A DNA stretch of 64,000 bases from a virus. The notes under the pieces were generated by a model, which was not told where the DNA came from, made no database searches, and was given only the letters and a program-made list of their open reading frames with translations. A program made the position numbers and the translations under genes. The stretch spans positions 3,432 to 67,431 of IMG/VR virus record IMGVR_UViG_3300048029_000266. One strand, written 5' to 3'. This document shows, one piece after another, positions 1-64,000 of this stretch. The stretch's first letter is position 1, and each line of letters opens with the position of its first letter.

Positions 1-3000
1 TCATTTGCTACGTTGATTAACTTTTTTATAGACATTGACTCTAAATTTTTCATATTAGACTCAAGCTTTTCAACGTTAGACAAAGAGTTTAAATATCTTT
101 GATACCTATCCTCAAAGTATTGTTTTGTTTTTGCGTCTGATTTATTTACTGCGTCAGAACTATAACCTAAAAATGTAACATATTCATTAAATGTTAAAGT
201 TTTAGTTAGCTCTTGTAAATGATCTTGATAAAACTCTCTTTTATTTAGTTTTAAAGACGCTGTGTTTGTTGGCTCAAAAGATTGTTGTCCTTTCAACTTT
301 TTCTTTTCAGCGACAGTAGTCTGCATTTTTTCTTCATCTTGCTTAAAAAGCTGTGGATGAGCTAACATAAGTTCGTTAGCCTTATCAGCAACAGCAGGAT
401 CTTCTATTGATATATTGTTGTTTATTTCTTTTTGCAATAAATCATCTAATAAATCAAATTTATTTTTAATATAATTTTTTTCAAATAAAGGTGTAAGTGA
501 TTTACCTTTAAATCCTAAACCATTTTTTAAATAATCATACTGTAATAAAGCATCTTTAATTTCTGTAGGCAATAAAGTAAAGTCATTGCGTAAAGCCTGT
601 ATTGTTTCTTCTACAGAAAATTTATTTATTTGATTAGGATTTATTTGAATATTGTTTTCAAAGTAAGGACTACCTTCTATATTGCTAAACAATAGGCTCT
701 TTTTAACAAAGTTTTCTCCAGGCTGTTTGCTATAATCTTCTAATATTTTATATACCTCTGCTACAGTTCTATTATTATAATTAACAGTAGGTATAGCTTC
801 TGCTACTTTAATTAGATAATAATCTTGCATAAGTCTTCTATGCTCATATCTACTAAAGTCTAATTTTATTTTTCTTGTATCTTCTATATACTCAATTACT
901 TGTCTAGCTTCTGGCGTATACATAAACGATGTAGATTTCTGTCTATCTACTTGTTTTTGTAATAAATCTATAGAGTGCTTTACAAGAGGATCTGATCTAA
1001 AATTACCTAATGTGTTAGGATTTATAAAACTACCTTTTTGTTGCTCGTTAATTATATTAATTAATCTTTGAGCATCATGGCCGTGCTGTGGTATCGCTTT
1101 GTGTACAGATAAAGCTTTACCGATACTAAATATTTCATCAGTAAGCTTTTCTGTCTTGTATAACAAATCAAATAACGCAAGCTCACTTTGTTTGTTTTTG
1201 CCTTTTAGTTTTTCTATATTTAAGGTTATATCTCCTGATTTAGCAAAAGACTTAACTATGTTTGTTGCTTCTTTTTTACCAACACCTTTATAGTATTCTT
1301 TATATGCATTAACTACCGCTTGGTTGCTTATGCTTGTAGTCATAATAGACTGATCTCCTCTGTGCTTATCATACAACTTTACAATTGGATGATTCATTAT
1401 AATAGAAATATCTGACAAACTAATACCTAGCCTAGATAGTAATGTAAATTGATTTACTGTGTTTGGTGTAAGCCCTAGCTTATTAGCGTATTGATATTTA
1501 GCATTATCTAAAACAATATTAAGTAACTGCGCTACAGAAAAAGCAAAACCTTCAGGCTTATCTTCGTTATAGATGTCAACTAATGAAGAAACCTCATCAT
1601 ATCCTTTTATATTAATTCCAAATGTAAATCCTACCTTATGACCAGCCATTACATTTAATACTCTTTGCAATGAAGCTATAGTACCAATCATGTTTTGTGC
1701 AGGAACATTATCATTAAAATATTGAGCATCACCTGTTGGCAATAGTTGATTATCCATAACAAGTTTTTTGTTATAGAATGATTCTACTTTATTTATAGCT
1801 TCTTCAGCTATATCCTTAATGTCTATAGGTGTTGTTATTTCTTTATACCTACGACTATCTATTTCAATATCTCCAAGTAACTTTAAATTTAAATCTAATA
1901 ATTCATTAGCAGAAACTTGATAATCTTTCAATAAGTTTGTTTGCACTCTAGCTTCTGTTCCTAGTGGTGATATTTTTGTGCTGCCAGGCACATTGCCTAC
2001 ATGCGAATAATTTAAATATATAGCGTCACCATCTAAATCTGAACCCATAACATTAGATACTTTAGATGGTATTGCTATTGTACTTCTAGCTCCATCAATA
2101 CCTTCTGCTGCAAAACCTTTAACAACAAAAACAACAGACGACTGTTTACCGTGTGCAGGTATACGTGTTCCTAAAACTAAATCTCCAATCTTTACACCAT
2201 CTTTTTTAGCAGATGCTGGTATCATAGCTTCTGATACAACATAATCTTTACCCTGCTCTATTAAAGAATTTAAAGCAGACTTATAAGAATCGCCATCTAC
2301 CTTGTCTACTAAGTCTGATACTTTTATATATGATTGTAAGTTTCTACCTATTGGCGATGTTTGATAAGCTATAGTTCCTCCAAACATTGCTTTAGTTCCA
2401 AATTTAACTAATCTTGAAGCAGCTAATTGCTGTATCATATTATGCAACTGTGGATGTAATCCAGGTGCATACTGAGCCAATGAGGTATTAAGATTTCCAA
2501 AAAACTCTTCACCTATAAGTTTAGTTAAAAACTCTATATCTTTTTTTCTTTCTTCAGCTGTTGATTGATTTGAATAAATTACACCTTTGCCTTTAGAATC
2601 TTCAAACCCTACCATTGCTTTAGCTGCAAGCTCATGCATTCTATTTACCATGTCTTGCTCACCTTCTTCTAGGTTAGTATGATGATGTCCAAATAATTGT
2701 GAAGGCATATGAAAAGAATGTCTTTCCTTATCTAACTCTAATTGTAGTCCAAATCCTTCACCGCTTAATCCTTTCCAACTATCAAATAAACTAACTTCGG
2801 CTTCTCCTGAACTGTTATAAATTTCATCTTGTTTAGATACTACTTCTTCAACACTAAGTTGATCTAAATTATACATATAGTTTTCTCCAGGAGCATAAAC
2901 CTTTAAAGCTGATTTAAAAGTAGCTATTGGTGTAAAGTCATGTAGTTTTCCAGTTACTTCAGGGCCAGCAATAAGCTTTTGTTTTCCAATAGCTTCTTTT

Positions 3001-6000
3001 CTAGCTCTAAGAATGTCTGCTATCTTTTTTATTTCAGGACTAGACTTTTCCATTTCTGGTGTTATTTCGTCTATCTTAAATTTAGCAAACGTTCTTCTAC
3101 CAAATACCTTTTTATTTGGATTGCTTGTCTCAACATAATCATACACATGTTTAAATTGATTACCAACATTGCGCATAGATCCAAACTTCTTTCTAATTAT
3201 ATCGCCATCACCAGGCAACACATAAGCTTGTGCGTCTGTTCCAATAAAACCATCGTGATCAACTATATCTTCAAAAGCAACAAACTCTATAGGAGTGTTT
3301 CTGTCGTGCGGTGTGTGTCTTTTAATTGCACCATCTGCACGTTTTATATAATCTATTTCATTTTTGTGTTCATTGTGATTACCTATAAACATTTGTTGCG
3401 CCATGTATTTGTTTATAGAATAATTTAATATATAGTTTTTTAAATCTATATCTTTTAGTTTCTTGCCTTTCTCGCCTATTAAATCATTTAATTTAATTTG
3501 CTTAGAATCTTTAATTACTTCTGACTTAAACTTTTTAGAATATTGATTAAGTCCAGATAAAGCAAAACCATCTTTTGTTTTAATTATTTTAAATGGATTT
3601 ACTCTTGTACCATCAGCATATTTTGCCTCATTATACCCTCCATTATACGCCATTTCTAACAGCTCTTGTCTTTGTTCTGCTGTTTGAGCTACAGGCGTTT
3701 TAATGTAATATCTTCTTTTAGCTGCACCAAATACAGCAATAGCTTGATCATAATAAGCTAGCTCACCTCTTTTATATCTAGATACTGAATACAAAAATTC
3801 ATTAAAGTCTGTTAACATAAGCTCTAAGCTATCCATCTTAACATACTTTCTATTTCTTCTTGTGTCTTGCTGTGATGCTTGTGGTGTAGAAAACACACCA
3901 GACAACATGCTAATATTATGCTCTTTACCAGTACCATCTCCTAACATAGCAGCATATATATTAGTAAAACCTTTTTCATTAAAAAATCCTAGGTCTTCCA
4001 TAAGCTGATAGTATGCATTAATATCTTTTTCTGATAAATCTGCATAATTCTCATTTTTGTTATGTATAGAATTTTCTTTGTTTATTGTTAAGGTTGGATT
4101 CAAAGATACATCATTAACTTGTGTTATATAATTTTTAGCTCTTGACTGTACAATTAAATCAGCTAACAAATTATCAAAACCATTAGATATTTGTAAATAG
4201 TATCTGCCTTTATATTGTTTTACAAAATCTTCTCTATTGTTTTGTATTAACTGAGATATAGAGACATATCTTTTGTTTTTATAGTTATATACGTTACCTG
4301 TTTCAGACAGCTTTCTTTTATCTACAAACTGCCAATAAGATGAGTCTCCATATATAATAGATAATGTTTCTATAATATTTTCATTGTTACGTATATTGTC
4401 TATTAAAGACTTTAATTGCTCATTTGTAGTGCCTTTTCTTTTAAACCATCTTTCATTAGCTTCTCTTGTCATAGAGCTTTGCCATCTGGCCTCATCTGTG
4501 CTTAGTGAAACTCCAGGCACCCAGGTAGTAACGCCATTGTCTCCTCTCATAAAACCAACTTCTTTCATGGTTTCTATTTTTTTGTTAGCAAAGTCTATAG
4601 ACATCTCTAACAAAAGAGCATCAACTAAAGATTCTTTTTTTAGTTTATTATTTAAAAACTTAACAAATCTAACGACAGAAGGATTTTCGCTTTCAGTTAC
4701 ATTTGTAACGAAGGTAAAAGTATTGCCTTTTTTTGTTTTTTGTCCCAACGAGTGTAACTCTGATAATAGATCTTTTACATTTACAGGGTTTTTGTCGTTC
4801 TTTTTACTTTCTTCAAAAGAGTAAGCCTGTATTAGTTTTGATGTTGTTTCTCCAAACAACGTTTCTTCTTGATCGTAGATATTACCTTTGTCGTTTTCTT
4901 CAGCTACCTGCTCAGCTTCCCTATTAAAACTAAACTCTAAAGAGTCGTCAGATCTTTCTCCTTGATTAAGTCTCTTATCTACAGACTTTATTAAATCATC
5001 AACTATCTTTTGATACTCTTTGAAAGTAACTCTTTCTACCTGTGATCTAATCTTTCTCAGTAAAGTATCGTGCTCCATAGATGTTACTTCAAATGGAGGT
5101 GTTTGTTTTTGCGTATTATATGTTTTGTAATTTTGTTTATATATTTCTTGAGCAATTGACTGTACGGCTTCTTCACCTTTTTTACCTTTAGATAAAACTT
5201 GTTGTTGTATAATATTAAACAAACCCTTTGTAGATATTACGTCAAACTTAGCTTGCTTTAGCATAGCTTTTTTGCTATAGGAGTTTTGCTTAAATTGATT
5301 TTCTACATTTAAAGTATTAAAATTGTTTTGAATGTACGTCATCATTTGATCGTAATCCATTAGCCTTGTTTCAGGTATAACCTGCTCTACAGCAGATTTT
5401 GCTTCTTCACGGCTAGCTAGTCCAGCAACTCTTTTATATAGCCTTTTAAGTATACTTTCGTATTTCTGTGCGTCTGTTTTATTTTCAATAACATTTGTTA
5501 TTCCACCTTTTCTATTAAAGTCTTCATTAGAATATGCAAACGCCTCTTCAAGCAAACCAAACTGTGATTCATCATTCAATCTTTTTATAACACCTTCAGA
5601 AGAAAGTTGTGTAAACAAAGACTGTACAGCATTTTTATATTGCAATGTATTACCAGCTTCAGCTGCATTTACAATAGAGTCTAATAAAGAAGATAGAGGT
5701 GAGTCTACATCATTTCTTCTGTTTTCTAAAAAGTCAGAAAGTATATCTCCACCTGTTACAAAACTTTTACCCATTTTATATCTTGTCAATAATGGATAAT
5801 TATATTGTATGTTATCAATTAACTTAACTAAATTACCATTGGGTGTAAGTATTCTTCTTTTTATTAGTAATGTATTTAATCTTTTTTGTAAAGACGTTCC
5901 AGCTATAGACTGATAGTATGGGTGTGATAGCTCGTGTATTAAATCTGTTTGCATAGCAGATCTTGGATTTACCAATATAGTACTACTAAAAAACACAGCG

Positions 6001-8855
6001 GCAGCTGGTGCTCCAAACCCTTCTATAAGCTGTCTATTAGCAAATTCTATTCTTGTTCCTGGAAACTTTTCTTCTAGTGCAGCTCGGAGATAACCTCTTA
6101 TTAATGATCCTTTTTCATCAACCCTAGTAATATATTTTTGTACAGGTTTTCTTGCATCAGAATCTTTTCTGTTAGCAAACCTTTTTACATATTTATTAAT
6201 AAAATCAGTATACTTTTTTGGAGTGTCGGTGTCAGAGGTTTCTTTAGGCTTTACTTTGTCTGATTCTTGCTTTGCTGTTTTTTTACTTTTTTTTTTAGGT
6301 TTTTCTACAACCTCAGCCTCTTGAACCTCTTCTGTTGTTGCGGTTTGCGCATCTACTTTACGAGCTGTTTCAATATCTTCTTCAGATACTTTTTGTCTTC
6401 TAGCTTCTACTTTTTCTGTAAGCTCATCAACCTTTTTAGTTAATGAGTTGGCTATATCCACAAATTTTTCTGTTATTGTACCATTAAGTTTACCTTCTAC
6501 AAACTCAGTAATCTTATCCAAAACTTCACCGCTTGCTCCTTTAAGATCTGTTTTTTTAATCTTGTTAACTATCTCTTTTGCTTTTTTCTTAATCTGCTCT
6601 TTAGTCAAATTTCTGTTGCCCAATTCTTCTTTAGCAGCATTTATCTCTCTTTCTAAAGCTTGAGATGTTTTTGGGGCGTTTTGTGATAGATATTTTTTTA
6701 CATAATTTTTGCCTTGTGTAAATTGATCTTGTAAAAAGTTTTTAAGATTTAATGCTCCTTCAGATGTTACAATATCTTTTGCAGTCTGTTTAAAACCTTT
6801 TTCTTTAACAGTTTCTACAGCTTTGGTTACCCCTTCTTTAACAGCAGCAGCACCTTCTTTAACAGCTGTTGCAGCTCTAGATATTAATCCAGGCTTTTCT
6901 AATTCAGCTTTTACTCCTTCAGATGTAAACTCACTAAACTGATCTGGAGTTAATCCTTTAGATGATCTTTTAACTCTTGTCTTATCTTTTGTAAGTTTAC
7001 CCAACCTGACTGTAGCCAAGTTTTCAATAAGTTCTTCTTGTTGTTGAATTTCTTCGTTATATATTTGAACTTCATTATCAAAATTATTATTAATTTCTTC
7101 CTGGGCTTGTTTAAGCTTTACAGGATCTTTTATATTTTCACTAGCTAAATCTAGCTCTTGTTGTCTCTGCTCATTAGATCTTTCTATTGCAGCTTTTCTT
7201 TCAGCTATTTCTACTCTAGCTAAAAATATTTGTCTTTTACCAGCTTGACTTAAAGAATTACCTTTATGTGTAGACTCATATATATCTTCATATTGCTCAA
7301 TAGCTTCTGTAATTTGCTGACCTACTTCTTCTCTCATTTGTCCTTCAGCAACCATTCTTTCGACTCTAGATTTAGCTAATTGAGCATTACCATTTTCATC
7401 AATAACAGTATATGCTATAATATCTTTACGCATAGCTTGAGCTTGTTCAAACTCATTTAAATCCATTAGATCACCAAGTCTTCTTCTTTGCTCTTGTAAT
7501 TGATAATCTCTTTCGGCAATAGCATCAACATAACCCCCTCTAGAACCCATAGCACTACCTAAAGCAAATGCACTAACTCTTGTTTGTAGCATTTCAGGAC
7601 TTTTAAAAAAGTCTGTATAAGACATGTAATCTAATCCTTTCTTTTCAGCAATAGCTCTATTTTTTATCCACTCTTGATATACCTCTTGATATTGCTCTGC
7701 CGTACCTTCAATTGCACCTGTAGCACCAGCCTGTATAAAAGGAGCTATTTTTTGTCCAAAAGGGATTGGTTTTGGTAAATTTCTAAAACCCCTAGCCAAT
7801 CTACCTAATCCTCCAAATACTAAACCAAACTGTGCTATATCTGCTAAAACCCAATTAGTATTATCTCTCCATACCTGTGATGCTGCCGCTTGTGCTTCTT
7901 GTGGAGTAAGTCCATCTGCTAATGCTTGTTGCATAGTTTCTCCTGCAACAAAAGCACCTTCAGCAAAGTTACCACCAATACCACCACCTATACTTGTTGT
8001 TACTATATCGATGCCTTTACGCATTTCCATTTTTGCAAACTCTTCACCTTTTTGCAAACCTCTTCTTTTAGCTTGTCGTTTTGTAGCTTTAGATATTACA
8101 GGTTTATATAATTTTTCACCTACACCCAAGGTTCTTGCCCCCTTGTAAACTTTATTTGAATTTAACAATAGTCTTGTTCCTCTAGCAGCTACACCAGCAG
8201 GTAAAAAGAAAGACATTGAATATGGTAATAATTTTGCTACATCTGTTGCCCAAAATCTTGGACTAGCTAATTGTCCCCAACCAACACCCTTTAATTCGTC
8301 TGCAACAAATATTTGGTTTTTATTTGATATTTCTGATCCTTTTCTTTGCAGATAGTCACCAATTGTAGTGTTTTGGTCTACATCTGGATCCCATGGAGTT
8401 ACAACAGCTTTCAAGAACTCAAATGTATCTCCAGTTCCTTTTATTAAATCCCCTGTACCTGCTTCAAGGCTTTGTTGTAACATAGAGTCAGATCCTAAAA
8501 ATCCAGAAATAGCAGATCCTATACCCATACCTACAGCTCCGCCCGCTGTGCCTCCTAATGCAGTACCTAAAACTGTACCTCCTAAAGTAGCTAAATCTTG
8601 TGGAGCTACTACAGGGCCAGCACCTGCTGTAGGGCTTACACCTACCCCTGTAGGTCTCATGCCTAATTGCTCTTGCTGTAATCTATTTGCTTCTTGTGAT
8701 TGTTGTTGTCCAGCATATAAAGATAATGCTTTATCATATTCTGTTCCCTGCTGTGATAATAATGATAAAAACGCATCAGTTTCATTTGCGCTAGTCATTC
8801 CAGACTCGTATTCATTTATGCCTTCTGAAGGTGTTTGCTCGTTTATATCTGCCAT
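1..8855 (-). CDS. Giant virion-packaged two-barrel DNA-dependent RNA polymerase polyprotein (crAss/phi14:2 gp66-like), >2950 aa, 3' end beyond the window; includes a zincin-like HExxH domain
   Basis: Absent from the ORF track, consistent with no stop inside the window. ATG at 8855 overlaps the upstream stop; the frame was spot-checked open at several points down to base 3. Hand-translated motifs: TDAQAY (~3225-3240), FKSALKV (~2900-2920), GTRIPAHGKQS (~2140-2172), catalytic GSDLDGD (DLDGD 2025-2039), VLDNAK (~1497-1514), HELSH (5922-5936) with EEAFA (~5535-5550). It follows the cargo genes as in crAss-like phages. Confidence 0.9.
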   Translation of the reverse strand, partial: MADINEQTPSEGINEYESGMTSANETDAFLSLLSQQGTEYDKALSLYAGQQQSQEANRLQQEQLGMRPTGVGVSPTAGAGPVVAPQDLATLGGTVLGTALGGTAGGAVGMGIGSAISGFLGSDSMLQQSLEAGTGDLIKGTGDTFEFLKAVVTPWDPDVDQNTTIGDYLQRKGSEISNKNQIFVADELKGVGWGQLASPRFWATDVAKLLPYSMSFFLPAGVAARGTRLLLNSNKVYKGARTLGVGEKLYKPVISKATKRQAKRRGLQKGEEFAKMEMRKGIDIVTTSIGGGIGGNFAEGAFVAGETMQQALADGLTPQEAQAAASQVWRDNTNWVLADIAQFGLVFGGLGRLARGFRNLPKPIPFGQKIAPFIQAGATGAIEGTAEQYQEVYQEWIKNRAIAEKKGLDYMSYTDFFKSPEMLQTRVSAFALGSAMGSRGGYVDAIAERDYQLQEQRRRLGDLMDLNEFEQAQAMRKDIIAYTVIDENGNAQLAKSRVERMVAEGQMREEVGQQITEAIEQYEDIYESTHKGNSLSQAGKRQIFLARVEIAERKAAIERSNEQRQQELDLASENIKDPVKLKQAQEEINNNFDNEVQIYNEEIQQQEELIENLATVRLGKLTKDKTRVKRSSKGLTPDQFSEFTSEGVKAELEKPGLISRAATAVKEGAAAVKEGVTKAVETVKEKGFKQTAKDIVTSEGALNLKNFLQDQFTQGKNYVKKYLSQNAPKTSQALEREINAAKEELGNRNLTKEQIKKKAKEIVNKIKKTDLKGASGEVLDKITEFVEGKLNGTITEKFVDIANSLTKKVDELTEKVEARRQKVSEEDIETARKVDAQTATTEEVQEAEVVEKPKKKSKKTAKQESDKVKPKETSDTDTPKKYTDFINKYVKRFANRKDSDARKPVQKYITRVDEKGSLIRGYLRAALEEKFPGTRIEFANRQLIEGFGAPAAAVFFSSTILVNPRSAMQTDLIHELSHPYYQSIAGTSLQKRLNTLLIKRRILTPNGNLVKLIDNIQYNYPLLTRYKMGKSFVTGGDILSDFLENRRNDVDSPLSSLLDSIVNAAEAGNTLQYKNAVQSLFTQLSSEGVIKRLNDESQFGLLEEAFAYSNEDFNRKGGITNVIENKTDAQKYESILKRLYKRVAGLASREEAKSAVEQVIPETRLMDYDQMMTYIQNNFNTLNVENQFKQNSYSKKAMLKQAKFDVISTKGLFNIIQQQVLSKGKKGEEAVQSIAQEIYKQNYKTYNTQKQTPPFEVTSMEHDTLLRKIRSQVERVTFKEYQKIVDDLIKSVDKRLNQGERSDDSLEFSFNREAEQVAEENDKGNIYDQEETLFGETTSKLIQAYSFEESKKNDKNPVNVKDLLSELHSLGQKTKKGNTFTFVTNVTESENPSVVRFVKFLNNKLKKESLVDALLLEMSIDFANKKIETMKEVGFMRGDNGVTTWVPGVSLSTDEARWQSSMTREANERWFKRKGTTNEQLKSLIDNIRNNENIIETLSIIYGDSSYWQFVDKRKLSETGNVYNYKNKRYVSISQLIQNNREDFVKQYKGRYYLQISNGFDNLLADLIVQSRAKNYITQVNDVSLNPTLTINKENSIHNKNENYADLSEKDINAYYQLMEDLGFFNEKGFTNIYAAMLGDGTGKEHNISMLSGVFSTPQASQQDTRRNRKYVKMDSLELMLTDFNEFLYSVSRYKRGELAYYDQAIAVFGAAKRRYYIKTPVAQTAEQRQELLEMAYNGGYNEAKYADGTRVNPFKIIKTKDGFALSGLNQYSKKFKSEVIKDSKQIKLNDLIGEKGKKLKDIDLKNYILNYSINKYMAQQMFIGNHNEHKNEIDYIKRADGAIKRHTPHDRNTPIEFVAFEDIVDHDGFIGTDAQAYVLPGDGDIIRKKFGSMRNVGNQFKHVYDYVETSNPNKKVFGRRTFAKFKIDEITPEMEKSSPEIKKIADILRARKEAIGKQKLIAGPEVTGKLHDFTPIATFKSALKVYAPGENYMYNLDQLSVEEVVSKQDEIYNSSGEAEVSLFDSWKGLSGEGFGLQLELDKERHSFHMPSQLFGHHHTNLEEGEQDMVNRMHELAAKAMVGFEDSKGKGVIYSNQSTAEERKKDIEFLTKLIGEEFFGNLNTSLAQYAPGLHPQLHNMIQQLAASRLVKFGTKAMFGGTIAYQTSPIGRNLQSYIKVSDLVDKVDGDSYKSALNSLIEQGKDYVVSEAMIPASAKKDGVKIGDLVLGTRIPAHGKQSSVVFVVKGFAAEGIDGARSTIAIPSKVSNVMGSDLDGDAIYLNYSHVGNVPGSTKISPLGTEARVQTNLLKDYQVSANELLDLNLKLLGDIEIDSRRYKEITTPIDIKDIAEEAINKVESFYNKKLVMDNQLLPTGDAQYFNDNVPAQNMIGTIASLQRVLNVMAGHKVGFTFGINIKGYDEVSSLVDIYNEDKPEGFAFSVAQLLNIVLDNAKYQYANKLGLTPNTVNQFTLLSRLGISLSDISIIMNHPIVKLYDKHRGDQSIMTTSISNQAVVNAYKEYYKGVGKKEATNIVKSFAKSGDITLNIEKLKGKNKQSELALFDLLYKTEKLTDEIFSIGKALSVHKAIPQHGHDAQRLINIINEQQKGSFINPNTLGNFRSDPLVKHSIDLLQKQVDRQKSTSFMYTPEARQVIEYIEDTRKIKLDFSRYEHRRLMQDYYLIKVAEAIPTVNYNNRTVAEVYKILEDYSKQPGENFVKKSLLFSNIEGSPYFENNIQINPNQINKFSVEETIQALRNDFTLLPTEIKDALLQYDYLKNGLGFKGKSLTPLFEKNYIKNKFDLLDDLLQKEINNNISIEDPAVADKANELMLAHPQLFKQDEEKMQTTVAEKKKLKGQQSFEPTNTASLKLNKREFYQDHLQELTKTLTFNEYVTFLGYSSDAVNKSDAKTKQYFEDRYQRYLNSLSNVEKLESNMKNLESMSIKKLINVAN

Positions 8856-10819
8856 TATTTAAAATATTTAGCCCACAATCTAAATCTAGACTTTTTTTCT
8901 TCAAACTCTTTTTTGCTTAATGTTTCTTTATAATATTCCATTAAAGCTTTAGTATTACCTGATTGATATATTCTATAAAGGTTTGGTGATGTATCGGCTA
9001 ATCTACTAAAATTATTTAAAACATTAGAAACATTACCAGAAAAATCTTGTGCGTTTTGACCTTGACCTCTACCTAATTTTTGAGACATATCAAAAATATC
9101 TGCCATAACAAATGGATTCATAGAAGAAGGTATTTTATTTGCAGCAAAAGTATAAGCTGCTGGAGCCTGATATGCATTAAATAATACTTGAACTCCTTGA
9201 TCTCCTGTAGCGTAAATATTATCTAATGTTCCAGCAACTTGTGCTTGAACTTCTGCTTTTCTTTTTCTAGTTTCAGTTTCAGCATTTATTCTTGCTCTTT
9301 CATTTTTAGCGGTAGATAAATCTTTATCAGCCTGTTCGTCTTTTAAGTTTGTTAAAACTTTATTGTCACCTAAATTTATTTCTTTATAGTAAACATCGTC
9401 AATAAATTCTTCTTCTACTAGCTGCATTATATAGGCAGGTTTGTATGTAACTGACTCTAAATCTGCTTTACCTTTTAATTGTTTGTTTATAAACTTAGCT
9501 CTATCGGTAGGATCTAAATCTTTGACTCCTTTTGTTAAAAGCATTTCCTTTACCTCTCCAGTATATAAATCCTTATAAACAGCTTTAGCTCCTAAATAAA
9601 TACCATTTATTCTCATATCATCAGCTGTACGATCTAAATATCCCCCTTCTTCAGCCATAGATTCTCCTTTATAATCAAACATTGTAGACATCATGTTTTC
9701 ATTCATTCTTAAAACATAATTTCCTTTCCTATCAATATAATAATCATCTGGTATGCCAGGAGAGCTATCATTTCTTAATGCTGCATCTATTACTCTAAAC
9801 TCCATTTCTTTGTCGTTTACAAATAATTGACCTGCAACATCTGCAACCCTACTATCTTTAGTTTCTATGTTGCTACTTTTTTCATCAATACTAAAGTTTG
9901 TTTCATAAAATGCTAATAGTCCATTGTCTGAAACATACTTTGCATACCCTCCATTTTCTATAATTTCAGCCGCTCTAAGATCTGGTATTATCTGTTCTTG
10001 ACCTTTCATTAGCTGTTGAGACAATGTTGTTTCAACATCTTTTAAACCAAACTTAATACTTCTATCAAAATCTTTTGTTTTTCCTAATTTTCTATCTACC
10101 CAACCATCAGCATTTATTATGCTAGGATTATTAATTGCATAATTATAAGCTTCGTTTTGTTTATCAGTATCATCACCAGCTACAAAATATGCCCAATCAG
10201 CCGCTAATATGTGTTTGTTATTGTAAATGTAATCATCAGTATTTATAGGTGTTTCTCTATCATACTCATCAATAAAGGTTAAATCTATTTCTCCGTCTAA
10301 TGATCCTCTCCATTCAACTTTATCAGTCACTTCTTTTTGCCAATTGTTAAAAGAGTTTCTTGTTCTTTCATTAACTAAATGACCTTTACCATCAGCATCT
10401 GCTTGTATAATAGCAGCTATTGCTATTTGGTTTTGCTTCATTTGATAAATTTTATCATTATTTAAAAGTTGATATTGATAATTTCTTAAATCTTCATCTA
10501 TACCTAATCTTTTAGCTTTTTGATAACCACCAGCCTTTCTTATTTTTTCGTTTATAGGAGTTAATAAATCACTAGACATTTCTTGTAAATCAAGCAAATC
10601 TTTTCGTCTTGTATTTTTTCCTGTAGTTAGCTCTACAGCTGTTTGATACGATAAGTCAATTAATTGTTGACTGTCTTCTTGTTCTTTTTGTTCAATTGCT
10701 TGTTGTTGTCTTTGTAAATTATATATTTTTTCTAAATACATAATTTCAGCATTACGCTGTGACTTCATGTTAGTTGAGCCAAAAAAACCACTTAATGCAT
10801 TATATCCGTATGCGTCCAT
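8855..10819 (-). CDS. Putative virion cargo/ejection protein (654 aa)
   Basis: Long ORF with N-terminal Gln-rich coiled coil, located between the lysozyme-cargo gene and RNAP; function inferred from synteny only. Confidence 0.55.
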   Translation of the reverse strand: MDAYGYNALSGFFGSTNMKSQRNAEIMYLEKIYNLQRQQQAIEQKEQEDSQQLIDLSYQTAVELTTGKNTRRKDLLDLQEMSSDLLTPINEKIRKAGGYQKAKRLGIDEDLRNYQYQLLNNDKIYQMKQNQIAIAAIIQADADGKGHLVNERTRNSFNNWQKEVTDKVEWRGSLDGEIDLTFIDEYDRETPINTDDYIYNNKHILAADWAYFVAGDDTDKQNEAYNYAINNPSIINADGWVDRKLGKTKDFDRSIKFGLKDVETTLSQQLMKGQEQIIPDLRAAEIIENGGYAKYVSDNGLLAFYETNFSIDEKSSNIETKDSRVADVAGQLFVNDKEMEFRVIDAALRNDSSPGIPDDYYIDRKGNYVLRMNENMMSTMFDYKGESMAEEGGYLDRTADDMRINGIYLGAKAVYKDLYTGEVKEMLLTKGVKDLDPTDRAKFINKQLKGKADLESVTYKPAYIMQLVEEEFIDDVYYKEINLGDNKVLTNLKDEQADKDLSTAKNERARINAETETRKRKAEVQAQVAGTLDNIYATGDQGVQVLFNAYQAPAAYTFAANKIPSSMNPFVMADIFDMSQKLGRGQGQNAQDFSGNVSNVLNNFSRLADTSPNLYRIYQSGNTKALMEYYKETLSKKEFEEKKSRFRLWAKYFK

Positions 10820-13068
10820 TATTGTCCCTGATTGTTATTATTAGTAACTATATTTGGCGTAGAAAGATCTGTATGTCCAGTAGTCATTCCTTGTAGTAAT
10901 GAAGATTTATACATATTTACTAAAGGAGCCAATCTACGAGCTTCAGCTCTTTCTTGTAAAGATTGAAATACTTTACCTGCAAAATCTGATGCGCCTTTCT
11001 TTTTTTGTAACTCTAACTGTAATTCTTCAGCTCTTTCAGCTTTGCTTTTGTTTAAATTGTATTCTTCAGAAAAAGACAATGCTTTTGTATACTTGTCCAT
11101 ATTAGCTCTATTAAGCTCAGCATCTTTAGCGGCAAAGTCTAATAAAGCAGACTGTCTTTGGCTGTCTAAAACTCCAGACATAGCTAAAAACTTAGCTCTA
11201 TCTCCAGCGGTACCTCTTACTGCGTTTTCAATTCCTTTGCCATATGCAGCATCTATTTCTGCTCTAGCTCTTTGTTTTTCATCAGGACTAAAACCCATCT
11301 TAGAAAGCTCTCTAACTTGATTTAAATGCTGTTTAAACATATCAGAAAGGCCTTCGTATTCTACAGGCTTAATCTCTTTCATTGCTTCTGCATATGCTTT
11401 TTTACCAAGAGCTGACATAACCAAATCATCTTGATTATTTATGTTTTGTCTTATATTGTTTACAATGCCTAATCCCTGTTGCAATACATTTCCTATATCT
11501 CCTAAATTGTCCATAAATGTAGGAGGAGTGTCTTTATTTGTATTGTCGGTATTTATTACATTTTCCTGCTCTTCAACTACAGGTTCTTCAGTTACAGGTT
11601 CTTCATCTACATCCTGTATTGTAGCCTGAACTATATCTCCTTCATCATTTTCCCACGTTGCAACACCTTGATTGATAGTTGCGTCATCTGGTATATCACT
11701 TGTGTTTAAAACGCCTAAATCTATAGTTTCTTGTACATTTTCTTCTTCTTCACCTATTTCTTCAACCTCTTCTAAGGCATCATCAATCAAGTCTTCTTCG
11801 CTTGGTGTAGGATTGTCATCATCAGCAGATATAATATTATTAACTATTTCTAGTCTTCTGTCTTCGTATTCTTCATCTGTAGGTCTTGTAAGATTATATT
11901 CTTGTTCAATCTCACTCATTCTCTCTTCATTATTTCTAATCTCTGTAGCGAATACATTAGGCATGTCTGCGGGTTTATAAGCAGCTCTTAATGTTTTATT
12001 TCTTTTTATAAGCTTTTGATATTCTTTAGCGTCCTCACCTCTTTTAATTATTGCAGGTCTTTCAGCTTCATCTTCTTCTTGTCTTTGTCTTTCTTCTTCT
12101 TCTCTAAGTGCAGCTTCACCTTCTTCATCTGTAGGTTGATCAACAATGTTTCCATCAGCATCTAATACTTGTGGTTGTGGCGGATCAGATGGTTCTATTG
12201 TTCTTCCTTGATTAACATATGTTGTATAATTCATTTCATCAACATCTTCAACCTCTTCATAATTTGGCGTAGGTTCAGGCTCTCCTTCTGGTACAGGCAC
12301 TCTAACAACAACCATTCTACCATCTTTTTGTCTTACCTCAAAACCATCTCCATATGCAGTTTGCGTATATCTTTCAAACTCTTCAATATTTTCGTTTGTA
12401 TTATCAGAAGCATATATCTCTTCAACAACCTCTTCTCCTTCTGCAACTGGATCTAAATTTTGAATTACTCTTCCTCCGCTTACTTCTACATCTTCTAAAA
12501 CAGTAACGTCTTCTGGATTGGTTGAAGCTCCAGAACCAGATCTTAATCCATCAGCAGCTCTTTTATTTCTGTTTGTTATTCCTGTGTAACCCTCATCACC
12601 TTCTTGTACAACTTTGCCTCCAACTTTTGCAAGCCTTCCATTATTGCCGCCATTTTCAATTAAGTCTGCTGCTTCATCAATTTTACCTTCATTAATTAAC
12701 TCAATAACACCACTTCTTTTGACATTTCCTCTACCATTTCTATAGTATAAATCAACAATAGAATTATATTGTTCTTCAGTTAAGTTTTCATTTTTTATGT
12801 CTTTATTAACTTGATCAATATATTCTTGAGTAACCAATTGCGCAATTTCATCTGCCTCTTCCCTTGTCATTTTTTTGCCAGTTGGCGTTCCATCTGCTTT
12901 CCAGTATTCTTTCCAATTTGGTATTCCATTTTTACCTGTCAATGAATATTTAGTATAACCATATCCTATAGTAGGCGTACCACCTTGATCAAGGTACATA
13001 TCTTCACGAAAACCTTCGTTTTTAAATATTTTATCTCTTAGTGCTGTATTAAAAGTAGCTGCTGCCAT
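10819..13068 (-). CDS. Virion cargo protein with N-terminal GH24 (T4/phage-type) lysozyme domain, acidic linker and helical C-terminus (749 aa)
   Basis: NEGFREDMYLDQGGTPTIGYG gives the E-x8-D-x5-T catalytic triad; later IVDLYYRNG and GITNRNKR match the GH24 C-terminal pattern. Confidence 0.8.
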   Translation of the reverse strand: MAAATFNTALRDKIFKNEGFREDMYLDQGGTPTIGYGYTKYSLTGKNGIPNWKEYWKADGTPTGKKMTREEADEIAQLVTQEYIDQVNKDIKNENLTEEQYNSIVDLYYRNGRGNVKRSGVIELINEGKIDEAADLIENGGNNGRLAKVGGKVVQEGDEGYTGITNRNKRAADGLRSGSGASTNPEDVTVLEDVEVSGGRVIQNLDPVAEGEEVVEEIYASDNTNENIEEFERYTQTAYGDGFEVRQKDGRMVVVRVPVPEGEPEPTPNYEEVEDVDEMNYTTYVNQGRTIEPSDPPQPQVLDADGNIVDQPTDEEGEAALREEEERQRQEEDEAERPAIIKRGEDAKEYQKLIKRNKTLRAAYKPADMPNVFATEIRNNEERMSEIEQEYNLTRPTDEEYEDRRLEIVNNIISADDDNPTPSEEDLIDDALEEVEEIGEEEENVQETIDLGVLNTSDIPDDATINQGVATWENDEGDIVQATIQDVDEEPVTEEPVVEEQENVINTDNTNKDTPPTFMDNLGDIGNVLQQGLGIVNNIRQNINNQDDLVMSALGKKAYAEAMKEIKPVEYEGLSDMFKQHLNQVRELSKMGFSPDEKQRARAEIDAAYGKGIENAVRGTAGDRAKFLAMSGVLDSQRQSALLDFAAKDAELNRANMDKYTKALSFSEEYNLNKSKAERAEELQLELQKKKGASDFAGKVFQSLQERAEARRLAPLVNMYKSSLLQGMTTGHTDLSTPNIVTNNNNQGQ

Positions 13069-14060
13069 TAATCCATATTATTTTTACGCCATTTAGCGTG
13101 GTTCTTTTTTACCATAGCAACTACTTGTTCATCAGACATGTTTGGATTATATTGATCTTTAATATGATCGTATATACCAGCTCCAGACTTTGCTTTCTGT
13201 CCTGTAGGTTTGCCACTTTTATTTAATACAGTACCATTTTTTGCTACAGGTAAAGGGTTAGTTTTGTGGCTAGCTTCACCTGGTGTTATATTTTTTTCTT
13301 TTACCTGACTTCTAAATATATCTGCTGCTTTTTTATTATCGCCTTTATTCATAGCAGATCTCATTTCGCTCTCTTTGTTATTCACAAGTTCACCTCCCGT
13401 AAACTCAGCTACAGCCTCTACCTTACCACCTTTTTCTGCTTTTGGAACAAAGTCGTCTTTTATTTCAGGATATTTTTGATCAAGAAAATTGTTTGCAAAA
13501 TTTTGTGCTTGATTTAAGTTTCCAAAATCATTTTCACCTATTGGACCAGAAAACATAACATTTCTAAAAAACTCATTAGCATTACCTATGCCTTTTCTAG
13601 TGTAGTTTTTCATAGCTCCTTTAAAATCATTATTTATAACAGCATCCATAAAGGCTTCGTTCTTATGACCTGTATGCATATAATTAGCTAGTACAAATTG
13701 ATTTTTAATAGGTAGTTTTAAATAAGATCCCTTGCCTTTTTTTGACTCAACATATTTCTTAGCTGCAACTTCAGAATCTATATATTCTTTTTTTAGCTTT
13801 TGCTTTATAGTCTCTAAAGACAAAGCTGGCTGTTCGTTTTTTGCTTGTTTAGCTTTTTGTAAATCATCAAACATACCCAACGATGAATATCCGATTCTTA
13901 AATCATATTTATCGTCATCAGTTTTGATTATAAAAGGCTCAAAGCTTTTGTCTGGCCCTAAACCTTTATTTTTGGGATTCATCATTCCCATTAAAGTTTT
14001 TATATATCCTGGAGTTAGTTGATTTTTTAAAACTAACTTTACTATTTTTTCAGCGCTCAT
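13068..14060 (-). CDS. Putative cargo protein with degenerate lysozyme-like N-terminal half and AEKGG/EFTGGE C-terminal module (330 aa)
   Basis: LRIGYS, QFVLANYMH and FMDAVINNDF resemble a lysozyme fold lacking the catalytic triad; cargo-gene synteny. Confidence 0.45.
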   Translation of the reverse strand: MSAEKIVKLVLKNQLTPGYIKTLMGMMNPKNKGLGPDKSFEPFIIKTDDDKYDLRIGYSSLGMFDDLQKAKQAKNEQPALSLETIKQKLKKEYIDSEVAAKKYVESKKGKGSYLKLPIKNQFVLANYMHTGHKNEAFMDAVINNDFKGAMKNYTRKGIGNANEFFRNVMFSGPIGENDFGNLNQAQNFANNFLDQKYPEIKDDFVPKAEKGGKVEAVAEFTGGELVNNKESEMRSAMNKGDNKKAADIFRSQVKEKNITPGEASHKTNPLPVAKNGTVLNKSGKPTGQKAKSGAGIYDHIKDQYNPNMSDEQVVAMVKKNHAKWRKNNMD

Positions 14061-15583
14061 ACTTTTTCTTGAGTTTCTTGATATATATTAGATCCTTCTT
14101 GCATTTCTGGAGTTACAAAGCCAAATGATCCTGATACTAAATTTGGATCTAATCCTACTCCTTGTCTTACAGGATTACCATATGGATCTACTGTAGTTAT
14201 ATTTGGAGTTGCTAATGAAGGATCAGCTGGTGATATTTGTAATGGAGGTAAATCTGGTACCTGATAATCGCCACCACCTAATCCTGAAATCATGTCTGCT
14301 GCGCCTTCCATAATTCCTAAAGGAACTTGTGCAACAGCTCCAAATGTGTCTGCTGCCATATTAAGTCCAAAATCTAAAGTATCTGACGCTAAATCAATAC
14401 CAGTTTCAATTGCTCCAAACGTAACGTCCATTGCAGCGTCTACGACAGGTTTTACACCTTCTTCCATTACAGTTTGTACACCACTACCAGCCAAATCTAA
14501 AACATCAGTTACTCCAGTAGTCTCTAAAACATCAACAGCAGCACTACCTACTTCTGTAGCAGCACCTGCTGTTACATCTAATAAATCTTCACCAACATTG
14601 CTAATTGTATCAATTGTACCTGTTATTATATCTGCACCTGCACCAAAAAGATCTCCTACAGCATCAAACAAACCTCCTAAAAAATATTGATCAAATTTAC
14701 CGCCCTTTTCAAATCCTCTGTAATTACCCATTCCATATGGATTTCTATATTGTGAGGCATATTGCATATATTGTTCTGATTGAGATTGTCTTTCTCTCAT
14801 TTCACGATTTATACCAATACCTTCTTGATACATTTCTTTAATTTCAGCTTTTCTCTCATCAACTTTAGCTTGATATTCAGCTAACATTTTTTTTGCTTTC
14901 TTTTTCTTTTTAGCTCCGCCTAATAATGATATTCCTATACCAGCAATCATACCAACAGGCCCAGCTAAACCTAACATACCAGCAATAGCAGATCCTGCTC
15001 CAGCTCCAGATATACCAGCCCCTAACATTTCACCAGCTGAGAATGTTGTAGGATCATCATCATCAAAAGCGCTTCTTACAAGCCTACCAGCTATATATGT
15101 TGGTAAACCAGCAGAAACAGATCCTTGTGATAAGTTGCTAAAATAATTACTTGCGCCCGCCTGTACTGCTGTTGTACCAGAACCAGCTGTTGCTGCTTCA
15201 AAGGTTCCTGCTGATGCGTTAGTTGTAAAAGGATTAGCAAACTTAGCTCCAGTCCCTGTACCAAAATTTTTACCAAATAACTTAGTTCCTAATGTTTGCT
15301 CACCAATCTTCATTCCTAAAACCTGTGTACCCGCTTGAGCATAACTTAATCCTGTCATAGCTTGTTCAGCAGCTGTAGGTTTATATACAGCGTCTAATGG
15401 ATTGTAAACTTCAGGGATTAATGATTGTGCATATTCATAATTACCAATACTAGTAGGAGCCGTGGTATACGGCATCGCTAAATTTGGTGTTGTAAATTGA
15501 CTTGTATAAGCATTATTATACTCGTTAGAGTTTAATAAGTTGCCATACATGCCTTTATATTGATTTAATAGTGAATAGCTCAT
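14057..15583 (-). CDS. Putative cargo/ejection protein with Gly-rich membrane segment (508 aa)
   Basis: Hydrophobic Gly-zipper GAGISGAGAGSAIAGMLGLAGPVGMIAGIGISLLGG followed by KKKKKAKK, then amphipathic repeats; directly after the muzzle gene. Confidence 0.6.
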   Translation of the reverse strand: MSYSLLNQYKGMYGNLLNSNEYNNAYTSQFTTPNLAMPYTTAPTSIGNYEYAQSLIPEVYNPLDAVYKPTAAEQAMTGLSYAQAGTQVLGMKIGEQTLGTKLFGKNFGTGTGAKFANPFTTNASAGTFEAATAGSGTTAVQAGASNYFSNLSQGSVSAGLPTYIAGRLVRSAFDDDDPTTFSAGEMLGAGISGAGAGSAIAGMLGLAGPVGMIAGIGISLLGGAKKKKKAKKMLAEYQAKVDERKAEIKEMYQEGIGINREMRERQSQSEQYMQYASQYRNPYGMGNYRGFEKGGKFDQYFLGGLFDAVGDLFGAGADIITGTIDTISNVGEDLLDVTAGAATEVGSAAVDVLETTGVTDVLDLAGSGVQTVMEEGVKPVVDAAMDVTFGAIETGIDLASDTLDFGLNMAADTFGAVAQVPLGIMEGAADMISGLGGGDYQVPDLPPLQISPADPSLATPNITTVDPYGNPVRQGVGLDPNLVSGSFGFVTPEMQEGSNIYQETQEKV

Positions 15584-18500
15584 TAATTATAAGATTTTCT
15601 GTATTTTGCTATTATTGCAAATATATTAAATTTTTCTGTTGTTCTTGCAGAGAATCTTGCCTTTAGATATGTACCTACCGCTCTAGTAGTAATATTTTTG
15701 TTTCTTAAAGGCATTCTCAATATACCTTCTCTGTATTTATGCAATACATCTGAAAACTGTGTAGCAGATGGATATATAGGTTTATTAGTAGTTGATATAT
15801 CTATTTTTGATCCTTTTGTAAAATCAGTTATAAATTCTAAAGATTCAAAATAAACTCCAGCATCTTCAGACTCTACACCTCTTGACTTACTAAGTAAATT
15901 TTCAGAATTTTTATAATCGTCATCAAAGCTGCCAACTGATGTTATAATATTTAATGTATCAAACTTTTTATTTTCAGATGGAGCTTCATTTATAATTTTT
16001 TCTATATATGATTTATGAACAGGTGTTGGCTGTCCTGTTGTAACAGTTCCATCGGTGGCAGGATAAGATATATTGTGCTCTGTAGATGTAAATGTATTTA
16101 CCTCATGTTGCATTATATCATCAAAAAATTCAGTTCTATTTGATGACTTATCATTCCATCTCCAAAGTTGCAAAGCTCCATCAGCTAACTCGTGCGCACC
16201 TAACATGTATCCTGAATGATTTATATCCATATTATCACCATAAACACCGTGTATTTTTTCTCCATATTGTGTGTCACTATTTGCAAATCCATCACTTGCA
16301 GAGCTTGTTGCATACTCTAACCAAGGTAGTCTTGATTTAGGAGTTAGTAAATAATTTTGATGTTGTATCCATTGCTGTGGATATAGACTATATTTAGATA
16401 TAATAGCATCTATATCTTCATTGTATGATATAGTTGTGCTGTTTATAAATCTACTAGGATCTTGCGTTGTTTCAGACTGTGTGTATGGATCTATAAACCC
16501 ATTAGATGTTATAAAATTACCTGTAGGATTTTCTGATGTGTCATTACTATCTACTCTTAACCTGTCGTTAAATGTCATGTACAAAGTATTAGTAGAATAA
16601 TCAAATGCACCATGTATGCCCATAAAATATAAAGGCATATCATTTAAATTAACTCGCTCAGCTCCTGGATACTTATCTTCTATTTTTAATCTACCATAAG
16701 CTGTTGCTTTTTCAAATATATTTCTGCTACCTAAATCATCAGATATACTAATTAATTTTTTTTCTGAGGTATATTTAAGTAGTTTGTCATAAGTAGCATC
16801 ATAAAAATATAGATTTCTTTCGCTTGATACAACGCTATGCATGTGTTTGCTTCCATACTTTACTGATATGTATTGATGTGACTCAATAGTGTCTCCTGAA
16901 CCAGTAAATATAGATTGAACTCCAGAGGTGTCTTGTAAAAATGTTCTTGGGTTAACAAGCAATTGTCCAAAAGCATTTTCTTGAATGTAATGTATTTCAT
17001 TATTGAAATTAATTATTCTATTTATTTGTCCATAAATAGCTTCTACATCATAAAAGTTAAATATAGGAAATGTTCTAAAGGCATCTACTTGTTCACCAGC
17101 TAATTTTGTTTTTGAATATGCTATTTCTACTGGTAAGTCTGTATATTTTTGATCTGTATCTTTTAGAGCTAAGTAGCTTTTTAAATTATTTTGTTGTGAA
17201 TAAACCTCATTATAAAACCAGTCATTACTAAACGGAGGAAGCGTTTGATCAAATCCTTCTACATGATCGCCAGCTCCTAAGTGATAGCCGCTTCTCATTT
17301 CTGTATTTACAGCAGACTCACAAGGAAATACTAAAAACTTTGAATAACTTTTTTCAGAATATGGAGATGTAGTTATTTGATGAGAGTATAGACCAACAAA
17401 AGTATCTCCACCTAAAACAACAGTATGATGTGCTCTTGTTAACGCAATATTATCTCTTTCTAATTTAGTAATTGGATGAAAATTACCAGCTATAATCCAT
17501 CTTGTATTTTCAATAGACTCTAAACTATCACCACCATACTGACCATCATTTTTTCTCCATATATTAATATAATTATAATATGGTTGAGGAGTAAAACCAT
17601 GTATTGTTTTAGTTCCATTAATATCTATAAAAGGTTTTGTTCCTTTAGAAAAAACATATTGTTGCGTTTGTATATGTAAAGCAGGATCTAATACAGAGGT
17701 AAAATCACTTTTTGTATTTAATATGATAGACCTTGTGCCCATCTGTACTGTAGATACAGTTTCATATGTTAAATCAATTGTGTCATTTAGTTTTCCATAT
17801 CTCCAAAAATTACCATAATTATTTGGAGTATGTAAGTATGCCGCTCCTAAACTAAAATTAGAAAAGCCCATATTTTCTATATGCCAATAATTAGTAGAAC
17901 TTTTATAGAAAAAATCTTTAGAAACTAACTCTCCATCTCCTATTTCTTTAGCGTTATAAAGATCCAAATTATAAATACTGTCTTCTAAATACCTTCTTCC
18001 AGTTGGAGTAAATTGATTATCAGAATATTGATACTTTGGATTATCTGAGGTAGAGTAGGTTGCTCCTGATGTAGGATAAGTACTCATATCAGTTTCATTG
18101 TAATTAAAAGCGTTTTTGTAAACGTCTCTTGAATTTATTACATATGCTGCTTTATTCGATGGTAGTTCAGCCTTATAATAACCATACCAGTCCTTATATT
18201 TATTAAAATATGTGTCATAAACAGCTAGCTTACCTATCATTACACCAGACTCATCATCAAGCGTTGTTTTTTTAGTTGAAAATATTAATCCCGTATTTTG
18301 GTCTGTATCACCAATTGTTAACGAAGATAAATCTGAGCCATATTGCGATGAAAAGGTATCTTGTTCTGATGCACTATACGCAACACTATATGTATCAAAA
18401 CCAACATTTATTTTACCACTTAAACCATCACCAGTTACATCTTTTTGTAAAGTAGTATTATTTCTTCTTTCTTCTGAGTATAATCTTAATAAACTAACAT

Positions 18501-21225
18501 GATGTATCTTATCTTCATTTTGAAATGAATATGGCCTAAGACCAAATGTGCTGTCAGGAGAATATAACAAAGCTGCTTTACCTTCAGTATGCACATAATA
18601 TCTATCTCCAGAAGCTTGATTAGGGTTGTTAAAAAACGCATGATTATAACTACCAAATTCTGCTGACTGTGATCCGTATTTTGTTGTAGTGCTACTTGCA
18701 GCTTCTGATTCATTCATGTAAATAGGATCACCATTATTGTATTGACCAATAACCCTTCTAGATCCAGCATTAACTCCGCAATATCCATTTAAATATGTAT
18801 CGTATATTTCATCTACATTATCACCTGAAATATTCGATGTGTCACCTGCTGTTACAGGAACAGCTTCTATACCGCCATCTTGCGTGTCTGTACAATATCC
18901 ATTTTCTAAAGTGTTACCACCATATTTAAGTATTTGATTTACAACACCTGATTGTATTATAGTTCTATCTGACTCTGTTCTTTCAGCTCTAACAACTCTA
19001 AATCCAGATATTTTTTTTCTAACGTGATATGGAACTTTAAACGTAAAATCTATAGCTAAATCTAAAGTGTAATGTCTATTTGATTCAGCGTCTGGAGTAA
19101 AAGGTATTTCTTGTCCTGTTTCATTTGCAGATGACGTATCAGTTCCTAAAATACAACTTGTGTCGTCATAGTGTAATTGATGTCCAGGCACAGGAACATC
19201 AGTATGACTTGACATTCTGTAATCTTGAGCTAAATCATTCTCTTTCCATTTAGTTTTAGAATTAGAGGCATCTCTACCTAACTCTGTATTTTCTAAATCT
19301 AGCTCCCAAGCTTTGTCATAATGATTTGGTATTTGTATGTCTCCAATCCACAAAACATTTCCTGGATCACCATTTAAATCGTAAACCAAAACACCAAATC
19401 TATATGTTTCTCCTCTTTGGTATCCTCTTTTATTACCACTTGCATGTGCATCTTTATTTGAACCAAAACTCATGCTAGCTTTGTATTCAGTATCTATATA
19501 ATTTGTATCTCCTGATGATCCGTAAAGATTATCTGTTTGTAAATTATCGTTTGATACATTTGCGCTTATAAAAGTAGAAGCACTATCATTTATACCCCCA
19601 TTATTTCCTATAGTATCAGATACTTTTGGTATTTGCCTAAATGAAAATTGTACACCTCCTAATGCATTTACTCCTGACGCTCCATCAACACTACCATAAT
19701 ATCCAAAGCTAGCTCCACCTAAAATTCTTCTATCAGATGCTGTTGGTGTATTTATAGTATCAAAAACATTGTTGCCCCAAGTGCATGATCCCATAGTTGG
19801 TAAATATCTATGAGCAAGTTCATGTTGACCCCCTGATAAAGGCGTTTTGTAATACGATGTAGCACTACCAGCTTCTACGACATTTAACTCATTATAAATG
19901 CCTGAGACAGGATTATAATATGGTAAAAAATAATCTTTAATATTGTTATCTGTAGTAGTTAAAGATCCTGAAACAACTCCAGTACCAACCTCATCTAATT
20001 TATACCTTAAAACTTTTACATTCCATTCTTTTTCGGTAATATAATTTTTCTTTTGCCTTAAATTAGCAGCAAATAAAACATTATCTTTAATTGCAATATC
20101 TTTACAAACATCCCAAGTATTTGTTGGTATTAATATATTTTCTATACCGTTTTCAATAACTCTAGTTAATGATGTGTGTTGAAACTCTACAGATCCATTT
20201 GGGTTTATATCTTTAGTTATAACTTCCGCTACCTGTGGAGGCGTATTTAACCTTTCATAGTATAAAGCATATATTTTTACTGAATCAAATCTTGCATCTA
20301 AATTATTTATAGTTAAAGTAAAACCATCATTTGATAAAACTCCTGGATCACCACCATAGTAACTTTTATAATTATTACTTGACGCATTTGATATGTGATA
20401 TATATTACTTAAAGGAGATATGCCAGACTCTGCACCAGCGTCAGATATATATTTGTAACAATATTGATAAACTCCTACGGGTAAAGATCCGCTTATAGTT
20501 TTATTTAAAGATATTTGATTATGTTCACACTTTGGATTTACATCTAACTCTCCTGGATCCATAGTATGCATATCTTCATCATAAAGACTTAGTGTTCTTA
20601 ATGGATTTTTATTATCAGTCCAGTAAACTCTAGATATGGAATCATTTTCGATTACACCTTCTACCCTACACTTAATTAAAGGATCCATGTTAAGATTTGG
20701 GTATTGGTTAACACCTGATACAGGATTATACGCAGCTCTTAAATCTATACATTTTTTTATTTCACCTTCAGAATCAAAATCTAACAAAAAGAAAGCAGTT
20801 CTAAAATCTCCTTGTTCTTGAGATCCATTTGTATTGTTATAAAATATATACCCACAAACAATAATAAATAGTTGATTTCTAAAAGAATAATGTCCAACAA
20901 TGTTGGCAGCTCCACTCATACTTTCTTTACCAGCAGATGTACTAACGTAAGGCTCTAATCCTGTATTTGCAAAATAATTTAAAGGAACAGAAGATGTTTG
21001 CGTTCCATCACCTAAATATGAAGCAGGAAATGTTTTGTCAATTTCATGTAAATCAACTACCTTCTTATTACCATTAATATTTTCTATAGTAAACGTTGAA
21101 CCTTCAGAGCTTACTAATTTAATATTCATAGCATCTCTATAAGATCCTTCTATTTGGTATCTTGGATCTACATCAGATATAAGTCCTTTGCTAAATCCTT
21201 TAGGTGTGCTTTTTTCTCCAGACAT
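15583..21225 (-). CDS. Muzzle / tail stabilisation protein (crAss-like), 1880 aa
   Basis: N-terminal GFSKGLISDVDP...YRDAMNI, RVYWTDNKNPLR, GYQRGETYRFGV and C-terminal YREGILRMPL...GTYLKARF resemble crAss-like muzzle proteins; synteny. Confidence 0.8.
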   Translation of the reverse strand: MSGEKSTPKGFSKGLISDVDPRYQIEGSYRDAMNIKLVSSEGSTFTIENINGNKKVVDLHEIDKTFPASYLGDGTQTSSVPLNYFANTGLEPYVSTSAGKESMSGAANIVGHYSFRNQLFIIVCGYIFYNNTNGSQEQGDFRTAFFLLDFDSEGEIKKCIDLRAAYNPVSGVNQYPNLNMDPLIKCRVEGVIENDSISRVYWTDNKNPLRTLSLYDEDMHTMDPGELDVNPKCEHNQISLNKTISGSLPVGVYQYCYKYISDAGAESGISPLSNIYHISNASSNNYKSYYGGDPGVLSNDGFTLTINNLDARFDSVKIYALYYERLNTPPQVAEVITKDINPNGSVEFQHTSLTRVIENGIENILIPTNTWDVCKDIAIKDNVLFAANLRQKKNYITEKEWNVKVLRYKLDEVGTGVVSGSLTTTDNNIKDYFLPYYNPVSGIYNELNVVEAGSATSYYKTPLSGGQHELAHRYLPTMGSCTWGNNVFDTINTPTASDRRILGGASFGYYGSVDGASGVNALGGVQFSFRQIPKVSDTIGNNGGINDSASTFISANVSNDNLQTDNLYGSSGDTNYIDTEYKASMSFGSNKDAHASGNKRGYQRGETYRFGVLVYDLNGDPGNVLWIGDIQIPNHYDKAWELDLENTELGRDASNSKTKWKENDLAQDYRMSSHTDVPVPGHQLHYDDTSCILGTDTSSANETGQEIPFTPDAESNRHYTLDLAIDFTFKVPYHVRKKISGFRVVRAERTESDRTIIQSGVVNQILKYGGNTLENGYCTDTQDGGIEAVPVTAGDTSNISGDNVDEIYDTYLNGYCGVNAGSRRVIGQYNNGDPIYMNESEAASSTTTKYGSQSAEFGSYNHAFFNNPNQASGDRYYVHTEGKAALLYSPDSTFGLRPYSFQNEDKIHHVSLLRLYSEERRNNTTLQKDVTGDGLSGKINVGFDTYSVAYSASEQDTFSSQYGSDLSSLTIGDTDQNTGLIFSTKKTTLDDESGVMIGKLAVYDTYFNKYKDWYGYYKAELPSNKAAYVINSRDVYKNAFNYNETDMSTYPTSGATYSTSDNPKYQYSDNQFTPTGRRYLEDSIYNLDLYNAKEIGDGELVSKDFFYKSSTNYWHIENMGFSNFSLGAAYLHTPNNYGNFWRYGKLNDTIDLTYETVSTVQMGTRSIILNTKSDFTSVLDPALHIQTQQYVFSKGTKPFIDINGTKTIHGFTPQPYYNYINIWRKNDGQYGGDSLESIENTRWIIAGNFHPITKLERDNIALTRAHHTVVLGGDTFVGLYSHQITTSPYSEKSYSKFLVFPCESAVNTEMRSGYHLGAGDHVEGFDQTLPPFSNDWFYNEVYSQQNNLKSYLALKDTDQKYTDLPVEIAYSKTKLAGEQVDAFRTFPIFNFYDVEAIYGQINRIINFNNEIHYIQENAFGQLLVNPRTFLQDTSGVQSIFTGSGDTIESHQYISVKYGSKHMHSVVSSERNLYFYDATYDKLLKYTSEKKLISISDDLGSRNIFEKATAYGRLKIEDKYPGAERVNLNDMPLYFMGIHGAFDYSTNTLYMTFNDRLRVDSNDTSENPTGNFITSNGFIDPYTQSETTQDPSRFINSTTISYNEDIDAIISKYSLYPQQWIQHQNYLLTPKSRLPWLEYATSSASDGFANSDTQYGEKIHGVYGDNMDINHSGYMLGAHELADGALQLWRWNDKSSNRTEFFDDIMQHEVNTFTSTEHNISYPATDGTVTTGQPTPVHKSYIEKIINEAPSENKKFDTLNIITSVGSFDDDYKNSENLLSKSRGVESEDAGVYFESLEFITDFTKGSKIDISTTNKPIYPSATQFSDVLHKYREGILRMPLRNKNITTRAVGTYLKARFSARTTEKFNIFAIIAKYRKSYN

Positions 21226-22214
21226 TAATAACTATTTAGCCCATCATATAAAGGTGGGTTGTGTGATGTTATAGGAACTTTAGCGTTCCATATTTTACCT
21301 ATTTTTAATAATTCTATAGACGTTGGCATATTGTCATCGCCTCTAACTTTACCACATAAATAATACCATCTTTTTTCTAAATCTTTAACTATATACTGAG
21401 GAACTTGACCAGCATAATAATCTATTAATTTGTGTTTCCACATAATATAATGAGCTACAGCCTCCTCATGACCTTGTAATATCATTGGATAGCCTTCTAC
21501 AGACAAAGGCACAGTCAAATAGCTTACAGTAATATCGCTTGTATAATCTTTAGAAAAGTTTACTCTATTGCCATTTGTATAGTATCTATTTAATAAATCA
21601 GAAACAGAGCTTTTAAATTGTGAACTAGTAGGCTCTAATATAGTGTTGCCTGTTCTTATATTAATTAGTTTTACCATATTGTCTGGCAATCTAATTTGTT
21701 TGTTGTCTATTTTTTCTTTACCTCCAGAAAAAAACTTAGATATTTTAAAAACATCAGACTCTAAGGTAAAATGATTGCCTCGATCACCTTTTTCTAAACA
21801 AGTTAATGTTAATGTAGTTCCTGATGTTGAGGCTGATATTTCTTGTAAGTTTTCGTAATGTGAAGCATTTAAAACATTTACAGCTTCTATTAAAGTCAGA
21901 AAAACAGAAGCTTTTATTTCAATGTAAAAATCATCATTTAAAACAATATTGTCTGGATTAACAAAATAAAACCTAGTACCATTCACATCTATGTATGACA
22001 TATCTGACGGATTAGTATCTATTTCGATTGTTGCAGTTGCTGCTGTTGCCTCTGTAGAATAAACTATTTCTTTTTGTAAAAATGTTTTATTGCTACCAAT
22101 ATATTGTTCGGCTTCAAATGCCCACTCAGCCCATGAGTCTAGGTTTTCTGTAAAATTTTTTAAACCTAAATTACGAGAAACATTATTAAATACTCTATTT
22201 ACTGGTACGTGCAT
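21225..22214 (-). CDS. Tail ring / tubular protein
   Basis: WAEWAFEAEQYIG start and YLTVPLSVEGYPMI...EAVAHYI end resemble crAss ring proteins; directly upstream of the muzzle gene. Confidence 0.65.
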   Translation of the reverse strand: MHVPVNRVFNNVSRNLGLKNFTENLDSWAEWAFEAEQYIGSNKTFLQKEIVYSTEATAATATIEIDTNPSDMSYIDVNGTRFYFVNPDNIVLNDDFYIEIKASVFLTLIEAVNVLNASHYENLQEISASTSGTTLTLTCLEKGDRGNHFTLESDVFKISKFFSGGKEKIDNKQIRLPDNMVKLINIRTGNTILEPTSSQFKSSVSDLLNRYYTNGNRVNFSKDYTSDITVSYLTVPLSVEGYPMILQGHEEAVAHYIMWKHKLIDYYAGQVPQYIVKDLEKRWYYLCGKVRGDDNMPTSIELLKIGKIWNAKVPITSHNPPLYDGLNSY

Positions 22215-22215
22215 A

Positions 22216-22680
22216 TTATGATGTTGCTACAAAAAGTTCTAAATTATGATTATTGTGTCCCCCTTTTACAACTAAAGTATCTGCATTGTCTAAAGTGCTT
22301 CCTCCGTGCGTACCCTCACAAACAGGGCTTGTAAAAATAATAGAACTATCAGGAGATACATTTGTTAAAGCACAATCAGTACTAGTATCTTCTAATCCTA
22401 CAGACAAATCTTGAGCTCCATCCAAATTTGTAACTCTTATATATTTAACATTAGCTCTAACAACAGTACCAGCAGATTCAGCTGTCCCAAAATTTAAGAT
22501 TACAGTTCTATTAGTGTTTGCTAAATTTATTATTCTTTTAGTTATGTGTTGCACGCCCGCGTACGTGTGCGTGTAGGTTTGTGCAAAATCTATATCATTA
22601 CTTTCACCATTTGCATGATCAACAGAAAGAGCTTCTGTAATGGTAACAGTTAAATTTTGTGCTGTTAATTCGCTTGACAT
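22216..22680 (-). CDS. Putative virion structural beta-sandwich protein (154 aa)
   Basis: YIRVTNLD motif shared with 55670..56077 and 56096..56485; structural operon. Confidence 0.5.
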   Translation of the reverse strand: MSSELTAQNLTVTITEALSVDHANGESNDIDFAQTYTHTYAGVQHITKRIINLANTNRTVILNFGTAESAGTVVRANVKYIRVTNLDGAQDLSVGLEDTSTDCALTNVSPDSSIIFTSPVCEGTHGGSTLDNADTLVVKGGHNNHNLELFVATS

Positions 22681-23151
22681 TTATGTAGTTTTTAATTTAT
22701 TTATTTCTTTTTTAAAAATACCTAATGGCATAATTTTACATTTTTTTAATTTATCTGGTCTTACCCAAATAACTTTATAATAATAATCATCTAATATAGG
22801 TACTTTATATTTTACTAATTTACCTTTTTTATTAGATTCATTTATATCAACGCGATAATGAAAAGCTCTTTTATGTTCTTTTTTATCTAAATACACATAT
22901 CCTAGTCCCCCAGGCAAGTGTATTAATTCATTTCTTTGCACAACATCACGTATCAATATTTCAAAAAACTTAGAAACAACTGAATAATACGTTTTATAAT
23001 CCAGTTTGTTTCTTCTATATTTTTTTTGCCCCTTCAGCCATTCTCCTTTGACAGTTACCTCTTCTCTTACTATTTTGTAAATGTCTCTAGCTGTTTCATA
23101 TTTATTTTTGTGCTTTCGGCTGAATAAGTTTTGCTGACGCTGCGTTGTCAT
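22681..23151 (-). CDS. IHF/HU-like basic DNA-binding protein of the crAss structural module
   Basis: Basic; YYSVVSKFFEILIRDVV...IHLPGGLGYV matches the helix plus LPG-LG turn of the IHF fold; IHF-like genes lie among ring genes in crAss-like phages. Confidence 0.6.
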   Translation of the reverse strand: MTTQRQQNLFSRKHKNKYETARDIYKIVREEVTVKGEWLKGQKKYRRNKLDYKTYYSVVSKFFEILIRDVVQRNELIHLPGGLGYVYLDKKEHKRAFHYRVDINESNKKGKLVKYKVPILDDYYYKVIWVRPDKLKKCKIMPLGIFKKEINKLKTT

Positions 23152-24088
23152 CTATATCGTCTGTTATAGAGCCACCTAATACTGCTAACTCTTGTGATAA
23201 TATTCTTCTATTCAAGTCTCCAATTAATGCTTGTGGAAATGGATATGAGTTGTCATCTGACCACCCTGGTTGTTCTGTTGGGTTTGACAACAATAAATCT
23301 GCTTTTAACATATATTGTATAGGCTCTTGATAACCATTTGTTCTATTCTTCAAAGTAGATTGTAGCCATCCTACGCTCAAATAATTTTTATTATCAACAG
23401 ACTTTTGTATATAACTTGACGTATTGTTAGAGCCAAATCTATTAAATCTTTTATTTTCAAATTCATTTTTATTCAAAACAGGAATATCAATATAGTTGTG
23501 ATTTTGATTAGTAAGAGATTGTGCTTTTTTAATTTTAAGATTTTTTACACCTTTTCCTGAAATATTTAAAACCGTAGGCATAGAAAGTGTTAAAATACCA
23601 AAATCATCTGGTCTACTTTGATTATAGCTTCTAAATGACCTACCATAGTAATCTTCGTTTATTGTTTGTGATCCAGGTGATATTCCTGCCAAAGCAAAGG
23701 TTCTGTTTGATGGAACAATTAATTTGCTATCTGTATCTGTTATTGCATTTACATCTGCATAAACAACATCCGCTGTTTCATCTTCTTCTGTTGTAGGATC
23801 ATCAACAATAGCCTCTGTTAATATTGTATTTTGTGCTACTTGATCTATATACGTTTTCCAATCAGTTATAGATTGTGCATAAGTATCGTTATATTGCGTA
23901 AACCTATACTCTTGCAAGCACTCTAAATCTAAGCCTTTGCCGTTAGCTGCATTTTCTTTAAGTATTTGCGCTCTATAATAATGAACCCAAAATTTAATTT
24001 GATCTGTTGATACATCTTGCTCTACATTTGTATTACCTCCGTAGATAAGATTTTTAATATTGAATGCTATTTCGTTTAATGTAGCCAT
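23102..24088 (-). CDS. Tail ring / head-tail connector protein
   Basis: MATLNEIAFNI...QIKFWVHYYRAQIL and C-terminal LLSNP...YPFP resemble crAss ring proteins. Confidence 0.65.
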   Translation of the reverse strand: MATLNEIAFNIKNLIYGGNTNVEQDVSTDQIKFWVHYYRAQILKENAANGKGLDLECLQEYRFTQYNDTYAQSITDWKTYIDQVAQNTILTEAIVDDPTTEEDETADVVYADVNAITDTDSKLIVPSNRTFALAGISPGSQTINEDYYGRSFRSYNQSRPDDFGILTLSMPTVLNISGKGVKNLKIKKAQSLTNQNHNYIDIPVLNKNEFENKRFNRFGSNNTSSYIQKSVDNKNYLSVGWLQSTLKNRTNGYQEPIQYMLKADLLLSNPTEQPGWSDDNSYPFPQALIGDLNRRILSQELAVLGGSITDDIDDNAASAKLIQPKAQK

Positions 24089-24119
24089 ACTACAAAAATA
24101 ATTTAATTTATGGTATAAA

Positions 24120-24182
24120 ACAACAAAAGGCCAAACATCCGAAAATATTGTGACCTAAAGTTGCGCAGGGAGCAAAAAGCTC
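24120..24182 (-). terminator. Structured 3' element / probable terminator
   Basis: On the minus strand: GAGC-TTTTT-GCTC hairpin, then GCAAC-ttt-AGGTCA-c-AATATT-TTCG-GATGTT-TGGCCT-ttt-GTTGT followed by T-rich sequence. Confidence 0.5.
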
Positions 24183-24183
24183 A

Positions 24184-24750
24184 TTATATTGATTTACTCT
24201 GCTCTGCTTCTATTTGTTGATATTGCACATTAGGACTTTCAATATTTCCAGTCATTTTTCTAATTGCTATATCTATTACCTCTCTTTGATGTAGCTCTGC
24301 AAAATTACCTTCAGACAATATTGGAAATACATCATCAATACTTGGCATTTGTATATATACTACATTAACACCAGTATCACTAGTAGTAAGCTCTAAGGTG
24401 TTATTTCTAACAGTTCCTTTTATATTGCTATCACTAGCCTTGTTAAATGGATCGCTTGTTGTTTGCGAATCAGAAAATTCTTCTTCAGAAACAATCTTTA
24501 CACTCTTTGATCCAACTGTACAGTTTAATATATGTACATAGTCAGTCAAATTAGTTCCACTACTAGATATTACAAAAGATTGCAACGCATCTCTAGATAC
24601 CTGCCTTTGTCCATACATAGCGTAATGATTATTAATAAACGATACAACTGATTGCATCAAAAACATATCTTTTTCGCTATCTATAAAATAAGGTTGATCT
24701 GCTTTGTCTAACAGCAAATCCATGAGGTCGTATGCGTCTTGTCTTAACAT
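24184..24750 (-). CDS. Ring protein (head-tail adaptor-like)
   Basis: DLLLDKADQPYF...EKDMFL and ELHQREVIDIAI resemble crAss ring proteins. Confidence 0.6.
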   Translation of the reverse strand: MLRQDAYDLMDLLLDKADQPYFIDSEKDMFLMQSVVSFINNHYAMYGQRQVSRDALQSFVISSSGTNLTDYVHILNCTVGSKSVKIVSEEEFSDSQTTSDPFNKASDSNIKGTVRNNTLELTTSDTGVNVVYIQMPSIDDVFPILSEGNFAELHQREVIDIAIRKMTGNIESPNVQYQQIEAEQSKSI

Positions 24751-24753
24751 TTA

Positions 24754-25419
24754 TTACTTTTTTAATGCAACTGATTTTTCTTTTTTATTTCCTCTCAGTT
24801 GATTTTTAAGTAAAGCATGTATGTCAGCATTATCTTTCACCCACAATACAGCTTGATCTTCAGTAAGACCAATACTCAAAGTTCCGTATTTATAAACACC
24901 ATTAACTTTGCTAAATATTTCTTTATCTAAACAAGACTTAATAAATATTTTAATAGAAGCGTCTTTGTCATTTAGAGCATCCATAAATCTTTTCGGATTG
25001 TCACTTGCATAAGAAATAATTTTAGCTTTACGTATATTATCATCCCAATCTCCATTTAGACCAATTAATCTACATAAATCTTCTATTTCTTTTTTGCTTA
25101 GTTGAGCTGCTGCTGTAACTGAATCAGCTTTTAATAAAGATTCTTCAGCTTTTTCATTTTCTTTAGCAGATAGATCTTCTAAAATAAACTGACCATTATT
25201 TACTAATGGATGTTCTTTTAAAAAATCTACAACTTTTTTATCATCTTCGTCATTAATATCAAATGACTTTACAGCGTTAAATAATTCAAATCCAGATAAA
25301 GTATCACCATTTGGATCAATTAACTCTACTCGTTTTCCTTTTGAATTTTTGTATGTCCCAAATTTAGCATAGTTAAACTTATCAGGACTTTTTGATTTTA
25401 ATAATACTACGTGTTTCAT
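24754..25419 (-). CDS. Conserved crAss-like protein downstream of the capsid genes (221 aa)
   Basis: FLKEHPLV...NPKRFM...IGLTEDQAVLWVKD pattern; synteny. Confidence 0.5.
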   Translation of the reverse strand: MKHVVLLKSKSPDKFNYAKFGTYKNSKGKRVELIDPNGDTLSGFELFNAVKSFDINDEDDKKVVDFLKEHPLVNNGQFILEDLSAKENEKAEESLLKADSVTAAAQLSKKEIEDLCRLIGLNGDWDDNIRKAKIISYASDNPKRFMDALNDKDASIKIFIKSCLDKEIFSKVNGVYKYGTLSIGLTEDQAVLWVKDNADIHALLKNQLRGNKKEKSVALKK

Positions 25420-25443
25420 TTTTTTAATATTGATTAATACTCC

Positions 25444-25647
25444 CTATTGCTTTGGTAATTTTTTACCTTTTTTTTCTTTGATAATATTACCATTTTCTAC
25501 CCATGTTTTGTTGTTGGAATGAGTGCTCCATTTAAATCCACTTTGACCTCCAATATAGAATCTTTCTTTATTTCTATTTTTGGCCTCATCAATCCTTTTC
25601 TTCATTCCTTCAGGATCAATTTTTTTAAAATAATCAAATAAATTCAT
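25444..25647 (-). CDS. Small basic hypothetical protein
   Basis: ORF immediately after a TATATTTG promoter box. Confidence 0.55.
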   Translation of the reverse strand: MNLFDYFKKIDPEGMKKRIDEAKNRNKERFYIGGQSGFKWSTHSNNKTWVENGNIIKEKKGKKLPKQ

Positions 25648-25667
25648 ATTGCAAATATAAAAGAATT

Positions 25668-25692
25668 ATGGAGAGGCACAAAACCTCTCCAT
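25668..25692 (-). terminator. Intrinsic terminator after the auxiliary capsid genes
   Basis: ATGGAGAGG-ttttgtg-CCTCTCCAT stem followed by AATTCTTTT on the minus strand. Confidence 0.65.
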
Positions 25693-25704
25693 TTTCTTAT
25701 TCTA

Positions 25705-26208
25705 TTATCCAAATGCAGGATTTGCGTCACCAGACAATACTGTTCCAGATACAAACCAATTTGTTCCGTTTACACATTGAAACGTTAACAATGTTCCTGG
25801 TTCAATATTATCATTGATTCGTAAAAATGTATCATCACTAGCGTCTGACTGAACTATAGTTGTTCCTGTTCCATTTTGAGCTAATACCGCTCCTAATAAA
25901 AGTCCAGAAGGTACAACTATCTTTACACCAAGACTATCACTAGCAACTGTAAATAAAAACGTATAGTTTAATCCTACGGCTGCCGCAGGTAAAGTATATG
26001 TTTTTTCAGCTGTTGTAATAGCTTCTGATACATTTATAACAGATCCAGAATCATCATCTAAAATAGTTGCATCAGCATCACCTACCTTAACAACAGGCTT
26101 TACTGACTTTAACACAGGTAAATGTATAAATTGATCGTACAAAGAGTCTTTAGCTTTGTAATACGACTTTATAGCCGACTTAAATTCGTTGAATGTTGTT
26201 TTTAACAT
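25705..26208 (-). CDS. Auxiliary capsid / decoration protein (paralogue 1)
   Basis: DSGSVI...YTLPAAAVGLNYTF...CVNGTNWFVSG; paralogous to the neighbouring gene; directly after MCP. Confidence 0.65.
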   Translation of the reverse strand: MLKTTFNEFKSAIKSYYKAKDSLYDQFIHLPVLKSVKPVVKVGDADATILDDDSGSVINVSEAITTAEKTYTLPAAAVGLNYTFLFTVASDSLGVKIVVPSGLLLGAVLAQNGTGTTIVQSDASDDTFLRINDNIEPGTLLTFQCVNGTNWFVSGTVLSGDANPAFG

Positions 26209-26225
26209 AATGATAAAATTAAAGA

Positions 26226-26699
26226 TTATCCAAATATTACGTCACTACCTGAACCGCATACACCTTGAACAAACCAACTTGTTCCATCACAATATAGCGT
26301 TACATAATCACCAGCAGAAGCTCCTCCTGACTGATCAAATATAATTTTTGTGTCAGATGATGTTGCTGTATCTTTTGTACCAGCACCTGTAATAACATGT
26401 CCTACAAAATCTTCACTTGCAGAAGCTTGTTTAATAATAATATCTTCAGCAGGTTCGTTACCGATAGCTTTTAAGATAAACTTAAAATTTAAGCCAGCTT
26501 TTGCTGAAGGTAATGTTACGGTAAGAATTGCATCTTCTACAACACTACCATCTAATAAAAAAACTGTACCACTTTCATAGTCATACAATTTCTTGCTAGC
26601 TGTAATACTAACAACTGGATCGATTTGACCTCTAAACTTGGGCAATCTTCCTTGCCCTGCTTCTGAGGATTTGTTTGATAAATCTAAATAATTTGCCAT
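26226..26699 (-). CDS. Auxiliary capsid / decoration protein (paralogue 2); start revised to MANYL
   Basis: ESGTVF...VTLPSAKAGLNFKF...CDGTSWFVQG; A-rich leader before ATG at 26699. Confidence 0.65.
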   Translation of the reverse strand: MANYLDLSNKSSEAGQGRLPKFRGQIDPVVSITASKKLYDYESGTVFLLDGSVVEDAILTVTLPSAKAGLNFKFILKAIGNEPAEDIIIKQASASEDFVGHVITGAGTKDTATSSDTKIIFDQSGGASAGDYVTLYCDGTSWFVQGVCGSGSDVIFG

Positions 26700-26764
26700 T
26701 TTCTTTTTTTTTAGGCGACATATTGGGAGAGCCAAAGCCCTCCCTCAGTCAAATTATAAATTAA

Positions 26765-28327
26765 TTATGATGCAGATAAGATTCCGCAAGATAATGGGTT
26801 ACGAACGATAATTCCAGACTCAGAAAGAACGTGAGCTTCAAATTTATCATCAGCGTTTGCAGCCATCATAGATGATTGATCGTATGGATTAATCATACCA
26901 GCTACATACTTTTTGATAAAGCTTCTGTTAGTTCCTTCAGCTCCTTTAGTTACTAACTCAATGTTAGAAACACCAGAAGTCTTACCGAAATCTAAGAATA
27001 CCATTTTAGCAGACTCTTTAAGTCTGTTGTCACCAAACGCATTAGTACCTGAAGTACTACTGTGTAGGTTGTTGTCATCAAATACTGGGCAATAAGCAAC
27101 AGTTAATTTGTTACCTAAAGCTTCGTAAGATGTGAAGTTAGCACCTAAAGCAACATCACCGCCAACACCAGCAAATGAACCACCTGTCATTGCACCAGAA
27201 GGAGCAACTAATAGATCTTTCATAGCTTTGTGGAATGCTAATCTACCTTCAGTACCTGTAAACACAACCCACTCGTTACCTTCAGCATTTGTTGCATTTA
27301 AGCTTAACTTAGCTAAGAACTCAGTAATGATTTCTTCAGTAAGTGCGCCAGCAGTATAAGATGCTTGGTTAGATGAGTCGATTTGAGCTAATAGACCATC
27401 ACCTGTGATGATGTTATTAGTTTGTCCACCAACAGCAGCACCAGTCAACGTAGAAGTCAATCCAGCTGGACGTGATACTCCACTTTCGTGTACAGACTTA
27501 CGACCATACCATCTTTGAAGCTCTTGCTGATACATGTACTCATCCATCATCATTTGCTCTTTAGTAAAGTACCATAATCTGTGACCATTGTTTTCAATCC
27601 ACATAATATCTGTAATATCCTTACCTGTAACAGAAATCTTCTTACGCATTGTAGTAAGATAATTTTTGTATGTAGATGGGAATACGTAGTTTTCACCTAC
27701 GTCAGATCCTAATGAACCATTAGGGAATGCAGAACCGATTGAAGCAAAGATTGCACCGCTAGAAAGGTCAGTAACCTGTAATGGTTTAGCAGCACCATCA
27801 ATCATTTCAACTTTAACAATTTTAGATGCAGATGTAACAGCTACACCTGTACCTGATGCACTAATAGATCCAGAATCAGTTAAGTCAGTCATAATTAAAC
27901 CAACAGCACCTGACTGGAAACGAATCATGTCATACTTATTTAAGAAGTTTGATGTGTATGATTCACCATCAGCAATAATGTAAACAACATCACCATTTGC
28001 ATCTGCACTGTTAAATGCACCGCTAGTAGCAGCAGCAGCGCCACTACCAGAATCAGCAGCAACGAATGAAGATCCATCAGTAGAAATCCAACCAGCTGAA
28101 TAAGAAGGTGTGTTGTAACGTCCCATAACTTTCCACTCGAATGAGTTATCGCCTAGGACTTTTTCACTTGCAAAGCGACCTGTTCTTTCTAAAAGATATG
28201 TCGCTGAATAACGAGGATATTGTTGAATCAACGTTCTTGCAATCTCTGGGTATTGCAATAGTGCTGTATTCAAACTATTCTCAGGAGTTGTTCCAGAACC
28301 GTAAGTTCCAGTATAAACTTTAGCCAT
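26765..28327 (-). CDS. Major capsid protein (crAss-like HK97 fold), 520 aa
   Basis: NYLTTMRK...ITGDGLLAQI...VFTGTEG...GIIVRNP pattern; follows portal and scaffold. Confidence 0.88.
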   Translation of the reverse strand: MAKVYTGTYGSGTTPENSLNTALLQYPEIARTLIQQYPRYSATYLLERTGRFASEKVLGDNSFEWKVMGRYNTPSYSAGWISTDGSSFVAADSGSGAAAATSGAFNSADANGDVVYIIADGESYTSNFLNKYDMIRFQSGAVGLIMTDLTDSGSISASGTGVAVTSASKIVKVEMIDGAAKPLQVTDLSSGAIFASIGSAFPNGSLGSDVGENYVFPSTYKNYLTTMRKKISVTGKDITDIMWIENNGHRLWYFTKEQMMMDEYMYQQELQRWYGRKSVHESGVSRPAGLTSTLTGAAVGGQTNNIITGDGLLAQIDSSNQASYTAGALTEEIITEFLAKLSLNATNAEGNEWVVFTGTEGRLAFHKAMKDLLVAPSGAMTGGSFAGVGGDVALGANFTSYEALGNKLTVAYCPVFDDNNLHSSTSGTNAFGDNRLKESAKMVFLDFGKTSGVSNIELVTKGAEGTNRSFIKKYVAGMINPYDQSSMMAANADDKFEAHVLSESGIIVRNPLSCGILSAS

Positions 28328-28418
28328 TTTTAAATAATTTTAAATTAAACAATTTTTAACACTATTTTAATCCAGAGTAATGTACGTAACTTGTAGGCTT
28401 TGCCTTTTGTTTTGTAAG

Positions 28419-29444
28419 TTACTCTCTCATAAACGCAGCAGGATCAAAACCAGATGATTTTATTTTAGTCGTAGGTCTTGATTTGCCACTAAGGCTAGGA
28501 GAAGTAATGTCATTTAATATTTTAGCTTTACCATCTTCTAAACCCTGGGAGCGTAAGATCTTAGCAAACTTGTCTTTGAACAGCATAAACATCGCTACCT
28601 CTGAAGCATTGTCATGGGATTTCCAGATGTCCTCGGCCATTTTACCAGACGTTATATATTTGTAAGCCTCTTTCGCTTGATCTTTAGTCACACTACCACC
28701 CATAAATGTTCCAAGTGATTTTAAGTGACCTTGTAATTCTTTTTTATTTCTCTCTACTTTTTCTTTAGCAGACATTTCTTCTTGCTGTTTTTCTTTAAAA
28801 AACTTTTGTTTTTCTTGTTCTACAGCTGCATTAAGTTGTCTTCTAATTCTAAATGCTTCTCTTTTTAAAACACCAGAGTCTTCCATTTTATCTAAAGCCT
28901 CTTCAATTTCAAAGTCTTCCATTCCATCAGTTTTCATTTCTGCTGCAATCAGCTCTCTGTCATTGTATTTTAAATATCCATTTATTTTATCAATAACCTC
29001 GTTTTTTGGCTGCTCAATAAATGGAGAATTTAAAGCTTGTATAATATCTTCTTTAGTTGCAGCTTCTAATCCAAGCTCTTTTGCAACCTTTATCCAATCT
29101 AATTTTCCAGATTCTTCAACACTTTCATTTTCCTCTGTAGACTTTGCTTGAGTAGCCTCGTCCCAATCTTCTTCTGGTGTTTTAATTTCTGGAGCTTCTT
29201 TTTTTTCTGACTCAATGTCATTCCAATTAAAAGGCTTGTCAGAATCCTCTTCTGTACCCTCAGTATTTTCTTCAACTTTTTCAGCTGCTTCTTCATTATA
29301 CTTACCTTGAAATTGTTCCATCATTTGATCTGTTGCAAACGCTAATGGATCAAATGCTTTTTCTTCTGTTGTTTCTGTTGTAGATTCTACGCTTAGGTTT
29401 TCTGAAGCTTCTTCTACTAAGTTTGATTGTTGTTCTTCTGCCAT
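28419..29444 (-). CDS. Putative capsid scaffolding/assembly protein (acidic, coiled coil)
   Basis: Very acidic N-terminus, helical; between portal and MCP. Confidence 0.6.
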   Translation of the reverse strand: MAEEQQSNLVEEASENLSVESTTETTEEKAFDPLAFATDQMMEQFQGKYNEEAAEKVEENTEGTEEDSDKPFNWNDIESEKKEAPEIKTPEEDWDEATQAKSTEENESVEESGKLDWIKVAKELGLEAATKEDIIQALNSPFIEQPKNEVIDKINGYLKYNDRELIAAEMKTDGMEDFEIEEALDKMEDSGVLKREAFRIRRQLNAAVEQEKQKFFKEKQQEEMSAKEKVERNKKELQGHLKSLGTFMGGSVTKDQAKEAYKYITSGKMAEDIWKSHDNASEVAMFMLFKDKFAKILRSQGLEDGKAKILNDITSPSLSGKSRPTTKIKSSGFDPAAFMRE

Positions 29445-29481
29445 AATTTAATAAAATTTTGTTCCCTAATATGCAAATATA

Positions 29482-31782
29482 CTAAGATTTTTTAATTATA
29501 TCTTGAATTTTCTGTTTACGCTCTGGTTTAATAGTTTCGTTTTGTGATTCTCTTTGAGCTAAACTATCGGCCTCTTTAGCATCCTGTTCAGCTTTCTTTT
29601 GTAAGAATATTTGCTTGTTTTTTACAGTATGTGATACATCAGACGTTTCTCTAGCTAAATCATCTTTCATATCAGCAATTTGTAAATCAGTTTCAGCTTG
29701 TATTCTAGCAACCTCAACTTTTCCTTGATTTTTAACTTGTTCAAGTTGTACTTGTCTTTCAAACTCAGCTTGTTGTTGCTCAGCTTGTGCTTGTAACATT
29801 GCTTGCTGTTGTTGCGCTTGTTCAGCTTGCTCTTTTTTAATTTCTTCCATAGCTCTTTCGAGTATATGCTCTGCTTCTGTAAAGGTATCAGCTTTAAGAA
29901 CCTTAATAATATCTAAAAGAGTAGCTTGACCTCCTTGTACAGCAGCCTGTGCAATACTTTGTAGCTGTTGACGCATAGCATCATCTTTACCAGCATCACC
30001 TATAAATATACCATAATCTTGTAGTGATATATCTGGGAATACAGATAAAAATTTATAAGCTCCATCTCCTAATATATAAGAAGCCTTTTTACCGTTAGAC
30101 CAACAAAGCTTCATAAGATTACATACTTTCTCAAATACGCGTTTCTTAACCATATTGTGAGAATAGAATAAACTTTCTGTAATTGTAGCTGATTGTACAA
30201 CACTACGCTGTACATTACCCACATATTCGTACTGACCAACAGCACCTTCTCTTTGCGGAGTAACACCAGATATTTGTCCAGCAGTTTGCTCAAGCATTAA
30301 TTTAAGATTGATAAGTTGTTGAACAGAATTAGAAAGCGTAAAGTCAATTTGTTGAAATTGATTAAATGATGATAACTGATTACCTTCTTCTTTAGAGTTA
30401 ATAGGTATAATACCATCTGTCTTTAAATGATAAAGTACAGTTTGCATATCCATACCTAAGTTTGTAGGTAATTGAGATACATCATACACAACAGCTTTAC
30501 CACCAGACCTAGCCATAGCTAATTCTATTTGATACATTACAATATTGTAAAGCATTTGTATATTTTTTAGTAAATCTACCATAGAAACACTCTTTCCTGT
30601 AGAATTATTTCTAACACAACCTACATATGACAAAGATGTAGAACCAGCATCATCTACTGATCTTACTTGGTTAGGTCTTCTTCTAGCTCTAGCTAAAATC
30701 TTACCGCCAATTTTAGTAGCCTCCCATATATCGTCTACATATCTAGTTTTTATCTTTTCATTCTTTCTAGGCTTGTAATCATCTGCAACCTGCTTCATAA
30801 AAGGCTTTTCAGGATTAAATTTATTTTCTGATAATTTAAATCTTAGTGCTTTTATAGATTTCCATTCTACAGATACTACTCTAATCTTTACCTCTTGCCC
30901 TTCTTGATACTCTACCCAATCAAAAGGATCATTGTATCTAGCTAAATCATCATATCCACCTATTTGATACATAGCCGACAACTCTTCTAGGTCTTCACGA
31001 TTAAGCTCATCTCTAAATTCATCTAATATTTCGTGATACGATAAATATCTTTCTTCACCTACCCATGATGAGTCATCTAAATAATCTGATGTAGCATTAA
31101 TTTCAAATACACAATTTCTTGGATCTACTCTTCTAACATAAGGATCTCCGTTGTGATCATATATTTTATAAAACTCTTTACCTGTAACTAGCATGTCTCT
31201 ATAACCTTCTTTGAATAAATCTCTATAGTTATATTTAGACATAAGATACTCTAATCCATCTTGTGCTGTTTCTTCGACCATTTCTCTGAAATTATATTTC
31301 ATATATAGGTCTATGTCTTCTGGAACCTCCATTTCTGTTACAGGAGGTAGCTCAACACCTGTTGTTTGCGCAAATTCTTTATGTATTTCGTCAGTAAGGT
31401 CTTTCATAATTAAATTAACCTTAACATCTTCTTTTCTTAGCACAGCTTCTTTATTTGTTGTACTAACTTTAACATCTAAAGGTCTTCTAAGATCTTCACC
31501 TACTAACAAATCAATCTTTGGCGATATTATAGGATAGTTTACTAAACGAGCTGGGTATGCCATTCCGTATTGCTCTGTTATGTATTTAAAATCGTCTAAT
31601 TCTAAATCACCATTGTATATATTATAATTTTGTACGTCATTTATTCTTGACGTTTTATATGGAGACTCAGTATAAGACATATACGAAACTACTGCGTCTA
31701 CCCATTGATTACACCATTCATCATTTTTCTCTGACTCTAAAACAAATTGAGCTGGAAAAGAAGATTGACTATTTTTATACAT
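29482..31782 (-). CDS. Portal protein (crAss-like)
   Basis: NYPIISPKIDLLVGE, IWEATKIG, ISGVTPQREG and a Gln-rich C-terminal coil; follows TerL. Confidence 0.9.
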   Translation of the reverse strand: MYKNSQSSFPAQFVLESEKNDEWCNQWVDAVVSYMSYTESPYKTSRINDVQNYNIYNGDLELDDFKYITEQYGMAYPARLVNYPIISPKIDLLVGEDLRRPLDVKVSTTNKEAVLRKEDVKVNLIMKDLTDEIHKEFAQTTGVELPPVTEMEVPEDIDLYMKYNFREMVEETAQDGLEYLMSKYNYRDLFKEGYRDMLVTGKEFYKIYDHNGDPYVRRVDPRNCVFEINATSDYLDDSSWVGEERYLSYHEILDEFRDELNREDLEELSAMYQIGGYDDLARYNDPFDWVEYQEGQEVKIRVVSVEWKSIKALRFKLSENKFNPEKPFMKQVADDYKPRKNEKIKTRYVDDIWEATKIGGKILARARRRPNQVRSVDDAGSTSLSYVGCVRNNSTGKSVSMVDLLKNIQMLYNIVMYQIELAMARSGGKAVVYDVSQLPTNLGMDMQTVLYHLKTDGIIPINSKEEGNQLSSFNQFQQIDFTLSNSVQQLINLKLMLEQTAGQISGVTPQREGAVGQYEYVGNVQRSVVQSATITESLFYSHNMVKKRVFEKVCNLMKLCWSNGKKASYILGDGAYKFLSVFPDISLQDYGIFIGDAGKDDAMRQQLQSIAQAAVQGGQATLLDIIKVLKADTFTEAEHILERAMEEIKKEQAEQAQQQQAMLQAQAEQQQAEFERQVQLEQVKNQGKVEVARIQAETDLQIADMKDDLARETSDVSHTVKNKQIFLQKKAEQDAKEADSLAQRESQNETIKPERKQKIQDIIKKS

Positions 31783-31784
31783 AA

Positions 31785-33605
31785 CTATCTAATTAATTTA
31801 GGCACACCGTTGTGGTCTAATTTATAATATTTAAATCCTATATTTTCAGGTTCTTTGCTTACAGTTTTGGCTTGGATTCTATAATTATCTACATTGTGTA
31901 TCAAACATAATCCAAATGCAATAGCACGGTCTGTGTTTCTAGTGCCGTAATTTGCAAGTTCATCTATAAGTTCTAAGAACCAAATATCTTCAACATTTTC
32001 TCTAATGTAATCATCCATTAAATCTTCCATTAGAGCCTTTACCTGCTTATTCATGTGAACGCCATACCTGTTTTTAGTTTTTGTTCCAGGATTATGAGCA
32101 GACTCAGGTTTTTCCTTTAAATACTTGAGCGCATTCATTCTTTTGAAATAATCAAGTATTCCAATCTTAGTATATTCTACTAACATTTTAGCATTATAAT
32201 ATACAGCTAATTTTAAACAACCATCCCAAAAATCTTCTTTTTTTGAAGGTCTATCTGTATACTCTGCAACCACATAATCACTTGCGTGTTCTGTGTCTAC
32301 AAATCTACGATAAATTATTGCACTACCCAAAGAGTCTGACGCACCTGCTTCATCTTGATCATAAGAGTCAATACCACCTATATCTAAATCTTTATAATCT
32401 GGCTCTGGATGATGTAATATTTTGTATGGCCCATCAGGATGTGGTCTCCATCTAACAATATAATTATCTTCATCATCAAACTCCCAATCTAAATATCCTT
32501 GCTGTATTTGACTTCTGTAGTCTTTATTGCCAAGTATTCTAGATCTTTGTGCATTTAACAATGAATTATCAAACCTTGCTGTTTTAGTATTTAAAAAAGC
32601 TTCTTGTACAGTTAAAGGATAGTTTTGTATATGCAGGTTATATGCTTCTCTATCACCAGACTTGGTTATAATATCTCTTTCTTCTAACAAAACCTCTTCT
32701 GCTTTTTTTACTTGCTCCTCACCTGTATCTACATTAAAATATCCATAGTACGCGCGCGATGCGGGTATGAACATAGGTATAAGATTATAAGCGTCAGCTT
32801 CGTAATACATGTCCATAAAATCTTTAGATGCTTTACTAATATCACCACCAGTACCACCCACAACAGGAACACCAAACTGTAAGTTACCATCCATAAAACA
32901 TGCTTTAGAAGACATATATGCATTTTTAAGATGTTTAAACTCACCAGCCTCTTCAAATACCATTAAGGATACACGCTCACCTTTAAACACCTCTGGATTA
33001 TCCATTGTTCTGCATATGATAGTAGATTGATAACCTCCAATCTCCCATTTACCATCTTTATTTTTTTGTTTGTATCCTGACCTTAATATACCGTCTGTAT
33101 CTTTTAGAAAAGAATGTTTAAAGTTAGGATGTATACCATTAAGTCCTTTTTTAGTTTTATCAAAAAAAGCATCTGCGGTAGCTTGTAATCCTGCTGCTAT
33201 ACCAACATCATTAAATGGATAAAAAGTGTATTCGTGAGCAATCATTCCTGAGTTCATATAACTAAAGCCTTTGTCCCTAGCTTTTATTACAATCATTCCT
33301 TTATTTTCTTCTTTGCAAGTTTCAAATAACTCAAAATATTCATGATCCATTTGTCTATACCATGGACTAATTAAAGTTTTACGAGATCCTGTAGTTCCGT
33401 CATTACCAAGTATCTTGTAGTAATTTAAATAGAAATAATATTTGCCAGATATTTTTTTCATGCCTTTAGGCTTATATCCATTTTTGCACCTGTCAAGCTC
33501 TTGCTCCCAATATTCTTGATAAGCTACAGATTCAGGATTTAAATCTGGATGACCATTATTCACTACAGGTCTGTATCTTTGTGGATCTTTTTTTGCTTTT
33601 GGCAT
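31785..33605 (-). CDS. terL: Terminase large subunit
   Basis: Walker A KARDKGFS, Walker B LMVFEEAG, coupling motif GGTGG, RNase H-like GGIDSYD and NTDRAIA. Confidence 0.92.
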   Translation of the reverse strand: MPKAKKDPQRYRPVVNNGHPDLNPESVAYQEYWEQELDRCKNGYKPKGMKKISGKYYFYLNYYKILGNDGTTGSRKTLISPWYRQMDHEYFELFETCKEENKGMIVIKARDKGFSYMNSGMIAHEYTFYPFNDVGIAAGLQATADAFFDKTKKGLNGIHPNFKHSFLKDTDGILRSGYKQKNKDGKWEIGGYQSTIICRTMDNPEVFKGERVSLMVFEEAGEFKHLKNAYMSSKACFMDGNLQFGVPVVGGTGGDISKASKDFMDMYYEADAYNLIPMFIPASRAYYGYFNVDTGEEQVKKAEEVLLEERDIITKSGDREAYNLHIQNYPLTVQEAFLNTKTARFDNSLLNAQRSRILGNKDYRSQIQQGYLDWEFDDEDNYIVRWRPHPDGPYKILHHPEPDYKDLDIGGIDSYDQDEAGASDSLGSAIIYRRFVDTEHASDYVVAEYTDRPSKKEDFWDGCLKLAVYYNAKMLVEYTKIGILDYFKRMNALKYLKEKPESAHNPGTKTKNRYGVHMNKQVKALMEDLMDDYIRENVEDIWFLELIDELANYGTRNTDRAIAFGLCLIHNVDNYRIQAKTVSKEPENIGFKYYKLDHNGVPKLIR

Positions 33606-33844
33606 TATATTAAACTAGTTAATATGTAATATACTATTAATGGAAATATTGTAGCTAATACATCCCATTTATCAAACATTCCGTAATCTAAATAATCATA
33701 TACTTCTTTTGATATACCAACAGCTAATACTGATAGAAAAACATCAGTTTGTGACATACCCATTTCAGTAAATATTAATGCAAATATAATACCTGCCGCA
33801 GCGTGTTTATATTTATCTTTTCCTATATTTTTAAAATAACTCAT
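33605..33844 (-). CDS. Small membrane protein (DKxxH-type, YfiM/VanZ-like)
   Basis: DKYKHAAAG...KEVYD...WDVLAT with hydrophobic segments. Confidence 0.55.
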   Translation of the reverse strand: MSYFKNIGKDKYKHAAAGIIFALIFTEMGMSQTDVFLSVLAVGISKEVYDYLDYGMFDKWDVLATIFPLIVYYILTSLI

Positions 33845-33855
33845 ATTCTATTAAT

Positions 33856-36615
33856 TTATGGCGTTGTTCCATGCTCTGCACTAGTTCCACCTAAGAAGGT
33901 TGACCAATCATATTCTATTACTGCTGTTACCCAAAAAAATCTATTAGCGTTTTGCAAATCAACAGATTGCTGTATTGATAGTGCCATTTTATCTGTAGAC
34001 TCAAAATGTTTTGCATTATCAAAAGCAAAGTGAAATACATGGTGGTCGTCATCTGCTGAAGCTGATATAGTTTCAGTTTCTTCTATAGTCCAAGCGTTAG
34101 TATATGATTGTCCACAAGGCGATGTTTCAATACCAACTGTTATATCACTTGCTGCTCCGTGCATCTGAGCGTAGTGTACCGTTACAGATACAACTCTACC
34201 GTCTGCTGGCATAACCATAGCTGCTTCTTCCTGATAGTTAACCGTCTGCTCATTAGCTGTTACAAACGGCATAAAATGTTTAGCTGTACCTAAATCATCT
34301 ACAAAGTTCATTGGAAATACTTGTATTTGTTTTTGTAAACTACCTCCAATATCTAAATTACCGCTTAACTTTATATTACCAGCAACATGTAGTTTTTCAG
34401 ATGGAGCAGTAGTACCAATACCGACGTTTCCATCTTGATTAATAGTAAATTTAGTAGATTCATTAGAACCATCCGCGTCTCTAAACCCTAGGTGTATCTT
34501 CTTGTTATCAGAAGTGTCTGAGTCTACTGTAAGTTTTAATACATGATCTCCTGTTGTTTCATCTTGTCTGTGATATATTCTAGCTGTCCTATCTTCAACG
34601 TCAAAGTTTATGCTTTCTTGCGCTTGTCTACCAATAGATAATCTTGGATTTGCTGTAGCATCAACTTTATATATTTGTACTTTTTCACTAAATTTGTTTG
34701 CTACAGCACTACCATCAATTCTAAAATATTCTGCGATACCTCCAGAACCGTTGTCAGACCTAAGTATAATATCAGAGTCATCAACTAGTTGGTCAATATA
34801 TAAATTACCTGAACTAACTTGTCTTATGTAGCTATTACTGCCATCGTGATACATGTGTAAGTCACCAAAGTTACCAAGCTTTAAACCAACGCTATCATTA
34901 AGTCTAACTTCTTTACTAAACAATACTAGTTCGTCACCACCATCAACTCTAAAGTATTCTGCTACACCACCTGAACCGTCGTCTGACCTAAATATAATGT
35001 CTCCGTCGTCTTGTAATGTTTGTATATAAAACGTTCCAGAGTTGTTAGTTATATAACCGTCGGCTGAGTGAAGTATTTCTAAGTCATCACTATCACCTAA
35101 CTTTATTCTATCACCATCTCCAACTTTTATATTACCAGCAACTTCTAGCTTTTCGCTTGGTGTTTCTGTTCCTATACCAACATTACCTTCATGAGTAAAC
35201 CTAACTTTTTCAATTAATGCTCCCGCGCTTGTACCATTAGCAAAATCGATAGTTATATCTCCAGAAGTACTACCACCTGTACTGTCTAATACACCAAAAA
35301 TACCACCAATAGAATATTCATTATATCCACCAAACTGCATACCATATTTTTCACTCGTAGCATTACCTGTTCCATTTAAAAATAATCCAGTATGAGCATC
35401 TGTAGAACTATTTGTTATTCTTGTTGGTTGATTTGTATCACCAGGGTCGCTTTTAATTGTAAGTTTAGCTTCTGGACCAGTTGTTCCTATACCGACGTTG
35501 CCGTCTTTTTCTATAAATATACCCTTGTTGTCGTAGACATACTTACCTATTCTTAACCCCTCAAACGAGTCGTTGTCAAATTCACCAGTAATTCCGTATT
35601 GGTCTGACGCGTCTGAATTTTGAATTAAATAACCTCTAGCCCAAGACCCAGTATAACTGCCGTAATAAACATGAAAGTTTGAACTTGATAATCTTACACC
35701 GCCTCCATTAACATCTAGCTTATATGCTGGACTCGTAGTTCCAATACCTAGTCCAGTATCTGTTAACCGCATCCTTTCAGACGTCGCAATTCTGAATGAT
35801 ATTTTTCCACTAGTTGTATCGACACCGCCGCTTAACTGCAACATGTTTGATAAAGCGACTATTTGTACGGGAGTAGTGTCACCGTAATTCATAGTAAACT
35901 TGCCATAAGGAAAAGTTTCTGAATTACCGTTTATTATTTGAGCAAAGGTTTTGGGTGTTGAAGTAGTAAGCGTAATACCATCTCCCACACCATTAGTTCT
36001 TATGTCTAACCTTTTACCTGGACTAGTTGTGCCAATACCGACGTTTCCGTTAGCTAAAAATTTTACAGTATCAGTACCGTTTGGCATAAATCTTATACCA
36101 TCGCTGTTACTTCTTAATCTTAATCCAGTTGAAATATCAATATAGTTAGATGTATTAGCTACATAATACGTATCTGCTATCATATTGCCATTTACATCTA
36201 GTTTTTGACTAGGACTAGTTGTTCCAATACCTACTTTATTATTACTAATTGATATATTGCTAATAAAAGTAGCTAAATCACTTGCGTTTCTAGCAATATT
36301 AGTAGAATTTAAATTTATAGCATCTACTTGAGCTTGTGTTGCACCAATTATATCGTCTGAATTGTTAGCAGCAGATAAAACTAGCATAGTAAGTATAGCT
36401 TTAAGACTATCTAAATCTACATCTTTGTCGTATTTAAGTTTTCTACCAGCGTGATATGTATTCTGAAATAATTCTTCAATTGAGTCTAAAAGTTCGGCTC
36501 TTGTTCTTTTATCATCATTATCTAATTCAACTTTAGCTAATGTAACTTTGGGAACCTTAATCCTTCTTTTTTCTCGTACTTGCGAATTTTTATAATCTTC
36601 TTTACCTACCGCCAT
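33856..36615 (-). CDS. Tail/head fibre protein with GNVGIGT repeats (919 aa)
   Basis: Six G(N/K/L)(V)GIGT repeats; tandem IIxRSDxGSGGxAEYFRxDG repeats. Confidence 0.75.
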   Translation of the reverse strand: MAVGKEDYKNSQVREKRRIKVPKVTLAKVELDNDDKRTRAELLDSIEELFQNTYHAGRKLKYDKDVDLDSLKAILTMLVLSAANNSDDIIGATQAQVDAINLNSTNIARNASDLATFISNISISNNKVGIGTTSPSQKLDVNGNMIADTYYVANTSNYIDISTGLRLRSNSDGIRFMPNGTDTVKFLANGNVGIGTTSPGKRLDIRTNGVGDGITLTTSTPKTFAQIINGNSETFPYGKFTMNYGDTTPVQIVALSNMLQLSGGVDTTSGKISFRIATSERMRLTDTGLGIGTTSPAYKLDVNGGGVRLSSSNFHVYYGSYTGSWARGYLIQNSDASDQYGITGEFDNDSFEGLRIGKYVYDNKGIFIEKDGNVGIGTTGPEAKLTIKSDPGDTNQPTRITNSSTDAHTGLFLNGTGNATSEKYGMQFGGYNEYSIGGIFGVLDSTGGSTSGDITIDFANGTSAGALIEKVRFTHEGNVGIGTETPSEKLEVAGNIKVGDGDRIKLGDSDDLEILHSADGYITNNSGTFYIQTLQDDGDIIFRSDDGSGGVAEYFRVDGGDELVLFSKEVRLNDSVGLKLGNFGDLHMYHDGSNSYIRQVSSGNLYIDQLVDDSDIILRSDNGSGGIAEYFRIDGSAVANKFSEKVQIYKVDATANPRLSIGRQAQESINFDVEDRTARIYHRQDETTGDHVLKLTVDSDTSDNKKIHLGFRDADGSNESTKFTINQDGNVGIGTTAPSEKLHVAGNIKLSGNLDIGGSLQKQIQVFPMNFVDDLGTAKHFMPFVTANEQTVNYQEEAAMVMPADGRVVSVTVHYAQMHGAASDITVGIETSPCGQSYTNAWTIEETETISASADDDHHVFHFAFDNAKHFESTDKMALSIQQSVDLQNANRFFWVTAVIEYDWSTFLGGTSAEHGTTP

Positions 36616-36844
36616 ACTTAATCTTTTTAAAACCAGACATTTTTCCTAAGCCAAATGGATCTCTTGGATCTTGTTTAGCTTCTAATTTAGCATGGTACTC
36701 TTCGTCTAAATTAACTCCATGTATAGATTCAGTATATTTACTAAGTTGTTTAGCCTTAGAAAAGTCCCCCTCCTTCATAAACTTATTAAACCTATATTTA
36801 AGATTTTGTAATTTAGGTTTTTTAGTCATGCTGTATACGACCAC
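36602..36844 (-). CDS. Small basic hypothetical protein
   Basis: ORF in operon with overlapping neighbours; start uncertain. Confidence 0.5.
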   Translation of the reverse strand: MVVYSMTKKPKLQNLKYRFNKFMKEGDFSKAKQLSKYTESIHGVNLDEEYHAKLEAKQDPRDPFGLGKMSGFKKIKYGGR

Positions 36845-37145
36845 CGCCAGGATAGTTCATCTTACCACCCTTCATCATTTTCTTTTTGCGTTTTGGTTTC
36901 TTTGTGCCAAACTTAGCTTCAATTGCACCTGAAAAACGATTCATCATTTCATTCTTTTTTTCACTTACCTTTTGAAAAGAACCACCATACATAAACTCTT
37001 TGTCTGATTTAGACATTTTTCCACCATAAGCCATATAGCCCATTTTGTTTCTAACGTCTGTTGGTAATTTTGCTAATCCTGGATTTTTTTTAGAATCAAC
37101 TGGTTTTAGTTTACCACCTTTTTTCATTTTCTTTTTTCCGTACAT
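36822..37145 (-). CDS. Small Lys/Met-rich protein with repeated xxxGG motifs, ending QHD
   Basis: MKKGG, MAYGG, FMYGG, MMKGG, YPGGGRIQHD; NPGLAKLPTDVRNKMGY. Confidence 0.7.
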   Translation of the reverse strand: MYGKKKMKKGGKLKPVDSKKNPGLAKLPTDVRNKMGYMAYGGKMSKSDKEFMYGGSFQKVSEKKNEMMNRFSGAIEAKFGTKKPKRKKKMMKGGKMNYPGGGRIQHD

Positions 37146-37150
37146 ATTAA

Positions 37151-37684
37151 TTAAATATTTTCATTCATTTCTTTTTTATTTTCCAAGAAAGATAACTTTT
37201 TGTCTCCTACAATCTTTTGACGCTCACCACGTCTTTCAATTGCATCAACAAGCGTTTGTCTTGTCTTGTATATCTTTTCGATCCCTATCATTATCTTTTG
37301 TAGACCTTCAGCTGTATCTTCATCTATATGCATGTTGTTCATATAGGTGGTAAACTGACTAATCTTCGTATTAAAAGCAATTAGCTGTTCGTCTAACGGA
37401 TCAAACTGTAATTGTTTGTATTTATCAATAGCAGCCAATACCTCTGGTCTTTTTTCACCATACCACTCGTACTTACCATACAAGTCTTTATTGACAGCTT
37501 TTTTTCTTTCAGATTCAGTAAAATGTCTGTAAGGACTATCGTAGTCACAAACAAGAGCTATCCACTTCATTGCTGTTGCTCCTAGCTTTTCAGCCTTTAT
37601 AACTTTGACAAACTCTGGAATAGCCATAACTCCATCGTCTTGTTTTACTATGTCCCCCTGTTTATCTAACTTTAATAGATACAT
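37151..37684 (-). CDS. Conserved crAss-like protein upstream of terminase (possible small terminase); start revised to MYLLK
   Basis: DYDSPY motif; TATTTTTG promoter box directly before ATG 37684; position upstream of TerL. Confidence 0.5.
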   Translation of the reverse strand: MYLLKLDKQGDIVKQDDGVMAIPEFVKVIKAEKLGATAMKWIALVCDYDSPYRHFTESERKKAVNKDLYGKYEWYGEKRPEVLAAIDKYKQLQFDPLDEQLIAFNTKISQFTTYMNNMHIDEDTAEGLQKIMIGIEKIYKTRQTLVDAIERRGERQKIVGDKKLSFLENKKEMNENI

Positions 37685-37698
37685 TTTACAAAAATATA

Positions 37699-37980
37699 CT
37701 ATTCTCCTTGATATTGCAAATCGTAACGAACACACCAAATAAACTCAGGCCCCGCTGGTTCGCTAAAACCTCTCCAGTCTTGTAAAAGTAAATAAGACTC
37801 ATTTTCTATAGAGCTATAGGTTTGTTTCAATATAACAAAAGATAAGCTAGTTATTTCTTCTATAAGAGAATCTTCATCATTTATTAGACTATCCATGTGA
37901 TGATAATATTTCTCCATCACAAATATGTCGTCATTTATTACCCAAACGCTCCCGTGACTATTTGAATATTTATTTATCAT
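37699..37980 (-). CDS. Hypothetical protein (93 aa)
   Basis: ORF preceded by a TATATTTG box at 37985-37992. Confidence 0.6.
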   Translation of the reverse strand: MINKYSNSHGSVWVINDDIFVMEKYYHHMDSLINDEDSLIEEITSLSFVILKQTYSSIENESYLLLQDWRGFSEPAGPEFIWCVRYDLQYQGE

Positions 37981-38065
37981 ATAACAAATATAGCAGTATA
38001 AAAACTAAATAACGCGAAGCGTTCGATTTTTTTCATACCAAAATCAAAGATTTTAATATTCAAAA

Positions 38066-38359
38066 TCAAATCATATACGGATTATTACCGTATGTCTCTT
38101 TAAACAAATAGGGATTAAAGGCCTGGTTAGGCATTTGCTGTAGCCTCATAATTACAGAAGGATCTACAAAGTTACCTCTTTGCGCAACATTTATTGGCAT
38201 TTGACGATTAGGTAGATTAGGACTAGAAGCATTGGCTTGCATCATTTGATTTCTAGCTACCATTGGATTAGCTTGTTTAACGTCTGGCTGTATTTCTTGC
38301 GGTTTTTCGTAAATATTACCAGCCTTAGCTTTTTGTAGTGTGTTGTATATATTCGACAT
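38066..38359 (-). CDS. Gln/Asn/Pro-rich hypothetical protein
   Basis: Coupled ORF (TAATG overlap). Confidence 0.55.
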   Translation of the reverse strand: MSNIYNTLQKAKAGNIYEKPQEIQPDVKQANPMVARNQMMQANASSPNLPNRQMPINVAQRGNFVDPSVIMRLQQMPNQAFNPYLFKETYGNNPYMI

Positions 38360-38967
38360 TACCTTACGTATTTATTATATCCTTGCATAAACCTTTTGTA
38401 TGAGGTGTTATCGTCTTGATATTGCTTCATGCCTGTCATATTATAATGATCCTTATAGTAGTTATACAGCCCCATAGGTGTATTTTCTGGCAAAGGAGCT
38501 GGAGAAAGACCATACACCTGTCTAGCGACAGCTACAGAAGCTAAAGGATCATCTTGTTTAAGCAACATGTTTAACCCATAAGCATCGCTAGGTAATCCTA
38601 ATTCATTATACCTTACCTTATACTTATCTCTTGTATCGCTCTTTTGTTGAAATAAAGTTTGAAAAGCATCATTATCTATTGACATAGGAGAAGCAGTATA
38701 TGTTCTACCATAAGCACTCAAGTCATGCCCCATACTATTCTCCATAAATGCTGTCATAGTAAGCAAATTGTCTAGTACCTCTCGCGAACCTTCACTTTCA
38801 TACGAAACAACCTTATCTATAGCATTCTCTAAATTCTGCTGATTACTTAACTTAACATTGTTATTCTGTGCTGGTACAAGTATAGACTGAACTAAGTCGT
38901 GCATATACTTATTAGCATCTTGTACTGAATTAACTCTGTATGGATTATGTTTAGGTGTATGTGGCAT
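38359..38967 (-). CDS. Lysozyme-like / transglycosylase-fold protein
   Basis: LLTMTAFMENSMG...ASVAVARQVY...PLP...YYKDHYN pattern of a phage lysozyme-superfamily group. Confidence 0.5.
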   Translation of the reverse strand: MPHTPKHNPYRVNSVQDANKYMHDLVQSILVPAQNNNVKLSNQQNLENAIDKVVSYESEGSREVLDNLLTMTAFMENSMGHDLSAYGRTYTASPMSIDNDAFQTLFQQKSDTRDKYKVRYNELGLPSDAYGLNMLLKQDDPLASVAVARQVYGLSPAPLPENTPMGLYNYYKDHYNMTGMKQYQDDNTSYKRFMQGYNKYVR

Positions 38968-38970
38968 TGT

Positions 38971-39378
38971 TTAATATTTAGGACCTATGTTTGAATAATT
39001 GTAAGGCACATTAGGAATATCAAAATTAATATCTTCAACAGCACCTGACAAAGGATTTTTTCCTTGCTTATGTAATTTATATAGTATTTTAGGTATTTGT
39101 TTTAATTGTTGATTAATCTTTGAATCATAAACTTTCCTTAAAAATCGCCTTTTTATAGATCTAGATGTTTGCGGATGCAAATTTTTGTAAGTCATAAATC
39201 TTTTAGCGTTGAATAACAAAGGAGTACCTATATATTCTAAAGATCCAGAACCACCAATAACCATATTATCTAACTCTTGTTGACTCATTGCTCTAGTTGT
39301 GTAATCATGTATTGATGCCTCTGGTAAAGTATATGGACCATAGGTTTTATCATCATCTGTATAAAGAGCTTTGTTCAT
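38971..39378 (-). CDS. Hypothetical protein, first gene of the leftward unit
   Basis: ORF preceded by a TACATTTG box at 39383-39390. Confidence 0.6.
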   Translation of the reverse strand: MNKALYTDDDKTYGPYTLPEASIHDYTTRAMSQQELDNMVIGGSGSLEYIGTPLLFNAKRFMTYKNLHPQTSRSIKRRFLRKVYDSKINQQLKQIPKILYKLHKQGKNPLSGAVEDINFDIPNVPYNYSNIGPKY

Positions 39379-39564
39379 AATGCAAATGTACTAAAAATTA
39401 TGTGTATTTGTAGAGAAGGGATGCTTTATGCTAAATACCCCCTCCCCTGTCCTATATTTTTTTACACCCCGTGTAACATATATTGGATTATGTCAGTATT
39501 TTGCGTAATACCTGCACGCATTCTACTGTTCTCTTAATTATAGCAGGTTAATACTTATATTACA
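39379..39564. promoter_or_regulatory. Divergent strand-switch region (late leftward / early rightward)
   Basis: Non-coding; leftward -7 box at 39383-39390, C-tract ACCCCCTCCCC, hairpin TTACAC-CCC-GTGTAA at 39462-39476. Confidence 0.55.
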
Positions 39565-39858
39565 ATGGGATTATTTAAATCACTAACAAATTTAGCTGTG
39601 TCAACAGTACAATTAGCTAAAGAAGACAAACAGTTTCGTAAAGATGTACTGTTAAGTCCTGTGCACATACCAATTGCTGCACATAAAATCTTCTTTGACA
39701 AGCTAGATGAAGCTACTGGCTCTAAAAGAGCTTGTAAAAATGTAGCTTACAAAGTAGTTGATGTCATTACTCAGCATGAGTTAAGACAACAGGCAGAGAC
39801 TCTATACCCAGACATTAAGTTCGATAAAGACATTAAATTCCATAGTGTAGAACTTTAA
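39565..39858 (+). CDS. Early hypothetical protein
   Basis: First rightward ORF. Confidence 0.65.
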   Translation: MGLFKSLTNLAVSTVQLAKEDKQFRKDVLLSPVHIPIAAHKIFFDKLDEATGSKRACKNVAYKVVDVITQHELRQQAETLYPDIKFDKDIKFHSVEL

Positions 39859-40008
39859 CAGTCTGATTATCAATTAGTTAAGCGGTAACACCTTGAAATT
39901 GTGCGCTATAGTGTTAAACTAATTTATTTAAGTAATCAAGATGGTTAGCTTTGTTACTGTATTAGTTTGTTATTCTATTATTTAATAAGTAACATTCCAA
40001 TATGGCCT

Positions 40009-40040
40009 CAAAGTTAGCCGTTTTTTTTTACAAAGTCAAG
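40009..40040 (-). promoter_or_regulatory. Bacteroidota sigma70-type promoter firing antisense to the early region
   Basis: Minus strand TTG-N20-TAACTTTG (-33/-7 consensus TTTG...TAnnTTTG). Confidence 0.6.
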
Positions 40041-40043
40041 TCC

Positions 40044-40098
40044 TTTCTGTCCACAAATGAGTATTTGTGCTGATGAGTTCAAAAGAACGAAACAGAAA
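40044..40098 (+). ncRNA. Type III hammerhead ribozyme
   Basis: TTTCTGT-C^-CACAAAT[GAGT]ATTTGTG-CTGATGA-GTTC[AAAA]GAAC-GAA-ACAGAAA: complete core (CUGAUGA, GAAA, GUC cleavage triplet) with perfect stems I (7 bp), II (4 bp) and III (7 bp); intergenic. Confidence 0.93.
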
Positions 40099-40150
40099 TA
40101 AGCCCAAACACGGTTCGGCCATCGACAATAGATGTTAGCGTGTAATAACT

Positions 40151-40417
40151 ATGAGACCAAGAGTTTCAAAATCTAAATTAATTACTAAAGCTTTCCCAAG
40201 TATACATAAGTATGCGAAAGCGCACACAAAAACTGCTGAAGAGATAATGCAGGATTGTATGGATAGAGTCAAGCACTTGAATCCAGACGAGACATTGCGT
40301 GCAAGGTACATTACCAAGTTTATTACAAAGAACTTTGGTAACAATATTAAAGTATGCAATGCTCTGAAGCAAAAGTATGTTCCTAAAAGAAAGTTTAACC
40401 CAATAACTGTATTATAA
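40151..40417 (+). CDS. Early hypothetical protein (basic)
   Basis: ORF with AACTATG start context. Confidence 0.65.
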   Translation: MRPRVSKSKLITKAFPSIHKYAKAHTKTAEEIMQDCMDRVKHLNPDETLRARYITKFITKNFGNNIKVCNALKQKYVPKRKFNPITVL

Positions 40418-40419
40418 TT

Positions 40420-40701
40420 ATGAAACAGAATCAGTTCACAGCAAAGTATATCAAGGCATATACTAAGCCAAACGGTAAGAATATAATTCGATTCTCTGAC
40501 GAGAATGGTAATCAACGAATTATTATACTTAATAAAACAGAAAAGGCAGAGCTGCCTAAGTTACACCATTGGTATAACTGGAGCAACATCTGCAAAATGA
40601 AGAACGTTACGGATAATTTCCGTGCGTTCCTCAGTAATAACTGTAGCTTCAAAAAGATTGATGGCTATACTAATGTAACATATATTATGAGTTTAAAATA
40701 A
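40420..40701 (+). CDS. Early hypothetical protein
   Basis: Tightly packed ORF. Confidence 0.65.
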   Translation: MKQNQFTAKYIKAYTKPNGKNIIRFSDENGNQRIIILNKTEKAELPKLHHWYNWSNICKMKNVTDNFRAFLSNNCSFKKIDGYTNVTYIMSLK

Positions 40702-40758
40702 TTAACCAACACTCTAAAAACAAGGAACCCTTGAGTGTTTTTAATAGGGAATATAATT

Positions 40759-41208
40759 ATGAATACCAATCAAGTTAGAAACTATCTATTGTATGATAGA
40801 ACTGCAATGGATGTAACAGGTTTGAAACTAGAATATTTCAAGGCTGCAATGAAAGATGAGAACTGGCATCAGTTCTTATTGTCAGACGAGTACGATAATC
40901 TACTCGAAACGTTGAAGGTTAATCCATACGAAAGAGCACATCAAGCATTTCGTAGGGAAGAATCACACGACATTATTAAGTCTGTTGATAAAAAGAATAT
41001 GATTGTTACAATGCTAGATGGCTCAACTAGAAGACCTATCTTCTTTGAGAACAGCTTTCTTAAAATGCAACAATGGATTCAAAACAAGAACTCTACATAT
41101 AACTATCGTAAACGTATGTTTATTAAAGAGTATCTTGGTAAATTCAAGAAGAAAAAAATGTCTAACTATGAACTAGCTACTAACAAGCTAGGAGACTTTT
41201 TAAAGTAA
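40759..41208 (+). CDS. Early hypothetical protein (start revised to MNTNQ)
   Basis: AATTATG start context. Confidence 0.65.
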   Translation: MNTNQVRNYLLYDRTAMDVTGLKLEYFKAAMKDENWHQFLLSDEYDNLLETLKVNPYERAHQAFRREESHDIIKSVDKKNMIVTMLDGSTRRPIFFENSFLKMQQWIQNKNSTYNYRKRMFIKEYLGKFKKKKMSNYELATNKLGDFLK

Positions 41209-41294
41209 TGTGGTTGTACATTTGGTTGAGCGTAGTGGCATTATACTGCTACGCTCTTTATGATTATAATAAAGGTAAATTTAAAAATAATTAG
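41208..41294 (+). CDS. 28-aa membrane micropeptide MWLYIWLSVVALYCYALYDYNKGKFKNN
   Basis: Hand-translated; TAATG coupling to the upstream stop; fills the gap exactly. Confidence 0.5.
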   Translation: MWLYIWLSVVALYCYALYDYNKGKFKNN

Positions 41295-41296
41295 TT

Positions 41297-41557
41297 ATGA
41301 TAAATGATAAGTCGGTAGACAGCTACCACAAATTATTAGAGTCTGGTGTGTTAAGCAAAAGACAAGCGCAAGTGTATCACGCTATAATGACGCTTGGTCA
41401 ATGTACCAACAGACATATAGCTCGAGCTTTAAGCTGGGATATAAATAGAGTAACAGGACGTGTTACAGAACTGCGTAATAAAAACGTAGTAGAATATGCA
41501 GGAGATTACAAAGATCCTGAAACAGATAGAACAGTTAATTTATGGAAAGTAAAATGA
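41297..41557 (+). CDS. Winged-helix DNA-binding protein
   Basis: LSKRQAQVY...TNRHIARALSWDINRVTGRVTEL. Confidence 0.75.
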   Translation: MINDKSVDSYHKLLESGVLSKRQAQVYHAIMTLGQCTNRHIARALSWDINRVTGRVTELRNKNVVEYAGDYKDPETDRTVNLWKVK

Positions 41558-41838
41558 AAGATCCAATTAGTAAATGGGCTAACGAAGCTCAAAAGAGAAA
41601 CAAAGAAGAGTTCATGGCTATGCGTCAAGCAGAGTGTGAGAAAGAGAGAGTATGTGATGAAGCATATAATGCTATGTATCACTACGCATCTACATTAAAC
41701 TATATAAACGATAGACTTGATGTTATGCGTAGAACTATGGCAGACTATGTAGATGAAATATACGATCCAGCTGAAATAGCTAGATTCGATGAACTAGTTA
41801 AATTAAAAAACTTTATTAATAAATTAAAAAATAAATAA
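41554..41838 (+). CDS. Early hypothetical coiled-coil protein
   Basis: ATGA overlap with the previous stop. Confidence 0.6.
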   Translation: MKDPISKWANEAQKRNKEEFMAMRQAECEKERVCDEAYNAMYHYASTLNYINDRLDVMRRTMADYVDEIYDPAEIARFDELVKLKNFINKLKNK

Positions 41839-41839
41839 T

Positions 41840-42067
41840 ATGAATATTATTTGGATGAGTGCAGCTGGCGCTGCTGGTTTTTACTTGATACTACGCAAGG
41901 TAATGTCAAGAAAAGTATTTCTTAAAACCAATGTATTGTGGGATGTCCTACTAACATTTGGACTACCATTACTATTCCTGGGTACATTCTCAGGTATGGT
42001 TACAGCCATTTTAACTGGTCTGATATTTACAGTAGGCACAGCCTTAATGAAAAAGTTTAACCAATAA
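41840..42067 (+). CDS. Small membrane protein
   Basis: Hydrophobic; DVLLT...GTFSGMVTAILTGL. Confidence 0.65.
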   Translation: MNIIWMSAAGAAGFYLILRKVMSRKVFLKTNVLWDVLLTFGLPLLFLGTFSGMVTAILTGLIFTVGTALMKKFNQ

Positions 42068-42077
42068 ATATATAACA

Positions 42078-42440
42078 ATGAAAAAGTCTAATTTAATTAA
42101 AGGCAAGATACATCAATACGAATGTAAACAAACAGGTCAAATAAAGCTTAACGCTTTACTTAAACTTGAAAGTCTAATAGACAAGGTAGATAAAGATGGT
42201 AATGTAGCTATAACTATAATACCACAGAAACAAGAAAACCTTGAAAATCCTAGATATGTGAACGCTTATGGTAACCATTACGCTGTGCACAACAAACATT
42301 ATGATATTGCTAAAGGCAAACTCATAAAGCTAGCTTTACAAAAGGCAGAAGATAGTATTATCAACCCAGAAATAGCAGAGTTAAATGCTGAGGCTGGTCT
42401 ATCAGAAGAAAATCTAGAAGCTAAATATAATAATAGATAA
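42078..42440 (+). CDS. Early hypothetical protein
   Basis: Packed ORF; N-terminal half ends in YGNHYAV. Confidence 0.6.
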   Translation: MKKSNLIKGKIHQYECKQTGQIKLNALLKLESLIDKVDKDGNVAITIIPQKQENLENPRYVNAYGNHYAVHNKHYDIAKGKLIKLALQKAEDSIINPEIAELNAEAGLSEENLEAKYNNR

Positions 42441-42655
42441 TGTCAGTAACAGAATCACAAGAAAAAGCATACGATTATTGTCAAACAGTAATTGAATCTT
42501 GCACTACTAAAGAACAGCTGGACAGCGCAGCTAATCTTATAGAAAACTTTTTAACAACACATGGTAGTGGCGCTATGCGTGATTACGCTATCCTTGTAAA
42601 TAAAGTATTTAATAAAAAATTAAATTTAGATTATGCGTCAAGAAATATTGAATAG
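42440..42655 (+). CDS. Early hypothetical protein
   Basis: VIESCTTKEQLDSAANLIENF motif; coupled start. Confidence 0.6.
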   Translation: MSVTESQEKAYDYCQTVIESCTTKEQLDSAANLIENFLTTHGSGAMRDYAILVNKVFNKKLNLDYASRNIE

Positions 42656-42782
42656 ATTGCGTAAAGCACAACGAACTGTAGAACAGTTTGATGAAAATAA
42701 GTTCAAAAGAGATGTAGGACATCTTAAAATAGAACTTAAATACAGGTATAATAAACTAATAGAAAAATTAAAAATTAAATAA
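42633..42782 (+). CDS. 49-aa basic hypothetical protein (not in ORF track)
   Basis: Hand-translated MRQEILNRLRKAQ...KLKIK; fills the gap before 42785. Confidence 0.5.
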   Translation: MRQEILNRLRKAQRTVEQFDENKFKRDVGHLKIELKYRYNKLIEKLKIK

Positions 42783-42784
42783 TT

Positions 42785-43258
42785 ATGGGATTAGACATGT
42801 ATCTAACCAGGAAGACATATCTTGGTACACAATGGGAACACAGAGGTGTTACAGCAGAAATCACAGTAAAAAGTGAAGGTAAAACTGTTGATGTAGGTAT
42901 AAATCCACATCGAATAGAAGAGATAACTGAATCGGCTATGTACTGGCGTAAAGCTAATCACATCCATAAATGGTTTGTAGAAAACGTACAAAATGGAGAA
43001 GATGACTGTGGCACATATCCTGTTTCATTAGATCAGCTCAAAGACTTAAGAGATCTTTGTGAAGAGGTCATTAACAAGAGAGATGAAGCTAGTGAACTGT
43101 TACCTACACAAGCAGGTTTCTTCTTTGGTACACAAGACTATGATGAATACTATTTTGAAGATATTATTGATACCTATAATGATCTTCGTAAAATTATAGA
43201 TAATTATCCATCAGGGACATTATTCTACGTTGATTACTATTATTCATCTTCCTGGTAA
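42785..43258 (+). CDS. Conserved phage early protein (MGLDMYL / YWRKAN family)
   Basis: MGLDMYL...YWRKANHIHKWF...LLPTQAGFFFG...YYSSW. Confidence 0.75.
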   Translation: MGLDMYLTRKTYLGTQWEHRGVTAEITVKSEGKTVDVGINPHRIEEITESAMYWRKANHIHKWFVENVQNGEDDCGTYPVSLDQLKDLRDLCEEVINKRDEASELLPTQAGFFFGTQDYDEYYFEDIIDTYNDLRKIIDNYPSGTLFYVDYYYSSSW

Positions 43259-43545
43259 TGAGTTACGATAATTGGAAACTATCCAATCCACAAGACGATG
43301 GCTGGACCTCTGACGAGGTTACCAGCTGTTGTGGCGTGGAGCAGGAAGGAAGCGGAGCAAGTAATTGCTGTGACGCTAGATTCTGGGGACATACAGATAT
43401 TTGTGGCAAGTGTAGAGAACACGCAGATGAATATATGATATGCACAGAATGCGAAGAAGACGATTCACAATATGAAATGATTAGTGAATACGAATACAAT
43501 GAACGCAGACGAGAGGATGCACAAGAACATAATAGAGATGAGTAG
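43258..43545 (+). CDS. Cys-rich zinc-finger-like protein
   Basis: YDNWKLSNP, SCCG, NCCDA, CGKC, CTEC. Confidence 0.65.
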   Translation: MSYDNWKLSNPQDDGWTSDEVTSCCGVEQEGSGASNCCDARFWGHTDICGKCREHADEYMICTECEEDDSQYEMISEYEYNERRREDAQEHNRDE

Positions 43546-43741
43546 TAGAAGACATTTGTACAGTAGACTAACAGAAGGTGAAATGCATGTATATGCAAAA
43601 TGGCTGTTAGAAGAATGCAACGAACCGATAGATGAAATAGTTTGGCTATTACATCATTGTATGGTACAGGATGAAGAACATATAACTATACAAGTTAAAC
43701 AAGTACTTGAGCATTTAAATGATAATATAAAAGAAAGATAA
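43538..43741 (+). CDS. Early hypothetical protein (start revised to MSSRR)
   Basis: ATG overlapping the end of the upstream gene. Confidence 0.55.
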   Translation: MSSRRHLYSRLTEGEMHVYAKWLLEECNEPIDEIVWLLHHCMVQDEEHITIQVKQVLEHLNDNIKER

Positions 43742-43983
43742 TGATTAAAAATCCAAGAAAGTATTGGACTGACAAAGTAGATGACGTTCTTGTTGGTCGC
43801 ACTATCGTAAAGATAGAATATATGCCTGAAGAAGAGGTTAAAGAATGGATGTGGTATAAAACACCAATCGTAATACATCTTGACGATGGAGGTATGCTTA
43901 TACCTTCTATGGATGATGAAGGTAATGATGGTGGTGCTATACTTACAAACTATAAAAAACTAGGCACAATACCTGTAATATGA
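43741..43983 (+). CDS. Conserved phage hypothetical protein
   Basis: LVGRTIVKIEY...PSMDDEGNDGG. Confidence 0.7.
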   Translation: MIKNPRKYWTDKVDDVLVGRTIVKIEYMPEEEVKEWMWYKTPIVIHLDDGGMLIPSMDDEGNDGGAILTNYKKLGTIPVI

Positions 43984-44276
43984 AAGATTACACAGAAGCT
44001 TACATATGGACAACAGCCAAAGGCGAAAAAATTCATGTAGACGACATGACTGAAACTCATGCGAAAAATGCTCTTAAACTAATACTAAGAAAAATATATG
44101 AGTTTGAAAACAAACCAAAAGAAACTAATAGGCAAAAGCTTATTAGAGAAGCAAATGATCCTAATCGTAACCCATTTCAAGGCGAAATAGCTGCTGAACA
44201 ATGGGATTATTATATGCTTGGTCAAGCAGATTACGATGAAATAAATGATCCTTTACCAATTAAACATTATTTATAA
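43980..44276 (+). CDS. Early hypothetical protein
   Basis: WTTAKGEKIHVDDMTETHAKNAL motif. Confidence 0.65.
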   Translation: MKDYTEAYIWTTAKGEKIHVDDMTETHAKNALKLILRKIYEFENKPKETNRQKLIREANDPNRNPFQGEIAAEQWDYYMLGQADYDEINDPLPIKHYL

Positions 44277-44548
44277 TGAAAGTTAAATTATTGCAACGAC
44301 AGGTTTTTTACAAAGTAGGTGTTATCGAAATAGATATACCTAATTTAGAAGAATCTGATTTTACTGGTGTACATCAATACCTTAGTGATCATCAAGATTT
44401 ATGGGCTGATAAGCTAGCAGAAAATATGGACAAATGTCCATTAAATCACGGTTTTGGATTATGTGATCTTACTAATAGATGGTCAGACACAACAGAAGAA
44501 ACTGAATACTTATACGAACTGCCTAACGGAAATGGAGGGCACATTTAA
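44276..44548 (+). CDS. Early hypothetical protein
   Basis: Coupled ORF ending NGGHI. Confidence 0.6.
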   Translation: MKVKLLQRQVFYKVGVIEIDIPNLEESDFTGVHQYLSDHQDLWADKLAENMDKCPLNHGFGLCDLTNRWSDTTEETEYLYELPNGNGGHI

Positions 44549-44555
44549 TAATATT

Positions 44556-45428
44556 ATGGACAACAATCAAAAGATTTTCGAAACATTGTACAACACTAAC
44601 ACAGCTTGGTCTGTACAAAAAGAACCGTTATTTACACAAGACGGAAAACAAACGCAGAGCTATGGTTTATTTAGATCTGATAATAACGCCTGGTTAAGTA
44701 CTGTAGGTGAAAGATACGTTCCTATGCAGAACGCAGAACTAGCTGAAATTATGGTTAGAATACAACAGAGATTTGGTGGTGACATCAAAGGTAATGCTAT
44801 GGGTAGAATTGCAGGTCAAAAAGTGTACTACCAACTATCATTAGAAGATTATAACATTAATGGCGACACGTTAAAACGTCATATTACTTGTTTAAACTCG
44901 CATGATGGCTCACACTCTATAGGTTTTGGTTCTACCAACACGGTTATATCGTGTTCTAACACCTTTCACATGGCTATGAAAGACCTATCTAAGTTTAGGC
45001 ATACTATGAGTGCATCGCAAAGATTACAGTTTGCTGTAGACGAGTTTGAAAAAGCCTTAATACTTGATGATAATCTTATGCTTACATACAAAGCGATGAA
45101 TAGAGTTTCTGTAGATCAAACTATCATTGAAAGTGTTATGCAAAAGATATTTAAAGTTGATATGAATAGTAAGGTTAGTGATAACTCTACACGTAAGAAA
45201 AACCAAATTGAAAACTTTGGTAAAGCTATGTCGCATGAGCTTGCAGCAAAAGGCAATACCCTGTGGGGATTATTTAATGCTGTAACCTATTATACCAATC
45301 ACATTGATAATAAAGGCGAAGAAAATCTTATGACAGGCTCTGGATACAAAAAGAACTTGATAGCTTTTAAAACCATTGAGAATCAGTTAATGGAAAAAGG
45401 AATGTTAATTAATTTACAAGAAGTATAA
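44556..45428 (+). CDS. DUF932/DUF945-family protein (start revised to MDNNQ)
   Basis: VGERYVPMQN...LNSHDGS...VISCSNT...RHT...GNTLWGLFNAVTYY. Confidence 0.85.
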   Translation: MDNNQKIFETLYNTNTAWSVQKEPLFTQDGKQTQSYGLFRSDNNAWLSTVGERYVPMQNAELAEIMVRIQQRFGGDIKGNAMGRIAGQKVYYQLSLEDYNINGDTLKRHITCLNSHDGSHSIGFGSTNTVISCSNTFHMAMKDLSKFRHTMSASQRLQFAVDEFEKALILDDNLMLTYKAMNRVSVDQTIIESVMQKIFKVDMNSKVSDNSTRKKNQIENFGKAMSHELAAKGNTLWGLFNAVTYYTNHIDNKGEENLMTGSGYKKNLIAFKTIENQLMEKGMLINLQEV

Positions 45429-45430
45429 TT

Positions 45431-45805
45431 ATGAGTAATGAATGGCTAGATTACAATAATTCACAAAATGATTTATTGAAAAATGATCACAAAGTATACG
45501 TAGCAAGCTACGAAGAAACGCATGACGAATTTCAGTACAAAGACTATTTGTACGATATGATAAATGCATTAAAAGACATGGGTTGTAGTGTTTGGGACGT
45601 GGAAGTTCAAAACGCTGACTGGCGTGGACAAACGGGATATATGACATCAAGTGATCCTGAAAAGATAGCAGATGCATTGTTAATGCACAATGGACGTTGT
45701 CGCACAGATGTGTGGATGGATGGTGATGGACTTGCAGGAGTCTGTTACCACCATGACGCACCTACTGGATCTTGGTTTACAATTAAAATTAATGAAGAAG
45801 AATAA
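45431..45805 (+). CDS. Conserved phage hypothetical protein
   Basis: WRGQTGY...HHDAPTG motif. Confidence 0.65.
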   Translation: MSNEWLDYNNSQNDLLKNDHKVYVASYEETHDEFQYKDYLYDMINALKDMGCSVWDVEVQNADWRGQTGYMTSSDPEKIADALLMHNGRCRTDVWMDGDGLAGVCYHHDAPTGSWFTIKINEEE

Positions 45806-45807
45806 TT

Positions 45808-46128
45808 ATGAAAGACACTAATGAAATAGAAAGACAATTACAGAATAAAGCTGATAATTACATCGAACAAAAGTCAAAAGAAATGTTTGAAATACACAAA
45901 GATATAGTTCGACATATAGGCGGATCTCTTCCAAGCTATATTGATTATATTAGTGATTATGGTGACTGGAAGTCAGCGTATTCAGCTGATAGAGATAATT
46001 TTTACAACAGTTCTTCACCAGTAGAAACTGAACATAAGTATAGATTAGAATTAACTAAGACCTACAAAAAAAGACTTGTAGCTAAGTATACAAAAGAATT
46101 GATTGCTAAATTAGACATATTAGGATAA
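45808..46128 (+). CDS. Early hypothetical protein
   Basis: Packed ORF. Confidence 0.6.
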   Translation: MKDTNEIERQLQNKADNYIEQKSKEMFEIHKDIVRHIGGSLPSYIDYISDYGDWKSAYSADRDNFYNSSSPVETEHKYRLELTKTYKKRLVAKYTKELIAKLDILG

Positions 46129-46155
46129 CTATGAAATACTATAAAATAGAAGACG

Positions 46156-46713
46156 ATGCCTAATTGGTGTTGGAATAATTTAACAGTAACGTGCACAAAA
46201 GAATATGTTGCTGAACTACAAGATTTTGTAGAAAAATCCACAAACATTAAAGATGAAGAGTTTTCTTTTGAGGGAACTTTACCTCGTGGTGATCGTGAAG
46301 ACTGGTATAACTGGTCTTTGGAAAATTGGGGCTGTAAATGGGATGCTTGTGAACCATACATAAATGAATCAGATTCACAATGTTTTTCAGTAAGCTTTGA
46401 TTCAGCATGGGCACCGCCAACAGAATGGTTGCGTAATATTATGGATGACTATCCTAATCTTGAGTTTGAACTTGAATATGATGAGCCTGGCATGTGTTTT
46501 GCTGGTGTTTTAAATGTACATGGTGCAATAGGAAGATTTCATGATCATTATTTTGAAACAGATTCAGCATCACAATGTTGTCAAGCAAAAGTGTTTTGCG
46601 ATGGTGAAGATGAATATACGCTTGAAGAAGGTAGTGAATGGCAATGCTCTGAATGCAAAGAAGAGTGTGAAACATTTATGATGAATGAAAGCGAAATCAA
46701 AAATAATGTTTAA
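46156..46713 (+). CDS. DUF1281/YubB ferredoxin-like protein with C-terminal Cys module
   Basis: MPNWC...WYNWSLENWGCKW...FDSAWAPP...YDEPGMCFAG; tail SQCCQA...CSECKEEC. Confidence 0.8.
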   Translation: MPNWCWNNLTVTCTKEYVAELQDFVEKSTNIKDEEFSFEGTLPRGDREDWYNWSLENWGCKWDACEPYINESDSQCFSVSFDSAWAPPTEWLRNIMDDYPNLEFELEYDEPGMCFAGVLNVHGAIGRFHDHYFETDSASQCCQAKVFCDGEDEYTLEEGSEWQCSECKEECETFMMNESEIKNNV

Positions 46714-46736
46714 ATTTAACGTCCCAAATTTATGAA

Positions 46737-48047
46737 ATGCACGATGAATTAATAACATATGAGCTAGAAACAGCTTTATTGTCTAAGCTTCTGATGTATC
46801 CTGAATTATATTATGAGAATGCACAGATGTTAAATGTGGGTATGTTTACAAACTTATTCCACAAAAAAGTTTATGATCAGTTTTTGGTGATGCAATCAGA
46901 GCAAAAAGATGTAGATTTAGTATCTATGTCTTCTGCTTTGAATTGCAATAGAGAGGAGAGAATAAGATTGTCTGCTATTTATACTCACGAAAATACTTTT
47001 TATAATGTAAAATCCTGTATTGCAGAGCTTAATGCTTGCACACAGAAAAGAAACTTACAGCTTTTAATTACAGAAGCACACAATAAGTTTCAAAATCAAG
47101 AACCAATTGAAGACATTATAGCCTACATTAATAAGATGAATGCTAAAATAATGGTAGTTGAAGATACTGATGTTGCTAATATATCATCACAAATCAAAGA
47201 CTTTTTAATTGACATTGATAAAAGAATATCATCAGAAGGTATTATTGGTGTAACTACTGGCTTTTCATCGTTGGATGATTTTACAGGCGGTTGGCAAGAA
47301 ACAGATTTAGTTATAATAGGTGCAGCGTCATCTATGGGTAAAACTAGTCTTGCATTAAATCTTGCTTATAACGCTGTAAAAATAGCTAAACAGCCTGCAC
47401 TAATATTTTCATACGAGATGTCTGTAAATCAACTTATAATGCGTCTAGTGGCGTTAGAATCAGAGATTCCTATAAGATGGATACAAAATGGACAGCTTAA
47501 CGATGAAGACTTACGCAGAGTTCAACAAACTGCTAGCGAAATTATGGATAAATCCATATACATTGACGAGTGTAAACAAACGTCATTGAAATATTTATTA
47601 TCTAAAACTAGACAGTATGTACATAGCTGCGGTGTTAAGCTTGTGTTTGTTGACTACTTACAACTTGTCACAGCGAGTGTCGGATCAAAAGGAACCAGAG
47701 AGCAAGAGGTCTCAAAAGTTGCTAGGGCACTCAAAAACCTTGCCAAAGAACTAAATATTACGATTATTGCATTGTCGCAATTAAATCGTGGTGTAGGTTA
47801 TAGAGCTGAAAGCAAACCAACATTGTCAGACCTTAGAGAATCAGGTGAAATCGAGCAAGCCGCAGATATTGTAGCTTTAGTTTATAGGCCTGAATACTAT
47901 GGTATAAACCAAGATGAAAATGGTGAATCTACACAAGGCAAAGCGCAAATAATATTTGCTAAAGGCCGTAACATAGGTGTGGGTACAGTTACACTAAATT
48001 TTATTAGTGAATTGACTAAATTTCAAGAGAAATCTTTAGATTTTTAG
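46737..48047 (+). CDS. dnaB: Replicative DNA helicase, DnaB family
   Basis: GAASSMGKTS Walker A, FSYEMS, VFVDYLQL, ALSQLNR, DLRESGEIEQAAD, AKGRN. Confidence 0.95.
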   Translation: MHDELITYELETALLSKLLMYPELYYENAQMLNVGMFTNLFHKKVYDQFLVMQSEQKDVDLVSMSSALNCNREERIRLSAIYTHENTFYNVKSCIAELNACTQKRNLQLLITEAHNKFQNQEPIEDIIAYINKMNAKIMVVEDTDVANISSQIKDFLIDIDKRISSEGIIGVTTGFSSLDDFTGGWQETDLVIIGAASSMGKTSLALNLAYNAVKIAKQPALIFSYEMSVNQLIMRLVALESEIPIRWIQNGQLNDEDLRRVQQTASEIMDKSIYIDECKQTSLKYLLSKTRQYVHSCGVKLVFVDYLQLVTASVGSKGTREQEVSKVARALKNLAKELNITIIALSQLNRGVGYRAESKPTLSDLRESGEIEQAADIVALVYRPEYYGINQDENGESTQGKAQIIFAKGRNIGVGTVTLNFISELTKFQEKSLDF

Positions 48048-48069
48048 ATTAATATTTGTATTTTTATAC

Positions 48070-48303
48070 ATGTCTGATAACACAAAACTAAGGAGAATAA
48101 TAGCAGAAATTTCACATGATTTAGGACTAGATAAGAAGCTAGTGAGGCGCATACTTATATCAGTATTTCGCGAAATTGGCTTTGCAATTATATTGCGTGG
48201 TAGACCTGTTATGTTTAGAAAGTTCTTAAAAATCGTTTTTGCGATACGTGCTGGTAAAAAGATGCACGAAACATTTGATAAATATGAAACACGAAAGAAA
48301 TGA
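48070..48303 (+). CDS. HU/IHF-like small DNA-binding protein
   Basis: IIAEISHDLGLDKKLVRRILISVF...GRPVMFRKFLKI. Confidence 0.55.
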   Translation: MSDNTKLRRIIAEISHDLGLDKKLVRRILISVFREIGFAIILRGRPVMFRKFLKIVFAIRAGKKMHETFDKYETRKK

Positions 48304-48809
48304 CAAAATTAAAAACAGTTAACATTAAAGGTAAAGAATACGTTGAGGTTAACGAAAGGATTAAACATTTTAGAGGTAACTACAAAGGATGGTGTTTAAC
48401 ATCTGACATTGTAGAACTTACAGATGATCGTTGTGTAATTAAAGCTACAATCTTTGATGACAACGGTAACATACGTGCCACAGGCCATGCGTATGAAAAA
48501 GAAGGCTCGTCCTTTATTAACAAAACAAGTTTTGTAGAAAATTGCGAGACATCAGCTTGGGGACGTGCATTGTCTAATCTTGGCATTGGCATAGATACGT
48601 CAGTAGCTTCTTATGAAGAGGTTGCAAATGCTATAAATCAACAAGCAGACAAGCCAAAAGCAAAACCAAAGCTTGATGAAGACAAATTTAACAATATGCT
48701 AAAAGCTATTGAAGCAGGAAAGGGCGATGCTGTAAAAGATAAGATGCCTAATTACGACATACCAGAACATATGTTGAAAGTATTAAATTCTAATTTAAAA
48801 TCTAAATAA
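48300..48809 (+). CDS. Single-strand annealing protein (Rad52/Sak-like)
   Basis: IKGKEYVEVNERI...ATGHAYE...NKTSFVENCETSAWGRAL..LGIG. Confidence 0.75.
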   Translation: MTKLKTVNIKGKEYVEVNERIKHFRGNYKGWCLTSDIVELTDDRCVIKATIFDDNGNIRATGHAYEKEGSSFINKTSFVENCETSAWGRALSNLGIGIDTSVASYEEVANAINQQADKPKAKPKLDEDKFNNMLKAIEAGKGDAVKDKMPNYDIPEHMLKVLNSNLKSK

Positions 48810-48811
48810 TT

Positions 48812-49384
48812 ATGAGTATAGAAGCATTTGATTTGGCAAGTTGCCAAGTAAAACCAAGTAAAGTTGTTGAGAATAAAAAGTACTTTAATGAAGGTGCGCA
48901 TAGATGTCAAGTTTTATCTGTGTCAAACTCACAACAAAGACAGAACTATAATGGTGCGCCATATATAGAATTTGACGTTGTTAACGAACAAGGTGAGTAT
49001 GGTAGAGCTAAGTTTTGGGCTGTACGTGATACAGATTCACCTAAGTCAAAAGAATGGAAAAAGAATACACTACACGAGTTTCTCACAAACTGTGGTGTAT
49101 TAGATTTTTCTAATGACATAAACTCTATTAAAGCTTCAGTTGGAGCTTGGGTTAATATTTGTTTCACTTACGAAGAGTATATGACTCTTAAAGATGGTGA
49201 GCCTGTAAAAAGAAAGGCTGTAAGGTATAGATGGTCTAGCAAAGACGGAATGAAAATTAAGTACGATGCTAAATACAATAAACCTATTTCACCTAAAGAT
49301 GAACAGGAGTTTGTTAATCTACATAAACCTAGTCAATCATCTGTAGTCATGCAAAGTGATGATGATGAAAACTTGCCATTCTAA
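48812..49384 (+). CDS. Putative ssDNA-binding protein (OB-fold, acidic DDENLPF tail)
   Basis: C-terminal DDDENLPF; follows the SSAP gene. Confidence 0.65.
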   Translation: MSIEAFDLASCQVKPSKVVENKKYFNEGAHRCQVLSVSNSQQRQNYNGAPYIEFDVVNEQGEYGRAKFWAVRDTDSPKSKEWKKNTLHEFLTNCGVLDFSNDINSIKASVGAWVNICFTYEEYMTLKDGEPVKRKAVRYRWSSKDGMKIKYDAKYNKPISPKDEQEFVNLHKPSQSSVVMQSDDDENLPF

Positions 49385-49419
49385 ATATTTTAGTATTTTT
49401 GTGACGAACTCACAAGAAT

Positions 49420-49782
49420 ATGTCAATATTTATAGCAGGGAATGTGCCTTCCAGTAAAAATTCAAAACGATGGACGGGTAAGATGTTAATCAACTCGAAA
49501 ACCGTTATGAAATATATCAAAGATACTAACCAACAGTACATTGACAATAGGGAGGTTTTTAAAGAAATGGTGGCAGGGAAGAAATTTCCTGTCACTATCT
49601 CTTTCACATTCATAAGAGGATCAAAACACAAATTTGATTATATTAATCCTGCGCAGACTGTACAAGATTTAATGGTAAAAAACAAATGGATAGAAGATGA
49701 TAACTGTGAATTTATGATACCGCAGTTTGAAGCTTATAGTTACGACAAACTCAATCCAGGAGTTATAATAAAAATTATATGA
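49420..49782 (+). CDS. RusA-like Holliday junction resolvase
   Basis: GNVPSSKNS...FDYIN...VQDLM...IEDDN. Confidence 0.75.
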   Translation: MSIFIAGNVPSSKNSKRWTGKMLINSKTVMKYIKDTNQQYIDNREVFKEMVAGKKFPVTISFTFIRGSKHKFDYINPAQTVQDLMVKNKWIEDDNCEFMIPQFEAYSYDKLNPGVIIKII

Positions 49783-50237
49783 ATACAATAGAAGATTTTT
49801 TAGATGCTTACATTGAAAGCAATAATCTCAATAAGCAAGAATTTACATCTAGCTCTCGAAGAAGAGAATTGGTAGATGCAAGAATGGTTTATTGTTCTGT
49901 TGCTCGTAAATGTGGTGACTTTACTTTAAAACAAATAGGTCAAAGCATTAACAGAGATCATGCTACAGCTTTGCACGCCATAAGAAATTATGATGTGTTG
50001 AGTGAAATGGACAAGGATCTAGTAAATAAATACAACAAGACTGTGGTATTATACAACATGTTGTTTTATACGCCAGACGCTAAGTCTAATGCACTTATGG
50101 ATACTTTGTTTAGAAGCAATAGTAAACTAAGAAAACTAATTACTATTAGAGACTCTCGTATTGAAATACAAAACGAAGAGATTAAAGGTTTAAAAAATAA
50201 AATTAAATTAATTGTTAAAGAACTCACAAATGAATAG
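49779..50237 (+). CDS. Protein with DnaA C-terminal (domain IV)-like HTH and coiled coil
   Basis: SRRRELVDARM...TLKQIGQSINRDHATALHAIR. Confidence 0.8.
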   Translation: MNTIEDFLDAYIESNNLNKQEFTSSSRRRELVDARMVYCSVARKCGDFTLKQIGQSINRDHATALHAIRNYDVLSEMDKDLVNKYNKTVVLYNMLFYTPDAKSNALMDTLFRSNSKLRKLITIRDSRIEIQNEEIKGLKNKIKLIVKELTNE

Positions 50238-50565
50238 AACAAAAAACACTAAAAAGAAAATAAACGTAGATGGTAAAGATGTGAAAGTAGATTTATCTGT
50301 ATATAAAGTACTTGAAAATTTATCAGAAGCATTAAAAGCGCATGAAATTGCGTTACTAACATGGGTACACAAAGTGTACAATGAAAAAGATAAGGCTGAT
50401 CATAGCCAAGAAGAAAGCGCATTGTTTCAGTATTGCATGATGATACCTGACGCATTGAATATATTAAAACGAATGAACGACATAGATGAAGAAAATAGAA
50501 AGGAAGGATCTGATGACAGCTCAGATAAGATCGGAGCTACAGAAGATAACGGATCTGTTAATTAG
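50230..50565 (+). CDS. Hypothetical protein (start revised to MNRTK)
   Basis: Packed ORF. Confidence 0.6.
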   Translation: MNRTKNTKKKINVDGKDVKVDLSVYKVLENLSEALKAHEIALLTWVHKVYNEKDKADHSQEESALFQYCMMIPDALNILKRMNDIDEENRKEGSDDSSDKIGATEDNGSVN

Positions 50566-50776
50566 TAAGAACAACTCTTACGGTAACTCAGCAACACAAC
50601 CAGCCAATATCTTTTCAAAAGGTAACGCTGTTGATAGCATTTCTGCACGTATTGACGATAAGTTAATGCGAATTAAAAACAAAGGCATCAATCACAATAC
50701 ATTAGATACTGTCGATGATTTGATAGGTTATTTAGTATTGTTGAAAATAGCTTATTCCGAAAACGAAATAAAATAA
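50513..50776 (+). CDS. DUF1599 / nucleotide-modification-associated domain protein (MazG-like helical fold)
   Basis: KNNSYGNS...RIDDKLMRI...DTVDDLIGYLVL. Confidence 0.8.
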   Translation: MTAQIRSELQKITDLLISKNNSYGNSATQPANIFSKGNAVDSISARIDDKLMRIKNKGINHNTLDTVDDLIGYLVLLKIAYSENEIK

Positions 50777-50785
50777 GATATTTTG

Positions 50786-50894
50786 TATCTTTGTATTTCT
50801 TCTCGGACAGTTCTGTCCTTTGTGTATTCATAGTTGGTTGTCGAAGTCCCTGGTTCTCCAGGGATTTTGGCCTCTAACAACTTTTAACTATGGA
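50786..50894 (+). ncRNA. Promoter-driven structured RNA (5' leader or sRNA)
   Basis: TATCTTTG box at 50786-50793; hairpin GGACA-GTTC-TGTCC; 14-bp hairpin 50840-50871; linker complementary to AACTATGAATAC. Confidence 0.55.
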
Positions 50895-51222
50895 ACCTAT
50901 AGAATACTGGCAAATAGATAAGATAGAATCTTTGTTACAACTCTGTCCTTATAATAATGATTACAGAGATAAAATAATGGATAACCTCCCAGAAACTAAA
51001 GAGGAGGCTAATTTATTATTAGACAAACTTTGGTTTGATCATATACCAAGAGATCCAAAAGATCAATTTGATAAAATGATTAAAATGAAAACATTAATCA
51101 AAATAGATTTTAAATACGAGTATGTTTGTGATGACTGTGGTGAAAACTGGATAAGTAGAACTAAAGATACATTATGTACATCTTGTTTAAGTCCAAATAT
51201 TAAACAAATTACTGATGAATGA
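50890..51222 (+). CDS. Hypothetical protein with C-terminal zinc ribbon
   Basis: YEYVCDDCG...CTSCLS. Confidence 0.65.
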   Translation: MEPIEYWQIDKIESLLQLCPYNNDYRDKIMDNLPETKEEANLLLDKLWFDHIPRDPKDQFDKMIKMKTLIKIDFKYEYVCDDCGENWISRTKDTLCTSCLSPNIKQITDE

Positions 51223-51469
51223 AAATGACGTAGACATAGCATTGTGCATTGCAATGTTTAGATGTTTTAACGAACAGTTGTATGCTCTTAAAGGCGTACA
51301 TTCATCTTTGCTTAAAAAGAAATTTAATCATTTAGTTAAAGTTGCTAAGCAATATGATGATGAAATTGTAAAGCAAAGCAAACACGACGTTGAGGTCGAT
51401 ATTTTATACGACAAAATGATGGACATTATGGTCGAAATAAAACTACAAATATTAAAAGAAAATGAGTAA
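51215..51469 (+). CDS. Hypothetical protein
   Basis: Overlapping packed ORF. Confidence 0.6.
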   Translation: MNENDVDIALCIAMFRCFNEQLYALKGVHSSLLKKKFNHLVKVAKQYDDEIVKQSKHDVEVDILYDKMMDIMVEIKLQILKENE

Positions 51470-51854
51470 AAACACAATTGTATTTGAAGGCGGTATTGAC
51501 GGCATTAGAACAATGGCTGACAATACTGTAAGAGTTAATATAGGCACACCTGAACTATCGCCTGATGTTGTAGGTCATATGTACTCTATGCTTAAACAGC
51601 CTGGATACGTAGTTATATCTACTATGCCTATTTCACAAAAACAAATAGACGCCGTAGAATCTGCTACTATAGATAGAGAGTTTGAAGAAAAAACACCGTC
51701 GCAAAGATTGCGTAATGTGTTATACGTGCTTTGGGAACAACAACAACCTAAAGAAACTAATAGTGAAGGAATTACTACATACATAGATTTTGACCTATAC
51801 TATAAGCGTAAGATGAATGAGCTAATTACATTCATTAAAAATAAACTATCATGA
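51462..51854 (+). CDS. Conserved phage protein (KTPSQRLRNVLY family)
   Basis: GIRTMADNT...TPEL...KTPSQRLRNVLYVLW...FDLYY. Confidence 0.7.
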   Translation: MSKNTIVFEGGIDGIRTMADNTVRVNIGTPELSPDVVGHMYSMLKQPGYVVISTMPISQKQIDAVESATIDREFEEKTPSQRLRNVLYVLWEQQQPKETNSEGITTYIDFDLYYKRKMNELITFIKNKLS

Positions 51855-52705
51855 TAACAAAGGACACTAGGAAAACTTTTAAAATCAGAAAGTCTGGTAG
51901 ATCAACTGATTTTATTAGCCCTAGTTTCGGACACGGATGTTTGTATGATTGTAGTTATTGCTACATGAAAAGACACAAACCTACTGGATTGAGTATTGCT
52001 ACAAATTCTGAAGATATACTAACAAGTATAAACAACCATGCTTATTTTGCTTGCGTTGATAAACCAAATCAAACACATCCTAAATACATAACATACGATA
52101 TAAGCTGTAATGAAGACTTTGCTTTACACGCTAAGTATCATGACTGGGAAGGTATATTTAATTTTTTCAAAGAACATCCTGTTGCTATGGGTAGTTTTGC
52201 TACTAAATATGTTAATCCTGATTTATGTACATATAATCCTGAAGGTAAAATACGTATAAGGTTTAGTTTAATGCCACAAAAAATGGCTGATATACACGAA
52301 CCTAATACGTCTAAAATAATTGATCGTATTAAAGCTATTAACGCTTTTATAGATGCAGGATATGATGTACACGTAAACTTTAGTCCTGTTATTTTATATA
52401 AAGGATGGCTTGAAGACTACGAAGATCTTTTTGTTATGCTGGATAATTATGTAGAATATAAAGATGTTGTAAAAGCTGAGGTTATATTCTTGACACATAA
52501 CGCCAAAAAACATATAACAAACCTTTCTAGACTTATTAATAGCGAGGATCATTTATGGGCGCCACAAATACAAGAAACGAAAACATCACAATATGGTGGT
52601 GAAAATATTAGATATAAACGAGATATAAAAAGTTTATGTATAAAATCTTTTGTAGATTTGCATGACCAAATAATACCTTGGAACACAATTAGATATATAT
52701 TTTAA
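51851..52705 (+). CDS. splB: Spore photoproduct lyase-family radical SAM protein
   Basis: DFISPSFGHGCLYDCSYCYM (CxxxCxxC), DISCNED, FATKY, RIRFSLMP, NFSPVI, YGGENIRY, IRYIF. Confidence 0.85.
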   Translation: MITKDTRKTFKIRKSGRSTDFISPSFGHGCLYDCSYCYMKRHKPTGLSIATNSEDILTSINNHAYFACVDKPNQTHPKYITYDISCNEDFALHAKYHDWEGIFNFFKEHPVAMGSFATKYVNPDLCTYNPEGKIRIRFSLMPQKMADIHEPNTSKIIDRIKAINAFIDAGYDVHVNFSPVILYKGWLEDYEDLFVMLDNYVEYKDVVKAEVIFLTHNAKKHITNLSRLINSEDHLWAPQIQETKTSQYGGENIRYKRDIKSLCIKSFVDLHDQIIPWNTIRYIF

Positions 52706-52706
52706 T

Positions 52707-52805
52707 ATGACTTATAAAGGAAGATTAACTGCTTACAGAAGATGGCTTGTTAAACAACTTAAAAAGGTTGATAAAGCTTTATTAGCTATAAACAATTCAA
52801 AATGA
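52707..52805 (+). CDS. 32-aa basic micropeptide (not in ORF track)
   Basis: Hand-translated MTYKGRLTAYRRWLVKQLKKVDKALLAINNSK; ATGA overlap with the next gene. Confidence 0.45.
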   Translation: MTYKGRLTAYRRWLVKQLKKVDKALLAINNSK

Positions 52806-52984
52806 AAAAGACAACACACAAATTACTTAAACAAGCTCATATAATTATTAATGAAGCTACTGGTACAGACGTAAGTAAAACTTCTAGAGAAAACGCAAAG
52901 CGTGAAGCTAGAAAACTGTACAGAAAGATTAAGGATATTGATCCAAAAATTTACAATATTCTTGAGCCTGAAATTAATGAGTAG
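52802..52984 (+). CDS. Small hypothetical protein, last rightward gene
   Basis: ORF track; converges on 53002. Confidence 0.6.
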   Translation: MKKTTHKLLKQAHIIINEATGTDVSKTSRENAKREARKLYRKIKDIDPKIYNILEPEINE

Positions 52985-53001
52985 TTTAGTTGTTATTCAG
53001 C

Positions 53002-54279
53002 TTAGTTAACTTTAACATTATAGTTTAACTTGGCTTGCACACCGTTGTATTTACTCCAAACAAATGCAGAGGCTTTTTTAATGTTGCCTACATAGCCTTT
53101 CATATCATGCCATTCGTCTGTAGCTGACATAGATGATAAATTACGTACAGTAAGACCATTTAATTCTTCTACTGCTTGCATTTTATATGCTTTGTTTGTG
53201 TGTAAATGCCCACGGTGAACTTCAACATATTTTACCTCACTCCATATTTCTCTATATCTTTGAGAAACAATACCTGGTAAATCATTTAACTTAGGGCCAT
53301 CGCCATGATCATTTATTATTAAACATTTACCATACATATAAGACTTCATCATAGAGTTACTATTATCTACAGTAACATTCTTATGTTCAGAATAGAACAT
53401 TTCTAAAGCATCACCTATATGCATCATGGACTCTCTGTCGTGATTACCTGGAACTACACTAACATGTACATCTGCATACTCTACTAACATTTGTATACAC
53501 TCTACTATCAACTTTCTTCCTGCTCTATACACTTCTATACCTTTGTCAGTATTGTATTGCGGTGTTCCTTTAGTAGTACTTACAATAGGCCAATCTCCAT
53601 CAGAGTTTAAAAAGTCGTTACCTACTACAAATAATATTTGATTTATATAGTATCCACTAGCTCTCTTGACTAAATGGGTTAAGGCATCTATCATTCGTCC
53701 TCTTGCTATCTCTAAACTATATTCGTCTCCGTCTATACCTATTTTACCAAGATGTAAATCACAAGCATTAATTTCTAGTAAATGTGGATCATCATCTTTA
53801 TAACTATCTGGTCTTAATATACTATGTGGCTTAGAATTAAAAAGAGGAACTAAGTCATTGACTAGCTCCTCTCTTATTTTCCCTATGTTTAGCAAAGGAT
53901 CAATCTTTTTTAACCAAGCTTTTGTCCTGAACATTGGTACTGTTATAGGTCTTTTAGCCTTATCAAAGCCTGTAACCTCATATGTACCAATATCATATCT
54001 TTCTACATACCATACTTCTGTATCTACTTTACAAGCTTTTAAAAGGTCATCTAGCGATTTAACTCTATTGCTATCTTCGCATGTAGCTATTGCTCCTAAC
54101 TTGTTTTCCTCAAAGGATGTCTTTTCTTTAGATGTTGGTTTTAGTTTACCACGTAATCTTCTAGCTATACTACGTACTTTTTCGTAATTTGTATCAAATA
54201 GTATTGCTGTTTGATGATAGTCTTTGTTTAACTTTTCTGGATTAGATAATAAATATTCTTTTATTTGTTCATTAATCAT
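53002..54279 (-). CDS. Calcineurin-like metallophosphoesterase with N-terminal HTH-like region
   Basis: DLHLGK, GNDFL, PGNHD, HGD and GHLH motifs. Confidence 0.88.
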   Translation of the reverse strand: MINEQIKEYLLSNPEKLNKDYHQTAILFDTNYEKVRSIARRLRGKLKPTSKEKTSFEENKLGAIATCEDSNRVKSLDDLLKACKVDTEVWYVERYDIGTYEVTGFDKAKRPITVPMFRTKAWLKKIDPLLNIGKIREELVNDLVPLFNSKPHSILRPDSYKDDDPHLLEINACDLHLGKIGIDGDEYSLEIARGRMIDALTHLVKRASGYYINQILFVVGNDFLNSDGDWPIVSTTKGTPQYNTDKGIEVYRAGRKLIVECIQMLVEYADVHVSVVPGNHDRESMMHIGDALEMFYSEHKNVTVDNSNSMMKSYMYGKCLIINDHGDGPKLNDLPGIVSQRYREIWSEVKYVEVHRGHLHTNKAYKMQAVEELNGLTVRNLSSMSATDEWHDMKGYVGNIKKASAFVWSKYNGVQAKLNYNVKVN

Positions 54280-54539
54280 TGGAATAATTTTTCATTCTCA
54301 TATTTTGGTCCGTAGCCATGCTGTGATTTTAAGTCAACATTTTTGACTTTCAATTTATATTTATTTTTTCTTAGTTTTATTTTGTCTAATGCTTTATTTA
54401 CTAACATAGCATTGTTAATTATCTCTTCTTCTGTCCAACCCTTAGCAAATACGTCTTTTGCTACATATTTAACTTTAGTTCTAGGCATTTCAAAAGTCCA
54501 ATCTGTTATCCAAATTGGCAGTTTATTTTCGTATTCCAT
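54276..54539 (-). CDS. Hypothetical protein
   Basis: Packed ORF. Confidence 0.6.
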   Translation of the reverse strand: MEYENKLPIWITDWTFEMPRTKVKYVAKDVFAKGWTEEEIINNAMLVNKALDKIKLRKNKYKLKVKNVDLKSQHGYGPKYENEKLFQ

Positions 54540-54542
54540 AAT

Positions 54543-55205
54543 TTATTTTAATACAGTTACATCTAACTGACCTTGATCAGCTATTTTGTAAATATATAAA
54601 TAAAATGGTTTACTACCAGAAATAATTTTTTGTGTAGTTCCAACTATCTCAGATAATGACAGCTGTTTAGGATTACTTGGTGCTGTACCAGCTTGCGCTA
54701 ATAACATATTAGCTGCTAGATATACAGTATCTTTAGAATTTATTATAGTTTGATTTGGATACTTAGCTGTAATTGTTTTTATATCAACTCTTGAAAGTAA
54801 TAAATTAAATGTAAGATTTTGTGTTGTATTACTATTTACAAACAAAATATCTCTTAATGTACCATCAGTATTACTATCAAATACTTTTAAAAAACTACTA
54901 CCTGTTTCTGTAGTATACAAAACATTTTTAAAAATATTAATACCACCACCTTGTGTATCTTCTGTATTTACTATAACTGTAGGTGTTTGTGGACTTAATA
55001 CAGATGATGCCGTTGATTGATTAGGCGTGACTTGAGAGCCTTGTGTTTGTGGTGCTGGTCTTGAAGATGTTGTTACTTGTGAAGATACTGGTGAATAGGA
55101 TGGCTTTGGAATAAAACGAGAACCCGATCTGTCAAGTTCTACTTCACTAATTTTACGAGTTCTATCTGTCTCGTATCTGCTTCTATTTTTTTCATATTCT
55201 GCCAT
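54543..55205 (-). CDS. Putative structural protein with low-complexity N-terminus
   Basis: S/T/P/Q-rich N-terminus, beta-rich C-terminus. Confidence 0.5.
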   Translation of the reverse strand: MAEYEKNRSRYETDRTRKISEVELDRSGSRFIPKPSYSPVSSQVTTSSRPAPQTQGSQVTPNQSTASSVLSPQTPTVIVNTEDTQGGGINIFKNVLYTTETGSSFLKVFDSNTDGTLRDILFVNSNTTQNLTFNLLLSRVDIKTITAKYPNQTIINSKDTVYLAANMLLAQAGTAPSNPKQLSLSEIVGTTQKIISGSKPFYLYIYKIADQGQLDVTVLK

Positions 55206-55668
55206 CGTAATCTATATACTCTATTGTTACCTTCTCACCATTATCTATAGCCTTTGCAATTTTTGGATAAATTCGTCTATACGCATTGACACTTTTTCCA
55301 ACAAATCCGTCTTTAATAATGGTATTGTTTTCTTGGGAATCTCCAACAATAAGACAGCCACTAGTATGTTCATCAGTATTTCCAGTATGTATAAGAATAA
55401 ACTCAAAACCAGGCACATCAACGATATGAAGCATACCAATGTGTATATCAGAATATTTTTTAGAGTATCTTTTATGAAATCCACCTTCCTTTCTTAATTC
55501 AATATTATAAATACCAGCAGGTATTCTTGTTTCACCTTTAACTTTTAAAACTCTTTTTTCGTCCTCTAAAGTATAACATAAAAACTGATTACCCAAATCA
55601 TTAACCTCAAAAAGCAGACCGTTAGTAGAGTCTGCTTCTGAGTTATACCTTAATACTTTAAGTTTCAT
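55192..55668 (-). CDS. DUF5675-family protein (L,D-transpeptidase-like, candidate lysin)
   Basis: CYTLED...GETRIPAGIY...ILIHTGN...TSGCLIVG. Confidence 0.85.
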   Translation of the reverse strand: MKLKVLRYNSEADSTNGLLFEVNDLGNQFLCYTLEDEKRVLKVKGETRIPAGIYNIELRKEGGFHKRYSKKYSDIHIGMLHIVDVPGFEFILIHTGNTDEHTSGCLIVGDSQENNTIIKDGFVGKSVNAYRRIYPKIAKAIDNGEKVTIEYIDYDGRI

Positions 55669-55669
55669 A

Positions 55670-56077
55670 TTATGCGTCTAGCGCATCGCAAAGTAAAAAC
55701 TGCGCTTTTTGTGCAGCTGTTGCAGCATCTAAATCCAAATTATTAGAAGCATCTCCTACACCATCAATTTTAACTGGTGAAAAGAATCCTTCTCCTGGTT
55801 TTAAATCTGCAATAATATCTCCGTCAGGTTTAACAGATATAGCATAATCTGTATCTACATTTTTTACAAAAGTATAAAGTCTATCTTTATTTGTTAAATT
55901 AGCTAAGTTTATTTGATCATCACCCGTTCCTACTAAAACTTCACCTGTAGTTAAAGATTCTCCTGTAGTATGAGATTGTGATATAAAACTAGGATTAAAA
56001 GAAAATACAATACTACCGTTTTGATCTGTTAATGTAAAAGATCCTGATACCTGTACGTTTAGTGCTTGTGTCGCCAT
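55670..56077 (-). CDS. Putative decoration/structural protein (paralogue A)
   Basis: FVKNVDTDY...LKPGEGFF. Confidence 0.55.
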   Translation of the reverse strand: MATQALNVQVSGSFTLTDQNGSIVFSFNPSFISQSHTTGESLTTGEVLVGTGDDQINLANLTNKDRLYTFVKNVDTDYAISVKPDGDIIADLKPGEGFFSPVKIDGVGDASNNLDLDAATAAQKAQFLLCDALDA

Positions 56078-56095
56078 TTTATATAATTTTTAAAA

Positions 56096-56485
56096 TTATG
56101 CTGCTGAATCTATTTCTACAGCAAAATATTCAACTGTTACAACTCCTGTGTTTGCACGAGCTGTTGTTGCTCCTGCTCCTCTAATAATAGTAAATAAAAA
56201 TTCACCTGGCTCTAAAACGCCAATAACATCATTATCACTAGATGCACCATCATATACTGTTACGTAATTAGTATCATCCATGTTTTTAACGTAAATTATT
56301 TTACCATAACCAGGAGAAGACATAATTGTTGCGTCTGAACCTGTTGGTACATCAATACGTCCTGATGCAATTTGATCAACACCAGTAATATTTAACGAGA
56401 AATTAGAAGACTGGGCTTGACTATATCCTGTGCCAGATGAAGCCGTTATATTTAAACTACCATTAAATGTATAATTTTGTGCCAT
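56096..56485 (-). CDS. Putative decoration/structural protein (paralogue B)
   Basis: YVKNMDDTNY...LEPGEFLF; own TATATTTG box at 56501-56508. Confidence 0.55.
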   Translation of the reverse strand: MAQNYTFNGSLNITASSGTGYSQAQSSNFSLNITGVDQIASGRIDVPTGSDATIMSSPGYGKIIYVKNMDDTNYVTVYDGASSDNDVIGVLEPGEFLFTIIRGAGATTARANTGVVTVEYFAVEIDSAA

Positions 56486-56513
56486 CTTATTATTTTTTTA
56501 CAAATATAATTAA

Positions 56514-56726
56514 TTAATAGGAATTATCTTCATTACTAGGTATATTTTGTTCAAAACCAGAAGATGGTGTAGCAGCTTGTCCGTGTGTTGTACCAGCCAT
56601 ATAGCCTAATTGACCATTATATACATGAGTATGATAGCCAACTAAACCTAGTGTAGCTCCATAATCTAATGCCTCTTGAACATTGTCAAATAAAGGCACG
56701 TTATCTATTGTAGTTATTATAGGCAC
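56514..56726 (-). CDS. Small conserved phage protein (GYHTH...YM motif)
   Basis: IDNVPLF...GYHTHVYNGQLGYMAG. Confidence 0.6.
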   Translation of the reverse strand: MPIITTIDNVPLFDNVQEALDYGATLGLVGYHTHVYNGQLGYMAGTTHGQAATPSSGFEQNIPSNEDNSY

Positions 56727-56980
56727 TATAAAATTGATTTTAATTCAGCACACTTTTCGTACTCTTCTAATTCTATAAAATAATCTATTAACTGATTTAT
56801 AGTATCATTCCAACCTTCATCTGACTGTATGTCTTCTGGATGAAATGCTAAATAAACCGATCCTTCTTTTGTAGTTAGTAAATCATCTAAAGTAACATCT
56901 CCCATAAGAATATCATAAGCATTATTCATTGCTATATTTAACTCTTGTTGTTCGATATTATCTTTATGAATGTTGTTCAT
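56726..56980 (-). CDS. Small acidic protein with UVR-like C-terminal motif
   Basis: LIDYFIELEEYEKCAELK. Confidence 0.6.
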   Translation of the reverse strand: MNNIHKDNIEQQELNIAMNNAYDILMGDVTLDDLLTTKEGSVYLAFHPEDIQSDEGWNDTINQLIDYFIELEEYEKCAELKSIL

Positions 56981-57278
56981 TTAATCTAGACATTCTTGCA
57001 CCACAACAGCACATATTTTTTTTAGACATCTGTCCTCTATAATTACCTCCACTAGAGTATCTACTAACTCTACCTTTTTTATTTTTTTCTCTTTTAGCTT
57101 TAGCTTTATCTGCTTTACTTAATTGACTCCAAGTCTTAGGCGTTTTTTTACTAACCTTTTTAGTAGGTCTAAAAGTATTTTCACCTCCACTATAATCTTT
57201 TTTACCAGACGGAGTTCGCCAGTCTTCTTTAAACCATCTTTTTAAAGCTAAGCCTTTCGCTGTTTTACGTACCGCCAT
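56964..57278 (-). CDS. Small basic protein (LKRWFKEDW / DUF5872-like)
   Basis: GLALKRWFKEDW...RPTKKVSKKTPKT; ends EQHS. Confidence 0.7.
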   Translation of the reverse strand: MAVRKTAKGLALKRWFKEDWRTPSGKKDYSGGENTFRPTKKVSKKTPKTWSQLSKADKAKAKREKNKKGRVSRYSSGGNYRGQMSKKNMCCCGARMSRLNEQHS

Positions 57279-57280
57279 AA

Positions 57281-57445
57281 TTAATCGTGTTGGAACCTCA
57301 TTCCTTGCGCCGCTTTCTTTTTAGATTTATTACCCCAATTAGCAGCTCCTTTTTTTCTACACTTTGCCAAAGCTCCACTTGCATAAGCTGAAGGCCATAC
57401 TTTATATCTTGACTTTACTTTATGATAACATGCGTCTTTTGCCAT
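57281..57445 (-). CDS. 54-aa basic protein MAKDACYHKVKSRYKVWPSAYASG...GMRFQHD (not in ORF track)
   Basis: Hand-translated; WPSAYASG motif; fills the gap exactly. Confidence 0.75.
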   Translation of the reverse strand: MAKDACYHKVKSRYKVWPSAYASGALAKCRKKGAANWGNKSKKKAAQGMRFQHD

Positions 57446-57446
57446 T

Positions 57447-57575
57447 TTATTTATTTTTAGGTTTTGTGTGTTTGTAACCCTTCTTTTTTAATTCCATGTG
57501 CTTTGCATATGTATTAGCCTTGATACCCTTACCAGCTCTACTATACATCATATGTGGTTTGAATTTTTTAGCCAT
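57447..57575 (-). CDS. 42-aa basic protein MAKKFKPHMMY... (not in ORF track)
   Basis: Hand-translated; fills the gap exactly. Confidence 0.65.
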   Translation of the reverse strand: MAKKFKPHMMYSRAGKGIKANTYAKHMELKKKGYKHTKPKNK

Positions 57576-57577
57576 AA

Positions 57578-57889
57578 TTAATCGTGTTGTGTGTAACGAC
57601 AACCTGAATTGCAGTTCCACTTTCTTAATGATTTATTAATTCTTGAATTAGGATCTCTTCTTGTTTTAGCAGACGTAAGTTTCTTTTTCATTCCTTTCAT
57701 ACGAGAACAAAAAGATTTTCTACGCTTAGCAGCTTTAGATCCTTTTTTTAACTTAGAAGGTTTTGTAGTAACAGCAGACTTTAACTTAGAACCAGGATTT
57801 GCTTTTCTGTAAGAAGCAATACCTTTTTTGTTAAGTCCACCAGACTTAGACTTACCTTCTTTTCTTTGCCATGCAGGTGTTTTTGCCAT
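57578..57889 (-). CDS. Small basic protein (DUF6321-like)
   Basis: TPAWQRKEGK..GGLN...RRKSFCSRM...DPNSRINKSLRKWNC; ends YTQHD. Confidence 0.75.
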   Translation of the reverse strand: MAKTPAWQRKEGKSKSGGLNKKGIASYRKANPGSKLKSAVTTKPSKLKKGSKAAKRRKSFCSRMKGMKKKLTSAKTRRDPNSRINKSLRKWNCNSGCRYTQHD

Positions 57890-57890
57890 T

Positions 57891-58310
57891 TTATTTTACT
57901 TCAGTATTATTCTTTTTGCTGCTCCCACCGAAGAAAAAGTCAATAATAGTATTAACTTTAGCTGACATTGCTCCAAAGATACTAGAAATAAAAGTAATTT
58001 CAAACTCACCAAGATTAATAGTACCTTTTACAAAGTAATTAAACATAACATAACTTATTCCAAAATAAGCTACAGTAAATAGTGTTGCAAGTATTTTCTG
58101 TATAATAGCATCATCTTTATACATATCTCTTGCAGACTTTCTGTCTTCTACTTCCTTAGCAAAAGCTTCACGTTCTGCTTCTAATAAAAGTTTTTGTAAT
58201 TCAATTTTAGCCTGATCTCTTTCTTTATCAGTTGTAATTACTTTATCTAAAATTCCTTCAGCATTGTCTAATACTTTACTAAACAATCCATTTAATATAT
58301 TAAGAGCCAC
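57891..58310 (-). CDS. Holin (3TM/GTA-holin-like)
   Basis: LDKVITTDKER...EVEDRKSAR, two TM helices, IIDFFFGGS. Confidence 0.75.
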   Translation of the reverse strand: MALNILNGLFSKVLDNAEGILDKVITTDKERDQAKIELQKLLLEAEREAFAKEVEDRKSARDMYKDDAIIQKILATLFTVAYFGISYVMFNYFVKGTINLGEFEITFISSIFGAMSAKVNTIIDFFFGGSSKKNNTEVK

Positions 58311-58560
58311 AGTTTTCGCAATCTTCTTGATTAGTTATATCACATTTAGGTTGTTCAGATTCTTCTAAGCTTTTAGTCCATGCTTCAAAAAAACTTGCAT
58401 CATTTTCGTTAGGAGCATGACACTCGCAATTTTCTTTTAAACATATGCCTTCTGAATCACAACAAGTGCACAAAGGTTTTCCACAACAAACATTTAAAGC
58501 TTCATCATCTTTCATATTTCTAGTATAATCGTAATAATATTTTGATTTATTTACAGCCAT
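58300..58560 (-). CDS. Cys-rich small protein
   Basis: 11 Cys; ends CDITNQEDCENCGS. Confidence 0.6.
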   Translation of the reverse strand: MAVNKSKYYYDYTRNMKDDEALNVCCGKPLCTCCDSEGICLKENCECHAPNENDASFFEAWTKSLEESEQPKCDITNQEDCENCGS

Positions 58561-58765
58561 TTAATTTAGCTATTTCTTTTTCTAATTCTATAATTCTATC
58601 ATCATTTTCATTAATGACTTTTATTTTCTTTTCTAGTCTACGATCTAAAACCTGTATGTCTTCTTCTAATTGACCTATTTGACTATAAGCTATACCCATA
58701 GTAAATATAATACCAATTATCCATATTATATTACCAATAGATATAGTAAAATCTTTTTGCATCAT
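58547..58765 (-). CDS. Membrane-anchored coiled-coil protein (lysis-module accessory)
   Basis: N-terminal TM helix then coiled coil. Confidence 0.6.
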   Translation of the reverse strand: MMQKDFTISIGNIIWIIGIIFTMGIAYSQIGQLEEDIQVLDRRLEKKIKVINENDDRIIELEKEIAKLNGCK

Positions 58766-58998
58766 GAGCCCAAAAACATTTTAGCTAAAGCAGCTGCTAC
58801 TATACCATACAAAACCCATATAGCTTTTACTAGTACTTTTCTAGCAGACGTATTTTTATTTACTCTTGCGGTTACACCATTGTCTGGATTTAATAAATGC
58901 TCAGTAAGCATATCTAATTTTTGATCCATCTTATCTAGCTTTTTATCTATTTCATCCATGCGCATTTGCATTACTGCTATTTCTTTATCAGTAGCCAT
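58762..58998 (-). CDS. Coiled coil plus C-terminal TM protein (XhlA/holin-like)
   Basis: LLNPDNGV..RV then a TM helix. Confidence 0.6.
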   Translation of the reverse strand: MATDKEIAVMQMRMDEIDKKLDKMDQKLDMLTEHLLNPDNGVTARVNKNTSARKVLVKAIWVLYGIVAAALAKMFLGS

Positions 58999-59699
58999 TA
59001 TATTCTACTTATTAAAAAGTCTTCAATGTCAGATATATCGCTACTAGATAAATCGCCATTGTATATTAATAATTCATTTATGTAACCATTGTATTGTACA
59101 CCGCTGTAAGTACCACTTCCTATTTGATTAACATCAAAAATACTTGATATTAAAGAGTTTCTAGTACCAACTTGTGTTTTATTAAACCTTACAGTTATAG
59201 TTCCTGTACCATCCCTAACAACAGTCATTACAAATTCTCCACTTGGATAAGATTGTGATAATGCATTAATATCGTAATTAACGCCATTAAATCTAAAACT
59301 AATTCTAGTTGGACTAGATCCTCTATATACTTTTATTAAGTCATTTAAAGCCCTACCAATTACACCGTCATTAGACAATGTTTGTGACTCATCAGGATCT
59401 ATTACTAAAAACATAGTAAATTTTTGCAAATTTATTGTAGTCATTTGCAATATGTGAGTGCCGTCAAAATATACTTTGTTTCCAATTTTTTGTGGCTGTG
59501 TGCTTGATGACGGAGAAAACAAATCGTAAGAAGCAGACAGTGAGCTATGATTTGGCCAACTTCTTACATCAGAACCAGATACAAATTGATTATCTCTTTC
59601 GTGCCATGTAAGTAATCCAGACACAGTTAATGGGTCAATGTATACTATGTCTTCAAAAACATAGTCAGGAGTCAATAATGTATTCATAACACCCATCAT
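58998..59699 (-). CDS. Concanavalin A/LamG-like domain protein (start revised)
   Basis: FTMFLV...YNGYINELLIYNGDLS...IEDFL. Confidence 0.65.
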   Translation of the reverse strand: MMGVMNTLLTPDYVFEDIVYIDPLTVSGLLTWHERDNQFVSGSDVRSWPNHSSLSASYDLFSPSSSTQPQKIGNKVYFDGTHILQMTTINLQKFTMFLVIDPDESQTLSNDGVIGRALNDLIKVYRGSSPTRISFRFNGVNYDINALSQSYPSGEFVMTVVRDGTGTITVRFNKTQVGTRNSLISSIFDVNQIGSGTYSGVQYNGYINELLIYNGDLSSSDISDIEDFLISRI

Positions 59700-60067
59700 A
59701 CCATTAACTTTGATCCTTGTGGAGCTATGTAACATACACACGATCCTGTTGCTACTCTAACATAATCCCATTTACCGTAAATAGTAACACCTTTAGGAAA
59801 TACATATGATGGTGTTATTTGATTTGCTGGTACTGCTGTACCAAACTCTGTGTCATGCGCTAACTCATCGCTTCTTGTAGATATAGAACCTATATTGCCG
59901 TCTAAATTGTGTAAGGCTGCAAATGTTGTATCTTCAAACATGGTTATAGAAATAACATATACTGTGCAATCGTTAGGTGTTGCATCATACACACCTGAAG
60001 ATGCAAGTAAATATGCAGATCCATATTGACCTAACGCTGCATTGTATAAGTCATTTGTATTAGCCAT
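59696..60067 (-). CDS. Structural protein (FPKGVTIYGKW family)
   Basis: LGQYGS...ITMFEDTTF...FPKGVTIYGKW. Confidence 0.6.
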   Translation of the reverse strand: MANTNDLYNAALGQYGSAYLLASSGVYDATPNDCTVYVISITMFEDTTFAALHNLDGNIGSISTRSDELAHDTEFGTAVPANQITPSYVFPKGVTIYGKWDYVRVATGSCVCYIAPQGSKLMV

Positions 60068-60432
60068 TAGAATTTATAATTTTTATATTCAAGACCCATA
60101 AATGAATGTACGCCATTACCTTCTAAATCTATTCTGTACTCTGACCAGCCATCAGGCTCAACATAAGATAAAACCTCTGCTTCTGCATCAACAGGCTCTA
60201 AACCTTTCCACAATACATCTACGTGGTATTTATCAGATAGTACAGGTGCTTTTGTTTGCTCACCACTTTCGTTGTACTCGCCTTGCTCTAAAACAATATA
60301 GCCAAGTCTAACTACACAATGATTGTGCGAAGGCACTACATCACCTAATTCTGTTGTTGTTGTTCCTAAAGCAGCTATCATATCATCTGCTTGTACTGAA
60401 CTATTAAATTCGTATTTTCCTATTTTATTCAT
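60067..60432 (-). CDS. Tail-fibre-associated (chaperone-like) protein
   Basis: GKYEF...LSDKYHVDVLW...GVHSFMG; directly after the fibre gene. Confidence 0.6.
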   Translation of the reverse strand: MNKIGKYEFNSSVQADDMIAALGTTTTELGDVVPSHNHCVVRLGYIVLEQGEYNESGEQTKAPVLSDKYHVDVLWKGLEPVDAEAEVLSYVEPDGWSEYRIDLEGNGVHSFMGLEYKNYKF

Positions 60433-60433
60433 T

Positions 60434-62362
60434 TTATAAACTTGTTAGTGTTACTAATTCACTATCGCTTAATGCTTCTTTATATACTCTTATGGCTTTG
60501 CATTTACCATGGAAAGGGTTAGTTCCACCCCAATCAAAAGATAAATTGTTAAGTCCACTAGGCATAGTGCCACTTGTATCAGTTGCTACTTCAACCCCAT
60601 TTATATACATTTTGCAGTCATCAGTTTTATAACTAAAAGCTACTTTCATAAATTCTGTAGGATTTGAAATTGTAACTGTTGGAGAAACAACAGCAGTCCC
60701 TCCATTTCTTACAACAAATTGAAATTGATTTGCTGTGGTTTTGTATCTTATTTCTACTGCATTATTGGTAGAACCATCGTCTAAATTTATTTCTCTCCAA
60801 GTTCCACTATTTGCCAAAGCAGCTATCTCTGCATATAACACTCCTTCAGAACTAAAGTCAGCAGCTTCGCCCGCGTCTTTGCAAGTTTCTGCATCTCTAG
60901 TTACTGTTGAGCCATTAGTAGGTATGTAAGAGGTTGCGTAGGATAGTTCTTCAACTTGTGCGCCCCATACATCATAAGAAGTTGCCGTTAAACCTGAGTG
61001 GTCATCTATTACTAAGTAAAAGATAGATACAGATGTTGAATTAAAAGTTCCTGATACATTATATCTTTGCCATTGATTGGTTAGGGTAATTACGTTTTGA
61101 AACGCTTGGTCAATTCCATTAGACATCTGAAACCTTAATGTTCCACTACCCTTTAAATAAACTGAAAAAGTTAAAGTTTTATTTGCCGTGTTGTATGTGA
61201 GCTGCTTTCTTAAATCATTTGTACCACTACCATTTAAACCCGTAATATTAGTGGCATTATTTTCGCCACTAGGACTAGTTATATTTGTTGCATTTATATT
61301 TGTATTGCCTAAAAAAGTCCACTCACTAAAATCCTCACTATAAGTAATAAGATTTGTACTCTGTGGTTCAAGCAATAAATGACCATCAGTATTATCTGTA
61401 AAGTCTATACGAGGTAAAGCTCCGTTATCTATTTTAAATATTGATACGTTGTCTATTGAGCCTGTAAAACCATAAGGTTTAAAATATAAATATCTGTTAC
61501 CATCTGATTCTATATAAATAGTATATGTGCCGTTAGAGTTAAATTGAGTTGAAGTTAAGCTACTCAATCCTACCGTAACATATCCTTGACTAACATTTTG
61601 CAACGTAAATGTAACTTTGTATAGTAAGCCTGTCGTAGATGCCACGGGATTACTTGTATGCAAATTATTATTTCCGTTGGTAGTTGACGCAGACCCACCT
61701 GATATAGTCCAATCGCCACTACCTGTATTCCAATCACTATCTGCGTCAAAACTACCATTAACAACTAAACTTTCTTTTAAAGATACATTACCTAAAACTA
61801 TAGATTCGTTGTCAGTTTGATACCATTGAAATTGAAATATTTTATTTGCATCAGTTCCTGAAGCAACTAAAATAGTATGTGTACCTACGCTTTTTTGTGT
61901 AATAATATGAGTGTTTCCAGCCATATATAAACTTAAAGTGTTGTTTTTAGAACTAATACTTTTTATTTCATAAGTCAACTCATACAACCTACTTGTTTTT
62001 AAAATTGAATATGAATGAGAAGCGTCTCTAGCTCTTGCTTTTGTTGTACCAGCTCCTTCTCCAGTCATTTTTAATCCTCCATTGTAAAACGCTACTTCAC
62101 CACTACCGCTATCACTCCAACCTGAGCCAGAGATTCCTAGTGGTATAGTAGTATCAAAATTAGGATTTATAAAAACCTCTGACTCTATATTACTAGACGT
62201 ATTTTTAATCAAACCATCACGACCAACATAAGTTGCATCGCTACCTCTAGTAACAGTAAACTCTGCATTCTTAAATCTACTATTGGTTTCTTTAGCAGCC
62301 AATAGATTACCATCTTTAACTGCCCAGTTACCTTCACCTAATTTTACTATACCTTTTCCCAT
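60434..62362 (-). CDS. Tail fibre / receptor-binding protein with carbohydrate-binding and LamG-like domains
   Basis: PRIDF...LLLEPQSTNLITYSE, WGAQVEELSYATSYIPT, EGVLYAEIAALA. Confidence 0.75.
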   Translation of the reverse strand: MGKGIVKLGEGNWAVKDGNLLAAKETNSRFKNAEFTVTRGSDATYVGRDGLIKNTSSNIESEVFINPNFDTTIPLGISGSGWSDSGSGEVAFYNGGLKMTGEGAGTTKARARDASHSYSILKTSRLYELTYEIKSISSKNNTLSLYMAGNTHIITQKSVGTHTILVASGTDANKIFQFQWYQTDNESIVLGNVSLKESLVVNGSFDADSDWNTGSGDWTISGGSASTTNGNNNLHTSNPVASTTGLLYKVTFTLQNVSQGYVTVGLSSLTSTQFNSNGTYTIYIESDGNRYLYFKPYGFTGSIDNVSIFKIDNGALPRIDFTDNTDGHLLLEPQSTNLITYSEDFSEWTFLGNTNINATNITSPSGENNATNITGLNGSGTNDLRKQLTYNTANKTLTFSVYLKGSGTLRFQMSNGIDQAFQNVITLTNQWQRYNVSGTFNSTSVSIFYLVIDDHSGLTATSYDVWGAQVEELSYATSYIPTNGSTVTRDAETCKDAGEAADFSSEGVLYAEIAALANSGTWREINLDDGSTNNAVEIRYKTTANQFQFVVRNGGTAVVSPTVTISNPTEFMKVAFSYKTDDCKMYINGVEVATDTSGTMPSGLNNLSFDWGGTNPFHGKCKAIRVYKEALSDSELVTLTSL

Positions 62363-62960
62363 TATATTATTGTATATCCGTTAGCTGATGCTAATTCGTT
62401 AAAAGAATTATAATTAGTTACACCTGTTAGTAATTCTAGTTCGTCATCTTCAAGAGCCTCATTAAATACTGCTAGTGCTTTGCAATCGCCATAAAATACA
62501 CTACCACCAGCACCACTATTAAACTGTAAACTATTCATACCACTAGGGATAGTTATGCTTGTTAATGTAGTACCTATTTGTGTGCCATCTACAAAAAACT
62601 TACAATTATTGTTTTCATATTTTAAAGCAACTTTGTGAAAATTACTTGCGTTAGTTGGTGTATATTGTGTTCCAACTAATGTAGATGTTCCTATATTTGC
62701 ATATATTTGATTACTATCATTGTAGCCTATAAAAACTCTGTTCGATGCTCCACCATCACTAATTCCTAAAACTCTAAAGCCATCTACATCATCAGCCAAA
62801 GCAGCTATCTCTGCATATAACACACCCTCTGTTGAGTTTATTAATGTACTATTACCACTACCTGTTAGTGTTTCTGCTGCTCTTGTAACACCTAATGCTG
62901 TTCCGTGATTTGGTATGTATGATGTAGCGTAGGATAGTTCTTCTAGTTGTGCGCCCCATA
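60813..62960. repeat. Direct-repeat blocks shared by the two fibre genes
   Basis: Identical 29-mer gccaaagcagctatctctgcatataacac at 60813-60841 and 62795-62823; near-identical block at 60936-60968 and 62927-62960. Confidence 0.85.
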
Positions 62961-64000
62961 TATATATACCACTCGTTCCATCTCCTTGATAATCTCCTTG
63001 ACTAAGAGATTCTAATGAGTTTATTCTACATATTTCATTACTTGATGCACTTGTTTTAGTAATTATATATCTATACCAACCATTTCCATAATTTATAGAA
63101 TCAGCAGTTATATCTGCACTAATGTTAGAAATATTACCATTATCTAAGTCAAACCTCGCACCACTTGAGCCAATCCTAGTCCAAGCGTATTGTCTTTCAT
63201 CTTTTTTAAGAAATACAGAAAAAGTAACAGTTGAAGCAGAACTTGTAGAAGTAAAGTCTATTCTATGTTGATTGTCTGCATTGTTTTCTACTAACTTACT
63301 TGCGTTGTTTTCTCCACTTGGAGAAGTAGTTGTATTAGTTGTAACACTTGAATTTTGTTCAGTCCAATTTTCAAATGTTTCACTATAAGTAACAAGATTA
63401 GTAGAAGTAGGCTCTAACAATATATGACCATTATCTCCATTACTATCATAGTTTATTCTAGCTAAATCTACATCTGTACTAAATGTAATGTCTTTTACTG
63501 ATACGTTGTCAATTTCTTGTAAATCGCTACTCCCCGCGTAAAACATAAGTGCGCCTCCACTATGGTCTGCCGAAGATATATAATATTCATATCCTAAGTT
63601 TTCACCTGTTGGCAATGTTGTAGATAACGCTGTACCTCCTACATATACGGTAATATTGTCAGCAGACTGTAAAATATCTAAAGTTAATTTGTAATCTTTG
63701 CTACCATCTAAGCTAAGACTTGACGTCATATTTCTATTTTTAGTAGCAGCACTTGTATCACATATCGCTTTACCATCAGCTATTCTCCACCCGTGAGTTC
63801 CACCAACATTACTAAAACTCCACCTATTATTATGGTCTACTTGTTTTAGAGATATATTAGTTATATCACCTGACCAACCTGCTGTTGAAACGAATTGAAA
63901 ATTATCAACAGTAGCATCATTAGTTATATATACGCTATGTGTTCCTTCTGTTCCACTAATAGAAACTAATGAACCCCCACCAAATTTATATTTTAATGTG
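62362..64000 (-). CDS. Paralogous tail fibre / receptor-binding protein, 5' end beyond the window
   Basis: Frame stays open from 63729 to the window end (TLKYKFGGGSLV...); ILLEPTSTNLVTYSE, WGAQLEELSYATSYIP, EGVLYAEIAALA. Confidence 0.75.
   Translation of the reverse strand, partial: TLKYKFGGGSLVSISGTEGTHSVYITNDATVDNFQFVSTAGWSGDITNISLKQVDHNNRWSFSNVGGTHGWRIADGKAICDTSAATKNRNMTSSLSLDGSKDYKLTLDILQSADNITVYVGGTALSTTLPTGENLGYEYYISSADHSGGALMFYAGSSDLQEIDNVSVKDITFSTDVDLARINYDSNGDNGHILLEPTSTNLVTYSETFENWTEQNSSVTTNTTTSPSGENNASKLVENNADNQHRIDFTSTSSASTVTFSVFLKKDERQYAWTRIGSSGARFDLDNGNISNISADITADSINYGNGWYRYIITKTSASSNEICRINSLESLSQGDYQGDGTSGIYIWGAQLEELSYATSYIPNHGTALGVTRAAETLTGSGNSTLINSTEGVLYAEIAALADDVDGFRVLGISDGGASNRVFIGYNDSNQIYANIGTSTLVGTQYTPTNASNFHKVALKYENNNCKFFVDGTQIGTTLTSITIPSGMNSLQFNSGAGGSVFYGDCKALAVFNEALEDDELELLTGVTNYNSFNELASANGYTII

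Follow-up and report, generated by a model that had tools for sequence, protein, structure and literature searches.

We found that the largest gene of a complete 67.4-kb crAss-like podophage encodes what is likely a virion-packaged RNA polymerase, DNA-dependent and made of a single two-barrel chain, from a crAss-like sister lineage, with the canonical Gly in its catalytic loop. By sequence comparison this Gly is not special to the phage but is shared across a large uncultured clade that is probably sister to the ICTV Crassvirales.

The window, the whole stretch of DNA that was analyzed, is 64,000 nucleotides long and corresponds to positions 3432 to 67431 (C1:3432-67431) of contig G000 (67,431 bp), which has direct terminal repeats of 68 bp, is placed in the direct-terminal-repeat class by IMG/VR, and has a CheckV completeness of 100. 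An open reading frame of more than 2950 codons had been claimed from the sequence-only reading, and translation bore this out: within the window the frame begins with an ATG and continues for 2951 codons, with zero internal stops, until its open 3' end runs off the window. The remaining 717 codons lie on the same contig, left of the window, and complete a frame of 3668 codons (contig 1280-12286) that accounts for 16.3% of the genome. At the stop-codon frequency of 0.073 on the same strand, the chance probability of a 3668-codon open run is approximately 1e-120, and the ATG shares one base with the TAA that ends the upstream gene, in a TAATG junction. The gene is real. The motifs GTRIPAHG, GSDLDGD, and VLDNAK were found where that reading had placed them, DLDGD at exactly the positions given in Table 1. 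Searches of Pfam and PHROGs returned nothing for the giant protein, either for the window part (P0001) or for a full-length protein that is 99% identical (P0002), which would explain why the gene is unannotated; a phmmer search of the PDB with the protein itself returned nothing useful.

Table 1. Positions in the window of the giant gene, its motifs and regions, and the neighboring virion genes
Feature	Window position	Strand	Basis or remark
Codons 1-2951 (of 3668) for the giant virion RNA polymerase polyprotein	3-8855	(-)	ORF listing and translation
Core of the polymerase (residues 1700-2800), with both double-psi beta-barrels, the connector, the bridge helix, and the trigger loop	456-3758	(-)	Model and profile
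VLDNAK trigger-loop motif, residues 2448-2453	1497-1514	(-)	K2453 aligns with gp66 K1615 in FVDNAK
Catalytic Asp triad DLDGD, residues 2273-2277 (D2273, D2275, G2276, D2277)	2025-2039	(-)	Aligns with gp66 D1361-F-D-I-D1365
GTRIPAHG, residues 2229-2236	2148-2171	(-)	Invariant R2231 and P2233 align with gp66 R1322 and P1324
HELSH, residues 974-978, candidate zincin-type metallopeptidase site	5922-5936	(-)	Invariant H974, E975, H978
N-terminal region, residues 1-879	6219-8855	(-)	Begins Gly/Ala-rich and hydrophobic; a long helical segment with many charges follows
Upstream co-directional gene, 654 aa	8855-10819	(-)	No family match; stop overlaps giant-gene start
749-aa protein with N-terminal phage lysozyme domain	10819-13068	(-)	PF00959, E 3e-16; phrog_7
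Crassvirus muzzle protein, 1880 aa	15583-21225	(-)	PF25731 crAss_MUZ, E 2.4e-122; phrog_28748
Major head protein, crAss type	26765-28327	(-)	phrog_11589
341-aa ORF	28419-29444	(-)	No family match
Portal, crAss type	29482-31782	(-)	phrog_6547, 1e-120
Large terminase (TerL), crAss type	31785-33605	(-)	phrog_6681, 5e-89

The genome contains the crAss-type virion module of muzzle, portal, head protein, and TerL. The TerL matched 124 phage records at about 22 to 31% identity, and those with names are Bacteroidota-host or uncultured crAss-like phages. The lysozyme-domain protein is probably an ejected, wall-degrading protein. The giant gene closes the co-directional structural block as its last gene, a position that, by analogy, would speak for a virion location of its product.

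The A2 core profile, searched against the PDB, matched phi14:2 gp66 (6vr4_A) with an E value of 2e-15 (59.2 bits), the match consisting of two stretches that span both barrels, and the A1 HMM matched gp66 with 35.6 bits. A structure prediction of the core (residues 1700-2800) was confident, with a pLDDT of 86.7 and a pTM of 0.83, and its best structure match was again gp66, both by Foldseek (E 7.8e-22) and by VIA (Z 21.9 over 926 residues, rmsd 4.2, aligned to gp66 residues 654-1977). Among the 21 residues invariant in A2, 17 are identical in gp66, including the R-x-P motif, the trigger-loop DNAK, and the three Asp residues, which are invariant in all 38 rows. The stretch of residues 2269-2280, VMGSDLDGDAIY, contains the DLDGD motif. 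The profile, the superposition, and the invariant residues thus uphold the earlier assignment to the giant crAss-type two-barrel virion RNA polymerases. When 50,697 phage records were searched with tblastn, the sole match was a 4620-aa protein of the Intestiviridae phage cr271_1 (E 7e-6), in which GYRIPTEGKQS...GSDFDID lies opposite GTRIPAHGKQS...GSDLDGD. Membership in the eukaryotic RdRP family PF05183 was rejected, there being no match above the cut-off, though a DbDGD loop is present.

The 3668-residue product would be a polyprotein of three parts: an N-terminal part with an invariant HExxH, a polymerase part at approximately residues 1100-3000 that includes the catalytic core, and a conserved hydrophobic C-terminal part. 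These may occupy the places of phi14:2 gp67, gp66, and gp65, three proteins that the gp66 preprint describes as fused in some phages. In searches of a four-sequence database, weak collinear profile matches were obtained to gp67 (10.7 bits, from the N-terminal region) and to gp65 (iE 0.037-0.13). However, the HExxH lies upstream of the polymerase here and downstream of it, in gp65, in phi14:2, so that the parts may not correspond one to one.

Within the candidate metallopeptidase site, H974, E975, and H978 were invariant in 26 full-length relatives, and E1103/E1104 were conserved. When a second model, covering residues 880-1720 at a pLDDT of 68.6, was compared by Foldseek and VIA, no peptidase was matched and no fold match rose above noise; the best scores for this region were a Foldseek E value of 0.019, to gp66, and VIA Z scores of 5.7 in a second look and 6.2 in a wide search. 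Pfam returned no match to the region in the query and nothing relevant across 19 members, while the Atlas offered, as a lead only, the LPD23 and LPD1 polyvalent-protein domains (score 0.95, 178 shared features). With regard to the cleft-blocking domain that keeps gp66 self-inhibited, the model of residues 880-1720 aligned weakly with gp66 residues 230-674 (Z 3.8), just after an acidic, low-confidence stretch at residues 1298-1335 (12 D/E, 3 K/R); a second weak profile match mapped the gp66 N-terminal domains elsewhere.

At the fourth position of the loop that holds the Asp triad, occupied by Ile in gp66, Gly (G2276) was invariant in both the A1 and A2 alignments, in 38 of 38 A2 rows despite core identities down to 18 to 34% and a mean column identity of 27%. 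The motif DxDGD was present in 30 of 31 homologues, the exception (P0019) having lost it by deletion, and in 55 of 56 core-matching IMG/VR ORF fragments, the 56th of which begins downstream of the motif. Among 2148 representative hits, the best 150 yielded 137 readable stretches, in which position 4 was G in 106, V in 20, I in 8, and A in 3, a ratio of G to I/V that is no census, these representatives being the ones nearest to the query. DFD[IV]D was read in 12 of 14 known Crassvirales. Clustered at 50% identity, the nearest hits include at least 100 clusters that belong to the Gly clade; its complete records are approximately 65 to 82 kb, and at least one homologue is of Tara ocean origin.

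Phylogenetic analysis separated the two types. In a polymerase tree of 144 rows, 102 of the 105 clade rows have DxDGD and the other 3 have DxDAD, and all 39 DFD[I/V]D rows, 12 ICTV Crassvirales among them, lie across one branch (SH-like support, 97). In a second polymerase tree the Ile/Val rows (16 of 42) likewise fell on one side of a branch (SH-aLRT, 94). A TerL tree of 35 rows agreed with this split, with the 23 G-clade phages set apart by a single branch (SH-aLRT, 81) as sister to nine ICTV rows and FpV4; it was made by a quick method from a small sampling, with long branches, a single Intestiviridae row, and an outgroup that was not monophyletic. The polymerase therefore does not fall among the ordinary crAss polymerases when placed on a tree, as had been proposed as a check, yet DxDGD is the rule in its own clade. 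To our knowledge, all other two-barrel polymerases have Gly. With these and with Ile/Val confined to one side of a branch, Gly would most simply be ancestral and Ile/Val a single acquired change, a polarity that rests on outgroup parsimony alone, the polymerase trees being unrooted.

The Gly clade runs against the statement in the gp66 preprint that all crAss-like phages have Ile or Val at this position. Neither the A2 profile nor the tblastn search described above, in which records very near the window may have been absent, brought up a Gly-type enzyme in any phage that is cultured or in GenBank. The A2 profile detected no polymerase in three phages with a related TerL (Flavobacterium phage FpV4, Tenacibaculum phage Gundel_1, and MW202828) and matched the Azobacteroides phage only. 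In the literature we found no paper noting a Gly-type crAss polymerase, although published alignments or the “23 RNAP families” may already include such sequences.

The sequence-only reading had gone further, proposing that the enzyme keeps the Gly within an exact RDR-type motif and that it may belong to a branch closer to the eukaryotic RdRPs or to one regulated differently from gp66. The Gly and the separate branch held, the closer kinship and the significance of the exact motif were not supported, and the different regulation is conjectural. RDR2 does carry an identical motif, 830-DLDGD-834, and after gp66 the next structures by VIA were RDR2 (Z 14.7) and QDE-1 (Z 14.4), points that would favor a branch specifically closer to RDR/QDE-1 than gp66 is, perhaps RNA-templated and a donor lineage. 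Two of five G-clade genomes also gave PF05183 matches, at 19.6 and 15.2 bits and so below its cut-off of 23.8, none of five Ile/Val-type genomes gave any, and 1 of 38 A2 members matched it with an E value of 0.0018. However, these weak matches covered just the part of the profile near the catalytic loop (positions 379-503), and PF05183 had no match in the protein itself (E up to 1) or in the whole contig (E up to 10). The structure of gp66 is far closer, since RDR2 and QDE-1 aligned over just 445 to 500 residues at 10 to 12% identity, and this extent is similar to the 479 residues of the gp66-QDE-1 superposition in the gp66 preprint. Position 2 of the motif is L, N, Y, F, H, D, K, M, or Q in the clade, Gly alone being clade-wide, so that identity with the plant DLDGD is probably coincidental, and the GS prefix occurs in Ile/Val-type enzymes as well (GSDFDID, GSDFDVD). 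We consider a specific kinship with the RNAi polymerases very unlikely.

It is also unlikely, in our judgment, that the Gly arose by secondary reversal or represents neutral variation within an ordinary crAss family, with no effect on the loop or its regulation. The unrooted polymerase tree would permit this, as would the Ala in 3 of 105 clade rows, by which the position tolerates some change, and the remaining catalytic residues are all as in gp66. Yet the clade is highly divergent and the Gly is fixed throughout it, one change suffices for the split, and TerL agrees with it. In addition, the gp66 preprint ties Ile to the non-canonical loop, and G833E is reported to abolish RDR2 function. Large non-polymerase parts on both sides of the core, a hydrophobic and strongly conserved C-terminal part, and the loss of the motif in one homologue could instead suggest a protein of mainly structural or ejection function with an inactive, polymerase-like core. 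Against this stand the conserved Asp triad, R-x-P motif, barrel-1 Lys/Arg, and trigger-loop D2450 and K2453; D2450, like the rest of the A2 invariants, is conserved in 38 sequences, whereas for K2453 the gp66 alignment is the only basis, the role of K1615 in gp66 coming from the RDR2 preprint. Such conservation at so low a mean column identity implies selection on catalysis, and an inactive core is highly improbable.

By analogy with gp66, the giant protein would be a late product that is packed into the capsid, ejected with the DNA, and perhaps cut into pieces, and the polymerase would then transcribe the early genes; packaging, ejection, processing, and the choice of template are all argued by analogy. 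The earlier reading's account of gp66 agrees with the preprint, in which the DFDID loop is described as incompatible with catalysis and QDE-1 as the most similar structure; as crystallized, the catalytic loop of gp66, the one crAss polymerase that has been characterized, was unable to bind Mg. For the Gly-type loop we infer canonical Mg binding, without the distortion seen in gp66. A bolder proposal, which we regard as doubtful, is that the Gly-type enzyme is the ancestral crAss virion polymerase, with a canonical Mg loop and without self-inhibition by loop distortion, and that its carriers are the nearest living phage relatives of the source of the RNAi polymerases, the Ile/Val loop of the Cellulophaga and gut crassviruses being a later, lineage-specific regulatory invention.

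A probable sister clade with the canonical Gly means that the Ile/Val loop is a trait of the studied subgroup rather than of the whole crAss family, and its members are natural comparators for the idea of self-inhibition in gp66. It would also remove one difficulty for a phage origin of the eukaryotic RNAi polymerases, because a Gly-type donor needs no reversal. Finally, our findings draw attention to an abundant uncultured lineage whose largest gene is invisible to Pfam and PHROGs.

Among known systems, gp66 shares the most with this polymerase: both are single chains with two double-psi barrels, a connector, a bridge helix, and a trigger loop, and in each case the gene is the last large one in a virion module of crAss type. 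They differ in the residue at motif position 4, in sequence (only 13 to 14% identity), and in size, gp66 having 2180 residues and the present protein 3668, fused with the flanking proteins; the phi14:2 genome is 100 kb, as against 67 kb. The giant fused polymerases of gut Crassvirales (cr271_1, crAss002, and the p-crAssphage type) share the GxRIPxxGKQS...GSDxDxD block, but they have DFDID or DFDVD, lie on the opposite side of the tree, and were represented by just one tblastn match. The P23-45 gp96 and gp64-type phage polymerases (PDB 8H2M, 8F5M, and 8F72) are virion or non-virion single-chain, two-barrel enzymes with DFDGD (VIA Z 11-13), but their similarity is far weaker (profile E 0.075-0.13), and their virion context differs through fusion to the tape measure protein. 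RDR2 and QDE-1 resemble the present enzyme in the two-barrel single chain (Z 14-15), the DbDGD loop with its Gly, and the trigger-loop Lys, and differ from it in belonging to the Pfam RdRP family that is unmatched here, whereas the context here is that of a phage virion.

The minus-strand frame that the sequence-only reading had proposed as a hidden giant polymerase is present: it opens with ATG, runs for 2951 codons to the left window edge without a stop and comprises 3668 codons in the whole contig, G000 (contig positions 1280-12286, 16.3% of the genome). With stops at a frequency of 0.073 on the minus strand, such an open frame would arise by chance with a probability of ~1e-120. Its ATG shares a base with the upstream gene's stop (TAATG), and the three motifs named in that reading all lie where it had placed them. 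Pfam and PHROGs searches of the giant protein gave no match. The window corresponds to positions 3432-67431 of this 67,431-bp contig. The 67.4-kb genome is complete, with exact 68-bp direct terminal repeats at the contig ends; its IMG/VR entry lists direct terminal repeats and a CheckV completeness of 100. Records rated 100% by CheckV from the Gly clade, the uncultured relatives with a DxDGD loop, measure 65 to 82 kb, and the ICTV Crassvirales records seen here about 90-104 kb.

Features of the giant gene and of the genes that run in the same direction
Feature	Position	Strand	Evidence
Giant frame	window 8855-3	(-)	
GTRIPAHG	residues 2229-2236	(-)	read in translation
DLDGD	residues 2273-2277, window 2025-2039	(-)	read in translation
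VLDNAK	residues 2448-2453	(-)	read in translation
HExxH	window 5922-5936		
Acidic stretch	residues 1298-1335, window 4851-4964		
Polymerase core	window 456-3758		
C-terminal part	residues 2952-3668, left of window		
654-aa protein	followed by giant gene		no family match
749-aa protein, N-terminal phage lysozyme domain	window 10819-13068		PF00959, 3e-16
Crassvirus muzzle protein, 1880 aa	virion block		PF25731, 2.4e-122
Major head protein	virion block		phrog_11589
Portal	virion block		phrog_6547, 1e-120
Large terminase (TerL)	window 31785-33605		phrog_6681, 5e-89

Homology and fold, together with the conservation of catalytic residues and the position in the genome, tie the giant protein to gp66, the virion RNA polymerase of phi14:2, a crAss-like phage. 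A tblastn search of 50,697 phage records returned a sole match, a 4620-aa protein of Intestiviridae phage cr271_1 (E 7e-6), in which GYRIPTEGKQS...VPDDWVSQTGSDFDIDSVY stands opposite GTRIPAHGKQS...IPSKVSNVMGSDLDGDAIY in the pairwise alignment. Residues 1950-2650 matched 31 proteins of 2489-4499 aa in a metagenome protein collection, and relatives are encoded at 68 IMG/VR loci. From these metagenome proteins and IMG/VR relatives we built two alignments, A1 with 26 full-length rows and A2 with 38 rows covering residues 1700-2800. Against the PDB, the A2 profile matched gp66 (6vr4_A, E 2e-15) in separate stretches, the first barrel and the connector-to-trigger-loop region; the next relevant match was the P23-45 tape-measure polymerase (E 0.075-0.13). 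With HMM-guided pairing, 17 of the 21 invariant A2 positions are identical in gp66 (K893, R894, D962, K1027, K1065, Q1100, Q1116, G1235, R1322, P1324, G1359, D1361, D1363, D1365, N1478, G1548, and D1612); three differ, including G2276 opposite I1364, and one is unaligned. VLDNAK pairs with gp66 FVDNAK (1610-1615), whose K1615 is the trigger-loop lysine equated in the RDR2 preprint with RDR2 K923 and QDE-1 K1119.

The AlphaFold2 model of residues 1700-2800, computed from A2, is confident (pLDDT 86.7, pTM 0.83). Foldseek ranked gp66 first (E 7.8e-22, TMq 0.63), followed by QDE-1 (4.7e-5) and RDR2 (4.2e-4). VIA-align gave Z 21.9 over 926 residues for gp66 (rmsd 4.2, 14% identity), Z 14.7 over 445 residues for maize RDR2, Z 14.4 over 500 residues for QDE-1, Z 13.3 for phage P74 gp62, and about Z 10 for multisubunit polymerases.

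The gp66 preprint gives Ile or Val at motif position 4 in all crAss-like polymerases and ties it to a non-canonical loop. Of the named Crassvirales, 12 of 14 (Steigviridae, Suoliviridae, and Intestiviridae) carry DFDID or DFDVD, the motif being unread in cr125_1 (TAG recoding) and cr108_1 (split gene). DxDGD occurs in 30 of the first 31 homologues of the giant protein and in 55 of 56 IMG/VR ORF fragments matching the core (several being duplicate views of one contig), the 56th starting downstream of the motif. The remaining homologue, P0019 (2667 aa, a close one), has lost the whole GSDLDGD block by an internal deletion with intact flanks, which may reflect faulty assembly or a defective copy. 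Scanning 1.84 billion representatives with A2 yielded 2148 proteins at E <=1e-3 and 218 at E <=1e-30; in 137 aligned stretches among the best 150 of the 2148 (window included), position 4 is Gly in 106, Val in 20, Ile in 8, and Ala in 3, and position 2 in the best 150 is L, N, Y, F, H, D, K, M, or Q. The three Gly-clade members with DxDAD (P0078, P0159, and P0170) have separate origins on the tree.

Of 197 sequences considered for the polymerase tree, 183 allowed the motif to be placed; 169 of these had 800 residues or more around it, of which 144 were kept once near-duplicates had been removed. In the unrooted FastTree (793 columns, the fourth motif column left out), one branch (SH-like 97) separates all 39 Ile/Val rows, including the 12 named Crassvirales, from 102 Gly and 3 Ala rows, with the window deep within the Gly side. 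A quick IQ-TREE analysis of 42 sampled rows (LG+C20), also unrooted, recovered the same split (SH-aLRT 94). TerL frames were obtained for 13 named phages and for 22 contigs of the Gly clade; cr118_1, recovered only as a fragment, was removed, cr125_1 was omitted for its TAG recoding, and no match at 1e-5 came from four Intestiviridae. In the quick TerL tree of 35 rows, a branch (SH-aLRT 81) divides the 23 phages of the Gly clade from nine ICTV rows and FpV4, with MW202828 and Gundel_1 outside; this split is indicative only, given the quick search, the long branches, and the joining of FpV4 to cr11_1. Judged by these sequences, polymerase and TerL agree in placing the window's phage in an apparent sister lineage of the recognised families.

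Of the 22 Gly-clade relatives whose TerL frame is full-length, 19 have a TerL 62-91% identical to the window's and three have one of 32-34% identity; the polymerase cores of the same phages are only 20-61% identical to the window's. Examples are the locus pairs L028/L118 (L028: TerL 82%, core 34%) and L067/L124 (L067: TerL 80%, core 32%), with L013/L116 a further pair in this comparison. In the Gly clade, the polymerase evolves far more quickly than the terminase.

All large genes from window 3 to about 39,000 share a common direction, and this run forms a crAss-type virion block. TerL matches 124 phage records at about 22-31% identity, the named ones being uncultured crAss-like phages, phages of Bacteroides, Flavobacterium, Cellulophaga, Azobacteroides, and Tenacibaculum, and IAS virus. 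The opposite strand carries a replication block that includes a DnaB-like helicase, and a tRNA gene search of the window found none. Because the lysozyme-domain protein sits in the run of cargo genes, between muzzle and polymerase, it probably serves as a wall-degrading protein that is ejected, not as the lysis endolysin.

The gp66 preprint describes gp65, gp66, and gp67 as proteins of the virion, notes that some phages have the three fused as a single, probably cleaved polyprotein, and assigns a zincin-like protease domain to gp65. Residues 1700-2800 lie opposite gp66 654-1977 in the structural alignment, and therefore the gp66-equivalent part would span roughly residues 1050-3000. Profile matches to gp67 in the N-terminal part (10.7 bits) and to gp65 in the C-terminal part (iE 0.037) are collinear but weak. 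The family shares an invariant HExxH motif (H974, E975, and H978) upstream of the polymerase; in phi14:2, the HEIMH of gp65 is on the downstream side. Pfam gave no match to the HExxH region, and fold searches with a second model (residues 880-1720, pLDDT 68.6) found no peptidase fold. The language-model Atlas pointed there to LPD23 and LPD1, domains found in polyvalent phage proteins (0.95, 178 shared features), a lead only. An acidic stretch of low model confidence (12 D/E, 3 K/R) just precedes the part weakly aligned with gp66 from residue 230 onward, roughly at the place of the gp66 cleft-blocking domain, although this mapping is uncertain. Apart from the catalytic site, conservation is highest in the C-terminal 700 residues, which contain hydrophobic runs resembling helices and the pattern [GA][VAI]GN[IV][LA][AIV]GK. 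The last 670 residues are hydrophobic with many invariant Gly and aromatic positions, and the C-terminal part could be a membrane-inserting ejection part.

We infer virion location, ejection, processing, and template as follows. The polyprotein would be expressed late, packaged in the capsid, and ejected along with the DNA. It may also be processed, with the invariant HExxH as the candidate processing site; its polymerase part would then transcribe early genes off the incoming genome, with catalysis by a canonical two-metal Asp triad, bridge helix, and trigger-loop lysine. The DLDGD loop is expected to be catalysis-ready because Gly can take the turn that Ile cannot, as argued in the gp66 preprint.

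The sequence-only reading had also suggested that an RDR-type motif might place the enzyme nearer to eukaryotic RdRPs. The motif stands, since the DLDGD loop is identical to that of RDR2 and the fold resembles RDR2 and QDE-1. Special nearness is doubtful: the likeness extends over 445-500 residues, similar to the 479 superposed between gp66 and QDE-1 (gp66 preprint), and the Pfam RdRP model gave no match to the giant protein. That model gave sub-threshold matches in two of five other Gly-clade genomes, both of DFDGD type, none in five Ile/Val-type genomes, and matched one of the 38 A2 members (E 0.0018). The signal is faint and limited to the catalytic loop region, which fits a Gly clade retaining an ancestral loop better than an enzyme that is itself an RdRP relative.

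In the literature searched, no mention of a whole sister clade with DxDGD in place of DFD[I/V]D was found, and earlier notice is possible. Marine Crassvirales clades (PMC11502894) and fused giant polymerases (gp66 preprint) have already been described. The crAss-type polymerase is a known kind, and the sister-clade-wide DxDGD is probably new.

Follow-up and report, generated by a model that had tools for sequence, protein, structure and literature searches.

Hammerhead ribozymes cleave their own RNA strand, leaving a 2',3'-cyclic phosphate on one side of the cut and a 5'-OH on the other. In insulators of the RiboJ type, a hammerhead and a hairpin placed in the 5' UTR remove promoter-derived sequence, resulting in context-independent expression. 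Among the natural hammerheads described by Perreault et al. 2011 (PMC3088659), three flank ardA and a neighboring gene in a prophage region and are reported to cleave in vivo, and another lies 13 nt before a start codon in the haloviruses HF1/HF2. Hammerheads in the UTRs of RNA mycoviruses are reported to enable translation (PMC13725137). For the thousands of hammerheads found in bacteria and phages, a 2019 review (PMC6765202) presents function as a question that is still open.

Here we analyze a hammerhead found in a 64,000-nt stretch of virus DNA (positions 3,432 to 67,431 of IMG/VR record IMGVR_UViG_3300048029_000266; hereafter, the window) and the corresponding position in related phages. 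This locus is a natural experiment: at one orthologous position, different genomes carry the ribozyme, a tRNA-like minihelix (TLS), both of them around a small gene, or, rarely, neither. The idea that hammerheads serve as mRNA punctuation thus becomes directly testable at this slot.

A type III hammerhead ahead of the plus-strand operon of a crAss-like phage

The window belongs to the genome of a marine crAss-like phage; this genome, of 67.4 kb, is complete and bears direct terminal repeats. Among its products is a Crassvirus muzzle protein (PF25731; E 2.4e-122). PHROG families were assigned to the terminase, the portal, and the major head protein; the terminase shares ~30% identity with its counterparts in gut crAss-like phages, with Flavobacterium and Cellulophaga phages matched too. 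The structural genes, on the minus strand, end at 38971-39378. A plus-strand run starts with small ORFs from 40151, continues with replication genes, including a DnaB-like helicase at 46737-48047 (PHROG matches), and extends to about 52705. Since this run begins at 40151, the ribozyme lies on its sense strand and ahead of it. The first conserved gene of the run (40151-40417, plus strand) encodes an 88-aa protein of no family, for which searches in Pfam and PHROG gave no match above cut-off. At the DNA level, the region 39300-41300 had no match among 50,697 phage records. Four public runs were compared with the window, all in the form of contigs. Those of the RNA library X1 cover 39404-39906 and 40105-40305, and not the ribozyme; such contigs show neither ends nor strand, and DNA may be present in the library, so that this gap speaks neither for nor against transcription or cleavage.

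The whole motif occupies 40044-40098 on the plus strand and reads UUUCUGUC up to the predicted cut, followed by CACAAAU-GAGU-AUUUGUG-CUGAUGA-GUUC-AAAA-GAAC-GAAA-CAGAAA. Direct reading gives stems of 7, 4, and 6(+1) bp, a complete core, and a GUC cleavage triplet. The 5' strand of stem III (40044-40050, UUUCUG plus U16.1) pairs with ACAGAAA at 40092-40098, the A15.1-U16.1 pair (A40092 with U40050) included. The N-U-H triplet is G40049, U40050, and C40051, with C17 at 40051, which places the predicted scissile bond at 40051-40052. Stem-loop I (40052-40069) consists of 7 bp, 40052-40058 with 40063-40069, closed by a GAGU loop. It is followed by the core segment CUGAUGA (C3-A9, 40070-40076) and by stem-loop II (40077-40088, GUUC AAAA GAAC), whose 4 bp join 40077-40080 to 40085-40088, with G40077 and C40088 forming the G10.1-C11.1 pair. 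The remaining stretch, 40089-40098, holds the core GAA (G12-A14, 40089-40091), A15.1, and the 3' strand of stem III, as placed by direct reading and by Infernal. All core nucleotides are therefore present (C3 U4 G5 A6 N7 G8 A9 and G12 A13 A14), in a three-helix junction in which loops cap stems I and II and stem III is open.

Infernal aligned the motif end to end with Rfam Hammerhead_3 (RF00008; model positions 1-54 of 54) at 45.2 bits. Over a searched stretch of 351 bases, E is 6.4e-9; over the genome of 67,431 bases, in which the motif is the sole RF00008 match, E is 3.0e-10. These E values exclude a chance match. The score is 3.3 bits under the Rfam gathering score of 48.5 bits, and for this reason a scan of the whole window in gathering mode gave no match. 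Stem I exceeds the model consensus in length and loop 2 falls short of it, which accounts for the missing bits; the core is not at fault. In its minimum free energy fold, the 55-mer forms the three-way junction expected of a hammerhead, with an ordinary folding energy (z -1.79; 14 of 200 shuffles fold equally well); in a 146-nt context, the centroid structure keeps stems I and II and loses the A/U-rich stem III. A reading made from the sequence only had proposed a complete type III hammerhead at these positions, cut after GUC at 40051, about 100 nt upstream of the early genes. The direct reading and the full-length RF00008 alignment, even with its sub-gathering score, bear out the motif, and direct reading puts the predicted cut at the same bond. 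The distance holds for the cleavage site, which is 100 nt from the first ATG of the run (40151), and not for the 3' end of the ribozyme, which is 52 nt from it. Judged by these features and by 10 distinct orthologous versions at the slot, described below, the element is a genuine, active-looking type III hammerhead.

The hammerhead alternates with a tRNA-like minihelix in related phages

A search with the terminase retrieved 249 related stretches, of which we kept and examined 80. The ribozyme was found in just one of these 80 loci because both flanks of the slot are conserved while the piece between them varies (BLAST). Many relatives have a TLS exactly where the window phage has its hammerhead. 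We therefore collected the slot itself by its upstream flank motif, obtaining 15 stretches from viral contigs and 41 from metagenome contigs, a sample that is limited to contigs retaining this motif and that comprises 44 distinct leaders. Ten of the 44 have the hammerhead alone (the window's leader is the same as L109 over the 300 nt compared), 10 the TLS alone, 12 a small ORF and then a TLS, and five the hammerhead, a small ORF, and a TLS in that order; one, L113, has neither element. Contig ends cut the other six (three uninformative, two with a TLS, one with a hammerhead). The hammerhead is thus present in 15 of the 38 resolvable leaders. Where present, it always lies directly 3' of the conserved ACAAARTCAAGTM, and the TLS, where present, always lies directly 5' of a conserved CCC..ACACGG leader. 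Synteny in relatives is confirmed in the sense that the hammerhead recurs at the orthologous slot, but there it alternates or pairs with the TLS. The existence of L113 means that neither element is indispensable.

The same order of hammerhead, ORF, and TLS is repeated in a distant contig, L168. Its hammerhead (4679-4735) is followed 21 nt downstream by a 304-aa ORF (4756-5670, phrog_1221); a TLS match at 5667-5717 begins at the stop of this ORF, and the next ORF runs from 5715. Altogether, we saw six such triplets, five at the crAss-like slot and the one in L168.

The minihelix has a minimal acceptor/T-arm shape

The TLS is a minihelix of 41 nt in which a linker of 10-11 nt (AUUGGAUGUA) joins an acceptor-like stem of 6 bp to a T stem, likewise of 6 bp, that is capped by the loop UUCGAUU; the GG of the linker may mimic a D loop. 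We aligned sequences that had been picked by their loop motifs only, five of them from unrelated contigs. In this alignment, 92.9% of cells are paired, nine of the 12 pairs show double changes, and the covariation score is 0.632 versus 0.195, with none of 500 shuffles as high. The TLS has no D or anticodon arm and hence no cloverleaf, and it is not a true tRNA: ARAGORN called no tRNA in the window nor in 11 loci with hammerhead/TLS slots, nine of which have a TLS. A tRNA fragment of the attP type was also considered and rejected, since the element has a 5' acceptor strand, which shows covariation with its 3' counterpart. What the element does have is a coaxial acceptor/T helix of 12 bp (6+6) with a GTTCGAWTCC T loop. 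A 12-bp acceptor/T helix is the minimal substrate shape of RNase P and RNase Z, and one or both of these host enzymes presumably cut the TLS.

The TLS matches no Rfam family, the best hit being a weak one to mascRNA-menRNA (18.1 bits, E 0.71), and no copy of its exact pattern occurs in 185,579 prokaryote species, each represented by one genome. A covariance model of the TLS (R1) found none in the genome of the window phage, where its top score was 12.7 bits (E 2.3). When applied to 46 loci (42 new ones from the hammerhead pattern search described below, plus L094 and L096-L098), R1 matched only L168 and the last four, which had helped to build it.

Covariation and genomic placement of the hammerhead family

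Neither stem I nor its loop varies among the 15 leaders with a hammerhead, and the core segment CUGAUGA is invariant except for position 7, which is U or A at the slot and U, A, or C in the wider family; hammerheads tolerate any base at this core position. Stem II has two forms, GUUC/GAAC and, in L021, L087, and L117, GUUU/AAAC, in which a U-A pair replaces C-G by compensatory change. Stem III varies between 4 and 6 bp and never falls below 4; one C-to-U substitution keeps a G-U pair, and one U-to-A substitution restores a pair. The leader between ribozyme and start codon (40102-40146, plus strand) is also structured, as predicted by RNAalifold from 23 sequences: a helix P1 (40108-40112 with 40139-40143) encloses a hairpin P2 (40120-40123 with 40131-40134), and four of the nine pairs show double changes (ACACG/CGUGU to GUAAG/CUUAC; CAUC/GAUG to CACC/GGUG).

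A looser hammerhead pattern matched 47 stretches in viral contigs, 26 of which hold, according to our finder, a type III hammerhead with all its parts. Among the other 21 stretches, none of which is a hammerhead, several have in common an unrelated conserved sequence. With the slot orthologs added, the pattern-search finds make up a family of 30 distinct hammerheads, with a stem I of 6-7 bp and a GAGU-like loop, and a stem II of 3-5 bp (mostly 4) and an AAAA-like loop; there are at most three copies per contig. In the alignment of the 30, 90.9% of cells are paired, compared to 29-53% in slid registers, a percentage that is inflated because the finder required paired stems, which leaves the variety of pair types unaffected. 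Double changes are seen in 14 of the 18 pairs, versus 7.7 +/- 1.6 in shuffles (0 of 500 as high), and in all five pairs of the lower helix of stem I. The loop nucleotides are nearly invariant (G17, T20, A40, A42), as would fit a tertiary contact between loops 1 and 2, on which fast hammerhead cleavage at cellular Mg2+ depends.

We determined the placement of the 21 family hammerheads located in other viral contigs, considering ATG-started ORFs of at least 50 aa. Nineteen lie outside such ORFs. For 16 of the 21, a same-strand ORF ends 21-49 nt upstream, and for 13, a same-strand start codon follows 21-30 nt downstream; four of the other eight are without a same-strand downstream ORF in the fetched locus, three of these being ~150 nt or less from the locus end. 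Most family hammerheads have a GC-rich hairpin a few bases to their 5' side. From their positions, the family hammerheads are intercistronic elements of polycistronic units, in agreement with the examples given by Perreault et al. (PMC3088659).

A probable punctuation slot in the operon mRNA

Which function would explain this distribution? We think it probable that the ribozyme is a cis-acting mRNA-processing site in the leader of the rightward operon, which is of replication/early type, and that it occupies a "punctuation" slot where hammerhead and TLS are exchangeable. This is the best reading because relatives place a second kind of processing signal in the same slot. Specifically, a role in making mRNA ends is supported by the fact that a cutting signal that acts differently shares the slot, and that the two bracket a gene when they occur together. 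The RNA-processing role put forward by the sequence-only reading is in part upheld by this comparison, with a coding-strand leader and a second candidate processing signal in the same slot of relatives. A part that found no support is the separation of the first gene from the early polycistron: the ORFs upstream of the conserved block that precedes the slot differ between relatives.

In such a scheme, nascent plus-strand RNA would fold behind the RNA polymerase and cut itself after C40051. The upstream RNA, with the conserved 180-nt block, would be released with a 2',3'-cyclic phosphate end, and the operon mRNA would begin at C40052 with a 5'-OH, followed by stem-loops I and II, the two-helix leader, and the AUG at 40151. 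The effect would be one of punctuation, with the downstream message uncoupled from upstream sequence and given a defined, structured 5' end devoid of triphosphate. To go by RiboJ and the mycovirus hammerheads, such an end would probably alter stability and translation of the message. The two alternative modules would differ in their needs, in that the ribozyme would work without a host enzyme and the TLS would presumably be cut by RNase P/Z. When present together, they would bracket a small, exchangeable accessory ORF. Features that count against this scheme are the score under the gathering cut-off, the loss of stem III in the 146-nt centroid, and a stability not above that of shuffles.

Gain and loss at the slot

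We built quick maximum-likelihood trees for the upstream flank (35 rows, 15 with hammerhead) and the downstream flank (33 rows, 13 with hammerhead). On either tree, hammerhead presence needs at least six changes, and the well-supported branches alone force at least three changes per labelled group. The window's leader groups with L088 and L090, both carrying hammerhead, ORF, and TLS, with SH-aLRT values of 97 (upstream) and 93 (downstream). Since the window genome has neither the TLS nor a cassette ORF, and these nearest relatives have both, the ribozyme may have come in as part of a mobile hammerhead-ORF-TLS cassette and been left behind when ORF and TLS were later deleted. It might then still cut, with no selected role. 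The repeated changes on both flank trees and the grouping with cassette-bearing leaders agree with this origin, as do three further observations. Leader L101 has a hammerhead and then only the last bases of a TLS, a deletion scar. One small protein family (IVPVRNFG...) is encoded by four of the five hammerhead cassettes, and the protein of the fifth has the same C-terminus. The hammerhead is 89-100% identical across leaders, and the flanks differ much more, their identities being ungapped and hence underestimated.

A decaying leftover is nonetheless a rather unlikely explanation, given what the hammerhead-only leaders look like. They occur in at least four flank lineages, always with the core intact. 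Five of their seven distinct versions have a stem III of 5-6 bp, versus 4 bp in two of the three cassette versions (L088, L090); the exceptions are L100, with 4 bp, and L101, which has the 5-bp cassette version of the L089 type. Longer stems in most hammerhead-only versions are not the pattern expected of decay. Moreover, one hammerhead-only clade (L021, L087, L104, L117, L129) has diverged and undergone the compensatory stem II change with its fold kept.

Leaders with a TLS and no hammerhead carry other small ORFs, including one for a basic peptide of 29-34 residues. The cassette ORFs, like the first genes of the operon, gave no PHROG matches, and their Pfam matches were all below cut-off. 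Given the repeated gain and loss and the differing small ORFs, the slot has the character of a recombination hot spot where small accessory genes are exchanged. The hammerhead and the TLS would form its boundaries, and on the trees the hammerhead appears to have been gained or lost repeatedly.

Conserved sequence upstream of the slot

The punctuation reading concerns the RNA downstream of the cut. It could instead be that the ribozyme serves the RNA upstream of it, by forming the 3' end of a short noncoding RNA or leader, with any effect on the mRNA being incidental. That RNA would derive from a noncoding block of 180 nt (39862-40042) which ends at the ribozyme slot and is conserved, in comparisons with 14 and 32 relatives, far better than the ORFs upstream of it or any other nearby ORF. 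Within the block, the consensus scan found a sigma-70-like match (GTAACA-16-TATAGT, with -35 and -10 at 39885-39912), and a weak hairpin followed by U9 lies at 40005-40029, which the ribozyme would back up as an end-former. The upstream motif, sought elsewhere in the window as a repeated promoter, is present in a single copy. Candidate identities of the block are a promoter region, a DNA site, and the gene of a small RNA. The idea of an upstream product draws further support from the hammerhead being always joined to the end of the block and not to the downstream leader, and from the GC-rich hairpin 5' of most family hammerheads, placed as if guarding a new 3' end. A precedent may exist in phi14:2, for which two early intergenic regions are reported to be transcribed more strongly than most genes, with function given as unknown (bioRxiv 10.1101/2020.03.07.982082). 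What makes this explanation unlikely in our view is, first, that the block has almost no conserved RNA structure; as a structured RNA, it was rejected (RNAalifold -7.07 kcal/mol, double changes in two of 17 pairs). Second, the 12 leaders with an ORF between block and TLS do without a hammerhead, which shows that the block need not be followed immediately by a 3'-end maker. Third, family hammerheads tend to lie 21-30 nt ahead of start codons, which favors a role on the downstream side.

The sequence-only reading had gone further and joined the ribozyme, an antisense promoter 4 nt away, and an origin-like block into one control unit for transcripts of a virion RNA polymerase (vRNAP). The close spacing of the conserved block, direct repeats (39950-39981), and ribozyme, as well as a conserved TTGACT hexamer on the minus strand at 40034-40039, would fit such a hub. 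The hexamer is what remains of the divergent promoter, as the consensus scan found no promoter there: its nearest minus-strand match is at 40000-39972, and sigma-70 matches in this AT-rich region number only 11 versus 5.6 +/- 2.1 expected. Nothing that we found marks the 180-nt block as an origin or as an antisense promoter. The vRNAP fared no better. The 3668-aa giant protein, the candidate tried, gave no Pfam, PHROG, or PDB sequence match and has no DFDxD motif in its 2951+717 residues, and no vRNAP was identified. For phi14:2, the early promoters are reported to have no motif in common (bioRxiv 10.1101/2020.03.07.982082). Finally, the hammerhead comes and goes among close relatives while the block stays, and we regard a single control hub as very improbable. 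Weaker still is a chance, inactive match to the hammerhead consensus, which the sub-gathering score and unremarkable folding energy would allow but which the genome-wide E value, the conservation at the slot with its compensatory changes, and the strongly covarying family refute for practical purposes.

Discussion

The punctuation reading can be extended into a more specific scenario, which we offer tentatively, as a possibility that is harder to credit in all its parts. Hammerhead and phage-specific TLS would be interchangeable RNA-cutting modules at the head of the rightward operon, jointly releasing the mRNA of a small accessory gene, its 5' end folded as a ribozyme and its 3' end shaped like a tRNA. 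The conserved sequences would act as recombination handles for cassette swaps, and the hammerhead-only state, that of the window phage, would be a host-independent replacement of the TLS. If this scenario is true, then the locus would show, by a natural example, that making mRNA ends is what hammerheads of bacteria and phages do biologically.

The ribozyme itself belongs to a well-known class in a well-known setting, the intergenic regions of phages, and is an ordinary, if clean, example of it. What looks new is its alternation and pairing with a TLS at one orthologous crAss-like slot, and the tRNA-like minihelix itself. In the literature, we found no paper on hammerheads of crAss-like phages or on alternation between hammerheads and tRNA-like elements; the lists of earlier surveys may hold this sequence family.

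Among the closest described systems are the phage and metagenome hammerheads of Perreault et al. 2011 (PMC3088659). As characterized there, they have the same core, the GUC site, and loops on stems I and II, and they share with the window's hammerhead an intergenic position in a phage, the sense strand, and, in HF1/HF2, the proximity to a start codon. In the relatives of the window phage, hammerheads flank accessory genes, as do the three described around ardA. Unlike the RF00008 set and the examples in that report, the hammerhead studied here scores 3.3 bits under the cut-off, belongs to a crAss-like phage, and alternates or pairs with a TLS at a single slot.

The TLS of the relatives, an acceptor/T-arm mimic located between coding regions at a point where RNase P and RNase Z would form mRNA ends, resembles two tRNA-like processing signals, the t-elements of plant mitochondria (PMC1920247) and mascRNA/MALAT1 (RF01684), its weak best Rfam match. 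It differs from both in that it is a minihelix of 41 nt lacking D and anticodon arms, in residing in a phage, and in that its cutting is a prediction. The combination of the two elements has a parallel in the theta (HDV-like) ribozymes located by phage tRNAs (PMC10879173), where a small self-cleaving ribozyme of a tailed phage has a tRNA-shaped partner and a proposed part in RNA maturation. As presented in that work, the ribozyme is of another class and its partner is a real tRNA with its trailer removed, whereas the crAss-like slot has a tRNA mimic as partner and would yield mRNAs.

In its proposed mode of action, the window's hammerhead is similar to RiboJ, which is engineered, originates from a plant satellite RNA, and is not a natural family. 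It is also comparable to the mycovirus hammerheads, for which self-cleavage just upstream of a viral ORF is reported to be tied to expression of that ORF (PMC13725137). As reported, those are type I hammerheads of eukaryotic RNA viruses and function in cap-independent translation, whereas the present one would act in a DNA phage, whose messages have no cap.

Conserved elements around the slot

Shortly before the start codon at 40151, the 5' UTR of the rightward gene run folds into a conserved two-helix structure (window 40102-40146), with compensatory changes in both helices (ACACG/CGUGU to GUAAG/CUUAC and CAUC/GAUG to CACC/GGUG). This leader is kept regardless of whether the hammerhead or the tRNA-like minihelix (TLS) stands upstream in the variable slot. 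One relative has a slot with neither element (L113:11620-12000, plus strand); its sole content is a plain hairpin, GUAUUC...GAAUAC, and the two-helix leader is missing as well.

On its other side, the slot is bounded by a non-coding block roughly 180 nt long (window 39862-40042). Across relatives this block is better conserved than the ORFs that precede it, and it contains scant conserved RNA structure. Within it we observed a sigma-70-like -35/-10 pair (39885-39912), TTTGTTAYT repeats in tandem (39950-39981) and, at 40005-40029, a weak hairpin followed by U9. Candidate roles for the block are a promoter/operator, a small RNA gene or a DNA site.

The TLS and the genes beside it

The TLS spans 41 nt, with an acceptor-like stem of 6 bp, the linker AUUGGAUGUA, a T stem of 6 bp and the loop UUCGAUU, and it shows strong covariation. 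We located it on the minus strand at L012:448-498, L032:1380-1430, L017:6319-6369, L096:4139-4189, L098:372-422 and, in two copies, L094:2012-2062 and 36-85, and on the plus strand at L097:4275-4325 and L168:5667-5717. It has no Rfam family, ARAGORN called no tRNA for it, and a search of 185,579 prokaryote genomes returned no match to its exact pattern. Several unrelated viral contigs carry it intergenically, flanked by genes on the same strand. The TLS may represent a phage RNA motif that has yet to be described.

The interval between hammerhead and TLS holds small, variable accessory ORFs (L088:1010-1372 and L089:3972-4223 on the plus strand with L135:290-547, L138:596-829 and L090:7735-7944 on the minus strand; L017:6377-6466, minus strand; L032:1433-1600, minus strand). 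They comprise a 77-120-aa family with the motifs IVPVRNFG...CSE.DW, highly basic peptides of 29-34 aa and an acidic protein of 55 aa; none of the three searched against PHROGs (L088, L089, L032) gave a match. Their position and turnover suggest that they are early accessory genes. In L168:4679-5717 (plus strand), a phrog_1221 gene (304 aa) is precisely flanked by a hammerhead on one side and a TLS on the other; the homologue in the window (44454-45428, plus strand; 324 aa) adjoins neither.

Hammerhead arrays and the giant protein

Other viral contigs carry multiple hammerheads of the same build, spaced within 1-2 kb: three in L156 (390-446, 1201-1258 and 1536-1592, minus strand) and two each in L150, L167, L174 and L177. 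Each lies between short ORFs of the same strand, most with a GC-rich hairpin (e.g., GTGTCTTCAAAGACAC) on the 5' side.

A minus-strand ORF that covers window 3-8855 and extends beyond the window as far as genome base 1283 (locus L184) encodes a giant protein of 3668 aa. The protein had no match among Pfam, PHROG or PDB sequences, and the DFDxD motif was not found in it; its C-terminal part contains hydrophobic stretches. The virion RNA polymerase of this crAss-like phage is a candidate identity for the protein.
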